From positions 1 through 39,981 of the forward strand of contig JACMIU010000073.1 of NCBI GenBank assembly GCA_014380985.1: a DNA stretch of 39,981 nt. Reading direction: 5' to 3'. Below are positions 1 through 39,981 of the stretch, piece after piece. A model generated the notes under the pieces. That model saw only the letters and a list, made by a program, of their open reading frames with translations, was not told the origin of the DNA and made no database searches. The translations under genes and the position numbers were made by a program. The DNA is from Armatimonadota bacterium. Its GTDB lineage: Bacteria; Armatimonadota; Armatimonadia; Armatimonadales; Armatimonadaceae. Within the stretch, counting starts at the first letter, position 1. Every line of letters begins with the position of its first letter.

Positions 1-765
1 CTTGCTGATCGTATGGTCGCGGGGAATCAGCACGAAGCCGGGGCGGATGACTTCGCCGCTTACCAGCACTTGCGATTTCGATTCGTCGGAAGCGTTGATA
101 ATTAACGTATCGTTCGGATCCAAAGGTAGGTTCGACGCGGAACCCTCGTTGCTGTAGATAGCGTTCAGGTCAATCGGAATCAGTTCGCCGGTTTCGTAGC
201 GAATCAACGTGCCTTCAAACAGGTCGGTGCGGTCGGAGACCAGACCGCCCGCGTCCGAAATCGCGTCGCGCACGGTCCATCCGTCGCGCATCACACGTTT
301 GCCGGTGGTCTTCACGCCGGTTCCGGTCACGGCGACTTGTCGCACCTGACGATCCCGAACGGCAACCGACACCTGCGGGCGCACAAACTCTTTTTTCAGA
401 AAGGTGGTAATCTGCGCTTCGACTTGCTTGAGCGTTTTGCCGACCACTTTGATTTGTCCCATTTTCGGGTACGAAATTGTGCCGTCGGGAAGTACAGTTG
501 CCGCGACATTATATTCGGGCGCGTTCAGACAGGTAATGGTAATCGAATCTTCGCGGCTAATGCGGTAGTCGCTTTGAGCAGTCCGCGTCGGTTTGGCGGC
601 GGGCTTCACCGGGTCAGGGGTGGTGATGGTCGCCTTTACCGGTTCCGGTGCGGTTTGTGCCGGAGGAACCGGCGCGGTTTCGGGCGCGGCGACTTGCGCG
701 TAAGCGGTTCCGCCAAGCGCGAGGATATATAGGGAAATGCCTACCGTGGTTTTGATGGGGTTCAT
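1..765 (-). CDS. Polysaccharide export protein (Wza/OPX-like, Poly_export + SLBB); 3' end runs off the window
   Basis: Absent from the ORF track because it has no stop codon in the window. My reverse-strand translation from the ATG at 765-763 gives MNPIKTTVGISLYILALGGTAYAQ (signal peptide), then DYRISREDSITITCLNAPEYNVAATVLPDGTISYPKMGQIKVVGKTLKQVEAQITTFLKKEFVRPQVSVAV (Poly_export pattern), then LVSGEVIRPGFVLIPRD (SLBB-like). The frame stays open to base 1. It lies 77 nt downstream of the Wzc-like gene on the same strand. Confidence 0.8.
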   Translation of the reverse strand, partial: MNPIKTTVGISLYILALGGTAYAQVAAPETAPVPPAQTAPEPVKATITTPDPVKPAAKPTRTAQSDYRISREDSITITCLNAPEYNVAATVLPDGTISYPKMGQIKVVGKTLKQVEAQITTFLKKEFVRPQVSVAVRDRQVRQVAVTGTGVKTTGKRVMRDGWTVRDAISDAGGLVSDRTDLFEGTLIRYETGELIPIDLNAIYSNEGSASNLPLDPNDTLIINASDESKSQVLVSGEVIRPGFVLIPRDHTISK

Positions 766-841
766 GTGTTTCTTCACTCCTTCATTGCACCCCGCCTTCC
801 AAAAGTGCGGGGCGCGTTCCGTGTTGTGACGACCGCTTCGT

Positions 842-3106
842 TTATGCTTCGTCGTTGTTTTCCGTTGGCTCGACAATCGCGGCATTCGCTCCGCTCTTGC
901 CGTTGCCCTCGATGCGCTTGCGGTCGTCACGTGCCGGGGCGTACCCGCCCACCGATGAGCGTTTTTTGCCGCTCGTCACCGGAGCATAGCCGCTTTTCTT
1001 GCCGCCGACACCACTACCGGGCGCATACGGTGCGTAGCCCGAACCCATGTAGTATTTGCCGTAGTAGTAGTAGCCGCCGCCCGCGCCTTCCATCCGGTTT
1101 AGCACGGTTCCGAGGATATTGGCATTGCCACGGGCGAGCATTTCCTTGGCGCGTTTCACCGACGTTTTCTTGGTGTCGCCGTAGCCGACGACAAGCAGTG
1201 CGCCATCGGTTCGTGCCGCGAGAACCGTGGCATCGGCAACCGCGAGGGCGGGCGGCGTGTCGAGCAGTACCACGTCGGCGCGGGTTTCGACTTCGGCAAG
1301 GAATCGTCCCATCGCCGCCGACCCTAACAGTTCGGCGGGGTTCGGCGGGGGCGAACCTGCCGGGATGATGAACACGTTCTCGACCGATGTTTGCCGCATC
1401 ACTTCGTCAATGCTGTGCGAGCCGATAAGAATATCGGTCAGTCCCGGCGAAGCGTCTACCTTGAACAGGTGATGTTGCGACGGGCGGCGCAGGTCGGCGT
1501 CCACGATAATCACTTTTTTGCCGTCCATTGCCATCGCCATCGCAAGGTTGGCGCAGGTAGTGGACTTGCCTTCGGCGGGAACCGAGGATGTCACCACCAT
1601 CGAGCGCACCTGTTTGCCAACGGCGGCAAAGTTGATGTTGGTACGAAGCGTTCGGTACGATTCCATCAGCGGGCTAAATGTCGAAATATCGCGGATTAGG
1701 CGCAAGCCTTCTTCCTCGATGTTCGGGATATAGCCGAGGCTCGGCAGTTTCAACACCCGTTCGGCTTCGTCAGCAGAGTTGATACGGTCGTCGAACAGTT
1801 CTTGCAGAAGCGCAAGCCCCAAGCCGAGGAACAGCCCGATAACGGCGGCGAACAGAATGTTTTGTACGCGGTTCGGGCGCACCGGTTTGTCGCTTGCGGT
1901 GGCGCGGTCAATAATCGTCGCCATGTCCGATTGCGCGGACATGCTGGTTTGCAGGTCGCCGATGTTGGCACCATACGACGAGATTTTCGAGAGTGCCCCG
2001 GCACGGGTGTTAGCAAGTGTGTTGTTGATCTGCTCCAAGTTCGGAAGCGACGCGATGCGCTGTTTCTTTTTGGCAACGCTTTCCGCGCTTTCGGCGAGAC
2101 GCTTGGCAAGTACTACGGCTTCCGTGTTGTAGTTGTTGATCGCTTCGCGCAGTTGCAAGTAAACGGGATTGTTCGCGGAGGTGCGCTGTTGATAACTCGC
2201 TTCCGCTTTGATCAACCGTTCCTTGAGTTGCACAATCTCAAGATTCAGCGCGGTAATCGTCTCCGTACCGGGCTGTAGCGAGTCCAGCAGAACGGTGCGC
2301 CGTGTTTCGAGATCGGCGATTCGTTGCTGAAGCGATTGCACCAACGCATCCGCTTCCGGGGCGGGCGTGTTCGTCAGGGTCGGGCTGGTCGCGGCGAGTT
2401 GCGCTCGTGTCGCGGCGATACGGCTGTTGAGCGCGGCTTGCTCGGTGTCAATGCGTGAAAGTTCGGCGTTCGCCGCGTCAAACGAATCGGCGGCGGACTT
2501 GCGGTTTAGTTCTAACTCGACAATGTCATTCTTTTTCTTGAACAGAGCGATTTTCTTGTCCGTTTGCTCAAGAAGCGTCTGCGCTTTTTTCTGCTCATCA
2601 ATGGCATAGTCCAACGCCTTTTTGGTGCTACCGGAACGCAATTCCCTCATATGGTCGCGGTACGCTTCGAGCAGAGTATTCGTCGCTTCGGCGGCAAGGT
2701 TCTGGTCGGGGCTTTCGGCGTCTACTTGAATAATCGAAGTGCCTTCTAACGCTTGCACGGTGAACATAGGAAGTTCGCGCCCGTTGATTTTGTCGGAAAC
2801 CCGCTTTAGCATATCGGGGGTCTGGAGAAGTTCGACCTGCGTGTTGACGTTGTAGTTCTGGCTGATGCGGAACAACTGATCGAGCGGGTTATTCTGCGTG
2901 TTCAGGTTGATACCCGCCGATTGGGGTTCAATCAGAAGGCGGGCGGTGGAACTGTAGATATTGGTTTGGAACGATGTCCAAATAATGCCCACGATTACCA
3001 CAAACAAAAACGCTTGCAAGATAATGGCGCGGCGGCGGCGCAGAATATCGCCGTACTCGCGTAGGCTGATAGTCGGGGCGTCGTTGAGATCAAGTTGTTC
3101 GTTCAT
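842..3106 (-). CDS. Fused polysaccharide co-polymerase / BY-tyrosine autokinase (Wzc/GumC-EpsB type, PCP-2a)
   Basis: 754 aa. It has an N-terminal TM (AIILQAFLFVVIVGIIW), a long coiled-coil periplasmic region and a second TM (ILFAAVIGLFLGLGLALL). The P-loop domain carries Walker A PAEGKSTT, Walker A' VIIVDADLRRP and Walker B DVVLLDTPP. The C-terminal tyrosine cluster reads GGGYYYYGKYYMGSGYAPYAP. Confidence 0.9.
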   Translation of the reverse strand: MNEQLDLNDAPTISLREYGDILRRRRAIILQAFLFVVIVGIIWTSFQTNIYSSTARLLIEPQSAGINLNTQNNPLDQLFRISQNYNVNTQVELLQTPDMLKRVSDKINGRELPMFTVQALEGTSIIQVDAESPDQNLAAEATNTLLEAYRDHMRELRSGSTKKALDYAIDEQKKAQTLLEQTDKKIALFKKKNDIVELELNRKSAADSFDAANAELSRIDTEQAALNSRIAATRAQLAATSPTLTNTPAPEADALVQSLQQRIADLETRRTVLLDSLQPGTETITALNLEIVQLKERLIKAEASYQQRTSANNPVYLQLREAINNYNTEAVVLAKRLAESAESVAKKKQRIASLPNLEQINNTLANTRAGALSKISSYGANIGDLQTSMSAQSDMATIIDRATASDKPVRPNRVQNILFAAVIGLFLGLGLALLQELFDDRINSADEAERVLKLPSLGYIPNIEEEGLRLIRDISTFSPLMESYRTLRTNINFAAVGKQVRSMVVTSSVPAEGKSTTCANLAMAMAMDGKKVIIVDADLRRPSQHHLFKVDASPGLTDILIGSHSIDEVMRQTSVENVFIIPAGSPPPNPAELLGSAAMGRFLAEVETRADVVLLDTPPALAVADATVLAARTDGALLVVGYGDTKKTSVKRAKEMLARGNANILGTVLNRMEGAGGGYYYYGKYYMGSGYAPYAPGSGVGGKKSGYAPVTSGKKRSSVGGYAPARDDRKRIEGNGKSGANAAIVEPTENNDEA

Positions 3107-3152
3107 TGGCGGTGTCGTTCTTCGGCGCAGGGGATTCTTTGCCGAGGGTGTC

Positions 3153-3184
3153 GCCGGACACGAAACAGGGTTTGCGTGTCCGGC
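3153..3184. promoter_or_regulatory. Perfect 10-bp stem hairpin in the leader upstream of the Wzc-like gene
   Basis: gccggacacg (3153-3162), a 12-nt loop, then cgtgtccggc (3175-3184). It lies 47 nt upstream of the start at 3106 on the minus strand. There is no U-tract on either strand, so it is not a canonical terminator. Confidence 0.4.
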
Positions 3185-3388
3185 GAAAGGGTTCCTTCCA
3201 AAAGCGTTTTAGCGTGGCGGCGGGATGATTTTGAACCGGCGCGAACGTCCCGCAAGAATAGGGAGGAGTTGCCGGAATCGGGCGTTTCCTTAATTTCTTA
3301 GGGGGAACGTTTTTCTGCCACGCGCATTATACACCATACCGTTGCGGTTATGCACGTACCGCACGACAATTGTCGTCAGTGGAATATT

Positions 3389-3700
3389 TCACACCGGCAC
3401 GGGGAACGTTTCGCTTGGTTCAGAGGTAGCACCGGGCAAATCGGGCGGCATAAACGGCGCGGCAATGCACCAAGCGGTTTCGGCGTCCTGCGCCGCGTCG
3501 GCTAATTGCGCCGCGCAAGCGGCGAGCGACGCGGAAAGTTTAGCCCGCCCGCGTCCGCTATCGGCTTCGGAATCGCGCTCGATTTTCGCGGACAGGTCGC
3601 GCAAAAAGTCACGTAGCGCGTCGTAGCGCAAATCGCCAATCTCCTCCGCGAGTTCGGAAAGCGAAGCGGGATAATGTTCGATGCGGATAGGGTGATTCAT
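3389..3700 (-). CDS. Small hypothetical protein (103 aa)
   Basis: I trimmed the 182-aa track ORF to the internal ATG at 3700-3698 (MNHPIRIEHYPASLSELAEEIGDLRYDALRDFL...). The longer form would overlap the divergent gene starting at 3780. An AAGGAGA lies upstream of this ATG. No recognisable domain. Confidence 0.5.
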   Translation of the reverse strand: MNHPIRIEHYPASLSELAEEIGDLRYDALRDFLRDLSAKIERDSEADSGRGRAKLSASLAACAAQLADAAQDAETAWCIAAPFMPPDLPGATSEPSETFPVPV

Positions 3701-3779
3701 AGCGACTCGCAAGATTCTCCTTGCGAAAATTGTATCCATTCGATGCGCCGTATGCAAGCCATCGGGTATAACCGTTAGC

Positions 3780-5096
3780 ATGAAACAAGCCATCGCGTCC
3801 CTGCTCTGTGCCGCCGCTCTCAACCCATTTGCCGCCTTCGCGCAAGAGGGTACACCGAAGCCGCCCGCCCCGGTTGCCACGCCCGCGCCGGAGATAGACG
3901 CTGGGGCGATGGCAATCCTCAAAAAATCGGCGGACACGATGCTTGCGCTGAAAACGTTCCGCGCCGACTGCTACGAAACCGCGGTTTTTGAGCGTGATCC
4001 CTCCGGCAAATCGCGCCCGAACCAATACCGGATGTCCACGGTTGTCGCCGCCAAGCCTAACCGAATGCGCTATGACACTTGGACAATGAACGCGCCGCGA
4101 AACGATGGCAATTTCGCGGTATGGAAGCGCACGAAAGCCTCGCCAGAAATCGTGTTCGCCAGCAACGGCACAATATTATGGCAACAGTTCGGTGATATTT
4201 ACCGCGAAAGTGACAAGACGAGTGCGGAGTACCTGAACACGATAGGAGAACCGTGGGAAGGCTTTTACACCGCTAACAGTTCGCCCCATTCCAGTCTGCG
4301 TTACCGCCAAAGCCAGAACAATCTGCTTTCTCTGCGTCTCGAAAAACCGGAAACCGTGGCGAATATTCTGTGCGACGTGATTTCCTACCGCATCACATCC
4401 GAGTACGGCGGAACCACTATTGTAGCGCAAGCCCGCCTGTTTGTTGGGCGTGACGGTGTAGTGCGCCGCCGCACCGAAGCCATCCGGTTTGGCGATAAAC
4501 CGGGTTACGTCCGCGATTCGTGGATTCGTAATATCGCTTTGAACGCACCGGTCAAATCGCCGCGAACTACATTCGCCTACACGCCGCCGAAGGGCGTGAA
4601 AAAAGAGAAACCTACTCCGGTAGCCGAGCGCGAGGAGCCGCCTCTGCTCGCCAATGGAACCGTTGCGCCCGATTTCTCTGCGACCGACATTGATGGTAAG
4701 CCGGTGAAACTGTCCGACCTGCGCGGCAACGTAGTGGTGGTTGACTTTTGGGCGAGTTGGTGTCCGCCGTGCGTGGCGAGTATGCCGCACAATCAGGCGG
4801 TGATGAAGAAGTTGCAAGCGGAAGGGCTACCAGTGGTTCTCCTCGCCGTGGACAACTCCGAACCGCGCCCGCCGTTTGAAAAGTGGGTGAAAGACCATTC
4901 GCAGATGGACGCTTTACGCTTTGTCCACGCCGATCCGAAAGCCGGTATCAGTAACGGTCTATATAAAGTGAGCGGTATCCCGACGCAGTATATAGTGGAC
5001 GCGAACGGGCGCATTCGCTGGTCAACGGTTGGTTTTGGTGGCGAATCGGACGATCTCGAAAAAGCGATACGCGCCGCGCTTGCCGCGAAGCCGTAA
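3780..5096 (+). CDS. Secreted two-domain protein: LolA-like/lipoprotein-sorting-like N-domain fused to a TlpA/ResA-type thioredoxin
   Basis: Signal peptide MKQAIASLLCAAALNPFAAFAQE. The C-terminal roughly 150 aa carry the redoxin pattern GNVVVVDFWASWCPPCVASMP...VSGIPTQYIVDANGRI. The N-terminal roughly 270 aa resemble the outer-membrane lipoprotein-sorting (LolA/DUF2092-like) fold; that part is tentative. Confidence 0.8.
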   Translation: MKQAIASLLCAAALNPFAAFAQEGTPKPPAPVATPAPEIDAGAMAILKKSADTMLALKTFRADCYETAVFERDPSGKSRPNQYRMSTVVAAKPNRMRYDTWTMNAPRNDGNFAVWKRTKASPEIVFASNGTILWQQFGDIYRESDKTSAEYLNTIGEPWEGFYTANSSPHSSLRYRQSQNNLLSLRLEKPETVANILCDVISYRITSEYGGTTIVAQARLFVGRDGVVRRRTEAIRFGDKPGYVRDSWIRNIALNAPVKSPRTTFAYTPPKGVKKEKPTPVAEREEPPLLANGTVAPDFSATDIDGKPVKLSDLRGNVVVVDFWASWCPPCVASMPHNQAVMKKLQAEGLPVVLLAVDNSEPRPPFEKWVKDHSQMDALRFVHADPKAGISNGLYKVSGIPTQYIVDANGRIRWSTVGFGGESDDLEKAIRAALAAKP

Positions 5097-5098
5097 CA

Positions 5099-6421
5099 TT
5101 AATCGTCCTCGCGTCCGATGTGTGCGCCCAATCCACGCAGTTTGCCGACGATGTTTTCGTAGCCGCGTTCGACGTGGAACGTGTCGTAAACACGGGTTTC
5201 GCCGTCCGCCGCGAGCGCGGCGACAATCAGTGCCGCTCCGGCGCGAAGGTCGGTCGCCCGCACCGCCGCTCCGGAAAAGCGCGGGATGCCGGTGACTACG
5301 GCTTGGCGTCCGCCGTCCGCGACGACCTGTGCGCCCAACTTCGCCAGTTCGGTCAAATAGTTAAAGCGCGACTCGTACACCGTGTCGGTGACAATTGAAA
5401 CCCCATCGGCAAGTGCCAGCACGGAGGTGAACGGTTGCTGAAGATCGGTCGGAAAGCCGGGATGCGGCATCGCCGTGAGGCGCGTCGGCTTGATTCGAGT
5501 GCCGGGGTTGCCGAGAATCCGAACGCCCCCCGGCACATCCGTGGCTTCGACACCCATTTCGGCGAGTTTGAATAGCACGGCGCGAAGATCGGCGAACCGT
5601 GCGTTTTCCAAAACCACGTCGCCGCCGGTGATCGCCGCCGCCGCCGCGAACGTTCCCGCCTCAATCCGGTCGGGCATCACGGCGAACGTCGCGCCGTGGA
5701 GCGATTCAACGCCGCGAATGAAAATCGTGCCGGTTCCCTGCCCGGTTATATCCGCGCCCATCGTCGCAAGCAGATCGCCGAGGTTTTGCACATCGGGTTC
5801 CTGCGCGGCGTTTTGTATCACGGTTTCGCCGGGGGCAAGCGTCGCCGCCATCATGATATTCATCGTCGCGCCCACGGACGGCAAATCAAGATAGATATTC
5901 GCGCCTGATAGCCCGCTTTTGGGAGCGTAAGCACAAATCGCGCCGTGTTCGGCAGTCACGGTTGCGCCGAGCGCGGTCATGCCTTTAAGGTGTAAATCCA
6001 CTGCCCGCGCACCGATATGGCATCCACCCGGTTGCGGAATAATCGCCTTGCCAAGCCGCGCCAAAACGGGACCGAGAACCCAAAACGACGCCCGCATTCG
6101 CTCCACAAGTTCTACCGGGGCTTTGTGTTCGTGCAAACCGGAAGCGTTGATCCGAATCGTGTGACCGTCGCCCTCGAACGCCACTTTCGCGCCGAGACGC
6201 GAAAGCAGTTCGGCGAGTGTTTCGATGTCGGAAATGCGCGGTATATTCGTCAAAACTGTGTCGCCGCTTGCCGCCAAAAGCGCACCGGCAATCAGCGCGA
6301 CGGCGGCGTTTTTCGACCCGCCGATAGCCACCGTGCCGCAAAGCCGCTGTCCGCCGCGTACCACGATGCGCTTGTCGCCGCTATTTTCGCCCGTTCCACC
6401 GTTTTCCATGAACCGCCCCAT
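5099..6421 (-). CDS. murA: UDP-N-acetylglucosamine 1-carboxyvinyltransferase
   Basis: 440 aa. Motifs include VRGGQRLCGTVAIGGSKNAAVALIAGALLA and the active-site Cys context PQPGGCHIGARAVDLH, with a full-length EPSP-synthase-fold pattern. The true start may be the second ATG at 6409 (MENGG), which has better AGGA spacing. Confidence 0.93.
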   Translation of the reverse strand: MGRFMENGGTGENSGDKRIVVRGGQRLCGTVAIGGSKNAAVALIAGALLAASGDTVLTNIPRISDIETLAELLSRLGAKVAFEGDGHTIRINASGLHEHKAPVELVERMRASFWVLGPVLARLGKAIIPQPGGCHIGARAVDLHLKGMTALGATVTAEHGAICAYAPKSGLSGANIYLDLPSVGATMNIMMAATLAPGETVIQNAAQEPDVQNLGDLLATMGADITGQGTGTIFIRGVESLHGATFAVMPDRIEAGTFAAAAAITGGDVVLENARFADLRAVLFKLAEMGVEATDVPGGVRILGNPGTRIKPTRLTAMPHPGFPTDLQQPFTSVLALADGVSIVTDTVYESRFNYLTELAKLGAQVVADGGRQAVVTGIPRFSGAAVRATDLRAGAALIVAALAADGETRVYDTFHVERGYENIVGKLRGLGAHIGREDD

Positions 6422-6541
6422 CCTTGCCGCCGCTTGAAATATCGCCCTCAGTATATCCGCGTCACCGTTGTCTGTAAAGGGTACAATTTCGCTATTGGGA
6501 ACATTTGAAGCGGGCGCAAAGGTAGAAAAGGTACGAAAACT

Positions 6542-7120
6542 ATGGACGATTATTACCGCGTCCCCCTGTCCACCGCCGAGGCGACCGTTACCGTCGCCGT
6601 GCTTCGCGCCGTGTGTGCGCTTTTGCAGGAGCCGGGCGTATCGTCCGACATCGCGCCTGAAACCCTCGAATCCGCCGCCGCCCGCATCGAAGCGGAAATC
6701 CCGGATTTTTTAGCCGTTTCCGCAGAAAAACTGCGCCCGCTCCTCACCGAAGCCCTCGCGCAAGCCAACTTTGTTGCGGGCGACTCCGACACAGAAGGAA
6801 CGTCGCCGTTACCGCTTCGAATCGGTAGAACACGTCGGCTACTGGGGCAGGCGGAGCGTAGCACCGGCATTGCCGAGATTGAGTATTTTGTCACCAGCCG
6901 GAACGAATGGACGACGCGGCGCGTCCAAATAAGCGACGTTTACGAAAACGAGGGCGGTTGGTATCTGGAAGGCGAGTGTATGCTTCGCCGCGATCACCGG
7001 ATGTTCAAACTGGAACACATACGCGCTGTTCGCATCGTACAGGACGATGACGGCGAGGAAGAATTGGATCCGTTCGATGGGGAAGGGAACGCCGGACGCC
7101 GGCATAGCACACAAGAATGA
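6542..7120 (+). CDS. WYL-domain-like protein without a recognisable HTH
   Basis: 192 aa. The C-terminal half, IEYFVTSRNEWTTRRVQISDVYENEGGWYLEGECMLRRDHRMFKLEHIRAVRIV, fits the WYL pattern (Y..R.V.P/I......WYL.G.C...R..R.F.L..I). The N-terminal roughly 100 aa have no motif I recognise. Its stop overlaps the next gene's start (ATGA at 7117-7120). Confidence 0.6.
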   Translation: MDDYYRVPLSTAEATVTVAVLRAVCALLQEPGVSSDIAPETLESAAARIEAEIPDFLAVSAEKLRPLLTEALAQANFVAGDSDTEGTSPLPLRIGRTRRLLGQAERSTGIAEIEYFVTSRNEWTTRRVQISDVYENEGGWYLEGECMLRRDHRMFKLEHIRAVRIVQDDDGEEELDPFDGEGNAGRRHSTQE

Positions 7121-8124
7121 TGAATCTAAGTAGTTCGTTGGCGACCAAACCCGCGGAAGCACCGATTGTTCCGGCGTCGTCTGTTGCGTCGCCCGCCACC
7201 GCGCCGCTTCTCGAACCGGGTTTTTTGCGGAAACTGGAACGGCTGGCCCTCGGCGCGGAACGCGCCCCGACCGCACGCCTTCAAGGCGAACGTCGCACGA
7301 CCCGGCGTGGCGCAAGTCTGGAGTTCGCCGACTACCGTGAGTACACGGCGGGCGACGATTTGCGCTACGTGGACTGGAAAGCGTATGCCCGTCTCGACCG
7401 GCTTTTCGTCAAACTGTTCGTCGCCGAGGAGGATTTGGGGATTCACTTGCTGTTGGACGCTTCGGAAAGCATGAACTTTGTAGGAAACGAGGGTTCCTCC
7501 GCTCCGGCTCCCGCGCTCAACAAGTTCGCGTTTGCCCGTAAAGCCGTCGCCGCGCTCGGCTACGTCGGCTTGATGCGCTACGACCGCGTGGGCGTGACCG
7601 GTTTCGCGCAAGGCGGTTCGCTCGATCGGGCGATGGGCGGACGGCGCACCCCGACCCTGCGCGGTCGCCGCGCCACCACCGAACTGTTCGGCTACCTGCA
7701 AAACCTGCGCCCCGGCGGACGCACCGATTTTTCCACCGCCCTACAGGACTACGCCCGCCGCGCTTCGACACCGGGCGTGTGCGTGGTGGCGTCCGACTTC
7801 ATGGATCCGCACTGGGAAAAGGGCGTCAAGGCGTTGCTCGCCCGCCGCTTTCAGGTGGTGCTACTCCATGTATTGTCGCCGGAGGAGATGAACCCGACGC
7901 TTTCGGGCGACCTGCGCCTTGTGGATTCCGAAACCGGCGCGGTGCGCGACGTGAGCATTACGCCGGATTTAATAGTGCGTTACAAAGCCGCGCTTCAATC
8001 GTTCTGCGACCGGATGGAAGCCGTCGCCGCGAAATACGGCATGGAGTACATCCGCACTACGACCGACACGCCGGTCGAAGAGTTGCTGCTTTCTACGCTC
8101 CGGCGTAGCGGATTGCTTCGGTAG
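7117..8124 (+). CDS. DUF58 family (vWA-like) protein
   Basis: 335 aa. It carries the hallmark DUF58 stretch GASLEFADYREYTAGDDLRYVDWKAYARLDRLFVKLFVAEEDLGIHLLLDASESM, followed by a vWA-like core. Confidence 0.85.
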   Translation: MMNLSSSLATKPAEAPIVPASSVASPATAPLLEPGFLRKLERLALGAERAPTARLQGERRTTRRGASLEFADYREYTAGDDLRYVDWKAYARLDRLFVKLFVAEEDLGIHLLLDASESMNFVGNEGSSAPAPALNKFAFARKAVAALGYVGLMRYDRVGVTGFAQGGSLDRAMGGRRTPTLRGRRATTELFGYLQNLRPGGRTDFSTALQDYARRASTPGVCVVASDFMDPHWEKGVKALLARRFQVVLLHVLSPEEMNPTLSGDLRLVDSETGAVRDVSITPDLIVRYKAALQSFCDRMEAVAAKYGMEYIRTTTDTPVEELLLSTLRRSGLLR

Positions 8125-8811
8125 AAGCGGCGCGGGCGACAACTGATTGGCAAACACGATTCGCTCACTTGTTTTGCGAGTTTACCTCCTTGTCGTTGGA
8201 TACTACTTCGGCATTTTTGATGTGTCAGTAGGCGAGTCGAAGGATTTATAGTCATCCCCCGGCTGATGCTTAAATACCGTGCCGCCTCCGCGACTGTGAG
8301 TAGTCCCGATGTGCCGCCCCTGTATGGGTCGCCCCTTGTGTGTCTTTCGTGTCGCATAACACGGTTCTTCGCCTTTACCTTCCTATCATCATGCGCCGAT
8401 GTTCAACACCTACCCCCGCCTCCTCGCTCACCGACGCCCGTGCAGATACGCCGGTTATTCTCGTGTGTGGCGCAAGGCAGACTGTCAAGACAACGCTGGT
8501 GCGAGCCTATTGAGAATCTGCCGACAGCTTGTGCGCGGTATCGTGCTATATTCACGCGACGTTACCGTGGCATTTGGAGAAAAGTTATTCGCTGTGCCGC
8601 TCTCATTCCTTTGGCGGTAGGTGGAGCATAAATGCGGCGAAAAAGATTCTCGTTTCCTGACATCGCTTGTACAGGTCGCCTCGCGCCTCACCGCGAAGAC
8701 AGCGATAGAACACAGGAACACCGCGCCACCAACGACCGTCATAGCACCACAGTACCACTTGTTACATTACGTGATGCCCGCGCCCGACTGTTTCGTGCGG
8801 GGGCGGTTTGA

Positions 8812-9477
8812 TTACAAGGTTATCAAGCCACGCTTCAGTGCCATTATCACTGCCTCGGTACGGTCACGGGCGTTCATTTTGGTCAAAATGTTATTAACGT
8901 GCGTTTTCACGGTGCCTTCCGTAATGAAAAGTGCGGTTCCTATCTGGTGATTGGTTTTGCCAGTCGCTATCAAAGAAAGCACCTCACTTTCACGGGACGT
9001 TAATTCGTTGCCGTTGATGCGCTCCACGAGTTTGGCGGCGATTTCCGGCGGGATAGCGCGTTGCCCCGAATACACCGCCATGATCGCGTTATACAATTCA
9101 TCGGCGGTGGCATCTTTTAGACAGTAACCACGCGCCCCGGCTTGCAATCCTTTGAAGATATACTCGTCGCCATCAAAAGAGGTCAATACCAGAATCCGCG
9201 CCCCGGTGTGAATAGCGCGAATGGCTACCATCGCTTTGAGTCCGTCCATTACCGGCATTCGTAAATCCATCAGCACAATATCCGGGCGATGAGTGCGATA
9301 GGCGCGAACGGCTTCTTGCCCATTGACCGCTTCTGCAACCACTACCATTTGCGGATTACGACTAATCAGCGAAATCAGCCCGGCACGCACTAAATAATGG
9401 TCGTCGGCTATCAGAACGCGAATTGCCTTCTTAGGTGACGTCGCGTCGGGAGCCGCCTCTGCGTCAGGAACGGTCAT
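8812..9477 (-). CDS. Response regulator, NarL/LuxR family (REC + LuxR-type HTH)
   Basis: The REC domain reads IRVLIADDHYLVRAGL...PDIVLMDLRMPVMDG. The C-terminal HTH reads LTSRESEVLSLIATGKTNHQIGTALFITEGTVKTHVNNILTKM. I chose the ATG at 9477 (MTVPDAE, ACGGAG about 10 nt upstream). The track ORF extends to 9618, overlapping the kinase stop at 9584. Confidence 0.9.
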   Translation of the reverse strand: MTVPDAEAAPDATSPKKAIRVLIADDHYLVRAGLISLISRNPQMVVVAEAVNGQEAVRAYRTHRPDIVLMDLRMPVMDGLKAMVAIRAIHTGARILVLTSFDGDEYIFKGLQAGARGYCLKDATADELYNAIMAVYSGQRAIPPEIAAKLVERINGNELTSRESEVLSLIATGKTNHQIGTALFITEGTVKTHVNNILTKMNARDRTEAVIMALKRGLITL

Positions 9478-9583
9478 CAAGGATGACTCCGTCGTCTGAG
9501 GCGGTGGAGCGGGTGGTCGCGGGTTTCCGCGTGATGTTTTGAAAGCAGTGCGTTGCATAAACGTTTCTCGAAAATAGGAAGCG

Positions 9584-10903
9584 TCAGAAGGAATTCCCAC
9601 TCCCCAAAGGAACCACAATTCGTACCCGCGTACCGCGCCCGACCTGCGTCACCAGCGACATATCGCCACCCATCGCTTCGACCCGTTCGCGCATTCCGAT
9701 CAGTCCGAAACCGCTTCCGCCCTGCCGATTATCCGCATCCCCGGCGTTTTGACAAAAACCACATCCGTTGTCTACCACGCACAAAGTCAGGGTGCATTCG
9801 GCGAATGTTAGGGAAATACGTACCTGCGGCGCGTTCGCGTGTCGCACGACATTCGTGAGCATCTCTGTCAGAAGGTGGCACAGTTCCCGCGAAACGCATT
9901 GGCGCATTTCCGCCTCTTCACCAATCACCTCAAAGTAGGTTCCGGTGCGATGCGCGATGGGGTTTAGCAATCGCCGTGCCGCTTGCAAAGCTTGCCCGGT
10001 GAAGTTCTTGTCGGTGTGCGAGGCAGACAACGTTGCTCCATCGGCTTCGCCGCTTTCGTGCAAACTCCACATCGTGTTGCGTAGGCGCTCCATCAGTCGC
10101 CGCGTCAACCCGGATGCAAGGGTGACATGGTGTTTCGCTTCCGCTGTAGTATTGTCGCCGCCATCTGCGCTACCGGTGTTCTCTTTCTCCGACGCCGCGA
10201 GCGATAGGCTGGCATTTTGCAGTTGCAAAACCGCTCCCGTGGCGTCCTGTACGATGGTGTCGTGCAGATCGCGGGCGATACGCCGCTTTTCATCAAGGCG
10301 CACCTGTCGTTCCGACTCTTCGCCGGTGTGTAACAGGGGGATACCATACAGAAGCATATCCGCCGCGAACTGCATCGTCTCGATTTCCGCCGGAGAGTAG
10401 GTAGTTTCGTCCGCATGACTGAGTGTCACAAAGCCGGTTTTTCCTTCGCTTCCTCTGCTGTAAAAGACAAACACAAACCGTCCGCACGAGTCGCGGTAAG
10501 CCATCGGTACGGGAACGGCGTTCGGGCGGCGGTAGCGATGGATGTGAGAAAGCACGGGGCGCGGCACAAACAGGGGGTCGCCTCCCGGTAACTGGCGCAA
10601 ATTATTAGCGCGGAGCGACAACTGCTCTGCTGTGAGCGTTGTTTTGTCGTACAGCCACACCGAAGCATGAACGCAAAGCGTTCCCGGACGGCTCGCCATC
10701 AGGCGACCGAGTATCGCGTCAGCGAAGGTCGCCAGTCCGCTCGGAGATGTGGGCGCGTGGGATGTCGGCGCGGCGGACGGACGACGGACGGTTCGCTTGT
10801 GCCGTGACGGCACAAGCGACGAGGGAGACGGAAAACTACGTTGGGGAGCGGTAGGCAGGAGAGACACCGCTGGGGAAAACACTTGTGATTCAGATCCTTG
10901 CAT
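9584..10903 (-). CDS. Soluble sensor histidine kinase, NarX/DegS-like (HisKA_3 + HATPase_c) with an N-terminal GAF-like sensor region
   Basis: H-box RRIARDLHDTIVQ. ATPase motifs LTEMLTNVVRHANA, DNGCGF and GGSGFGLIGMRERVEAMGG. I see no TM helix. The exact start is uncertain. Confidence 0.85.
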   Translation of the reverse strand: MQGSESQVFSPAVSLLPTAPQRSFPSPSSLVPSRHKRTVRRPSAAPTSHAPTSPSGLATFADAILGRLMASRPGTLCVHASVWLYDKTTLTAEQLSLRANNLRQLPGGDPLFVPRPVLSHIHRYRRPNAVPVPMAYRDSCGRFVFVFYSRGSEGKTGFVTLSHADETTYSPAEIETMQFAADMLLYGIPLLHTGEESERQVRLDEKRRIARDLHDTIVQDATGAVLQLQNASLSLAASEKENTGSADGGDNTTAEAKHHVTLASGLTRRLMERLRNTMWSLHESGEADGATLSASHTDKNFTGQALQAARRLLNPIAHRTGTYFEVIGEEAEMRQCVSRELCHLLTEMLTNVVRHANAPQVRISLTFAECTLTLCVVDNGCGFCQNAGDADNRQGGSGFGLIGMRERVEAMGGDMSLVTQVGRGTRVRIVVPLGSGNSF

Positions 10904-11331
10904 GAAAAAATTCCTCGTTCTTTGCGACGCTTAGCGTCCACAATATTTCTGCACTTCTTGCTGATTGATTAAAAACCTCACTTATTCACTACTCATTCGC
11001 GAGTAGCCTACGGGATGGATGCGGCTTCGCCGCCGGATGGAGACAGAGCCGAAATGGCTCAGTCTCTGTGTATGAATCCTATATTACGCATCCTATAAAC
11101 CGATCTACAAATCTGTTTTTGTGAGAAAAAACGGTGGTGCTAAAAAGCCTTTTCTATGTTGTTTAGGGAAACGGGGGCGTGGGAAGGCTACTTTATGAAA
11201 CGTAACGGTTTCTACTTGCCCAGCAACTTGGCTCTGTTTCCCCATAATACCCGGTTCCTGCTAAATCTTTATCTATCTAAAGATAGAAATGTGGTTCTTT
11301 CTTCGCGCCGATACCGTGTAACCTGCGCCGG

Positions 11332-11340
11332 TGTTACAAT
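11332..11340 (+). promoter_or_regulatory. Possible extended -10 element (TGtTACAAT) for the plus-strand EPS operon
   Basis: tgttacaat lies 43 nt upstream of the priming transferase ATG (11383). There is no good -35 hexamer (taccgt). Confidence 0.25.
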
Positions 11341-11382
11341 TTTTGCGTCAACCGACCTTTCAAACGAAAAGAGAACACGCGG

Positions 11383-12084
11383 ATGCAACGAACCGAGAAC
11401 ACGATAAGTACATACGGCGCACCTCCCTATTTTTCCACCGCCCCGGCATCGGAACATTTGAGGGCATCGTCCGCAAAGGACGTTCGTTACCGGATTGCCA
11501 AACGCACACTGGATATTGTTGTTGCCGCCACGATGCTTGTGTTGCTTTTTCCCTTGTTCGTGCTGATCGCCCTGCTCGTATCGTTGCCGAAAGGCGAGCC
11601 CGCTTTCTATTGGCAACTGCGCGTCGGGCAAAACGGCAGACGGTTTCGTTTTTATAAGTTCCGCTCTATGGTGGTCGGCGCAGATGCCATTAAAGCAAGT
11701 CTGATGGCAAAAAACGAGGCGGATGGACCCATCTTCAAAATCAAGCATGATCCGCGTGTCACGCCTGTGGGGCGGATTCTACGGCGATACTCGCTCGACG
11801 AACTGCCGCAACTGATCCATGTTTTGCGCGGCGAGATGAGCCTTGTCGGACCCCGTCCACATTTGCCCCAAGAAATTGCCGATTGTTCGCATTATCCGGC
11901 GGAGCGACTCACGGTTCCGCCCGGTTTGTTATGTTTGCGCGAGGTCGGGACACGCTCGCTGATGAGTTTTGACCAATGGCTTGACAGCGATCTCGAATAT
12001 ATCCGAACCCGTAGCCTGCGAACCGATTTTTCCATTCTGTGCCGCGCTTTTCGGGCGGTTGCTCAAGCAGAAGGAGCCTACTAA
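11383..12084 (+). CDS. Undecaprenyl-phosphate sugar phosphotransferase (small monotopic Bac_transf/PGT; priming enzyme)
   Basis: 233 aa. Motifs: KRTLDIVVAATMLVLLFPLFVLIALLV, FYKFRSM and GPIFKIKHDPRVTPVGRILRRYSLDELPQLIHVLRGEMSLVGPRP. Confidence 0.9.
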   Translation: MQRTENTISTYGAPPYFSTAPASEHLRASSAKDVRYRIAKRTLDIVVAATMLVLLFPLFVLIALLVSLPKGEPAFYWQLRVGQNGRRFRFYKFRSMVVGADAIKASLMAKNEADGPIFKIKHDPRVTPVGRILRRYSLDELPQLIHVLRGEMSLVGPRPHLPQEIADCSHYPAERLTVPPGLLCLREVGTRSLMSFDQWLDSDLEYIRTRSLRTDFSILCRAFRAVAQAEGAY

Positions 12085-12086
12085 CC

Positions 12087-12971
12087 ATGTCCACTTTGCA
12101 AGCACTTCAGCCCTCCCCCACCTCGCCGACCCACTTTTCGCCGTTTGCGTCGGCGGCGTTGGGAAAACCGCGACCCTGTATCAGGGTCGCCGGAGTGTCC
12201 TTCGATGATGTCACCATGCCCGAAGCGGTGGAACGAATCGCGCAGATGGCGCGAAACACCGACCACGCCCGGCACGTTTGCACCGGTAATCTCGACCACC
12301 TCACGATGCTGGAAAGCGATAGTGCTTTCCGCGCCGCGTATGATAGCGCAGACCTCGTGTTGGCGGACGGAATGCCGGTGGTGTGGCTGTCGCGTCTCGA
12401 CAAAACGCAACCGCCTTTGCGTGAGCGCGTTGCCGGAAGCGATCTGTTTTTTGAACTGGGGGCGTTGTCGGCACGAACGGATTTGCGTCTGTTTTTCCTC
12501 GGCGGTGCGCCCGGCGCGGCGAGCCGTGCCGCCGCCGTTTTGCGAAAAAAATACCCGGACGTGTGTGTCGCCGACACCTATTGCCCCGACTTCGCCACGT
12601 TCGGTACGCCCGAAGAAGAAGCGCGAATCACCGAGCGTGTTCAATCCGCCCGCCCGCATATTTTGCTGGTCGGTCTCGGCGCACCGAAACAGGAGAAGTG
12701 GATTCTCGCTAACAAAGACCGACTTGGTGTGCCGCTCAGTGTCGGTGTCGGTGGGTCGTTTGAAATGGCGGCAGGCATGGTGAAACGCGCCCCGGTTTGG
12801 ATGCAAAAAACGGGGCTGGAATGGTGTCACCGGATGATGCAGGAACCGGGGCGACTGACGAAACGCTACATGGGGCGGGACTTGCCTTTTTTACTGAAGT
12901 TGCTTTGGCGCACGGCGCGTCCGGTGCGCCAAAGTAGAGCGATGTATGAATCGGGAAGGGTGAATCTATGA
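12087..12971 (+). CDS. WecG/TagA/CpsF-family glycosyltransferase
   Basis: Motifs: LVLADGMPVVWLSRL, FFLGGAPG and ILLVGLGAPKQEKWI...VGVGGSFEMAAGMVKRAPVWMQKTGLEWCHRMMQEPGRL. The start is set at ATG 12087, with AAGGAG 10 nt upstream. The track ORF begins at 12039, inside the previous gene. Confidence 0.9.
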   Translation: MSTLQALQPSPTSPTHFSPFASAALGKPRPCIRVAGVSFDDVTMPEAVERIAQMARNTDHARHVCTGNLDHLTMLESDSAFRAAYDSADLVLADGMPVVWLSRLDKTQPPLRERVAGSDLFFELGALSARTDLRLFFLGGAPGAASRAAAVLRKKYPDVCVADTYCPDFATFGTPEEEARITERVQSARPHILLVGLGAPKQEKWILANKDRLGVPLSVGVGGSFEMAAGMVKRAPVWMQKTGLEWCHRMMQEPGRLTKRYMGRDLPFLLKLLWRTARPVRQSRAMYESGRVNL

Positions 12972-14212
12972 ATCTCGGCACTCCTTTATCGGTGGTCTGC
13001 GTTCAAATAGCCAATGGCTATTCGCCGGAGTTTCGTGTCTTTGACCGGATGTCACGGGTGAGTCACGACGCGCTAAAAGCGACGGTTATCTATAACCGCT
13101 GGAACGAGACGGATGGCGATGCACCGCGTTTTGCCGCCCGCGCCGCCCAAGAAACTCAGCCACCGATGCACGGCGTTGATTTCGGCTGGCGATCCGTCGC
13201 GGCGGGGCGATCCTTCGCGCAGAAAGCGTTGCCCTATGTGCGCCTCGCGGCGTCGCTTCCCACGGTGCTTCACCGAACGCGGCAGGCAAAACCCGACGTT
13301 ATCTATTCGTCGCAACAGTTGTGGGACTGCCGCGTCGCTACCTTTTTGGCAAAACGGCTCCGCGTTCCGCAGGTGATTCATCTGCATTACCACGTTGGCA
13401 AATGGCTCCACCAACCGGTACTGAACCGCTTGCTCGCGTGTGATCATGTGGTTACGGTGAGCGATTTTATCCGCCGGGAGGCTTTGCGCCACGGCGTCGC
13501 CCCGGAGCGCGTGACCACGATTTTGAACACGGCGGATCCGCTCACGCTATCGCCGGAAGGTTCCCGCGAAGCCGTCCGCGCCGAACTCGGTGTCGCGCCG
13601 GACGCGCCTTTTTGGGGCAATATTTCGCGCCTTGACCCGGAGAAGGGGCAGGAAGATATTCTGCGCGCTTTTGCCCGCGTCGTGCGTGAGTTTCCCGAAG
13701 CGCGGCTTCTTATCGTCGGTTCGGAAACGCCGTGGAAGCCCGGCTACCGCGCTCATCTGGAAACGCTCGCGGCTGAACTAAAAATTGAGAGGCAAGTGAT
13801 CTTCGCCGGTTTTCGCTCCGACGTGCCGCGCCTTCTTGCCGCGCTCGACGGCTTTATTCATCCGTCGTTCAAGGAACCGTTCGGTCTCGCCATAGCGGAG
13901 GCGGCGCAAGCGGGATTACCTATCGTGGCGTATGCCGATGGGGGAACGCCGGAACTGGTGCATCATGGGGTCACGGGGCTGCTCGCCGAACTTTCCGCCG
14001 GGCATACCGGGCTTGCGGAAGCATGGGCGGCACTCATCGGCGACCCGCAAACGGCGCGGCGCATGGGGCGGGCGGCAAAAACGTGTATCACATCGGGCGC
14101 GTTTGTGCCGCAGTTCGCATCGCACTCTTTCCTGCAGACGCTCTGCCGCGTCGTCCGCGTGTCGCCCGCTCCGCTTGCCGCATCCGTGGCAACGCAAAAG
14201 GTGACATTATGA
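12968..14212 (+). CDS. Glycosyltransferase, GT4 (GT-B) family
   Basis: 414 aa. Motifs: RLDPEKGQEDILRAF and GFIHPSFKEPFGLAIAEAAQAGLPIVAYADGGTPELVHHGVTGLL (E-x7-E type). ATGA overlap with the previous gene. Confidence 0.85.
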   Translation: MNLGTPLSVVCVQIANGYSPEFRVFDRMSRVSHDALKATVIYNRWNETDGDAPRFAARAAQETQPPMHGVDFGWRSVAAGRSFAQKALPYVRLAASLPTVLHRTRQAKPDVIYSSQQLWDCRVATFLAKRLRVPQVIHLHYHVGKWLHQPVLNRLLACDHVVTVSDFIRREALRHGVAPERVTTILNTADPLTLSPEGSREAVRAELGVAPDAPFWGNISRLDPEKGQEDILRAFARVVREFPEARLLIVGSETPWKPGYRAHLETLAAELKIERQVIFAGFRSDVPRLLAALDGFIHPSFKEPFGLAIAEAAQAGLPIVAYADGGTPELVHHGVTGLLAELSAGHTGLAEAWAALIGDPQTARRMGRAAKTCITSGAFVPQFASHSFLQTLCRVVRVSPAPLAASVATQKVTL

Positions 14213-15150
14213 CGCCGCTTGTCTCGACCGTGATACCGACGCGCAACCGCGCCGCCATGCTCGCGTTCGCGGTTCGCTCCGCGCTGGCACAAACGGACGC
14301 GAACGGCGACCCGGTTTCGCAGGAAATCATTATCGCCGACGATTGCTCCACCGACAACACGCTTGCGGTCGCTCTCGCCTTGAAGCAAGAACAGCCGGAA
14401 CGGGTGCGATACCGGCGCGTTCAAACCGGAACTCCCGGTGGCACACGTAACGCGGGAGCGAAGTTCGCCACCGGGAAGTATCTCGCCTTTCTCGACGACG
14501 ACGACGCTTGGCTACCGGGTCGGCTCACAAAGGCATTAACCGCTTTCGCCGCGTCGCCGCAAGCGGGCTTTGTTTATGCCCAAGCCACGCCGACGGATGC
14601 CTTCCTGCATCCGGCGAGCGACTCGCGTAACGATTTCCCCCTGCTTCCCCTGCCTGAAGGACACCCGGTAGGGGCGTTTCTCGCGTCGCCCCCGCACCTG
14701 AATGCGACCCTGTTCCGACGCGACGCTTTCGAGCTAGTCGGTGGATTCAATGCCACGTTGTCCGGGTTCGAGGATGCCGATTTGATGATACGTATGGTGC
14801 GCCGGTATCCGTGCGTCGCCGTGCAGGAACCGCTCGCCCTGATGCGTACCCACGCCGACAGTTTGAACAGTGGCGTCAAGGTGTGGCAACGCTTTCAGGA
14901 CGAACTACGCGCCCGTCGGTTTCATCTGTCCGTGCGCGACGATTACCGCCCTAACTTTGCCGAGCGTTTGCGCCTTTCCCTGCGGTGTCGCGGCTGGTAT
15001 GTGAGCCGGTTTTTGGGCGCGGTGGAGCGGGCGACGCGGCGTGAGGAAGTGCGCGAGGGAGTGCGCTACGCCCTTCGTACCTCGCCGCTACACGCTTTGA
15101 AAAGTCCGCTCTTGTGGCGGGCATTGATGATGAAAGGCGGAAACTCATGA
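14209..15150 (+). CDS. Glycosyltransferase, GT2 family
   Basis: Motifs: MTPLVSTVIPTRNRAAMLAFAVRSAL...IIIADDCSTDNT...YLAFLDDDDAW (DxD). The start at 14209 forms an ATGA overlap with the upstream stop. The track ORF starts earlier, at 14023. Confidence 0.85.
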   Translation: MTPLVSTVIPTRNRAAMLAFAVRSALAQTDANGDPVSQEIIIADDCSTDNTLAVALALKQEQPERVRYRRVQTGTPGGTRNAGAKFATGKYLAFLDDDDAWLPGRLTKALTAFAASPQAGFVYAQATPTDAFLHPASDSRNDFPLLPLPEGHPVGAFLASPPHLNATLFRRDAFELVGGFNATLSGFEDADLMIRMVRRYPCVAVQEPLALMRTHADSLNSGVKVWQRFQDELRARRFHLSVRDDYRPNFAERLRLSLRCRGWYVSRFLGAVERATRREEVREGVRYALRTSPLHALKSPLLWRALMMKGGNS

Positions 15151-16235
15151 CGCATCATTTTGCTTTCGTGATGGATCAGCCGTCGCGTTCCTACACCGAA
15201 TCGCTCACGATTGAGCGCGTTGTGATGAGCGATAGCTCGATTGCGCCTACCTTTGTTCCCGTGCGCTACGACCTTGGCGGCAAACCGCTCCTTGCCGCAC
15301 TAAGTCTTTTTCCCAACACCGTGCGCGACACACTTGCCGGTATCGAGGAGATTCATCGCGGTCTTGCCGGGAAACGACCCGACGCGGTGCTATGGGCGAC
15401 CGGCGCGGCAAAATCGGTGATGGGTCTGGTTTCCTCCGCGCCCGCTTTTCTCGTGGTGGAAATGACTCCGCTACAAAAAGAACGAATGGAATCGCAAAAA
15501 GAACAGTCCGCCGTTCGGAGAACGTTTCTGCGCGACGCGAATCACGCCACCACCGCGCAGTTGTATGACCGGGCGGCGCATCTGTTTGTGGGAAGCGAGT
15601 GGGTGGCAAGAAGCCTACGCCACGATTACGCCGTGCCGTCCGAAAAAATAACCGTTGTCAGACCCGGTGTAGACACGGGGCATTTTTGTCCCGCCACGAT
15701 CTGTAAATCCAGAAGCGGAGTGGTACGGCTTTTAGTCGTCGGCAACGACTTTTACGGCAACGGGGGCGAACTGCTCTTGAAATGGGCGCAACAAACGCGA
15801 ACGCCCGTTCCGTGGGAGTTGCATTTGGTGACGAGCGACGCGATGAAGGTTTTACCGCCCGGTGTGTTCACGCATCCCGCTGTGCAAAGCAATAGTCCGG
15901 AACAGTTGCGCCTTTATCAGACCTGCGATTTGTTGGTGCAACCGGCGTGTGCCGACAACAATTCGCTGGCGGTGGTCGAGGCGATGGCAACGGGGCTACC
16001 CGTACTCGCCGCCAACACCTGCGGCGTTTGTGAAATTGTCTCCGAAGGCGAAACCGGAATGCTGTTTGCTCCGAAGGATTTTGACACACTGGCGGCGCGT
16101 CTGAACACTTTGATAGAATCGCCCGACCTGCGCCGGGAGATGGGAAACGCCGCCCGCGAACGCGCCGTGCGCCTTTTCGATGCCCGCCGCAATATCGGGC
16201 GTATTTTAACCACCATGCACGAGGTAGCGGCGTGA
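15147..16235 (+). CDS. Glycosyltransferase, GT4 (GT-B) family
   Basis: C-terminal NSLAVVEAMATGLPVLAANTCGVCEIVSEGETGMLF. The start at 15147 (MTHHF) forms an ATGA overlap with the upstream stop. Confidence 0.8.
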   Translation: MTHHFAFVMDQPSRSYTESLTIERVVMSDSSIAPTFVPVRYDLGGKPLLAALSLFPNTVRDTLAGIEEIHRGLAGKRPDAVLWATGAAKSVMGLVSSAPAFLVVEMTPLQKERMESQKEQSAVRRTFLRDANHATTAQLYDRAAHLFVGSEWVARSLRHDYAVPSEKITVVRPGVDTGHFCPATICKSRSGVVRLLVVGNDFYGNGGELLLKWAQQTRTPVPWELHLVTSDAMKVLPPGVFTHPAVQSNSPEQLRLYQTCDLLVQPACADNNSLAVVEAMATGLPVLAANTCGVCEIVSEGETGMLFAPKDFDTLAARLNTLIESPDLRREMGNAARERAVRLFDARRNIGRILTTMHEVAA

Positions 16236-16272
16236 AAGTCCGCTACCTGCAACTAACAAGGAAACGAAAACT

Positions 16273-17217
16273 ATGAACAGAATCGCCGTTGGCGCACTCA
16301 CCGTTGCGCTCTTAGCCTCGCTCGCCGCGAACGCTCTGCTATACACGCGCTACTCCGCGAGCCGTCCGCTTCTCACGATGGGCGACACCGTGGTAACGCG
16401 CAAGGATTACCGCGACGCCCTTGATACGCAGCACGGCAAGACAGTGCTACGCAAACTCGTGCTTTCCCGGTTGGTCGAGCGCGAAGCCCGCAAAGCGGGT
16501 GTGCTACCCACGACCGTGCAGGTAGACGAACGCTTGAAAAAGTTAGAAAGCACCGCGCCTGCCGTAGTACGGGCGGCACAAGCGGATGCGGCGCGTCTGT
16601 ACACTTTGCGTACCGACGTGTTCAACGACCTTGCGCTGGACGCATTGCGGATGCGCGAAGTAAGCGTGAGCGACGCGCAGGTTGCTGACTACTATGCGAA
16701 AAACCGCGCCCAGTTTGTGCGCCCGATGCAGGTGGATACCACGGCGGTGATGACGGCGACCGAGAGCGATGCCGCGACCGCCGCGACGCTTCTGAAGCAG
16801 GATATGAAGCCACATATCATCGCCCGACAGCCACGCATGAACGTGGTCGGTATACGCGGTTTTCAACCGGACTTTAGCAAACTCGCCCCTGCCGACGCGA
16901 CGCGACTGGAAGGCGCGATGCGAAACACCAAGCCGGGTCAGGTAACCACCGTGCTACTACAAGGCAACTTTCTGGTGTTCCGGGTGCGCCGACAACAGGG
17001 TACGCAAGTGCTAACGCTTGCGGCGGCGCGAGACGAAGTGAAACGGCAGGCGACGCTCGCGCAAGCCCCCTCACAACAAGAGTATCTCGTCCGTCTGTAT
17101 CAGGAATCTCACCCGGTATTCGAGGCAAACCAGTATGCCGAGTACTTCCGCGAGTTCGAGGAAGCGCGTGTCGCTCCGGCGAAGCCAGTGGCAACAAGGC
17201 AGACCGCGTCGCGCTAA
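16273..17217 (+). CDS. Membrane-anchored SurA/PpiD-like periplasmic chaperone with an apparently degenerate parvulin region (EpsD-like position)
   Basis: N-terminal anchor MNRIAVGALTVALLASLAANALLY. SurA-N-like segments are VVTRKDYRDALDTQHGKTVLRKLVLSRLVEREARKAGV and VSDAQVADYYAKNRAQFVRP. The C-terminal GQVTTVLLQGNFLVFRV resembles a rotamase strand, but I do not see the usual parvulin His residues. Confidence 0.6.
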   Translation: MNRIAVGALTVALLASLAANALLYTRYSASRPLLTMGDTVVTRKDYRDALDTQHGKTVLRKLVLSRLVEREARKAGVLPTTVQVDERLKKLESTAPAVVRAAQADAARLYTLRTDVFNDLALDALRMREVSVSDAQVADYYAKNRAQFVRPMQVDTTAVMTATESDAATAATLLKQDMKPHIIARQPRMNVVGIRGFQPDFSKLAPADATRLEGAMRNTKPGQVTTVLLQGNFLVFRVRRQQGTQVLTLAAARDEVKRQATLAQAPSQQEYLVRLYQESHPVFEANQYAEYFREFEEARVAPAKPVATRQTASR

Positions 17218-17475
17218 AACCGCTGCTGCTCCGTGCGCTCTATCGAAAGGTAGAGAGGAACCTCTTTATAAAAGCCCTGATGAAAAAGGCTACCTTGCTA
17301 TAAGATTAGAGAGAACGAGCGTTATATCGTTCTCGCGGAGCAAACGTGCAATCACCATCTGCGCGGGAGGAGAAGCGACATACCGCCTTCCTCCCGCCAC
17401 CACTTTTCCGCGAATAGGCGCGGACTTGACCGGTGCTATAAAGTCAGCACCAATGTATTGTAAAGGATAAACATT

Positions 17476-18123
17476 ATGTCCAATAAAATCAACCTCGGTC
17501 TCGTCTCCGCGCTCGGCATCGCCCTGCTCGGCTTCGGAACCACCGCCGCCCATGCCGACATCGTACCCGGTGTTGGATCGCCCACCGTGGCAGCAAGCGG
17601 AACCGGCACCTTTCTGTTCACCTACGAAATCTTCGTAACCAACACGCAACAAGTCAACACGGGCGACTTTTTCGTGATCTATGATTTCGCAGGTTTCGTA
17701 GCGGTGGACTCGGCTCCGGGAGCATACTCGTTTACCAACCAGTTGCTTGGTCCGAACCCCGTGCTTAGCTCGCAAGGTGGTGTTATTGCAACGGATAGCG
17801 CGACGCTTCAAAACGTCACGTTCACCTACACCGGTGGAGCCACGATCTTCGGGGGACCGACTTCGCTCGGATTCTTCACGATTGAGTCCATCTTCGGCAC
17901 CGCCTCGACCACGACGGCGTTTGTCGGAGCCGGAACCGACCAAGAAACGGGTTTGCAAAACGCGAACATCACCAACGTGTTGACGCCGACCGCAAGCGCG
18001 ATTCCCGAACCGGGTGAGTGGGCGTTCGCCGGATTCGCCGGTATGAGCGTTCTCGGACTTGTCGTTCGCGCTCGCAAAAACAAAATGTCCGGTGTTAAAA
18101 CCACCGGCGTTGCAACCGCATAA
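17476..18123 (+). CDS. PEP-CTERM sorting-domain protein (exosortase substrate)
   Basis: Signal peptide MSNKINLGLVSALGIALLGFGTTAAHA. The C-terminus AIPEPGEWAFAGFAGMSVLGLVVRARKNK is a PEP motif, a TM helix and a basic cluster, followed by an extra 12 aa (MSGVKTTGVATA). AAAGGA lies 8 nt upstream of the ATG. Confidence 0.85.
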   Translation: MSNKINLGLVSALGIALLGFGTTAAHADIVPGVGSPTVAASGTGTFLFTYEIFVTNTQQVNTGDFFVIYDFAGFVAVDSAPGAYSFTNQLLGPNPVLSSQGGVIATDSATLQNVTFTYTGGATIFGGPTSLGFFTIESIFGTASTTTAFVGAGTDQETGLQNANITNVLTPTASAIPEPGEWAFAGFAGMSVLGLVVRARKNKMSGVKTTGVATA

Positions 18124-18291
18124 GGAGCCATTGCCATTACCGCCAAAGAAAATATAACGCTTGACACCCGCGACCTCAGGGAAGATGCCGAAACGGCAAA
18201 CACGTTCCCCCCGCCCTTCCAAGGCACATTAGCGGCGAAACAGGCAGACCTATCGAACGGAGTTGCCGCAAGCGCGATAACCCCGCTCACT

Positions 18292-19116
18292 TTGGCGGTG
18301 ATGGCGGGCGCGGTGACATTGTTCGTCGCGCTCACTTTGCCCCTTCTCTCGTGGTGGTACTGGGAATACACCAAGCCCGACACCTACTACGGCTACGCTT
18401 TGTTTGTGCCGGTTCTCGCCGGGGTCATGCTCTGGCACAAGCGCGGCGACCTTCGCAAAACGCCGATTCGCGTTTTCAACCCCGCCTTGCTTCTTTTGAT
18501 CGCGTCGCTCACCCTGTTCGTTGTAGCGAGCAAGACCGATATGCAGGCGGTAATGTCCACCACCTTTTTGCTGTCGCTGATCTTCAGCATCTGGTTTGTA
18601 GCCGGCACGGCGTTTGTTCGTGCGGCGGGCTTTCCGCTCCTTTTTCTGTTTCTGATGGCTCCCCTGCCGGGCCCCCTTCTGAACGACGCGACGCTGGGAT
18701 TGCAACGCCTTTCTACGTCGGGCGCGGCTGTGATGCTCAAACTTATCGGGTTCGCGCCGCAGGTGCAGGGCAATGTCCTGAATCTGGGCAACTTCGTGAT
18801 GGAAGTGGACGTGCCTTGTTCCGGGTTCAAACTACTGCTTTGCTTGCTGACTTTCGGCGCGGCGTTCGCCTATCTGTCGGACACGACGCGGGTGCGCCAA
18901 TTCGCCTTGTTTGCCGCCGTGTTGCCGCTTAGCCTCGCGCTCAATGCGATTCGTATCACGCTCTTTGGTGTGGTTGGCGAGTGTTTGGGTGCGTCCGCCG
19001 CACACGCTTTCCACGATTGGAGCGGTTTTATCATGCTCGGACTGTGTATGGCTGCCCTGTTCGGCTTAGCGAAAGGACTCGGATGCAAAAACTTCGCCGG
19101 TCTGCCCTTGTTTTAG
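18292..19116 (+). CDS. Exosortase (EpsH/Xrt family, 8-TM transpeptidase)
   Basis: 274 aa, polytopic. Family landmarks in order: YYGYALFVPVL, LMAPLPGPL, catalytic-Cys context VDVPCSGFKLLL, Arg in LNAIRITL and His in FHDWSGF. Annotated from a TTG start. Confidence 0.85.
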   Translation: MAVMAGAVTLFVALTLPLLSWWYWEYTKPDTYYGYALFVPVLAGVMLWHKRGDLRKTPIRVFNPALLLLIASLTLFVVASKTDMQAVMSTTFLLSLIFSIWFVAGTAFVRAAGFPLLFLFLMAPLPGPLLNDATLGLQRLSTSGAAVMLKLIGFAPQVQGNVLNLGNFVMEVDVPCSGFKLLLCLLTFGAAFAYLSDTTRVRQFALFAAVLPLSLALNAIRITLFGVVGECLGASAAHAFHDWSGFIMLGLCMAALFGLAKGLGCKNFAGLPLF

Positions 19117-19760
19117 TCGGTGTTTTCGCTGCGACGCTCGCCGCGTCCGCCGCGTGGAATCCGCCGCCGCCCGCGCCCTTTGTGCCGATTGGCGAATCGG
19201 CGGTGCCGCGGGAACTCGTCGGTTATGCCGCTCCTGTCGATGGACAAAGCCCCGTGAGCGAGCAGGTTCGCACCGTGCTATCGTCCGCGAGTATCATCGC
19301 CCGTACCTACCTGCCCGCCGAACCTACCTCCGGCTCTTCCCCGGTCGAGTTTATTTTGATTGGCGGAACCGACCGCAGTGCCTTGCACGATCCGCGCTCC
19401 TGTTTAATCGGTTCGGGCTGGACGATTGAGAGCGACGCGGCAACCACGCTCCCCGGCGCGGTTCCGGCGCGGCGGTGTCGCATCGTCAACAATACCCTGC
19501 CCGAACGACCCGGCTACGAAATGGTTTATCTATATGTCGTGGACGGCGCGGTGATTGAGAGCGTCACGCAGATTCGCGCCCGTATGCTGGTCAGTGCTGT
19601 GTTGGGCAGAAAAAATACCCCGGTTTACTTTCTGCGCTTTATGCGCCCTATCACCGATGAGGAAACCGGCACGGACGGGGAACTTATGCGGTTCGCCGGG
19701 GCGATGTGGTACGAACTTGCCCTGACAAATCCAGCAGAAAAAATCGTCCGCGTACCGTAA
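19083..19760 (+). CDS. EpsI-family exosortase-associated protein
   Basis: Start at ATG 19083 (MQKLRRSALVLVGVFAATLAASAA, membrane anchor), overlapping the exosortase 3' end by 34 nt. It carries the EpsI-like motif LHDPRSCLIGSGWTI. The track ORF begins earlier, at 18981. Confidence 0.75.
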   Translation: MQKLRRSALVLVGVFAATLAASAAWNPPPPAPFVPIGESAVPRELVGYAAPVDGQSPVSEQVRTVLSSASIIARTYLPAEPTSGSSPVEFILIGGTDRSALHDPRSCLIGSGWTIESDAATTLPGAVPARRCRIVNNTLPERPGYEMVYLYVVDGAVIESVTQIRARMLVSAVLGRKNTPVYFLRFMRPITDEETGTDGELMRFAGAMWYELALTNPAEKIVRVP

Positions 19761-19772
19761 AGACACGCGGAC
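19746..19772. terminator. Bidirectional intrinsic-terminator-like hairpin between the convergent EPS operons
   Basis: gtccgcgt (19746-19753), an 11-nt loop containing the EpsI stop, then acgcggac (19765-19772). On the plus strand it is followed by GATTGATTTTG. On the minus strand it is followed by GATTTTTTCTG. Confidence 0.5.
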
Positions 19773-19792
19773 GATTGATTTTGCGAAACCCT

Positions 19793-22531
19793 CTATGGAA
19801 TCACCGGGAACGAGTTTAGCACCTCGAATCCCATGTTGTCCCAGTGCCGCTCGTCCGCGAACGGGCGATGATTGACCCAGTACGAATCGCCGGTTGGGTA
19901 GGCGATTGCTTCGCTTCGCTCCAAGCCGGTGTGATACACCTGATGCAGGAAATAGACTTTGGCGCGGGTGAATGGCAGAGTAACGCCGCCGGGGAATATC
20001 TTGTCCTTGACCAGTTTGCCTTCCTCCATGATCAGGAAGCGGTTGCGCGATAGGTATAAATCAAAGCGATGCCGCTTGTCAAGGTCTGCCGGAGAGCCGT
20101 TGAACGCCGGTAGGTCGCTCCAAACGATGTGGCGGCGTGACGGCGGTCCGAAACTGTCGGGCCCCACGCCGTTCGCTTGCTCAAAAAGCGGAACCGTGAT
20201 CAGTTTGCCCGCCGCGTCCTTGCCACGCACGATTTTACCGGTGTGTACATCTTTGAGTATCTGCCACAGAAACACCTGCCCGGACACGGTGGGAAGCAAG
20301 TTCTTCCCCTCAAAACCGTTGCCCGGATGCAGCAGGGTATCGTCTTCCCCGGCAATCAGAACATCGCACCAGCGGCGACCGCTAAAGTGTGCGTCCACCT
20401 CGAACGTAACATGAAGGACCTTATTTCCCGAAAAGTTCGCCACTGCGTTCGGCTCCATCACGAGCGAGGCATACGCCGTGTGTAGGGGACTACTCACGCC
20501 GGGGGTTCCACCGTCGTAAAGCGTGTCCATAAAGTGATTGCTCATCACGAAGGCACGGCTGTTTTTCTGGTCGCCGCGCACGTTATACAGCGTCCACTTA
20601 TCGTTTTTGACCGCCTGCACTTCGCCGGGATTGGCGGCAAGCATCGCAGGGGGAACCGACGCGGATACGAAAGCCTTGCTGTTTCGGAAGGTGTCGAAGA
20701 ACGCTTGCGCTCCGTGCAGTGTACGGGCGACCGGCGTCACCGTGGTAGGAGCCGACGACGCCAGCACGACCGGAATGTTCGACGGATCGCCCAAACCGTT
20801 GATCGCCATGCTGATATGTCCCTCGTGACCGACCGCACCGGGTCCCATCATGCCGTCCATCTTCTGAAACGGCCCCCACTTGTCCACCGCCTCCACTACT
20901 AACACGGCGGGAGTGCCGGGGGTCAGACCGTTCATTTCCGCGCTTAAGCCGCCGCCGCTATACTTATACGTGCCGGGCGTCGCCATATTGTAAACGCGGT
21001 AGTCAACCGCGCCGGGAACCGCGTCAAAGTACAGTATTACACTGTCATCATTTGGCACGACGCGCTTGATGATAACCTTTCCACCAGTAATCGGGGCGGC
21101 GGACACGCGCACCGTGACGGGAGCGGAACGCGCCCCCTCTGCCGCCACTTGAAACGGAAGATTGACCCCCGCGACCGTGTAGGTGGCGGTGTCACCGACC
21201 CGCACGGCGTTATCAAGCCATGTTTGCCCCCAAAGGTCGCGGGCAACCTTCACGCCGTTTTTATACACATCGAACGTGTAGGCGTTCGAGCCGCCCTGCC
21301 ACGCTAAAGAAACCCGTGGCGAACCGGCATTCCACTGCGTCGCGGCGGTAAGTGTATGCGGCGCGAGCGGCAGACGCGGCACCCAATTCGGCGGGCTGGA
21401 AGGGTTTAATCCTCCCTGTGCGCCCACGGTGTTGCTCGGAAGCGTTTCTGCGCCGCCAGCGTCCACAGCGGTCACGGTATAGGTCATACCCTTGACATAC
21501 TTGCTGGCGGGAACGGTGTATGTCGGGCGGGTCACGCCGGTTCCGATTAATGTGTCGTACTGGTAGATGTTGTAGGATGCCGCGCCGGTGACTGCGTCCC
21601 ATGTCAGGGCATCGGAAGGAGCGTTCGCGCCTGCGTCCCAGATTCCCGCGATGCGCAGGTTGTTAGGAGCCGTTTTTCCCGTTGACGCGACCGGGGCGAA
21701 AGGTGCGGTTCCCTGTGCCGGTGCGCTTTTCGGACTTTCGCGCCCGTCTGCGGCGACGCCGGTAACCCGGTAAATATAAGTTTGCCCCGATAGGACGGAC
21801 ATATCTTCCCAGTTGGTCGTGGTAACGCCGGTTTTGATGCGAACCTCGTCACGGTATACGTTGAACTTCGTCAAAGGGACGCCGGTCGTCGGACGCGCCC
21901 AAGAAAGCGCGATATGCGCCATCGCCTGCCCGTTGCAACAAGAGTTGCTCCACGCGCCGAGCGCGGTGAGGTTCACTGGAGCGGTGGGAGCCGACGTATC
22001 GGTGGTGACGGGAACGGAAAACAGGCGATTACTCGGAACTACTTGCCGACTTTGACCGGGATATTGCCAGAACAACCGGGCGATGGCGTCGCCAGTGTAT
22101 TCGCGGTATTCGATGCGAATATCGTAGCGGCGTCCGGCTTGCAATGTGATGGAGCGACCGAAAAATACAATCTCATACTGGTTTTGTGGAATGTCTAACA
22201 ACAGTTGGTTGTCTACATAAACACGCACAATATCATCCACGCGAGTGGAGAACGTATACGTGCCGCTTACCGGTGCTTCGATCTGTCCCGACCACTTCAC
22301 GCGGAAATTATCCGCCGCGATGCCGGGTGCGGGGGACTGGCTTCCCCATGTGAAATCAATCGCGGGGTCGGTACGCCGCACGGTGGTCGTACCGGAGGAA
22401 TACTCGCCGAGTAATCCGTTCACCATGCCACTTTGGGCAAAACTATTGCTTGAAAAACATACCATGATTGCATTGATAGCAACCAAACTAATTAGGGAAG
22501 CGGGACGCTTGGGGCAAACTGTCCATCGCAT
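19793..22531 (-). CDS. Large secreted protein: PA14 domain + about four FN3-like modules + about 350-aa C-terminal domain of unknown family
   Basis: 912 aa. Signal peptide ...MVCFSSNSFAQ. The PA14 pattern reads GLLGEYSSGTT...IDFTWGSQSPAPGIAADNFRVKWSGQIEAPVSGTYTFSTRVDDIVRVYVDNQLLLD. FN3-like repeats are shown by LSWARP...YIYRVTGVAADGRES, LTWDAV.GAASYNIY...YTVTAVDAGGAE, LAWQGG...YTVAGVN and YRVYNM. The C-terminal region has no motif I can place. Confidence 0.85.
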   Translation of the reverse strand: MRWTVCPKRPASLISLVAINAIMVCFSSNSFAQSGMVNGLLGEYSSGTTTVRRTDPAIDFTWGSQSPAPGIAADNFRVKWSGQIEAPVSGTYTFSTRVDDIVRVYVDNQLLLDIPQNQYEIVFFGRSITLQAGRRYDIRIEYREYTGDAIARLFWQYPGQSRQVVPSNRLFSVPVTTDTSAPTAPVNLTALGAWSNSCCNGQAMAHIALSWARPTTGVPLTKFNVYRDEVRIKTGVTTTNWEDMSVLSGQTYIYRVTGVAADGRESPKSAPAQGTAPFAPVASTGKTAPNNLRIAGIWDAGANAPSDALTWDAVTGAASYNIYQYDTLIGTGVTRPTYTVPASKYVKGMTYTVTAVDAGGAETLPSNTVGAQGGLNPSSPPNWVPRLPLAPHTLTAATQWNAGSPRVSLAWQGGSNAYTFDVYKNGVKVARDLWGQTWLDNAVRVGDTATYTVAGVNLPFQVAAEGARSAPVTVRVSAAPITGGKVIIKRVVPNDDSVILYFDAVPGAVDYRVYNMATPGTYKYSGGGLSAEMNGLTPGTPAVLVVEAVDKWGPFQKMDGMMGPGAVGHEGHISMAINGLGDPSNIPVVLASSAPTTVTPVARTLHGAQAFFDTFRNSKAFVSASVPPAMLAANPGEVQAVKNDKWTLYNVRGDQKNSRAFVMSNHFMDTLYDGGTPGVSSPLHTAYASLVMEPNAVANFSGNKVLHVTFEVDAHFSGRRWCDVLIAGEDDTLLHPGNGFEGKNLLPTVSGQVFLWQILKDVHTGKIVRGKDAAGKLITVPLFEQANGVGPDSFGPPSRRHIVWSDLPAFNGSPADLDKRHRFDLYLSRNRFLIMEEGKLVKDKIFPGGVTLPFTRAKVYFLHQVYHTGLERSEAIAYPTGDSYWVNHRPFADERHWDNMGFEVLNSFPVIP

Positions 22532-22774
22532 AGGGGGGTAACCTTCTTGTAACAGGATTTATTCAATCAGGATGACTAACGTTTCTCAAACGCTTGTTTT
22601 TCCATGTTTGAACAAAAGGATTATCGGGTACTGTAGATAGTTTCACTACATCGAATTACCGGGTTCTTGAAAAACCCGGTATAGATAAGAGTATGCAAGG
22701 CGGTACATGGCCCTCCTCAACCGAAGAAGGAGCGAAGAAAAAGGGGGGGTGGCTCTTGAATACGGCACGACAAA

Positions 22775-23356
22775 TCAGTCAGGAAGTGTGCGAATGACCC
22801 GTGCTGGAACCCCGCCGACAACTGTGTGTGGCGGCACGTTGCGGGTGACGACCGCACCCGCGCCAACTACCGCGCCGCGTCCGACCGTGATACCCGGTAA
22901 CAAAGTCACGTTCGCGCCGATCCATGCCCCGGACTCAATTTTGACCGGAGCCGGTCGGTGTCCGCCCGCACGACGGTCGGGATTGCCGATGTCATGTCCG
23001 GTGGTAATAATTACCACGTGATGCCCGACGGAAACGCAGTCGCCAATCGTTATCGGCGCGGTGGCGTCGAAATGAAGCGGGGCATTCAAGCAACATCGTT
23101 CGCCGATGGTAATACGTGCTTTAATGCCGCGCCCACAGGAAAACGTCGCCGGTCCGTGAAACACGGTTCCCTGCCCAACTTGCACGCCCAGAGCGTGATA
23201 CAGACGCGCCCGAAGGCGGCTTCCGGTTCCGGTAGGCAGAAGCCGACCGAGGATATTTGCCAGCCACAACAGTGGTGCGGCGGGCGTGGTTTCTTCGCGG
23301 GCGACATCGGCTAAATGGCGTAACTGCGCGGCGGCGGGTGCATTCGAGATAAACAT
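22775..23356 (-). CDS. Hexapeptide-repeat (LbH) O-acetyltransferase, WcaF/maltose-acetyltransferase-like
   Basis: IESGAWIGANVTLLPGITVGRGAVVGAGAVVTRNVPPHTVVGGVPARVI, with upstream hexapeptide turns. Confidence 0.85.
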   Translation of the reverse strand: MFISNAPAAAQLRHLADVAREETTPAAPLLWLANILGRLLPTGTGSRLRARLYHALGVQVGQGTVFHGPATFSCGRGIKARITIGERCCLNAPLHFDATAPITIGDCVSVGHHVVIITTGHDIGNPDRRAGGHRPAPVKIESGAWIGANVTLLPGITVGRGAVVGAGAVVTRNVPPHTVVGGVPARVIRTLPD

Positions 23357-23415
23357 GGATTCTTCTCCTTTGATGGCGAGATAGATGGCGGGAAAGCTGC
23401 TTTCCCATGAGTTGA

Positions 23416-24360
23416 TTAAGCCTTCGCTTTGACGGGCGTGTCGGCGGCGATATAGAGACGGTGCGAAATATCCACCATGTAGCCCCGACTACGCCTCAGT
23501 CCGTCGCGGAAACCTTTCAGATACGACCACTGATCGGCGGCGGCTCTGCCGCAAATCGCCCGTACCACGCCGCGCAGAAGGCTACGCACTATCTTTTTCC
23601 AGATGGTTTGCCGCGCCCACCCATCGCCGCACCGGGCGTGTTTGCTATAGAACGCCGCGTCGCCTTGACCGTAGGAGCACAGTACGTCTTTCCAGCGGTC
23701 ACGGGTGCGAAACGACTTATGTATCACGGTAAGCGTCGGCTCGGCGACGATCTTTAGCCCCGCCGTTTGTGCGCGGTAGGTGAAATCGAAGTCTTCGCCG
23801 CCTCCGAACGCCCCGCCCGCCCCCAGCACGACATCGTACTTGCCAATCACGGAAATAATCTGTTTGCGGAAAGCCATATTTGCCGCCATACCGAATATAG
23901 TGCCCTTTTTTATTTCGCGGTGCGTGTCAAAATGCAGACACGGAACCACCAAAGAGGGATCACCTACGTACTCATCGGGCATCAAGACCTGCCCGTACAG
24001 CATCATGAGTTTCGGGTCGGCGAGAAAAAGCGCGGCGATTTTCGCCACCCAATCCGTGGGAACCCAACAATCGTCGTCAGTGAAGGCGACGACTTCGCCA
24101 GTCGCTTCCGCGAGTGCTACATTGCGGGCGAATCCTAATCCGCGTGTATCGGTGCGGATATAGCGAACCGCGACGCGCCCGCCGCATTCCACTTGGCATT
24201 GTTCGACAATTTTGCGCGTGTCGTCGTTGTCGCTTTGATCCACCACTGACACGGTGAAAGAACCGTAATCGTTGGCAAGCACGCTCCGCAGGGCGTGAAT
24301 CAGTTCGTCGGCGCGGTTGCGCGTACAGATAAGTACCGAAACCAATGGGGTAAGTTGCAT
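23416..24360 (-). CDS. Glycosyltransferase, GT2 family
   Basis: MQLTPLVSVLICTRNRADELIHALRSVL...VSVVDQSDNDDT...VVAFTDDDCWV (DxD). Confidence 0.85.
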   Translation of the reverse strand: MQLTPLVSVLICTRNRADELIHALRSVLANDYGSFTVSVVDQSDNDDTRKIVEQCQVECGGRVAVRYIRTDTRGLGFARNVALAEATGEVVAFTDDDCWVPTDWVAKIAALFLADPKLMMLYGQVLMPDEYVGDPSLVVPCLHFDTHREIKKGTIFGMAANMAFRKQIISVIGKYDVVLGAGGAFGGGEDFDFTYRAQTAGLKIVAEPTLTVIHKSFRTRDRWKDVLCSYGQGDAAFYSKHARCGDGWARQTIWKKIVRSLLRGVVRAICGRAAADQWSYLKGFRDGLRRSRGYMVDISHRLYIAADTPVKAKA

Positions 24361-24363
24361 CGT

Positions 24364-25770
24364 TTATATAGCCTCCTTGAGTTTGCTCGGTGATAAGGGG
24401 GTGTCGTGCCGCGTTTGTAGCACGGCATCGTGTCGCGCCACAGGCGGGGACGCGAGTTCCGGTAAAAGGGCGCGGGCATAATGAATTAGCAGAAACGCTT
24501 CGAGAACTGCGTCGGCGGCTATCGCCCCGAACGCCCCGTTTTGCAGAAATCGCTCGCCCGCCCAGATACAAACGCCACAAACGGGAAACGCCAGCAGGGC
24601 GGCGATTCCGGTGACTTTGGCGAAAACCGCCTGTTTTCCCGCCGCGATAAGCGCGGTTCCGACCCCCTGCTGAAGAAACCAGAGAACGATCACGCATCCC
24701 ATCAGCCGAAGCACCGGGATACTTCCGGCGAATCCCACCGGGTAGCGCAGTAGGCGTAGCAACGCTTCAGGAAAAATAATCAGTGTCAGTGCGACGGGAG
24801 CCGCACAAACGAGCAGAAGCGTGACCATGCGGCGCACCGCTTGCGCGTAGTCGGTGCGGTTCCCGGCGTGATAAAGGCGCGTCAGAATCGGTAGCATCGC
24901 CCCGGCGACCGCCACGGGAATCATCTGCGCCGCTCCGGCAAATCGCTTGGCGAGACCGAACCAGCCGATAGATTCCAGCGTGGAAAGTTTAGACATCAGC
25001 AGTGCCGACGAGCCATCTCCGTAGATCGAAACAAACAGCATAGCGGATAGAAACGGCAACCCGGCGAGAGCAAGCGAGCGCAGTTCGCCGCGAGAAGCGG
25101 GAAGCGCGACATCGTTTGCCCTATCCCTGTCTGCCGCGCCCTCCGTTGTCGCCTTCATCAGGGTCACGGGCAGAACTTGCCGCACTGCTCGCCATGACAA
25201 CGCCGCCCCTATCAGTGTCACAGGCAGGTACACAGCGACAAACGACCAGAGCGGGGCGCGGGCAAATATCAAAGCGACCGTTAAAACCGACAGCACTATT
25301 TTTTCCACCAGCGATGCCACGTTTTGTTTCGGGAACTCTTCCAAGCCGCGTAGCACCGCCGCGAGCGATTCGGCGGTTTGTCCGGCGATGGTAGTAATTA
25401 GGGCGAGCAGAATCACCAGACGCACTTCGCCCGTGTAGCCGAGGATAAATGTCGCCGCTGTGCCGAGCGTCAGCACTATGAGTCCCATCAGCGAGCGAAG
25501 CACCACGGCGGTACGTAGCAGAGCGGTGGCACGCTCCGGGGCTTGCGCGATTTCGCGCACCAGTACGGTGGAGGTTCCGAAGCCGACGAAAACGCTTAGT
25601 AGCCCGGCGAATGCCCCAGCAAGCGTGAGAACGCCGAGGTTTTTTTCACCGAGGTACGCGGGCAAAAACAGTGTTACCGCGAGCGTGATCGCCCAAGAAA
25701 GCCCCTGCGTCACAAGTGTCGAGCCGATGTTGCGCCCGGATTTGCCGGGTAGAAGGGTGGACAGGTTCAT
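24364..25770 (-). CDS. Wzx-type oligosaccharide flippase (MOP/polysaccharide biosynthesis protein family)
   Basis: 468 aa with about 12-14 predicted TM helices throughout. It sits between a GT2 gene and a Wzy-like gene, and its start forms an ATGA overlap with the upstream gene's stop. Confidence 0.8.
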   Translation of the reverse strand: MNLSTLLPGKSGRNIGSTLVTQGLSWAITLAVTLFLPAYLGEKNLGVLTLAGAFAGLLSVFVGFGTSTVLVREIAQAPERATALLRTAVVLRSLMGLIVLTLGTAATFILGYTGEVRLVILLALITTIAGQTAESLAAVLRGLEEFPKQNVASLVEKIVLSVLTVALIFARAPLWSFVAVYLPVTLIGAALSWRAVRQVLPVTLMKATTEGAADRDRANDVALPASRGELRSLALAGLPFLSAMLFVSIYGDGSSALLMSKLSTLESIGWFGLAKRFAGAAQMIPVAVAGAMLPILTRLYHAGNRTDYAQAVRRMVTLLLVCAAPVALTLIIFPEALLRLLRYPVGFAGSIPVLRLMGCVIVLWFLQQGVGTALIAAGKQAVFAKVTGIAALLAFPVCGVCIWAGERFLQNGAFGAIAADAVLEAFLLIHYARALLPELASPPVARHDAVLQTRHDTPLSPSKLKEAI

Positions 25771-27293
25771 CGGGAACCTTTCGTGCTTGCGGCGGGCAGA
25801 GGGGTATAAACCCCGGCGAGCGAGCCGAGCCAGATTCCTGCGAACAGCATGGAACGGTAATTCGAGAGTTGCATATCATACAAACCGAACACGAGCAGCG
25901 CGACAAGCACACCCAAGCAAAACACGCCATGCGTGCGGATGAGAACAGGAACATCTTCGCTTCGTGCCGCCCGGCAACACAGGATAATCGCGGCGCACAC
26001 CATCACCCAAAACGCGACGAAACCGACCGTGCCGACGCGCATCCAGACCCACAGAATCTGGTTGTGCGGCAACAAATCCCACCACTCGTAGGTGTCGCTA
26101 ATATCGGCAATCGGAACCACGTGAAGCATTCGCTTGCCGTAGCCGTAGCCTTGCACCGGGGCAAGCCGAATCGTCGCCATCTGGTTAGCGTTCTCGGCAT
26201 CGCGGTAGATATTCGAGGACGCATCGCGGGCATCCGGCTCGAAGTTCGAGCGAATCGCACGGGCGGGCTGGGCAATAGCGGCTTCGCTGTTTTTGAAAGC
26301 CCCGTAATATAAAGGTCCAAAGCAAGCGATGGCGAGTCCGAACGCCGCGATACCCCGGCGGCAGTGTGGGAACGCCCGGTAGGCGGCGAGAAGCAACATT
26401 GGTAAGGCAATCAGTAGTGCGGCGGTTCCGGCGCGGCGGTTGGTGGCAAGATTTCCGGCTACAATAAGAGGCAGGTTCAGCCACAGAAACGTGCGTAGAG
26501 GGCGGTACGACGGATCGTTGGCGAGCGATAGCACGAAAAGTAGTATTCCAAAGGCGCAGAAAAAGAACGCTTCCTCGTGCGAGCCGACCCCCTGATCCGG
26601 GAGCGGTTGCCCGCCGAGAGTGACATAGCGGCGATACGTATACAAAAGCCCTTTCAGGCTAACGCACAGTGCCATAACCCAGTACAGAACCATCAGTTGT
26701 TTCGGCTCGCGTGTCAGGTGCAGAGCGACAAAATAACCGACGACAAAATAGAACTGGGCGCGTACCTCTTGAAGCGATAGTTTGAAATCGCCGCCGGTCG
26801 CCATGCCGTTCATCCAACCCCACAGCACGAAAAACAGATATAAAAGCACCGGCACGAGCAGGATTCCCCCGCGTAGGCGCAGACTTTTGGTGAAGGTGGC
26901 ACGCACCAGAGAGAAGGCTCCGGCGACGATTAACACCACTTCCGCCAAGTTGAGTGGAATCGCCTTAAAGTCTACGTGGGCATACACTTGAAAAATCGTG
27001 TTCACGTTCCAAAAGAACGGAACGCGCTCGGTGAGAGAGTCGGCGTACTCGGACGGAAACAGTTCAAATAAACAAACCGATGCAAATACAATATGCAAGA
27101 CGGCTTTTGTCGAATACCACAGCACCATCGGAATCAGCAGAAGCAGGATCAAAATTGCCGGTAGCAGGGCACTATCAAGTCCGAACGCGGTGTACGCCGC
27201 GCCGAGAAGCACGGTCAGCGCGGCGGAACCGACCAGAAAGGTGCGTTCGCGCCGCTTGGTATCCCCGGCGAGGGTGGCGATGTTTAACGGCAT
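25767..27293 (-). CDS. Wzy / O-antigen-ligase-like polymerase (polytopic membrane protein)
   Basis: 508 aa, highly hydrophobic, with a larger loop region (NSEAAIAQPARAIRSNFEPDARDASSNIYRDAENANQ...) typical of the Wzy_C family. The call rests on topology and context, not on a strict motif. Confidence 0.7.
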   Translation of the reverse strand: MPLNIATLAGDTKRRERTFLVGSAALTVLLGAAYTAFGLDSALLPAILILLLLIPMVLWYSTKAVLHIVFASVCLFELFPSEYADSLTERVPFFWNVNTIFQVYAHVDFKAIPLNLAEVVLIVAGAFSLVRATFTKSLRLRGGILLVPVLLYLFFVLWGWMNGMATGGDFKLSLQEVRAQFYFVVGYFVALHLTREPKQLMVLYWVMALCVSLKGLLYTYRRYVTLGGQPLPDQGVGSHEEAFFFCAFGILLFVLSLANDPSYRPLRTFLWLNLPLIVAGNLATNRRAGTAALLIALPMLLLAAYRAFPHCRRGIAAFGLAIACFGPLYYGAFKNSEAAIAQPARAIRSNFEPDARDASSNIYRDAENANQMATIRLAPVQGYGYGKRMLHVVPIADISDTYEWWDLLPHNQILWVWMRVGTVGFVAFWVMVCAAIILCCRAARSEDVPVLIRTHGVFCLGVLVALLVFGLYDMQLSNYRSMLFAGIWLGSLAGVYTPLPAASTKGSR

Positions 27294-27399
27294 AGCGTCC
27301 CCGCTTCGTCAAGGGGCGACACCGAACACGCCGCTACGGTAGCGGTTCTTGCGTGGTTTTCCCCGACGAGTCGCGTATTGTCGGTAGCGCGTGATAATA

Positions 27400-27534
27400 T
27401 CATGACTTAAAAAAGTTATAAAGAACGACCAGCAGAATCCAAGCGGTCAGCCCCGCCCAAAGCCGGGGCGTCATGCGCGGCGCGAGCAAGCCGAGGGCGA
27501 GCGCGGCAAGCACGATGGGTAGCATGATATTCAT
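27400..27534 (-). CDS. Possible 44-aa two-helix membrane mini-protein (below the ORF-track cutoff)
   Basis: My reverse-strand translation gives MNIMLPIVLAALALGLLAPRMTPRLWAGLTAWILLVVLYNFFKS followed by TGA. It fills most of the 300-nt gap between the ATPase and polymerase genes. There is no clear SD. Confidence 0.3.
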   Translation of the reverse strand: MNIMLPIVLAALALGLLAPRMTPRLWAGLTAWILLVVLYNFFKS

Positions 27535-27594
27535 GACGACATCACTTTCGGGTTTTTCGCGGGCGCAGGGCGAGGCACCAAGAAAGAACGCACT

Positions 27595-28578
27595 TTATCC
27601 CCACCCTCTTTTGTCGAAACCACGGCTTAACCACTGCGGAAGCGGCGATTCCTGCCCATTCAGCACCACGCCGATAACGTTTGCCCGCCCAACGCGCTCG
27701 ATAGCGTCGGTCGCCACGTCTTTCGGGGTAACACCGGCACGTACCACCATCACCACGCCTTGCAAGTGGTTTTGAATCGGGAATGTGTTGCCGCTGGCGA
27801 CGCTCGGTAAATCCACCACAATCAGGTCTGCCCATGCCCGCGCAATGGCGAACAGATCGCCCATGCGCGGCGAGTGCGCGGTTTTTTCGGCGCGGCGCGG
27901 GATTTTGCCGGACGGGAGCAGATACAGGTTTTTTAGATTCTCGCACTGCAAAAGCGGAAGCGGCAAAAAGTTCGGTTCGGAATCGCCATCCCATTCCAAA
28001 ACATCCACCGCCCCATGCACCGGGGTAGCGATTCCGAGGCGGTGGCACAGCACATCCTGTCCCAAACCCAAGTCTATCAGGCAGACATTTCGGTAACTGT
28101 TGTGGGCGAGCGCGAGCGCGATATGCAGCGCGGTGGTAGTTTTTCCTTCTCCGGGGACGGCACTGGTGACGCCGATTACGGTGGCGGTGTTCGCCGTGCC
28201 GCGCCGCGCCGCCGCGCCGAACCGGGGCGCGGGCGTATGGCGCGATACATCGCCCCCCGCTTCGCGGTAGCGAAGCAGAATCGTTTCGCTAATCGTCGCC
28301 GCCTGCGTTCCGAGCAAGGTTTCCTGCACCGTGTCGGGATAGGCGGTAACGGCTTCGACGCGCACCGGTAGCGCGGCTTCGTGCGCGACTTCGATGGTTG
28401 TCACGGTTTGCTGTTCGGCATAGGAGCGCAGGTCGGCGCGGCGGAACGGGTCACGCACCCCGGCATCACCAAAGGAAGGCGCGACCGGAGAAGGCACGGC
28501 AGAGTGGCTTTCGGCGACTATACCGGCGAACGATTCTTTTTCGACGGGATTATTACCCGTGAGCGACGATGGCATCAT
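27595..28578 (-). CDS. BY-kinase-like P-loop ATPase (CpsD/CapB/EpsG-like) lacking a C-terminal tyrosine cluster
   Basis: The start at 28578 (MMPSSL) forms an ATGA overlap with the upstream PCP stop. Walker A is VPGEGKTTTA at about residue 143. The Walker A'-like motif is VCLIDLGLGQD and Walker B is DLIVVDLPS. The last 55 aa contain no Tyr. Confidence 0.75.
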   Translation of the reverse strand: MMPSSLTGNNPVEKESFAGIVAESHSAVPSPVAPSFGDAGVRDPFRRADLRSYAEQQTVTTIEVAHEAALPVRVEAVTAYPDTVQETLLGTQAATISETILLRYREAGGDVSRHTPAPRFGAAARRGTANTATVIGVTSAVPGEGKTTTALHIALALAHNSYRNVCLIDLGLGQDVLCHRLGIATPVHGAVDVLEWDGDSEPNFLPLPLLQCENLKNLYLLPSGKIPRRAEKTAHSPRMGDLFAIARAWADLIVVDLPSVASGNTFPIQNHLQGVVMVVRAGVTPKDVATDAIERVGRANVIGVVLNGQESPLPQWLSRGFDKRGWG

Positions 28579-30194
28579 AGTTGGATCACTTCCTGCGGGC
28601 TTTGATTGCGTTGTGACGCGGCGGGCATATCCGACGGGTTGGTAGTGGGTTGCCACCACGGGTCGGCGACGGTTTTGCTGGCGAGAAGGTGGCGTGGATT
28701 CGAGATAACACGCACGGCGGGCAAGCACAGAACAACCGGTACGCCGAGCATTTTCTCCACGTCTGCCGCGTAGCGCACGGACGGGTCGGCGAGTTCGGCT
28801 CCTAAAATCAATCCCGACCCGACGATGACACCGAAAACCACTGTGCCGACCAGAATCAAGGCGTTTTTCTTGATGCCGTTACTGGCACTGGCGTACACGG
28901 TTCCGATAGGCACCAAAGTCGAGGTGGCGGCGACTTTATCTAAGTTCGCCTTGATTTGGGCTTGTTCGCGCCGCTTGAGCAGGTCTTCGTACTGCTCTTT
29001 CATGATCGAGTAATCGCGGGTTTTATCGGTTAGCTCGCGGGCGGCATCGGGCAAAAGTCGCACTCTTTTTTCGTACTCGCTGATATTTTGGTCGAGCAGG
29101 GCAAGGCGGGAAGTGTTGGTGGCTTGTTCGATTTTCGCCTGTGTGAGTTGCTCGGAAAGGCTCGTATATTCGGGGTTGGCTTGCGTGGTGGTTTGTACCA
29201 CGTTCGCACTCGCGCCGTTCGCGCTGCGTTCGCGCACACGCTCGGCGTTTTGTTCTTGCGCGAGGCGATTTCTCAGCACACGAATCTGCGCGTCGAGCGG
29301 CTTGATCATACTGCCATCGGCGCGGTAATCGCCGCTGAGCAGAGCGACACGACGCGCTTCAATGCTTTGCAGATTGGCAGCGGTCGGCGATTCGGCTTTG
29401 GGAGATTTGCTGGTAGTTTCTTCCAGAATCGAGGTCGGCTTGACCTGTGTCAGTCGCGCTTCGATGGCTCCGCGCTGAAGAATCGCGTCTTGCGAGGCGA
29501 TTCGTAGGTAGTCGCGCTCGGAGCGGAGCAGGGCGAGTTGCTCGATTTCGCCGGAGGCGGATTCGGGCAGTTGTCCGAAATGTTCGCGCTTATACTGAAT
29601 CAAGGCTTTCTCGGCGACGCGCATCCGGTAGCGATACGATTGTATTTGCGTATCAAGGAAACTCGCGGTGGCGATGGACTGCGCTTGGCGCGACGCACCC
29701 GCCTCCTCAACATAACCGCTCTGCAACGCACGGAGAATCCGTTCACACTCTCCGGCGTTGTCCCAAACCAGCGAAATCGTGAACACATCGTTACTGTTTA
29801 CTTGAACCGCGAGTTTGCTCCGCAGTTCGGCGAACCGTTTGTCGCGCACCCGTGGATCAACGCGCATGGGACGGGCGAGACGCGCATTTTTCAGCACGTC
29901 ATCAAGGAAACCGCCCGGCTCATCGTCGCGTAGCAGGTCGTTAAACCGGCTGACGTTTTGCTGGGCGGGGCTGATCCAACTGTGCCGTGTCAGTCCCAGT
30001 ACCGTCGCCACTTCCTGATCGGCAACTACCTGCGTGGAAGCGGAGGCGACGTAGGAAGCGGAGCGCAAATACAGGGCGACACCCACCAGAAGGGGCATAC
30101 CCAGCGTGGCTATCCAAAAAAGTTTTTGATGCCGGTAAAACGCTTCCAAAGCGCGGTGCGCTATAGAGTTTCGACCTTGGTGCGATGATAACAT
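28575..30194 (-). CDS. Polysaccharide co-polymerase / chain-length determinant (Wzz-GumC/EpsF-like, no kinase domain)
   Basis: 539 aa. It has an N-terminal TM (LFWIATLGMPLLVGVALYL), a long coiled-coil periplasmic segment and a C-terminal TM (ALILVGTVVFGVIVGSGLILG). Confidence 0.8.
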   Translation of the reverse strand: MLSSHQGRNSIAHRALEAFYRHQKLFWIATLGMPLLVGVALYLRSASYVASASTQVVADQEVATVLGLTRHSWISPAQQNVSRFNDLLRDDEPGGFLDDVLKNARLARPMRVDPRVRDKRFAELRSKLAVQVNSNDVFTISLVWDNAGECERILRALQSGYVEEAGASRQAQSIATASFLDTQIQSYRYRMRVAEKALIQYKREHFGQLPESASGEIEQLALLRSERDYLRIASQDAILQRGAIEARLTQVKPTSILEETTSKSPKAESPTAANLQSIEARRVALLSGDYRADGSMIKPLDAQIRVLRNRLAQEQNAERVRERSANGASANVVQTTTQANPEYTSLSEQLTQAKIEQATNTSRLALLDQNISEYEKRVRLLPDAARELTDKTRDYSIMKEQYEDLLKRREQAQIKANLDKVAATSTLVPIGTVYASASNGIKKNALILVGTVVFGVIVGSGLILGAELADPSVRYAADVEKMLGVPVVLCLPAVRVISNPRHLLASKTVADPWWQPTTNPSDMPAASQRNQSPQEVIQL

Positions 30195-30230
30195 AAAAAG
30201 ATAGATTCCTTGGGAAACTTGCTAATGCCA

Positions 30231-31529
30231 TTAGCGGACGAAAAACCCGGCGAAGGGCAGAAAACTCATCGCCTCGCGTAGCACGTTGGTGCGGTTCCTA
30301 CCTTGCCCTTTGGTCGGCAGGTACAGCACATCCCCCGTTAGCAAAACCACGTCTGCCGGGGCATCGCCTTTGCCGGGCTTGGTGTTGTTTTTCTTGTTTT
30401 TGATGCCGTTTTCCAAATTGATGGGAAAAATCTGCGGTTCTCCGTTCGCCGATAATCGCACCACGGAGGCGTTTTTCAGGTCGCATTCGGGCGTCGCCCC
30501 CCCGGCTCCAAACAAAGCACCGAGGGCGGTGACCGGTTTTTCGGGGTGCAGTTCCCGCGTTCCCGGCACTGCCACGGCTCCGATTACCGAGTAGGAAAGC
30601 GCGTTAAGTGGAATCAGAAGCGTGTCGCCGGGAAGGAGTTTTGGAACCGGGTTCGCGCCCACGGCTTTTAGAGTGCCATCTGTGGAAAGGGAAGACAAAT
30701 CCACGGCAATGGTTTCGTTCCCGCGCCGGATGCTCGCTTCGGCAAGTTTCGCACGGGGGATAATGCCCCCCGCTTCTATTAGTGCCGTCACTATCGAGCC
30801 ATCCGCGGGGGCGGAGACCGTGCCGGGTTTGGCGACCGCGCCCAAGATTTGTATCCGCGTTTTCGTGGCGTCTTTTTCGCGCACCAGTAGGACATCGCCG
30901 GGTTCGAGGCGATGGTTTTGCGTGGCGTCGGCTTCGCCCAGTAGGCGCACGAGATCCACCGGGGTCGCGGTTCCGGTCGAAGCGCGTACCAGCGTGGTTT
31001 GCACCCACTCCGGTCGGTCAATGAGAAGCCCACCGGCTTCCGCCAATAGGTCAAGAACGCGCCAGCCCTCCTCTAAAACAAACTTGCCCGGTTGCCGAAC
31101 CGCGCCCAGCACACCGACACGGGTGACAAGCCGCTTGGCGATAGTGACCGTAACCTGCGGATTGTTCAGTTCCTTTGACAGCCCGGCGCGTAATGCTTCG
31201 GCAAGTTCGGGAGCGGTGCGCCCCGCCGCTTTCAAATCTCCGAGGAGCGGGTAGGTAATCTTGCCGTCGGTTCCCACGCTGACGCTACGGGACAGTTCCG
31301 GCTTGCCAAACACCTCGACCGTAACCGTGTCCCCGGCGAGGATTCGCACCGCGACGACAGCCGCTTCCGCCACCGGCGATTGACCGATGGGAGCCACCGG
31401 CGATTGTGCCGCCGCGCCTGTGGAGACGCCCCAAAGAGCGACGCCGAAAACAAAGCAAATCGCGGACACGGGGCGAAGTGTGTTTTGACGGTTGATGCAG
31501 TTCGCGGTTAAGTTGGAAACAGTTTGCAC
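30231..31529 (-). CDS. Polysaccharide export protein (Wza/OPX, Poly_export + multiple SLBB)
   Basis: 432 aa from a GTG start, with GGGAG upstream. It has a signal/anchor segment. Motifs: GDTVTVEVFGKPELSRSVSVGTDGKITYPLLGDLKAAGRTAPELAEALRAGLSKELNNPQVTVTI, VLGAVRQPG and ILGAVAKPG (SLBB repeats). Confidence 0.85.
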   Translation of the reverse strand: MQTVSNLTANCINRQNTLRPVSAICFVFGVALWGVSTGAAAQSPVAPIGQSPVAEAAVVAVRILAGDTVTVEVFGKPELSRSVSVGTDGKITYPLLGDLKAAGRTAPELAEALRAGLSKELNNPQVTVTIAKRLVTRVGVLGAVRQPGKFVLEEGWRVLDLLAEAGGLLIDRPEWVQTTLVRASTGTATPVDLVRLLGEADATQNHRLEPGDVLLVREKDATKTRIQILGAVAKPGTVSAPADGSIVTALIEAGGIIPRAKLAEASIRRGNETIAVDLSSLSTDGTLKAVGANPVPKLLPGDTLLIPLNALSYSVIGAVAVPGTRELHPEKPVTALGALFGAGGATPECDLKNASVVRLSANGEPQIFPINLENGIKNKKNNTKPGKGDAPADVVLLTGDVLYLPTKGQGRNRTNVLREAMSFLPFAGFFVR

Positions 31530-31559
31530 TCTCGTTTATCTCCCTGCGGTGATATTGCC

Positions 31560-31601
31560 GGATAGGTGGGGAAACAGCTCACCACGTTTTCCCACCTATC
31601 C
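31560..31601. promoter_or_regulatory. 16-bp-stem hairpin in the leader/promoter of the minus-strand EPS export operon
   Basis: ggataggtggggaaac (31560-31575), a 10-nt loop, then gttttcccacctatcc (31586-31601), with 15/16 complementarity. On the minus strand it is immediately preceded by TACAAT (plus-strand attgta, 31602-31607). It lies 31 nt upstream of the GTG start at 31529. Confidence 0.5.
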
Positions 31602-31918
31602 ATTGTAAGAGAGCATGGTAAATTATTCCTACCGCTCAGGTTGTTGGTTGAAGTAGGCAAATAGGGGCAAATTATAATCGCACCGGAGATAGAACGGCGC
31701 GTCTATCGAAAGTTATAGAGTGAAGAGGGGGTAAAGGAAATAGAAGCCTATAAGAACGCTTGCGACGGGATGCTTTACAACAAGACGTCACGCTCAAGTA
31801 CACGCACGTAGCATTAGGGAGCGACTGTTCAAGGGCATAGCATTCGTTACCCTGCCTTTTCGGGTATAAGAGCGAGGGGCGTTTTCCGATTCGGCGACGC
31901 CCGGCGCAGTACCTGACC

Positions 31919-32155
31919 ATGAACACTTTAACCGATACCGATTCCGTTGCCGTGGACTCCACGATGTTACAAGCCGTCGCCTATCATGCCGAAACGCAAG
32001 TTTTGACACTGACGTTTCACGATGGCGCGGTCTACGAATACGACGATGTGCCGCAGTCGGTGTACGATGAACTGCTGAATGCCGAAAGCAAGGGGCAGTA
32101 CGCCCATTCGCGGATTATAGACTGCTACCCGTACCGCAAGGTGCGCCGCCGATAA
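31919..32155 (+). CDS. KTSC-domain protein
   Basis: 78 aa. VDSTMLQAVAYHAETQVLTLTFHDGAVYEYDDVPQSVYDELLNAESKGQYAHSRI matches the KTSC domain pattern. Confidence 0.75.
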   Translation: MNTLTDTDSVAVDSTMLQAVAYHAETQVLTLTFHDGAVYEYDDVPQSVYDELLNAESKGQYAHSRIIDCYPYRKVRRR

Positions 32156-32275
32156 AGCCCGACGCCCACGCTACTGCGATACTGCGGTCGTCGCGTCAAG
32201 ATTCGCTTGTGCTACGATACCTGTTGCTCCCGAACCGCCGACCCCCTCGCTAAAAATCGGATAAAATAAACCGAT

Positions 32276-32800
32276 ATGCGTGACGAAGCCGATTTATCTT
32301 TGTTGTTCCCGCCCACGGATACCTGCTATATTTGCGGCATGGCGCACTCGTCCTCCGCCGACAACTGTCCCCGTTGCGGGGCGACCGGGGGAGACATCCG
32401 GTTACTGCTACGCGCCGGGGCGAAGGCGTATTCGCACGCCCGCGAAGCCGCACTCGCGTACCGCTTCGCCGAGGCGCGTGAGCATCTGCGCGTTGCGGCG
32501 TCGCTTGGACTGGGGCAATGCGCGGCGTGTTGGGAACTCTCGCGCCTTGTCGAAAAAAGCGATGCCAACGTCGGCGCGAACGAGGACGCCGATTATGCCC
32601 TCGCGCACCATCTGGCGAAGGAAGGGCGGCACGACGCGGTACGAGCCATCGCGTTGCCGCCGACTCCGATTGCTACGGAGTTGCGCCGTTTATCCCAACA
32701 AGCCGCGACACAAACCCGACAACAATACGGGGGTGCAATAGTGCGGTACGCGCTTTGGGGAGTGTTTTGCGTGTTTCTTGCTATAATAGCAGGATGTTAG
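32276..32800 (+). CDS. Hypothetical tail-anchored protein with an N-terminal zinc ribbon
   Basis: 174 aa. CYICGMAHSSSADNCPRCG (CxxC-x10-CxxC), a helical middle region, and a C-terminal TM IVRYALWGVFCVFLAIIAGC. Competing overlapping ORFs are compositionally poorer. Confidence 0.55.
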   Translation: MRDEADLSLLFPPTDTCYICGMAHSSSADNCPRCGATGGDIRLLLRAGAKAYSHAREAALAYRFAEAREHLRVAASLGLGQCAACWELSRLVEKSDANVGANEDADYALAHHLAKEGRHDAVRAIALPPTPIATELRRLSQQAATQTRQQYGGAIVRYALWGVFCVFLAIIAGC

Positions 32801-32928
32801 CGGCATTGGCGGGAACCTTTCCCCGTGCTTTTTGTGTCATTTATATTCCCGGCAACGAAAAGGTTCAGCGTTGCCGGGAAGTCATCGCCCGTAGCGAAGC
32901 GGGCAGGTAAATCGTTGGAACAGTTTCT

Positions 32929-34266
32929 ATGGCGATGGATGGCGGAAGCGAAGACAGTTTATACACCGTGTTAGGCGTTGCGGAAACCGCGACCGCCGAC
33001 GAGATTAAACGCGCCTACTATCAATTGGTACGGCAGGTGCGCCCGGACGCCGACCCGAAAACGTACCACACGTTTCAAAACGCCGGAGTGGTGCTGTCCG
33101 ACCCACGAAAACGGCGCGAATACGATCAGTTGCGCGATGCCGGACGTCGCGTCGAGGTGCTGACCGACCAAGCCGCCGCCGCCGTGGCAAGCGACCCGCA
33201 AAAAGCGTTCGGATTGCTCAAAGCCGCCGTGGAAATCGCGCCCGACGCCCCGCGTCCGCGCCTCCTGCTCGCGCACGTTTTGACGCGCCTCAACGATTTT
33301 ATGGGCGCGGAAAAGCAGTATCGGCATTTGCTCAAAGAACGCCCTTTCGACGAAACGCTGATGTACCGCTTCGCCCGTTGCCTGTTTGTGCAGGAACGCT
33401 ACGACGATGCCGAGCGGGTTTTGGGCGGGGCGGTGCGTCTCAACCCGCGCTACCACGACGCGCACATATTGCTCGGTCGAATCTACGAGAAATCGGGGCA
33501 GTTCGGCGCGGCGATTTACGCGCTGGAAAAATCCATCGAGAACGACGGCGCGGAGGATTACGCCGATTTCGACGCGCTACTTCGCTTGCTGACCCTGCAC
33601 CTGCGGATGGAGAACGGCGCGGAAGCGGAGAGTACGGCACAGCGCATCATGGCGGTTTTGCCCGCGCCGAACACCCCCGACCCGACCCGGCAATGTGAGC
33701 GGGCGGCGAAACGGATGCTTGATCGCGCCAGAGAACTGGTTTCCGAGGATGCCGTAATCACCGTTCGCGCTCTCGCCGCCCTCGGCGCACGGCTCCCGAA
33801 TGGAACGCCGGAAACCGCACAAGCCTTTGCCGAAGTGTCGCGGGACGCCCGCTTGTTCGCGGAGGCAAAGCACCTACAAGAGGACCATCTCGCCCCGCCC
33901 GCGCTGAAGCGTCTTGCCGAGGGCTTGTATCTGAACCGCAACCTGCCCGAATCCGAACGCGCCGCGAGGAAGCGCGAAGTCACCGACGCTCTGCACGAAG
34001 CCGTGACCACCAACGCCGCGAAGATTCAAAACGTGCTGGAATATATCAAGCGCGAATACCCGTTTTTTAGCGCGGAACAAGGCGCGTTGCTTTCCGAAAC
34101 TGCCGCCCGCGCCGTGCGCCGCCTCGCTATAAACGGGGAATCTTCCTCAAATATGGGAAACGCCGCCGATCTCCCGCCCGGCGGAATCGCTCCGGTAGAA
34201 TCGCCAGAAGCGGCACTGCCCGCTTCGCGCAAAGGCTTCATGGGCTGGTTCAAGGGCAAGAAATAG
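32929..34266 (+). CDS. J-domain-like protein with TPR repeats (HPD replaced by RPD)
   Basis: The N-terminus SLYTVLGVAETATADEIKRAYYQLVRQVRPDADP...LSDPRKRREYDQL has J-domain architecture. It is followed by TPR-like repeats (e.g. YDDAERVLGGAVRLNPRYHDAHILLGRIYEKSGQFGAAIYALEKSIE). Confidence 0.8.
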   Translation: MAMDGGSEDSLYTVLGVAETATADEIKRAYYQLVRQVRPDADPKTYHTFQNAGVVLSDPRKRREYDQLRDAGRRVEVLTDQAAAAVASDPQKAFGLLKAAVEIAPDAPRPRLLLAHVLTRLNDFMGAEKQYRHLLKERPFDETLMYRFARCLFVQERYDDAERVLGGAVRLNPRYHDAHILLGRIYEKSGQFGAAIYALEKSIENDGAEDYADFDALLRLLTLHLRMENGAEAESTAQRIMAVLPAPNTPDPTRQCERAAKRMLDRARELVSEDAVITVRALAALGARLPNGTPETAQAFAEVSRDARLFAEAKHLQEDHLAPPALKRLAEGLYLNRNLPESERAARKREVTDALHEAVTTNAAKIQNVLEYIKREYPFFSAEQGALLSETAARAVRRLAINGESSSNMGNAADLPPGGIAPVESPEAALPASRKGFMGWFKGKK

Positions 34267-34342
34267 GTCGTGGTCGGCGAAAACTTCGTTTTGCCTGCTT
34301 TACCCGGCGACAACCCTCAGCGAAAGTTTTTTCGCGCCCCGC

Positions 34343-34371
34343 TTGACAGGCGACAAAAACACGGCTATACT
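34343..34371 (+). promoter_or_regulatory. Sigma70-like promoter (TTGACA-17 nt-TATACT)
   Basis: ttgaca at 34343-34348, a 17-nt spacer, and tatact at 34366-34371. It lies about 175 nt upstream of the pilin-like gene's ATG. Confidence 0.5.
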
Positions 34372-34546
34372 ACACCCATTCCGACAGTCTGAATCAACAG
34401 AATGGGTAGGATAAAAACTGTTTCGTGCTACGCAACGTTGCGCTCCCTCTTACGGAAAATTGTTCGCGGCATAAAGTCGCCGCCCGTGCTGCTTGGTGAA
34501 CAAGCGGCACATCCTATCACCGCCCGGTTTTTGGAGGATTCTGTTT

Positions 34547-35521
34547 ATGCACAATGCTATCACTGCCTACCGCCCTGTCTCGGCGAAACGCTCTGCCTTT
34601 ACCTTAATCGAACTGCTCGTCGTTATAGCGATAATCGCCATCCTCGCCGCGATTCTATTCCCCGTGTTCGCCAAAGCGCGAGATACGGCGCGAAAAGCCG
34701 CATCCATCAGCAACGTGAATCAGATTTTGAAAGCGCAACTGATGTACATTCAAGATTACGATGAAACATTCTGTCCCGCCGTTGCGGATGACAACCCTAA
34801 ACTAAACGATGGCGCGAACTATATTGACTGGGATGCCTCGTGGATGCTAAAACTACAACCATACACAAAAAGCACGGCTGTTTTCAAGTCACCCAACGGT
34901 CTTGGCAACGAGCCGAATGTTTCCGAATCTGCTCTTTTTCCGGTACGTACCAGCGGATATACCATCTATTCGTATGCTATGATGCCGCGCTGGAAGGTCT
35001 ATACCGGTGACGATCCGGGTGTCGGGGCGAATGGCACTTGGAAAACCGGCTATGCAACCGCCCTTTATGAAGGTGTAGGCGGCTATCAGCGTGATCCTGC
35101 GGTCGCGGCACGATTCGGCGGTGGCGACCCATGCGGAGTTGGTGCTACGCAAGCAAAACGTGTGCAAGCCCCATCGCGCTCACTTGGCGAGGTTGCCCGT
35201 CCATCAGAAACAGCACTGGTGGTCGAAGCGCGTGGCTGGGACTATGGCTTTACCTGCGTCAACTATTACCCCGCTCCAATTGATGCCGATACTTACCCTC
35301 CCGTGACATCAAGCACCGAAGGCGTAAACTTCGCGGGACGTTACAGTTTTGAGGGAACCAAAACCTACGCCGCGACCGGGCAGGTCAAATACCAGATTGG
35401 GTTCGGTCCCGTCGGTTTCACCGATGGTCATGTCAAGGCGATGAAAACGGAGCAATTCTTTGACACGATAATCCTGAAAAATGGGGCGAGAGCGTACAAG
35501 TATCAATACGCTTTGGAGTAA
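34547..35521 (+). CDS. Prepilin-type N-terminal methylation-domain protein (pseudopilin-like, DUF1559-like family; tentative)
   Basis: Start at ATG 34547, with GGAGGA 8 nt upstream. Class III signal SAFTLIELLVVIAIIAILAAILFPVFAKARD. The C-terminal FTDGHVKAM resembles the conserved DG(H) end of this family. Confidence 0.85.
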   Translation: MHNAITAYRPVSAKRSAFTLIELLVVIAIIAILAAILFPVFAKARDTARKAASISNVNQILKAQLMYIQDYDETFCPAVADDNPKLNDGANYIDWDASWMLKLQPYTKSTAVFKSPNGLGNEPNVSESALFPVRTSGYTIYSYAMMPRWKVYTGDDPGVGANGTWKTGYATALYEGVGGYQRDPAVAARFGGGDPCGVGATQAKRVQAPSRSLGEVARPSETALVVEARGWDYGFTCVNYYPAPIDADTYPPVTSSTEGVNFAGRYSFEGTKTYAATGQVKYQIGFGPVGFTDGHVKAMKTEQFFDTIILKNGARAYKYQYALE

Positions 35522-35524
35522 CAA

Positions 35525-35737
35525 ATGAGTAACCGAACAATACAATTACTTGTCGTGGTCACATCGGCACTGAGCCTTTTGACCTCCTCCGGGTGTTTCA
35601 AGGAATATCCCGGTGACCCGCCTGTAACCGCGCCGAAAGCAGGGGAAGGTAGCAGGGCAAAGGCTCCTACCGCTCCCGCGTCCGACGCTACCGAGACAAA
35701 CGCCTCGCCGGCACAGACACGTAGCGACGGCAGATAG
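35525..35737 (+). CDS. Small probable lipoprotein
   Basis: 70 aa. MSNRTIQLLVVVTSALSLLTSSGC is a signal peptide with a Cys in lipobox position (non-ideal SSGC), followed by a Pro/Ala-rich tail. It starts 3 nt after the pilin-like gene's stop. Confidence 0.5.
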   Translation: MSNRTIQLLVVVTSALSLLTSSGCFKEYPGDPPVTAPKAGEGSRAKAPTAPASDATETNASPAQTRSDGR

Positions 35738-35756
35738 CCGGTCGCATAGGAAACGA

Positions 35757-36548
35757 ATGGCGAAAGGCAACCTGATCGTCCACGGTGGCGGCACGACCGG
35801 CAAAGATGCAACCGGCGCATTCCTAAAATGTGTCGGTTCGATGTCCGCGCCTATTGTAGTGCTGGGGCAGGTGTCGGAAGACCCGGTAGCGAAAGGCAAA
35901 TCTTCCGGTGATTGGCTCCGCGAGAACGGCGCGACCAATGTTTACGCCGCACAAATTACCGAACGCGACGCCACGACCCTACCCGAACTGTGCGCGAAAC
36001 TCGAAACGGCGCGGGGCTACTGGATACCGGGCGGCGACCAGAACCGCTTCATGCGCCTGTTCAAAGATACCCCCGTGCCGAAGTTGCTTCGCGCCATTAT
36101 CGAGCGCGGCGGGGCAGGCGGCGGTTCGTCGGCGGGCGCGTCCCTGTGCGGCGAGATCATGCCCACCGGCTACAGCGGACTGCGTCCGACCGAGGACGAA
36201 GACCGCGCCAACCTCAAAAAAAACACCGTGGGAACCGCGCCGGGCTTGAATGTTTTGCCCGGCTTCCTCGTGGACACGCACTTCCTACGCCGCGAACGCA
36301 CCCAGCGCAGTTTGGACATGGTGCTGACGCATCCGCGCTTCGCCGCCCTCGGCGTCGAGCAGGACGGTTGGCTTCACGCCGATTTAGCGAAGGGGACGCT
36401 CACCGTCGGCGCGGGGCAGGTAGTGACGATTCGCGCCGCCGCGCCCGTGCGTACCGGCGCGGATACTATTCTCGGTTGCCAAGATGTGCGGATGCGCGTA
36501 TTGCTTCCCAGCGACACCGTGCGACTGTTCGATATACTCAAACCATGA
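35757..36548 (+). CDS. Peptidase S51 family, cyanophycinase-like (no signal peptide)
   Basis: 263 aa. Motifs: YWIPGGDQNRFM, the nucleophile context GGGSSAGASLCG, and LVDTHFLRRERTQRSLDMV, which matches the cyanophycinase-type DxHF..R.R..R pattern. Confidence 0.8.
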   Translation: MAKGNLIVHGGGTTGKDATGAFLKCVGSMSAPIVVLGQVSEDPVAKGKSSGDWLRENGATNVYAAQITERDATTLPELCAKLETARGYWIPGGDQNRFMRLFKDTPVPKLLRAIIERGGAGGGSSAGASLCGEIMPTGYSGLRPTEDEDRANLKKNTVGTAPGLNVLPGFLVDTHFLRRERTQRSLDMVLTHPRFAALGVEQDGWLHADLAKGTLTVGAGQVVTIRAAAPVRTGADTILGCQDVRMRVLLPSDTVRLFDILKP

Positions 36549-37462
36549 CACGTCGCCACCTACTCACCGCGTTCGCCGGAACTCTTGCCCTACCCTCTCT
36601 CACCTATGCCGAAGATTTGCCCGACGCCGCGCCGCCGTCGTTCCCGCTCGGAAAGGGCGGATTCGCTTACACCGAGCCGCCGGGTTCGCCGTATGCCGGG
36701 GTGCGAATCGCCGTGCATACGTACTGCCCGCTGAACATTGACCCACGCCTGACGGATCGCGTGTTGTTCGTGATGCACGGAACCCTGCGAAACGGCGGAA
36801 CCTACCGCGATCAATGGATGAACCTTGCGGAGAAATACGGCGCACTGATTCTCGTGCCGGAGTTCACCCGCGAGCATTTCGCGGGCGGAATGTACAACCG
36901 GGGCAATGTGCGCGGGCAGGACGACAAAACGCCGGTTCCGTCGCAAGCGTGGACATTCCCCGTTATCGAACGCCTTTTCGCGTACTACAAAACCATTGCC
37001 CGCAACCCGGTGCGCGGTTACTACATCTACGGTCATTCGGCGGGCGGGCAGTTCGTGCATCGGTTAATCGAGTTTTTGCCCACGGCACGGATTATCCGCG
37101 CCGTCGCCGCGAACGCCGGGTACTACACCCTCCCTGATAAAACCGCCGACCCGTACCCGTTTAGCCGCACGGGAACGCCCGACGAGTCGGAGGCGGCGCG
37201 GCGGGCGATTTTCGCGCAACCGCTGACGATTCTGTTAGGCGAGGCGGACACCGACCCTGATGACCCCGATTTGTACCGGAGCGCGGAAGCCGACAAGCAG
37301 GGCATCACGCGCTTCGAGCGCGGCAAGTATTTCTACGAAACCGCGAGGCGCGTCACGGTGCGCGATCAGCTGTTTTTGAACTGGAAACTGGTCACGGTTC
37401 CCGGCGTCGGACACAGCAACGAGAAAATGGCTCCGGCGGCGGCGCGGGTTTTGTTTGAATAA
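36545..37462 (+). CDS. Tat-exported alpha/beta-hydrolase (esterase/depolymerase-like)
   Basis: The start at 36545 forms an ATGA overlap with the upstream stop. Twin-arginine signal MTRRHLLTAFAGTLALPSLTYA. Nucleophile elbow YIYGHSAGGQ. It is the C-terminal part of the spurious 516-aa track ORF. Confidence 0.8.
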   Translation: MTRRHLLTAFAGTLALPSLTYAEDLPDAAPPSFPLGKGGFAYTEPPGSPYAGVRIAVHTYCPLNIDPRLTDRVLFVMHGTLRNGGTYRDQWMNLAEKYGALILVPEFTREHFAGGMYNRGNVRGQDDKTPVPSQAWTFPVIERLFAYYKTIARNPVRGYYIYGHSAGGQFVHRLIEFLPTARIIRAVAANAGYYTLPDKTADPYPFSRTGTPDESEAARRAIFAQPLTILLGEADTDPDDPDLYRSAEADKQGITRFERGKYFYETARRVTVRDQLFLNWKLVTVPGVGHSNEKMAPAAARVLFE

Positions 37463-37496
37463 AGTCCCCCGCGGGGACTGAAAGACAACGAGAAAA

Positions 37497-38315
37497 ATGT
37501 ACCGATTACTCATGTGTGCGCCCACCTATTTCGGCGTCGAATATGTTATCAACCCGTGGATGGAAGGCAAACTCGGCGGCGTTTCCACCGGCACGGCAGG
37601 GGCGCAGTGGCACGATTTACACGCGCTACTGACCGAAACACTCGGCGCGACCGTGACACAGGTTCCGCCGCAACCCGGTTTGCCCGACATCGTTTTCACC
37701 GCGAATGCCGCTTCCGTTTGGGGCGGCAAGGCGGTTCCGGCGCGGTTTAAGCACCCGGAGCGGCAGGGCGAGGAACCGTTTTACCGTGCCGCTTTAGAGA
37801 ACGCCGGGTACGAAATCCATGATTTGCCGGAGGGTATCGCGTTCGAGGGCGCGGGCGACGCGCTTTTTTGGGAAGGCGACACCGAAGCCCCGCTGCTGTT
37901 CGCCGCGCATGGCTGGCGCACCGACGACGCCGCGCACGGATTTTTGTCCACGACGTTCGGCGTCGAAGTCGTGTCTCTCGCACTGACCGATCCTCGTTTC
38001 TACCATCTGGACACGTGCTTTTGCCCGCTTCCCGGCGGCTTCCTGCTCTGGTATCCGCCCGCGTTCGATGCGGCAAGTCAAGAAATTATCGCGGCACGGG
38101 TTCCGTCGGCGAAACGCCTTGCCGTCTCGGACACCGACGCGGCAACGTTCGCTTGTAATGCAGTCGGCGTTGGCAATCATGTGGTGATGAACGCGGCGAC
38201 GAACGCCCTGCGCGAATCGCTGGCGTCGTGGGGATTCTCCGCGCACGCTACGCCGCTGGACGAGTTTATGAAAGCGGGCGGCTCGGCGAAATGCCTGACG
38301 CTACGATTGCTCTAA
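37497..38315 (+). CDS. Guanidino-group-modifying enzyme superfamily protein (amidinotransferase / arginine deiminase / dihydrolase / DDAH-like)
   Basis: 272 aa. The N-terminus MYRLLMCAPTYFGVEYVINPWM, FYHLDTCFCPLP and the C-terminal catalytic-Cys context GGSAKCLTLRL are typical of this fold. The exact reaction cannot be assigned from sequence alone. Confidence 0.75.
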   Translation: MYRLLMCAPTYFGVEYVINPWMEGKLGGVSTGTAGAQWHDLHALLTETLGATVTQVPPQPGLPDIVFTANAASVWGGKAVPARFKHPERQGEEPFYRAALENAGYEIHDLPEGIAFEGAGDALFWEGDTEAPLLFAAHGWRTDDAAHGFLSTTFGVEVVSLALTDPRFYHLDTCFCPLPGGFLLWYPPAFDAASQEIIAARVPSAKRLAVSDTDAATFACNAVGVGNHVVMNAATNALRESLASWGFSAHATPLDEFMKAGGSAKCLTLRLL

Positions 38316-38327
38316 AACGTAAAAAAC

Positions 38328-39011
38328 ATGATACTACCGGACACCGACCAACTTGCCAGCGCGACCATCGGAGCGCGGATACAACGGCTTCGCCTCAAGC
38401 AAAGTCTGTCGGTGCGCGACCTTGCCGACAAAGCGGGCGTGGATAAAAATACCGTGCTTCGCGTCGAAAAAGGCTTGAGCGTGTCGGGGCGCACTTTGGA
38501 GCGTGTCTGCGGCGCACTCGGCGTGTACGTTTCGCGTCTGCTTCTGCCCGAACCCGGCGAAGAGGAAACCGTGGTCATTCACCGCCGCGCCAAAGAAACA
38601 TGGTGGCCCTATCCCGGCATGGGCGACCCGTTTCCCGATGAGATGGGGGGCGAAGCGGGCGGCGTACCGGTTCCCAAATCCACCGATGCGACGCCTCGCG
38701 GCGAAGTCGCGTCATTAGAAGCACGGCTTCCCCGTGGCAAAATGCGCTCGTCGCTCCTGCGGCTTTGGGAGGAAACCACACCGAACGCGCACCCCGGCGA
38801 GGAGTTTGTTTTCTGCGTTTCCGGCGCGGCGATTCTTCGTATCGCCGGGCAGGAGTATCCACTCGGCGAGGGCGATGCGGCGAACTTTTACTGCGCCGAA
38901 CCGCACACCTATGCGCCCGCTTCCGACTCTTCCCCCGCCGATTCGGGCGAAAACTCGTTTTCGACTTTGCCCGTGCTACTACTCACTGTTTGGCACGATT
39001 CGCAGGAGTAG
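38328..39011 (+). CDS. XRE-family HTH transcriptional regulator with a C-terminal cupin domain
   Basis: HTH IGARIQRLRLKQSLSVRDLADKAGVDKNTVLRVEKG. Cupin NAHPGEEFVFCVSGAAILRIAGQEYPLGEGDAANF. It starts 12 nt after the upstream stop. Confidence 0.85.
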   Translation: MILPDTDQLASATIGARIQRLRLKQSLSVRDLADKAGVDKNTVLRVEKGLSVSGRTLERVCGALGVYVSRLLLPEPGEEETVVIHRRAKETWWPYPGMGDPFPDEMGGEAGGVPVPKSTDATPRGEVASLEARLPRGKMRSSLLRLWEETTPNAHPGEEFVFCVSGAAILRIAGQEYPLGEGDAANFYCAEPHTYAPASDSSPADSGENSFSTLPVLLLTVWHDSQE

Positions 39012-39092
39012 CGGCAGGTCGGTGGCTTGAATACAGCCCGCGAAAAAGCCCACCGCGCCCGCAGTGCAGCCACCGCAGGTTGTTTGTCACAA

Positions 39093-39122
39093 CTTGCATA
39101 AATACCGATGTTTCGACTATAA
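39093..39122 (+). promoter_or_regulatory. Sigma70-like promoter (TTGCAT-18 nt-TATAAT)
   Basis: ttgcat at 39093-39098, an 18-nt spacer, and tataat at 39117-39122. It lies about 60 nt upstream of ATG 39182. Confidence 0.45.
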
Positions 39123-39181
39123 TACTGATGTGGCAGTCGTGCCGCAAATGTCCCACTCTGGTCGCAAGGAGAACCGTTCCC

Positions 39182-39910
39182 ATGCCGCAACTTGCCTGTC
39201 TTTTAGCCCGCGCCGCCCATCGTTTTGCCGCGCACGTCGTCTGCGCCGCGTTTTCCTTATTTCTTGTTGCGCTTCCCGCTTCCGCAAGCGTGACGCTCAC
39301 CTTTGACACGATTACCGGCATGAGCAACGCGCCCACGGCAACCGTTCCCGTCGAATCCCGTCTTTCCAATCAGTTCGCCACATCCGGCGTTGTATTTCGC
39401 AGTGGCTCCGGGGCGACGTATGTAGCCGTAGTTGATCTCAGCGGCACCGGCACGACCAGTTTGCCCAACGGTATTGGGGGCGCAACGCTTGCTGATACGC
39501 TCACTTACACTGGGTCGCCGCTGATTATCGCTAACTTCGTTGACCCTGCGAACGCCGTGACGCCGTTTGTGACCGACTTCGTTTCCGTACGTGCCGACAC
39601 GATTCCGTCGGGCGGAACCATCGGACTACAAGCGTTTGATGTTTTTGGTGCGTTGATCGGTTCGGTCAGCGAAACGGACACGGGCGGCAACACGCTCATT
39701 ATCAATACACCCGGAATCAACCGCGTCGAGATACTCGGTAGCACCAATGCCGACGTTGCCTACGACGATTTCACGTTCAACGACGTTACCCCGCTCGTCG
39801 CTGTCGTACCGGAAGCGGGGACGTTCGCGCTTCTCGGTTTCGCGCTTGTACCGGTCGGAGTCGGGTTGGTGCGTTCCCCACACTGGGGCGGTGCGCCGGA
39901 AGTAGAGTAG
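39182..39910 (+). CDS. Secreted protein with a degenerate PEP-CTERM-like C-terminus (PEA variant)
   Basis: Start at ATG 39182, with AAGGAGA upstream. Signal peptide ...AAFSLFLVALPASA. The C-terminus VVPEAGTFALLGFALVPVGVGLVR is followed by 11 extra residues. The track ORF's long N-terminal extension (from 38765) overlaps the regulator gene and is Arg-rich junk. Confidence 0.7.
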   Translation: MPQLACLLARAAHRFAAHVVCAAFSLFLVALPASASVTLTFDTITGMSNAPTATVPVESRLSNQFATSGVVFRSGSGATYVAVVDLSGTGTTSLPNGIGGATLADTLTYTGSPLIIANFVDPANAVTPFVTDFVSVRADTIPSGGTIGLQAFDVFGALIGSVSETDTGGNTLIINTPGINRVEILGSTNADVAYDDFTFNDVTPLVAVVPEAGTFALLGFALVPVGVGLVRSPHWGGAPEVE

Positions 39911-39981
39911 CGTGGAACCGGCGAAATGAGTGGGTATGCCGGGGGGCGGGTAACAGCGGGGAGCGAATTAACGGGGCCGCA

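Follow-up and report, generated by a model that had tools for sequence, protein, structure and literature searches.

Genomic context and domain layout

The gene considered here lies in a window (the whole 39,981-nucleotide stretch of Armatimonadota DNA that was analysed) whose genes, identified by Pfam and NCBIfam, bear out the exopolysaccharide (EPS) and exosortase locus recognized in a first-pass annotation from the letters of the sequence. That annotation made it the first gene of a minus-strand operon; running from an ATG to a TAG codon, it is in fact the last (3′-most) gene of the minus-strand cluster, 243 bp downstream of an acetyltransferase gene and followed, 17 nt past its stop codon, by a terminator-like hairpin that overlaps EpsI, the convergent gene, at its 3′ end (Table 1). 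The two stop codons are separated by 32 nt. A sigma-70 scan of the 243-bp upstream gap returned no minus-strand site, a result that is uninformative for this phylum. A neighbouring 215-aa protein (17476–18123) ends in a PEP-CTERM tail, as read from its sequence. Neither GH44 nor uronic-acid pathway genes were found in the window.

The encoded protein begins with a predicted Sec signal peptide (MRWTVCPKRPASLISLVAINAIMVCFSSNSFA, followed by QS after the cleavage point), recognized by reading the sequence and by a hydrophobicity score, and continues through a PA14 domain, three FN3-like repeats and an Ig-like module into a jelly-roll domain. The signal peptide and the PA14 domain had both been noted before and hold up, the match to PF07691 (E 1.6e-27, 96.5 bits against a cutoff of 24) exceeding the gathering score. 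About four FN3-like spacers had also been proposed, and a common FN3 pattern does align four modules (residues 179–282, 283–380, 381–478 and 479–557), the first of which scores above the cutoff for Pfam RGI_lyase-beta and below it for fn3. The fourth, however, is matched by an Ig-HMM at E 1e-22 and is modelled by AlphaFold2 (AF2) as an Ig-like sandwich packed onto the jelly-roll. Homology to distant relatives begins near residue 485, and since the conserved evolutionary unit includes this module, it belongs to the C-terminal unit and not to the spacer.

Positions 19796..20854 encode residues 560–912, and translation places there the peptides FFDTF (611–615), HFMDTLYDG (666–674), RRW (719–721), HQVYH (863–867) and DERHWDNMGFE (893–903). 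The protein stops with FEVLNSFPVIP (C-terminus DERHWDNMGFEVLNSFPVIP), directly beyond the final β-strand; the PEP-CTERM tail (PEP motif, hydrophobic helix, basic cluster) is absent, as previously stated, which rules the protein out as an exosortase substrate. A search for cell-anchoring signals (PEP-CTERM, LPXTG, lipobox) found none.

Table 1. Features of the gene, its product and the flanking clusters
Feature	Positions	Strand	Basis
Whole gene, 912 aa + stop	19793..22531	minus	ORF list; coordinates verified by translation
Sec-type signal peptide, residues 1–32, predicted cleavage between SFA and QS	22436..22531	minus	sequence reading and hydrophobic core score
PA14 domain, residues 44–167, glycan-binding type	22031..22402	minus	Pfam PF07691
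Three FN3-like repeats, residues 179–478, stalk/spacer	21098..21997	minus	Pfam, internal repeat alignment, repeat-shifted BLAST
Fourth Ig/FN3-like module, residues 479–557	20861..21097	minus	distant-relative homology, AF2 model, Ig-HMM
New-family domain, residues 575–907: N-terminal NGxG-containing segment and concanavalin-A-like β-jelly-roll (predicted)	19811..20809	minus	AF2, Foldseek, HMM envelope
Conserved strand HFMDTLYDG, residues 666–674	20510..20536	minus	column counts, strand assignment
Candidate catalytic strand H-V-T-F-E-V-D-A-H, residues 707–715	20387..20413	minus	strand assignment, column counts
RRW motif, residues 719–721 (R720 181/185)	20369..20377	minus	column counts
D818-x-R820-x3-D824 motif (182, 164, 176 of 185)	20060..20080	minus	column counts
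H863-x-x-Y866-H867 motif (163, 178, 179 of 185)	19931..19945	minus	column counts
C-terminal strand DERHWDNMGFE, residues 893–903	19823..19855	minus	conservation, strand assignment
Upstream neighbour: hexapeptide-repeat sugar O-acetyltransferase, WcaF/maltose-acetyltransferase-like	22775..23356	minus	Pfam, NCBIfam, below curated cutoffs
EPS cluster: GT2, Wzx flippase, Wzy polymerase, tyrosine kinase, chain-length determinant, Wza-like exporter	23416..31529	minus	
Convergent module: priming sugar transferase, WecG-family GT, GT4, GT2, GT4, PPIase; also PEP-CTERM protein, exosortase, EpsI	11383..19760	plus	
Intrinsic-terminator-like hairpin, 15-bp stem, 8 GC pairs, T-run	19742..19776	minus	

An undescribed family with a concanavalin-A-like fold

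The C-terminal region of about 350 aa had been described as matching no known family, and it proved to be so: Pfam and NCBIfam scans of this region, of the whole protein and of 126 family members returned only PA14, FN3-like and accessory modules, and single-sequence and profile searches of PDB sequences with the region found nothing real. No PHROGs family matches the jelly-roll domain, and no concanavalin-A (ConA)-like, glycoside hydrolase (GH) or polysaccharide lyase (PL) Pfam family covers it in the 126 members scanned; the GH matches in members are separate GH44, GH5 and GH85_C modules, fused outside the domain in three to five long members. GH16 is not among the Pfam families reported for the window protein (maximum E of 1) or for the 126 members, and hhalign of the family profile against one GH16 lichenase (1GBG) gave a probability of 0.1%; its sole aligned stretch, which paired WDNMGFEVL of the family with WDEIDIEFL, the catalytic strand of GH16, was treated as coincidence. 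As regards PL7 and PL36, the Pfam matches reported for the members scanned include no PL family, conserved H, Y, R and Q residues are present, and inspection by eye did not reveal the PL7 signature motifs in the family. Literature searches on exosortase with PA14, Armatimonadetes with exosortase, the motif HWDNMG, and GH44 with Wzy found nothing relevant. By these comparisons, the jelly-roll domain defines a hitherto undescribed family of proteins that is missing from Pfam, NCBIfam, PHROGs and PDB sequences.

The AF2 model of the Ig-like module together with the jelly-roll reached a pLDDT of 90.6 and a pTM of 0.91, and a second, independent model of the isolated domain a pLDDT of 89.5 and a pTM of 0.89. 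As modelled in both, the C-terminal region is a β-jelly-roll of the concanavalin-A-like glucanase/lectin superfamily, its HMM envelope spanning about 335 aa (residues 575–907); these confident globular folds exclude a disordered tail or further FN3 repeats, one of the two outcomes that the first-pass annotation had named as refuting its reading. Foldseek searches with both models returned dozens of GH16, PL7, PL36, lectin and calreticulin chains at probability 1.00 and E 1e-5 to 3e-4, with a TMt of 0.4–0.55, an rmsd of 6–12 Å and about 10% identity, so that the likeness is remote only. GH16 glucanases, carrageenases and the Crh5 transglycosylase top both searches, with PL36 and PL7 lyases and lectins behind them; the lectin domains of Aap, Pls and SraP and calreticulin score nearly as high as GH16, and neurotoxin-associated binding domains are also among the matches. 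No metalloenzyme occurs among the top structural neighbours listed. An epimerase, one of the activities suggested earlier, is not favoured, since none is found among the 50 top structural neighbours of each search. Against the viral library, Foldseek returned only generic FN3 and ConA/LamG tail proteins.

Conserved residues of the jelly-roll domain

Conservation was counted over 185 domains drawn from clusters non-redundant at 50% identity. At least 85% conservation is seen at 42 positions, mostly His, Asp, Glu, Arg, Tyr or Trp on β-strands, and about 25 polar positions hardly vary between five phyla and phages; the conserved set includes H666, H707, E711, D713, R720, D818, Y866, H867 and H896, the last of these present in all 185 domains. 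In the HFMDTLYDG strand, H666 is found in 181 domains and M668 and D673 in 178 each. Alternate residues of strand 707–715 point to one strand face, and there H707 is kept in 180, E711 in 177, D713 in 184 and H715 in 155 domains. The GH16 catalytic strand E-x-D-x(x)-E is not present: the family strand reads E711-V-D713-x-H715, and Glu is outside the four commonest residues at the third position. By analogy, the E711-x-D713 strand may nonetheless be taken to resemble that of GH16. So dense a set of conserved polar residues is more in keeping with an active site than with a binding module.

Distribution, gene neighbourhoods and phage copies

Ninety-seven homologues were found (best E 4e-149), so that the domain is no product of chance, and the family comprises at least 221 representative clusters (50% identity, E<=1e-30) from at least five phyla and from phages, a breadth that does not bear out the earlier suggestion of a domain specific to the local EPS. 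Within flanks of up to 10 kb on each side, at least two EPS genes accompany the family gene in 19 of 25 Armatimonadota loci and an exosortase gene in nine; EPS genes are absent nearby in about a quarter of the Armatimonadota loci and in most loci of other phyla. The typical Armatimonadota order is family gene, GT4, PPIase, exosortase, EpsI and WecG, the closest relative (L009) keeps the order Wzy, Wzx, GT2, Hexapep and family gene, and the hexapeptide-repeat acetyltransferase recurs beside family members. Several Chloroflexota and Acidobacteriota loci with the family gene are likewise EPS clusters. Further contexts in other phyla are an adjoining GH44 gene, tandem paralogues, one fusion of the family domain to GH44 and a GH5-PA14 neighbour; in Ktedonobacterales and Capsulimonadales, the GH44 genes next to family members sit within Wzx/Wzy clusters.

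Most members consist only of a signal peptide, the Ig-like module and the jelly-roll domain. Some carry PA14, malectin, mannanase GBD, CarboxypepD_reg or dockerin modules, which commonly accompany enzymes, and the dockerin-carrying members adjoin GH5-PA14 and a dockerin-bearing β-propeller protein. PA14 probably joined the family at least twice, since it is N-terminal in the 912-aa protein and C-terminal in two relatives (L036 and L038).

The family is also present in 19 IMG/VR loci, and on two metagenome contigs where a phage tape-measure protein is encoded among the genes nearby; the copies on these two contigs, the two that were checked, keep 34 or all 35 signature residues. Two phage copies follow the tape-measure gene and another (L058) lies amid DNA-metabolism genes. 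All four phage copies examined have Sec signal peptides and would therefore be exported soluble proteins; a role as virion tailspike or tail-fibre depolymerases was rejected on account of these export signals.

Proposed function

The fold and the EPS placement fit both of the roles first suggested, a polymer-modifying enzyme and a matrix anchor, and the evidence leans towards the enzyme. The 912-aa protein could well be a secreted enzyme that cuts or remodels its cognate EPS, analogous to ExoK, a reading that we regard as about evenly poised. From fold, conservation and gene context we infer catalysis, the cognate EPS as substrate and the identity of the acting residues. The protein would be exported by the Sec route, with the Ig-like module packed on the jelly-roll as its working end, and this extracellular end would cut or remodel the Wzx/Wzy-made, probably O-acetylated heteropolysaccharide of the surrounding cluster, trimming or releasing chains much as succinoglycan is processed by ExoK and ExsH, glycanases encoded at its locus, while PA14 and the FN3 stalk would keep it on the polymer. 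The substrate cleft would be lined by conserved polar residues from seven predicted β-strands: H666/M668/D673, H707/T709/E711/D713/H715, R719/R720/W721, D818/R820/D824, H863/Y866/H867 and D893–E903. E711-x-D713 is the preferred candidate catalytic pair by analogy with the E-x-D strand of clan GH-B, and we lean towards hydrolase or transglycosylase chemistry over that of a lyase. Processing glycanases encoded in EPS loci, secreted or periplasmic, include ExoK, PslG, BcsZ, AlgL and similar enzymes; the signal peptide and the conservation of the gene within the cluster agree with their placement, catalysis being a prediction.

A non-catalytic EPS-binding lectin or matrix scaffold is a possible though doubtful alternative, in which the jelly-roll would bind the polymer and PA14 a second glycan, the FN3 stalk would space the two and the matrix would be cross-linked or organized, as with the lectin domains of staphylococcal Aap, Pls and SraP or, in Vibrio, the matrix proteins whose genes lie between the vps clusters. 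In TM-score, GH16 is nearly equalled by L-type lectin A-domains, calreticulin and neurotoxin-associated binding domains, a repeat stalk with a terminal lectin recalls biofilm adhesins, sequence signatures of the GH or PL type are missing from the family, and rare single fusions to GH44 and GH5 follow the pattern of carbohydrate-binding modules. However, the domain is very large and tightly conserved for a lectin, it usually stands alone with its Ig-like module and itself bears PA14, malectin, GBD or dockerin, as a catalytic core typically does, exported phage-encoded copies are more easily read as enzymes, and the 912-aa protein has no cell-anchoring signal. If the protein is an enzyme, its substrates might instead be foreign glycans (plant or microbial β-glucans, or the EPS of competitors) cleaved for nutrition or competition, the position in an EPS cluster being incidental or regulatory. 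The dockerin members with their GH5-PA14 and β-propeller neighbours, the tandem arrays beside GH44, which are like degradative loci, and several contexts without EPS genes speak for this; it is unlikely in view of the strong and syntenic EPS linkage in the protein's own clade and of the GH44 genes inside Wzx/Wzy clusters in Ktedonobacterales and Capsulimonadales.

The six conserved histidines, the methionine two residues past H666, the Asp/Glu-rich strands and the missing acid/base Glu of GH16 would also accord with an enzyme that binds a transition metal (Cu, Zn, Mn or Fe) and cleaves or modifies polysaccharides either oxidatively or with the help of the metal, with the near-invariant H666, M668, H707, H715, H863, H867 and H896 as ligands. 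Yet this proposal is drawn from residue types, the structural neighbours listed offer no metalloenzyme as a parallel, and the same His, Tyr and Arg sets would equally serve a metal-free lyase or hydrolase, so that metal dependence seems quite unlikely. Just as much of a long shot is its fullest form, a new class of carbohydrate-active enzymes in which a ConA-like scaffold holds a metal-binding, His-rich centre together with E711, D713 and D818, works by a mechanism unlike that of GH16 or the jelly-roll lyases, and is shared by exosortase-type EPS clusters and exported phage proteins. An accessory role in the exosortase pathway, such as processing PEP-CTERM proteins or attaching them to EPS, is suggested by the nine Armatimonadota loci in which the gene lies within 10 kb of exosortase and EpsI genes and by the close convergence on EpsI in the window. 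This is very improbable: family members from Ktedonobacterales, Acidobacteriota, Patescibacteria, Gammaproteobacteria and phages occur with flanks of up to 10 kb on each side that contain no exosortase gene, what the contexts share is polysaccharide genes or GH44 and not the sortase, and the fold is glycan-directed.

If the protein is an EPS-processing enzyme, the family would add to CAZy a new GH or PL family, spread over at least five phyla and phages, and its window member would be the enzyme dedicated to processing the matrix in the little-studied exosortase/EPS system of Armatimonadota. Such an enzyme would offer a handle on EPS sizing and release, a candidate for biofilm dispersal and a marker for EPS clusters of this type, and the phage copies with signal peptides would represent an exported host-matrix enzyme instead of a tailspike. 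A lectin would still be a new, well-defined glycan-recognition module marking a class of Wzx/Wzy polysaccharides.

Comparison with known systems

Among the best-superposing PDB matches of the isolated domain is the galectin-like, likewise uncharacterized Bacillus subtilis YesU/DUF1961 (1oq1; rmsd 5.9–7.5 Å, TMt 0.49–0.52). YesU is cytoplasmic or stand-alone and has no Ig module; it differs also in its size of about 220 aa, and the family has no Pfam DUF1961 match. The L-type lectin A-domains of Staphylococcus epidermidis Aap (7sie/8g1l) and Staphylococcus aureus Pls (7sjk) and SraP (4m00) share the fold class with similar Foldseek scores, and have repeat stalks and association with the biofilm matrix in common with the 912-aa protein. 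Whereas Aap, Pls and SraP are anchored to the wall via LPXTG and their lectin domains measure about 250–260 aa, the family domain lacks an anchor and has far more conserved polar residues.

The lyases of PL7 (AlyA1, 3zpy) and PL36 (Aly36B, 6kcw) belong to the same fold class (E 3e-5 to 3e-4), and EPS-degrading lyases occur in bacteria and phages. PL7 enzymes use His and Tyr residues in β-elimination; these catalytic residues, or Lys and Tyr in PL36, act with an Arg/Gln neutralizer on adjacent strands, and the family has conserved His, Tyr, Arg and Gln on its strands. Its many invariant acidic residues, in contrast, are an unusual feature in a polyanion-binding enzyme.

The best Foldseek matches are found in GH16 (clan GH-B; Bacteroides ovatus MLG GH16 5nbo, Crh5 6ibw), with which the family shares the ConA-like jelly-roll, secretion and an acidic E-x-D pair on a central β-strand. 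Despite this likeness, there is no sequence-profile relationship, the motif is E-V-D-x-H and not E-x-D-x(x)-E, the family domain exceeds that of GH16 by about 100 aa and has a histidine-rich conserved set and an obligatory preceding Ig-like module, and the TM-score does not exceed 0.55. In genomic placement the closest parallel drawn here is Sinorhizobium meliloti ExoK, the functional example taken for GH16, which is encoded in an EPS cluster beside an acyltransferase gene and trims the polymer: the glycanase gene exoK adjoins the acyltransferase gene exoH, and acylation tunes cleavage (PMC4916376).

Domain organization and fold

The C-terminal region of the 912-aa window protein, which the first-pass annotation had left unassigned (19796..20854, residues 560-912; translation returned every peptide quoted for it), matches no characterised family and is neither disordered nor a series of additional FN3 repeats, adopting instead a confidently predicted globular fold. 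No match was obtained in Pfam, NCBIfam or PDB sequences, either with the single sequence or with a 75-sequence profile. AlphaFold2 modelling of residues 480-912 yielded an Ig-like sandwich and a large all-beta domain (pLDDT 90.6, pTM 0.91), and the domain alone (575-912) was modelled with a pLDDT of 89.5 and a pTM of 0.89. Foldseek searches against the PDB placed both models in the concanavalin-A-like superfamily, the top ranks being occupied by GH16 glucanases, carrageenases and the Crh5 transglycosylase (E ~1e-5), closely followed by YesU/DUF1961, PL36 and PL7 alginate lyases, staphylococcal lectin A-domains, calreticulin, and neurotoxin-associated domains. Since TM-scores reach at most 0.55 at an identity of ~10%, the domain represents a known fold class without a close structural relative.

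The N-terminus of the protein reads as a predicted Sec signal peptide. The PA14 domain proposed earlier is borne out by a Pfam match at residues 44-167 (E 1.6e-27), and so are the approximately four FN3-like modules: segments 179-282, 283-380, 381-478, and 479-557, each of ~100 aa, align with a shared FN3 pattern. Repeat-shifted BLAST matches also indicate these repeats, and residues 207-274, scored by Pfam as RGI-lyase beta-sheet above and as fn3 below cutoff, are FN3-like. Inspection of the C-terminus agreed with the claim that a PEP-CTERM tail is absent.

A family of predicted secreted proteins

The C-terminal region retrieved 97 homologues (lowest E 4e-149), all annotated as "hypothetical". 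When 1.8 billion representatives were searched exhaustively with a profile, 1261 matches were obtained at E<=1e-3, 494 at E<=1e-10, and 221 at E<=1e-30. As homology in distant relatives spans residues ~485-905 of the window protein, the fourth Ig-like module belongs with the unassigned domain. According to a species-level genome scan, the family resides chiefly in Armatimonadota (Capsulimonadaceae, Armatimonadales, Chthonomonadales) and additionally in Ktedonobacterales/Chloroflexota, Patescibacteria, Acidobacteriota, and Gammaproteobacteria.

A typical member of ~600 aa consists of a signal peptide, the Ig module, and the domain. Further modules found among members are FN3-like, PA14, Big_7, DUF11, BNR/sortilin, malectin, mannanase GBD, CarboxypepD_reg, and dockerin, together with single fusions to GH44, GH5, and a GDSL esterase; in protein P0195 the domain occupies 333-696 and GH44 990-1518. 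PA14 is N-terminal in the window protein and its near relatives and C-terminal to the domain in two MAG-encoded members, so that the pairing probably arose independently at least twice.

Conserved residues and comparison with GH16

In a set of 185 near-complete domains, conservation is 85% or higher at 42 positions. The most constant are H896 (185/185), D713 (184), D818 (182), H666 and R720 (181 each), H707 (180), H867 and R895 (179 each), Y866, M668, and D673 (178 each), E711 (177), and D824 (176). Predicted beta-strands carry most of these residues; H707, T709, E711, D713, and H715 alternate along one strand and hence share one face. The conserved residues may form one cleft. The family's strand resembles the E-x-D-x(x)-E strand of clan GH-B, except that the third place is taken by a histidine. 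An hhalign comparison with a verified GH16 lichenase found no relationship (probability 0.1%). GH16 membership is rejected both by sequence and by motif.

Genomic context

The window holds an XrtA-like exopolysaccharide (EPS)/exosortase locus. Its minus strand encodes, in order, a Wza-like exporter, a chain-length determinant, a tyrosine kinase, Wzy, Wzx, a GT2, a hexapeptide O-acetyltransferase, and the window protein. The gene for the latter closes the cluster; a gap of 243 bp separates it from the acetyltransferase gene, and a strong terminator hairpin comes after it. The convergent plus strand encodes a priming transferase, a WecG-family GT, GT4, GT2, GT4, a PPIase, a PEP-CTERM protein, the exosortase, and EpsI, the stop codons of the window gene and of EpsI lying 32 nt apart. 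The fused XrtD model TIGR04152 is matched in part by the exosortase and in part by EpsI; since the generic TIGR02602 is the only model whose cutoff the exosortase passes, it stays untyped. The two open reading frames as listed overlap by 136 nt, so the GTG start of EpsI was probably called too far upstream.

Several other genes of the window deserve mention. The secreted 215-aa protein encoded just upstream of the exosortase gene ends in a PEP-CTERM-type sorting tail (...IPEPGEWAFAGFAGMSVLGLVVRARKNK...), has no Pfam or NCBIfam match, and is a likely substrate of the window exosortase. The EPS locus may be regulated by a HisKA_3 sensor kinase and a LuxR-type response regulator, whose genes lie ~480 bp upstream of that for the priming sugar transferase and point the opposite way. 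A second, full-length Wzz/GNVR and BY-kinase protein (754 aa) is encoded ~8 kb from the main cluster, which itself carries a split pair. Just past the exporter end lie genes for a DnaJ-TPR protein and for a pilin-like protein that has a methylation motif at its N-terminus.

Fetched loci with at least 4 kb of flank were probed with the EPS proteins of the window. Two or more EPS-type genes were present at 19 of the 25 Armatimonadota loci, 3 of 9 loci from other phyla, and none of 19 phage loci (IMG/VR); the corresponding counts were 9, 0, and 0 for exosortase and 1, 4, and 0 for GH44. Gene order at the closest locus (L009, 63% identity) is that of the window, so the window probably stems from Armatimonadota; the usual order in this phylum is family gene, GT4, PPIase, exosortase, EpsI, WecG. 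The family gene adjoins Wzx/Wzy clusters with hexapeptide acetyltransferase, WecG, GT2, and GH44 in Ktedonobacterales and on a metagenome contig of Capsulimonadales. GH44 genes lie inside Wzx/Wzy-type EPS clusters in these two groups; no published account of GH44 as an EPS-locus glycanase came up in a literature search. In Chloroflexota MAGs, between two and four paralogues stand in tandem directly next to a GH44 gene, and paralogue pairs without GH44 occur in two Chthonomonadales MAGs (L029, L031). One dockerin-bearing member has a dockerin beta-propeller protein encoded on one side and a GH5-PA14 protein on the other. For several members the surroundings show no glycan context whatever.

Coordinates of features in the window and in fetched loci
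Feature	Locus	Position	Strand
Window gene	window	19793..22531	-
Second Wzz/GNVR and BY-kinase protein	window	842-3106	-
HisKA_3 kinase and LuxR-type regulator	window	8812-10903	-
PEP-CTERM-type protein	window	17476-18123	+
Exosortase	window	18292-19116	+
EpsI/DUF3485	window	18981-19760	+
Split chain-length determinant and kinase	window	27595-30194	
DnaJ-TPR protein	window	32929-34266	+
Pilin-like protein	window	34493-35521	+
Member with C-terminal PA14, Levyibacteriota MAG	L036	9845-11959	
Member with C-terminal PA14, Lysobacterales MAG	L038	9848-11989	
GH44 in EPS cluster	L004/L005	17299-19116	
GH44 in EPS cluster	L006	18495-21110	
GH44 in EPS cluster	L008	21334-21482	
GH44 in EPS cluster	L025	16815-18026	
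Tandem paralogues	L040	4420-14944	
Tandem paralogues	L041	7295-13405	
Tandem paralogues	L042	2-6915, 11468-13816	
Phage copy	L053	8001-9860	
Phage copy	L054	8001-9947	
Phage copy	L058	7011-9710	

Phage-encoded members

A scan of IMG/VR identified 19 viral loci with the family (L055-L073), and full domain copies are present in phage at these loci as well as at L053 and L054. In the tail regions of phages, two divergent members follow the tape-measure gene; in one case a GH25 lysin is encoded two genes further downstream. Neighbours at the IMG/VR loci include genes for HNH endonuclease, DNA methyltransferase, primase, and exonuclease, the L058 copy lying among DNA-metabolism genes. Two copies, both from tail-region contigs, were checked for the 35 signature residues, of which P0087 keeps 35 and P0095 keeps 34. 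A predicted Sec signal peptide opens each of the four phage copies examined, which consequently resemble soluble, exported proteins more than spikes of the virion.

Functional interpretation

These observations are consistent with an extracellular, glycan-directed protein in which strong selection, in bacteria as in phages, acts on the conserved site. The reading favoured, with about even confidence, is that the domain is a secreted EPS-processing enzyme. This is suggested by the density and type of its invariant residues, by its decoration with binding modules, by its recurrence in EPS clusters beside an acetyltransferase gene, and by the exported phage copies. The main rival, a non-catalytic EPS lectin or matrix scaffold, is rather unlikely.

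An enzyme that degrades foreign glycans is improbable, the recurrence in EPS clusters being among the grounds for preferring a role in EPS processing, and a metal-dependent enzyme with new chemistry, which would likewise employ the invariant residues, is quite improbable. That the protein is an exosortase accessory is highly improbable: exosortase genes accompany the family at some Armatimonadota loci and at none of the probed loci from other phyla or phages.

Relation to known systems

The family has no entry in family libraries or the PDB, and a literature search gave no paper; the family, its histidine-rich signature, the armatimonadotal exosortase-EPS linkage, and the phage distribution appear not to have been described before. 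What is already known is the fold class, along with the concept of a locus-encoded EPS-processing protein. Precedent for the favoured EPS-processing enzyme is provided by ExoK/ExsH of S. meliloti, where exoK has the acyltransferase gene exoH as its neighbour and cleavage is modulated by acylation (PMC4916376).

Follow-up and report, generated by a model that had tools for sequence, protein, structure and literature searches.

Cyanophycin-type material consists of aspartate chains to which arginine is attached via beta-aspartyl bonds. According to Ben Hania et al. and Sharon et al., gene clusters for scavenging cyanophycin combine a cyanophycinase with IadA, IaaA or CphZ, often together with amino-acid transporters and without cphA (PMC10206079, PMC9974463). 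Catabolism in cyanobacteria runs from a cyanophycinase (CphB) through an isoaspartyl dipeptidase to ArgZ/AgrE (PMC10504260). Poly(aspartic acid) is degraded by PahZ1 and PahZ2 of Sphingomonas sp. KT-1 and by PahZ1 of Pedobacter sp. KP-2; the proven activity of PahZ1 is on Asp-beta-Asp bonds, its sole proven substrate is synthetic polyaspartate, and the paper names no natural role for the system (PMC13017698).

Within the window (the whole stretch of DNA analysed, 39,981 nucleotides of contig JACMIU010000073.1 from an Armatimonadota bacterium), six + strand genes (g1 to g6) span positions 34547-39011, 3' of a sigma-70 promoter, as read from the open reading frame list and the sequence. The intergenic gaps from g1 to g6 are 3, 19, -4, 34 and 12 nt, matching the original prediction exactly, with the start of g4 overlapping the stop of g3 (ATGA). 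The family calls made in that prediction were borne out by HMM and PDB searches, which further narrowed the identities of g3, g4 and g5. The locus resembles the cyanophycin-scavenging loci in that an S51 gene lies in a catabolic cluster without cphA, with a second, beta-aspartyl-capable hydrolase alongside, and in that external cyanophycin would, judging from the genes, be the nitrogen and carbon source. Unlike in those loci, the place of IadA, IaaA or the M14-like CphZ is taken by a Tat-signal-bearing alpha/beta serine hydrolase of PahZ1 type, and no transporter is encoded in the operon locus. Extra components are a dihydrolase of ArgZ type, an XRE-cupin repressor together with its own operator, and a cassette of prepilin-like protein and lipoprotein. 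The system had been put forward as undescribed, which does not hold for cyanophycin-scavenging clusters as such (PMC10206079, PMC9974463) but stands for the PahZ1-type component, as no paper linking cyanophycin scavenging to PahZ1-type hydrolases was found.

The third gene, g3 (35757-36548; 263 aa), encodes a predicted cyanophycinase-like S51 serine peptidase retaining every residue reported as critical in CphB/CphE. While the Peptidase_S51 model is matched at 26.1, barely above its cut-off of 23.9, the cyanophycinase model TIGR02069 is matched at 101 bits, under its cut-off of 126.6, and the PDB entry for CphB (3en0) at an E-value of 3e-15. The GGDQ motif, Ser125, Asp173, Thr174, His175, Arg179, Arg181 and Arg184 of g3 are the counterparts of the residues known to be critical in CphB/CphE (PMC3235067). 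A Thr occupies the Gln173 position, exactly as in CphE, an active extracellular cyanophycinase (PMC3235067), and the triad glutamate is shifted by one residue in the g3 clade (VEQD versus VDE). A signal peptide is absent from g3.

The adjoining gene g4 (36545-37462; 305 aa), previously noted as a Tat hydrolase, encodes a predicted Tat-exported alpha/beta serine hydrolase which, on sequence comparison, is a homologue of the PahZ1 poly(aspartic acid) hydrolase. No Pfam match was obtained for g4; the PDB entries for PahZ1 of KT-1 (6ve6; E-value 7e-55, 42 % identity) and of KP-2 (9o7u; E-value 1e-47) are matched, and the 40-42 % identity to the KT-1 enzyme is level with that of the second characterised PahZ1 to KT-1 (40 %). 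Residues S165/D235/R256/H290 align to S157/D225/R246/H280 of PahZ1, where the Ser-Asp-His triad and the Arg were validated by mutation (PMC13017698). A twin-arginine motif (TRRHLL) was read by eye, and its RR motif is kept in homologues. Fold family, degree of identity, triad, substrate-positioning Arg and periplasmic targeting are thus shared with PahZ1 of KT-1 and KP-2, whereas the partner of g4 is a cyanophycinase-like S51 enzyme and not the M28 enzyme PahZ2; the surroundings of g4 yielded no PahZ2-like protein. As a homologue of a beta-aspartyl-bond hydrolase, g4 could supply the isoaspartyl activity noted earlier as missing. The spacer between g4 and g5 includes a GC-rich hairpin (37463-37479; -11.8 kcal/mol), the existence of which had been noted, with a stem of 7 bp (AGTCCCC-CGC-GGGGACT) rather than the 6 bp reported; it lacks a U tract, and the related loci L001, L003 and L004 do not retain it.

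The product of g5 (37497-38315; 272 aa), noted earlier as "GME", is by homology a stand-alone ArgZ-type arginine dihydrolase of the guanidino-modifying superfamily. It matches the PDB entry for Sll1336/ArgZ (E-value 4e-87), with 53 % identity to the ArgZ catalytic domain, and scores 337 bits against NF052232, under the cut-off of 450. Unlike cyanobacterial ArgZ (~700 aa), it is without the C-terminal ornithine-cyclodeaminase-like domain. Two of the three enzyme types of cyanobacterial catabolism thus occur here, g3 being like CphB and g5 like the ArgZ catalytic domain, and the order g3-g4-g5 parallels the order of steps; however, the cyanobacterial genes serve an internal store, and the middle enzyme here belongs to another family and is predicted to be exported. 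With g4 exported and g3 and g5 without signal peptides, the gene order would differ from a simple one-compartment pathway. As g5 is missing from the related loci L005 and L007, the unit does not require arginine catabolism, and the arginine dihydrolase gene is an optional operon member.

The promoter (34343-34371, + strand), which had been described as strong, comprises TTGACA (34343-34348), a 17-nt spacer and TATACT (34366-34371), an 11/12 match, and ranks best of six promoter-like sites in positions 32000-39981, where 2.7 +/- 1.7 are expected by chance. Both hexamers are kept at the same position in five related loci (L001, L003, L004, L005 and L007), and the match therefore exceeds chance. 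About 7 nt past the -10 box (approximately +1) starts a 15-bp palindrome of the pattern TTCNGACNGTCNGAA, represented by the putative operator TTCCGACAGTCTGAA (34379-34393, + strand). This is the single match in the window, against 0.09 expected by chance. Among the loci compared (92 when scanned; 172 fetched overall), the pattern occurs only in L001-L005 and L007, with one to two copies per regulator-bearing locus at an unchanged position. These are exactly the loci encoding the XRE-cupin regulator, and the pattern is missing in L006 and L088, both of which are without the regulator gene. The palindrome is presumed to be the binding site of g6, and the co-occurrence of a kept operator with the XRE-cupin gene supports the view that the genes form one regulated unit. 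The long 5' leader that follows (34394-34546) ends in a GGAGGA ribosome-binding site and includes a second conserved block (~34425-34455), seen in six loci, with the palindrome CGCAACGTTGCG at 34431-34442 and CCCTCTTA. The leader is 77 % identical to that of L001, in contrast to only 33 % protein identity of the pilin genes downstream; it has no Rfam match, and covariation gives no support for an RNA fold. The regulator itself, g6 (38328-39011; 227 aa), matches HTH_3 (E-value 8e-9) and Cupin_2 (E-value 5e-10), in line with its original designation as XRE-cupin, and its orthologues (57-81 % identity) are the last operon gene in L001-L005 and L007. The N-terminal HTH_3 and C-terminal Cupin_2 domains, and the location of the gene as the last of a catabolic operon presumably repressed by its product, are as in PuuR-type XRE-cupin repressors; however, the PuuR model gives g6 no more than 37 bits against a cut-off of 211, and operator and ligand may differ.

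The unit is headed by g1 (34547-35521; 324 aa), a prepilin-type (DUF1559-like) protein matching N_methyl (E-value 7e-8), which falls under the Pfam PF07596/DUF1559 threshold, yet is homologous (E-values down to 7e-38) to PF07596-bearing proteins. Foldseek matches to its AF2 model (pLDDT 92.7) cover the pilin N-helix only, and no solute-binding fold was seen. The GC content of g1 is 52.7 %, versus ~62 % in the enzyme genes. The mini-lipoprotein g2 (35525-35737; 70 aa) has a signal peptide, the lipobox LTSSGC and a Pro/Ala-rich tail; signal peptide and lipobox Cys were read by eye, the class is confirmed by equivalents in relatives, and profile searches gave no family match. Lipobox ORFs of 45-86 aa trail pilin-like genes in L001, L003, L004, L007 (three times) and L092. 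The pilin slot is kept but is filled by different pilin subfamilies (33-40 % identity, versus 70-89 % in the enzymes), and the g1 subfamily is also found alone in unrelated contexts (L091 and L092). The pair g1/g2 is a generic, swappable envelope cassette of Armatimonadota, which may help secretion or substrate handling; the dedicated surface capture module of pseudopilin and lipoprotein originally proposed is not upheld by these observations.

The gene-neighbourhood check suggested with the original prediction found the gene set recurring together in relatives, with L005 and L007 lacking g5. An S51 gene followed by a PahZ1-like gene occurs in the window and in L001/2, L003, L004, L005, L006, L007 and L093, which is every Armatimonadota relative with an S51 of at least ~45 % identity and sufficient DNA extent, while the flanking genes vary. 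The ATGA overlap of g3 and g4 is retained in five of these loci, their proteins being only 52-89 % identical. The S51 gene of L088 adjoins an ArgZ-like gene, and the hydrolase is absent. In other phyla, an S51 neighbour is absent in 78/80 PahZ1-like loci. Two independent links exist. Four loci have a PahZ1-like gene adjoining one for IadA, a true beta-aspartyl-peptidase. In termite-gut Bacteroidales, a lipoprotein that is a bona fide cyanophycinase (150 bits, above the cut-off) adjoins a PahZ1-like gene in a locus also encoding SusC/SusD and an Asp/Glu-specific DPP11-like peptidase; this cyanophycinase, like the distant S51 relatives, has its own signal peptide. Polysaccharide/peptide utilization loci of Bacteroidota combine SusC/SusD with a surface lipoprotein and enzymes. 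In L066 and L073, the cyanophycinase and PahZ1-like genes lie behind this outer-membrane uptake pair, a formal parallel to the envelope genes at the head of the operon in Armatimonadota, but g1/g2 are unrelated to SusC/SusD and generic in Armatimonadota, and their role in binding or uptake is hypothetical.

Taken together, the genes probably constitute a conserved, repressor-controlled Armatimonadota operon harvesting nitrogen and carbon from cyanophycin-type aspartate-arginine material. Without inducer, g6 bound to its operator would block transcription, and a cupin ligand (arginine, beta-Asp-Arg or a related product) would release it. Exported via the Tat route to the periplasm, g4 would cut beta-aspartyl amide bonds in incoming polymer or oligomers; since this bond is of the same type as the link of the Asp beta-carboxyl to Arg in cyanophycin, arginine would be freed and/or fragments shortened. 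The IadA/IaaA/CphZ step absent from the locus would thereby be replaced, the products would be imported by transporters encoded elsewhere, cytoplasmic g3 would cleave the alpha-linked aspartate backbone, and g5 would convert arginine to ornithine, CO2 and two ammonia. Of the original proposal of Arg-rich polymer or cyanophycin degradation, the Asp-Arg substrate is thus retained, with g3 keeping the CphB/CphE pocket, g5 of ArgZ type and g4 of beta-aspartyl type, whereas the dedicated capture step is not. The pathway is incomplete as seen, as had been recognised, with no transporter, IadA/IaaA/CphZ or cphA in the window. Besides these absences, the substrate reading is limited by the scores of g3 and g5, which lie under the NCBIfam equivalog cut-offs, by the shifted triad glutamate of g3, by the predicted split of the enzymes between compartments, by the loss of g5 from L005 and L007, by the lack of an S51 neighbour in 78/80 PahZ1-like loci of other phyla, and by the leaving residue of PahZ1 on its proven polyaspartate substrate, which is Asp and not Arg (PMC13017698).

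A rather unlikely alternative is that polyaspartate or isoaspartyl peptides are salvaged and arginine is not central, with g4 cutting beta-linked Asp-Asp in damaged proteins or in natural acidic peptides, the S51 enzyme acting PepE-like on alpha-aspartyl peptides and the ArgZ-like gene an add-on in some lineages. The proven bond specificity of PahZ1 (PMC13017698), the inclusion of the alpha-aspartyl dipeptidase PepE in the S51 family (PMC3235067), the loss of g5 from two loci, the DPP11-like enzyme of the Bacteroidales locus and the IadA neighbours, which suggest beta-aspartyl peptides generally, would agree with such a role. However, g3 scores 101 bits on the cyanophycinase model versus 26 on the general S51 model, a far better fit, and retains the Asp and the three arginines that belong to the cyanophycin pocket, the L088 S51 adjoins an ArgZ-like gene in the absence of the hydrolase, and the Bacteroidales partner lies above the cyanophycinase equivalog cut-off.

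Mobilisation of the cell's own cyanophycin store, as by cphB in cyanobacteria, is quite improbable: although g3 lacks a signal peptide and has the size of the intracellular CphB, and the g5 type handles store-derived arginine in Synechocystis (PMC10504260), g4 has a kept export signal and envelope proteins head the unit. Furthermore, of the genomes with both genes, 81 % have cphA1 clustered with cyanophycinase (PMC10206079), so that the absence of cphA from the window and from every related locus counts against an internal store. The 4-nt g3-g4 overlap, retained among relatives of 52-89 % identity, could alternatively reflect a complex of both proteins, exported on the Tat signal of g4; polymer breakdown would then be completed in the periplasm, leaving g5 alone to act in the cytoplasm. 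Tat exports folded complexes, and the Bacteroidales cyanophycinase carries a signal peptide, as do more distant relatives of the S51 enzyme, but ordinary enzymes of one pathway are often translationally coupled too, and co-export is considered very doubtful. For the favoured scavenging of cyanophycin-type material, the pairing with a cyanophycinase-like enzyme suggests a natural job of PahZ1-type hydrolases, so far known only for degrading synthetic polyaspartate.

Six genes on the forward strand encode a prepilin-like protein (g1; 34547-35521), a mini-lipoprotein (g2; 35525-35737), a cyanophycinase-like S51 peptidase (g3; 35757-36548), a PahZ1-type hydrolase (g4; 36545-37462), an ArgZ-type enzyme (g5; 37497-38315) and an XRE-cupin regulator (g6; 38328-39011). 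The ORF calls and the reading of the sequence agree with the original prediction in the common strand of the six genes and in their spacing of 3, 19, -4, 34 and 12 nt. The operon is best read as a regulated catabolic unit for cyanophycin-type substrates. The promoter predicted ahead of it (TTGACA-17-TATACT; 34343-34371) is an 11/12 match and the top-scoring site of the region; the three 9/12 matches within coding sequence are at chance level, and internal promoters were thus rejected. A hairpin is present in the spacer between g4 and g5, with a stem of 7 bp (37463-37479) rather than the 6 bp first described, but it has no U tract, is not kept in the related Armatimonadota loci L001, L003 and L004, and was rejected as a terminator or regulatory element. 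A DnaJ-TPR gene lies upstream of the operon, and the downstream neighbour (39176-39910), at a distance of 164 nt and in an adjacency not kept in relatives, encodes a protein with a C-terminal tail which, by eye only, reads as PEP-CTERM-like. The remainder of the window (842-31529 and 39176-39910) is an exopolysaccharide/exosortase-type locus, including a Wzz/tyrosine-kinase gene, several glycosyltransferases, a flippase, a Wzy-like gene and Poly_export, along with an EpsI-like DUF3485 gene and a 912-aa PA14 protein.

To our knowledge, the only known role of the PahZ1-family hydrolases is the degradation of man-made polyaspartate. The g4 protein has no Pfam match, and an exact sequence look-up returned no identical record. 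It aligns with the PDB entries for PahZ1 KT-1 (6ve6; E 7e-55, residues 28-304, 42% identity) and PahZ1 KP-2 (9o7u; E 1e-47), its distance from KT-1 being that which separates these two characterised enzymes from each other. Ser165, Asp235 and His290 of g4, together with Arg256, align with the PahZ1 Ser157-Asp225-His280 triad and the substrate-positioning Arg246, which have been validated by mutation (PMC13017698), and are invariant or nearly so in 27 homologues. PahZ1 enzymes are periplasmic and cleave beta-aspartyl amide bonds (PMC13017698), and activity of g4 on the beta-amide bonds of thermally synthesised polyaspartate is predicted from its family. The N-terminus (MTRRHLL..TYA-ED) was read by eye as a twin-arginine signal, and the motif [ST]RRxLL occurs at the N-terminus of 7/9 g4 homologues listed, with one other carrying a Sec-type signal. 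The alpha/beta-hydrolase originally predicted to be exported by the twin-arginine route thus probably is so, given the TRRHLL N-terminus kept in homologues, and its family appears to be PahZ1.

The S51 assignment of g3 was upheld, barely, by the general Peptidase_S51 model (26 bits), but not at the level of the NCBIfam cyanophycinase equivalog TIGR02069 (CphB/CphE, MEROPS S51), against which g3 scores 101.1 bits (E 7e-29), under the curated cut-off of 126.6 bits. CphB structures align with g3 at E 3e-15, and the nucleophile Ser125 in GSSAGA (GxSxG) and His175 in VDTHF are the counterparts of CphB Ser132 and His174. The residues critical in CphB are Gln101, Ser132, Asp172, Gln173, His174, Arg178, Arg180 and Arg183, while the active extracellular enzyme CphE has Thr at the position of CphB Gln173 (PMC3235067). 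The critical pocket residues all have counterparts in g3 (Gln95, Asp173, Thr174, Arg179, Arg181 and Arg184), where Thr174 in place of Gln173 represents the same swap as in CphE. Across an alignment of 28 g3 relatives, no variation occurs in GGDQ, Ser125, Asp173, His175, Arg179 or Arg181, and hardly any at Arg184. The triad Glu is expected 27 residues after the His (CphB E201, CphE E251); the window clade of g3 has VEQD here, which places Gln202 opposite this Glu and Glu201 a residue before it, and most other g3 relatives have V/I-D-E. A signal peptide is lacking in g3, and upstream extension of the ORF is impossible. The protein is best read as cyanophycinase-like, with the release of beta-Asp-Arg from cyanophycin being a prediction only.

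For g5, the guanidino-group-modifying enzyme of the original prediction is borne out by alignment with the catalytic domain of ArgZ/Sll1336 (E 4e-87; 53% identity over 264 residues). Its top-scoring family is NF052232 (ArgZ/AgrE arginine dihydrolase; 336.8 bits, below the curated cut-off of 450), followed by mycobacterial DDAH (237 bits). ArgZ/AgrE is a bifunctional protein of ~700 aa with a C-terminal ornithine-cyclodeaminase-like domain, whereas g5 (272 aa) lacks that domain and matches positions 6-269 only of the 696-position bifunctional model. The motifs AKCLTLR, YHLDTCF and FTANA are carried by g5, and we take the functional residues of ArgZ to be the C-terminal catalytic Cys, the His of YHLDTCF and Asn71 of FTANA. 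The predicted XRE-cupin architecture is likewise evident in g6, with HTH_3 at residues 18-68 and Cupin_2 at residues 149-203; the score against the PuuR equivalog is 37 bits, below its cut-off of 211.

Conservation is higher ahead of the pilin gene than within it. Directly 3' of the -10 box lies the candidate operator TTCCGACAGTCTGAA (34379-34393, forward strand), a palindrome of the form TTCNGACNGTCNGAA which is the sole match of this type in the window, against a chance expectation of 0.09. Among 92 loci the motif occurs only in L001-L005 and L007, as a single copy or two abutting copies at a constant position. These are exactly the loci which encode the XRE-cupin protein, and the related loci L006 and L088, without the regulator, are also without the motif. 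This co-occurrence provides good indirect evidence that g6 is a putative repressor which binds 34379-34393 and acts on the promoter, and that the promoter would serve the whole six-gene unit. A second conserved leader block (~34425-34455), common to six related loci, consists of a CGCAACGTTGCG palindrome followed by CCCTCTTA, and could serve as a further site for protein binding or as an anti-Shine-Dalgarno stretch. A riboswitch or structured leader was rejected, as a search of the whole window against Rfam at gathering thresholds yielded no match, the leader folding z-score is only -1.8 and RNAalifold found no covariation among six leaders. Protein-binding DNA is the better reading of the conserved leader.

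The source names of the nearest homologues indicate the Armatimonadota. A neighbourhood survey showed that the gene set recurs, with pilin-like, small ORF, S51, PahZ1-like, ArgZ-like and XRE-cupin genes in L001/L002, L003 and L004. The enzymes of these loci share 82-89% (L001/L002) and 68-76% (L003 and L004) identity with those of the window, and the flanking genes differ among them. Where identity falls to 45-61%, the set is retained in part: L005 and L007 have the pilin, S51, hydrolase and regulator genes with g5 absent, L006 has the S51, hydrolase and g5-like genes with the regulator absent, the short contig L093 has the pilin, S51 and hydrolase genes, and in L088 the S51 gene is followed directly by a g5-like gene (55% identical), with the hydrolase absent. 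The ATGA overlap of the g3 stop and g4 start is kept in five loci. Distant S51 genes (37-42% identity) occur in other contexts, with none of g4, g5 or g6 nearby. The S51 gene of L003 (9214-10004) is split by a frameshift into two overlapping ORFs, likely a sequencing error because the contig name gives about 2x coverage. In a Capsulimonadales-type lineage, two tandem CbiX (chelatase-like) genes (L006 8252-9128; L088 5262-6159) are found ahead of the S51/(hydrolase)/ArgZ-like genes. In another Armatimonadota lineage (L090 7126-8714), a hydrolase and an S51 gene are coupled in a second way, a 4-nt overlap joining the S51 start to an alpha/beta hydrolase gene of another type (Abhydrolase_3/S9-like).

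The first two genes behave differently from the enzymes. A prepilin cleavage/methylation motif (SA-FTLIELLVV) was identified in g1 by PF07963 (32 bits) and TIGR02532 (29 bits). Its predicted DUF1559-like nature is indicated by homology but not by direct profile match: PF07596 was not matched at E <= 0.01, but full-length g1 homologues (E 7e-38 to 1e-23) carry PF07596 and a shared C-terminal DGH motif aligns. The predicted small lipoprotein was recovered in g2 (70 aa). Each locus has a pilin-like gene at the head of the unit, yet not always the same orthologue; the pilins of L001-L004 are only 33-40% identical to g1, while the enzymes there are 70-89% identical. True g1 orthologues, the related proteins P0161, P0162 and P0182, were judged, from contigs of matching length, to accompany the operon on other contigs. 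With another pilin subfamily in L001-L004 and members of the g1 subfamily standing alone in the unrelated neighbourhoods L091 and L092, g1 and g2 were rejected as dedicated, co-evolving parts. Pilin-like genes are frequently followed by a 45-86-aa lipobox ORF, and g1 and g2 are thus a generic two-gene cassette of the Armatimonadota. Pairs of prepilin-like (DUF1559-type) and mini-lipoprotein genes a few bases apart were observed in the window (34547-35737), L007 (1-626, 6061-7170 and 8082-9228) and L092 (8001-9058), and the cassette recurs in many unrelated Armatimonadota neighbourhoods. The markedly low GC content of g1 (52.7%, versus ~62% for g3-g6 and 58.5% for the window) would fit either an exchange of cassettes or differing constraints on the gene. 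In the AF2 model of g1 (pLDDT 92.7), PDB matches are to pilin N-terminal helices only, and a solute-binding role, as the Pfam name SBP_bac_10 would imply, was rejected given the lack of a PDB fold match beyond this helix in a confident model. The surface capture module envisaged for g1 and g2 therefore gives way to a swappable generic cassette with no solute-binding fold in the model; a part in capture or secretion is a bare possibility.

Species-representative genomes were scanned with the hydrolase alignment, giving 80 loci in many phyla (36-48% identity), with heterogeneous same-strand neighbours among which two patterns are prominent. A general S51/PahZ1 link across bacteria was rejected, the pairing being found in 2/80 non-Armatimonadota loci. 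In the loci L066 and L073 of two termite-gut Bacteroidales MAGs, an S51 lipoprotein gene lies immediately upstream of the PahZ1-like gene, that of L066 passing the TIGR02069 cyanophycinase equivalog cut-off (150.1 bits). SusC, SusD and a 528-aa surface lipoprotein precede this pair, and after it come M28 peptidases and an S46 peptidase whose nearest match is the Asp/Glu-specific DPP11. The whole (L066 2294-17107; L073 2630-12762) has the look of a locus dedicated to cyanophycin/polyaspartate utilization. A PahZ2-like partner was rejected here, as the M28 proteins match GCPII-like and aminopeptidase-Y-like enzymes, with no poly(aspartic acid) hydrolase entry among their PDB matches. In four further loci, a bona fide beta-aspartyl-peptidase IadA (TIGR01975 above cut-off) adjoins the PahZ1-like gene on the same strand (L016 1595-3717 in the Pirellulales; L040 52-1975, L065 8767-10765 and L069 4450-6517 in the Bacteroidales/Bacteroidia). 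Together with L066 and L073, these loci show a repeated association of PahZ1-like genes with enzymes that degrade cyanophycin or beta-aspartyl peptides.

Cyanophycin serves widely as a nitrogen store, with breakdown products that are shared within microbial communities, and its bond between the Asp beta-carboxyl and Arg alpha-amino groups is chemically of the same kind as that cut by PahZ1 in polyaspartate. The exported g4 would act first, cutting beta-aspartyl bonds, after which fragments imported via unlinked transporters would have their alpha backbone cut by the cytoplasmic g3; g5 would then release ammonia from arginine, while g6 would sense a product as the presumed inducer. The main awkward point is that g4 is exported whereas g3 and g5 are signal-less, and a co-export ('hitchhiker') variant, in which a signal-less enzyme is carried out with g4, is possible. 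Mobilisation of an internal cyanophycin store is a rival at odds with the export signal of g4 and with the absence of cphA, none being found in the cluster in the scanned window or the L001-L007 neighbourhoods; the 912-aa ORF was rejected as a cphA candidate, being the PA14 protein, with the remainder belonging to the exopolysaccharide locus. More general salvage of polyaspartate or isoaspartyl peptides is a rival supported by the optional presence of g5. In line with the original remark that the window holds no isoaspartyl dipeptidase or transporter, IadA, IaaA and CphZ were not found among the operon proteins and other scanned window genes, and no amino-acid/peptide transporter adjoins the operon in the window, nor in L001-L007.

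Known cyanophycin-scavenging clusters combine cyanophycinase with IadA, IaaA or CphZ and with transporters, and the isoaspartyl dipeptidases of some phyla are still undiscovered (PMC10206079, PMC9974463), while the cyanobacterial route proceeds from cyanophycinase through a dipeptidase to ArgZ (PMC10504260). The operon resembles the scavenging loci in having no cphA in the cluster, but differs in that a PahZ1-type hydrolase takes the place of IadA, IaaA or CphZ beside the cyanophycinase-like gene, and in that the cluster has no transporter. The claim of an undescribed system thus stands in part: scavenging clusters are already described, but the PahZ1/cyanophycin pairing is absent from the literature searched, where no paper on cyanophycin also mentions PahZ or 'aspartic acid hydrolase'. 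A search for Armatimonadota and cyanophycinase returned one incidental co-mention and no further link. The 2026 PahZ1 paper does not give a natural role, and the words cyanophycin, natural substrate and operon are absent from it (PMC13017698).

This operon and the independent Bacteroidales and IadA-linked loci, taken as a group, place a PahZ1-type enzyme right next to cyanophycinase and arginine-catabolic genes. It may be, although we would put this forward only tentatively, that the PahZ1 family serves in nature in cyanophycin processing, where it would cut the beta-aspartyl-arginine branch bond, either within the periplasm or on the surface of the cell. If so, PahZ1 action would represent a second route by which cyanophycin is broken down, one of 'debranching', and PahZ1 would be the isoaspartyl-bond hydrolase so far missing in some phyla; the Armatimonadota operon and Bacteroidales SusC/D locus would have arrived at this route independently. 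Action of PahZ1-type enzymes on cyanophycin would also have practical use, in obtaining polyaspartate or arginine from the biologically produced polymer. The main value lies in a concrete, cheap-to-test hypothesis on the natural role of PahZ1-type hydrolases, with two gaps in the literature, the isoaspartyl enzyme and the natural role of PahZ1, reduced to one simple enzyme assay. For the poorly studied Armatimonadota, the promoter, predicted operator and predicted repressor provide a rare handle on regulation and nutrient use.
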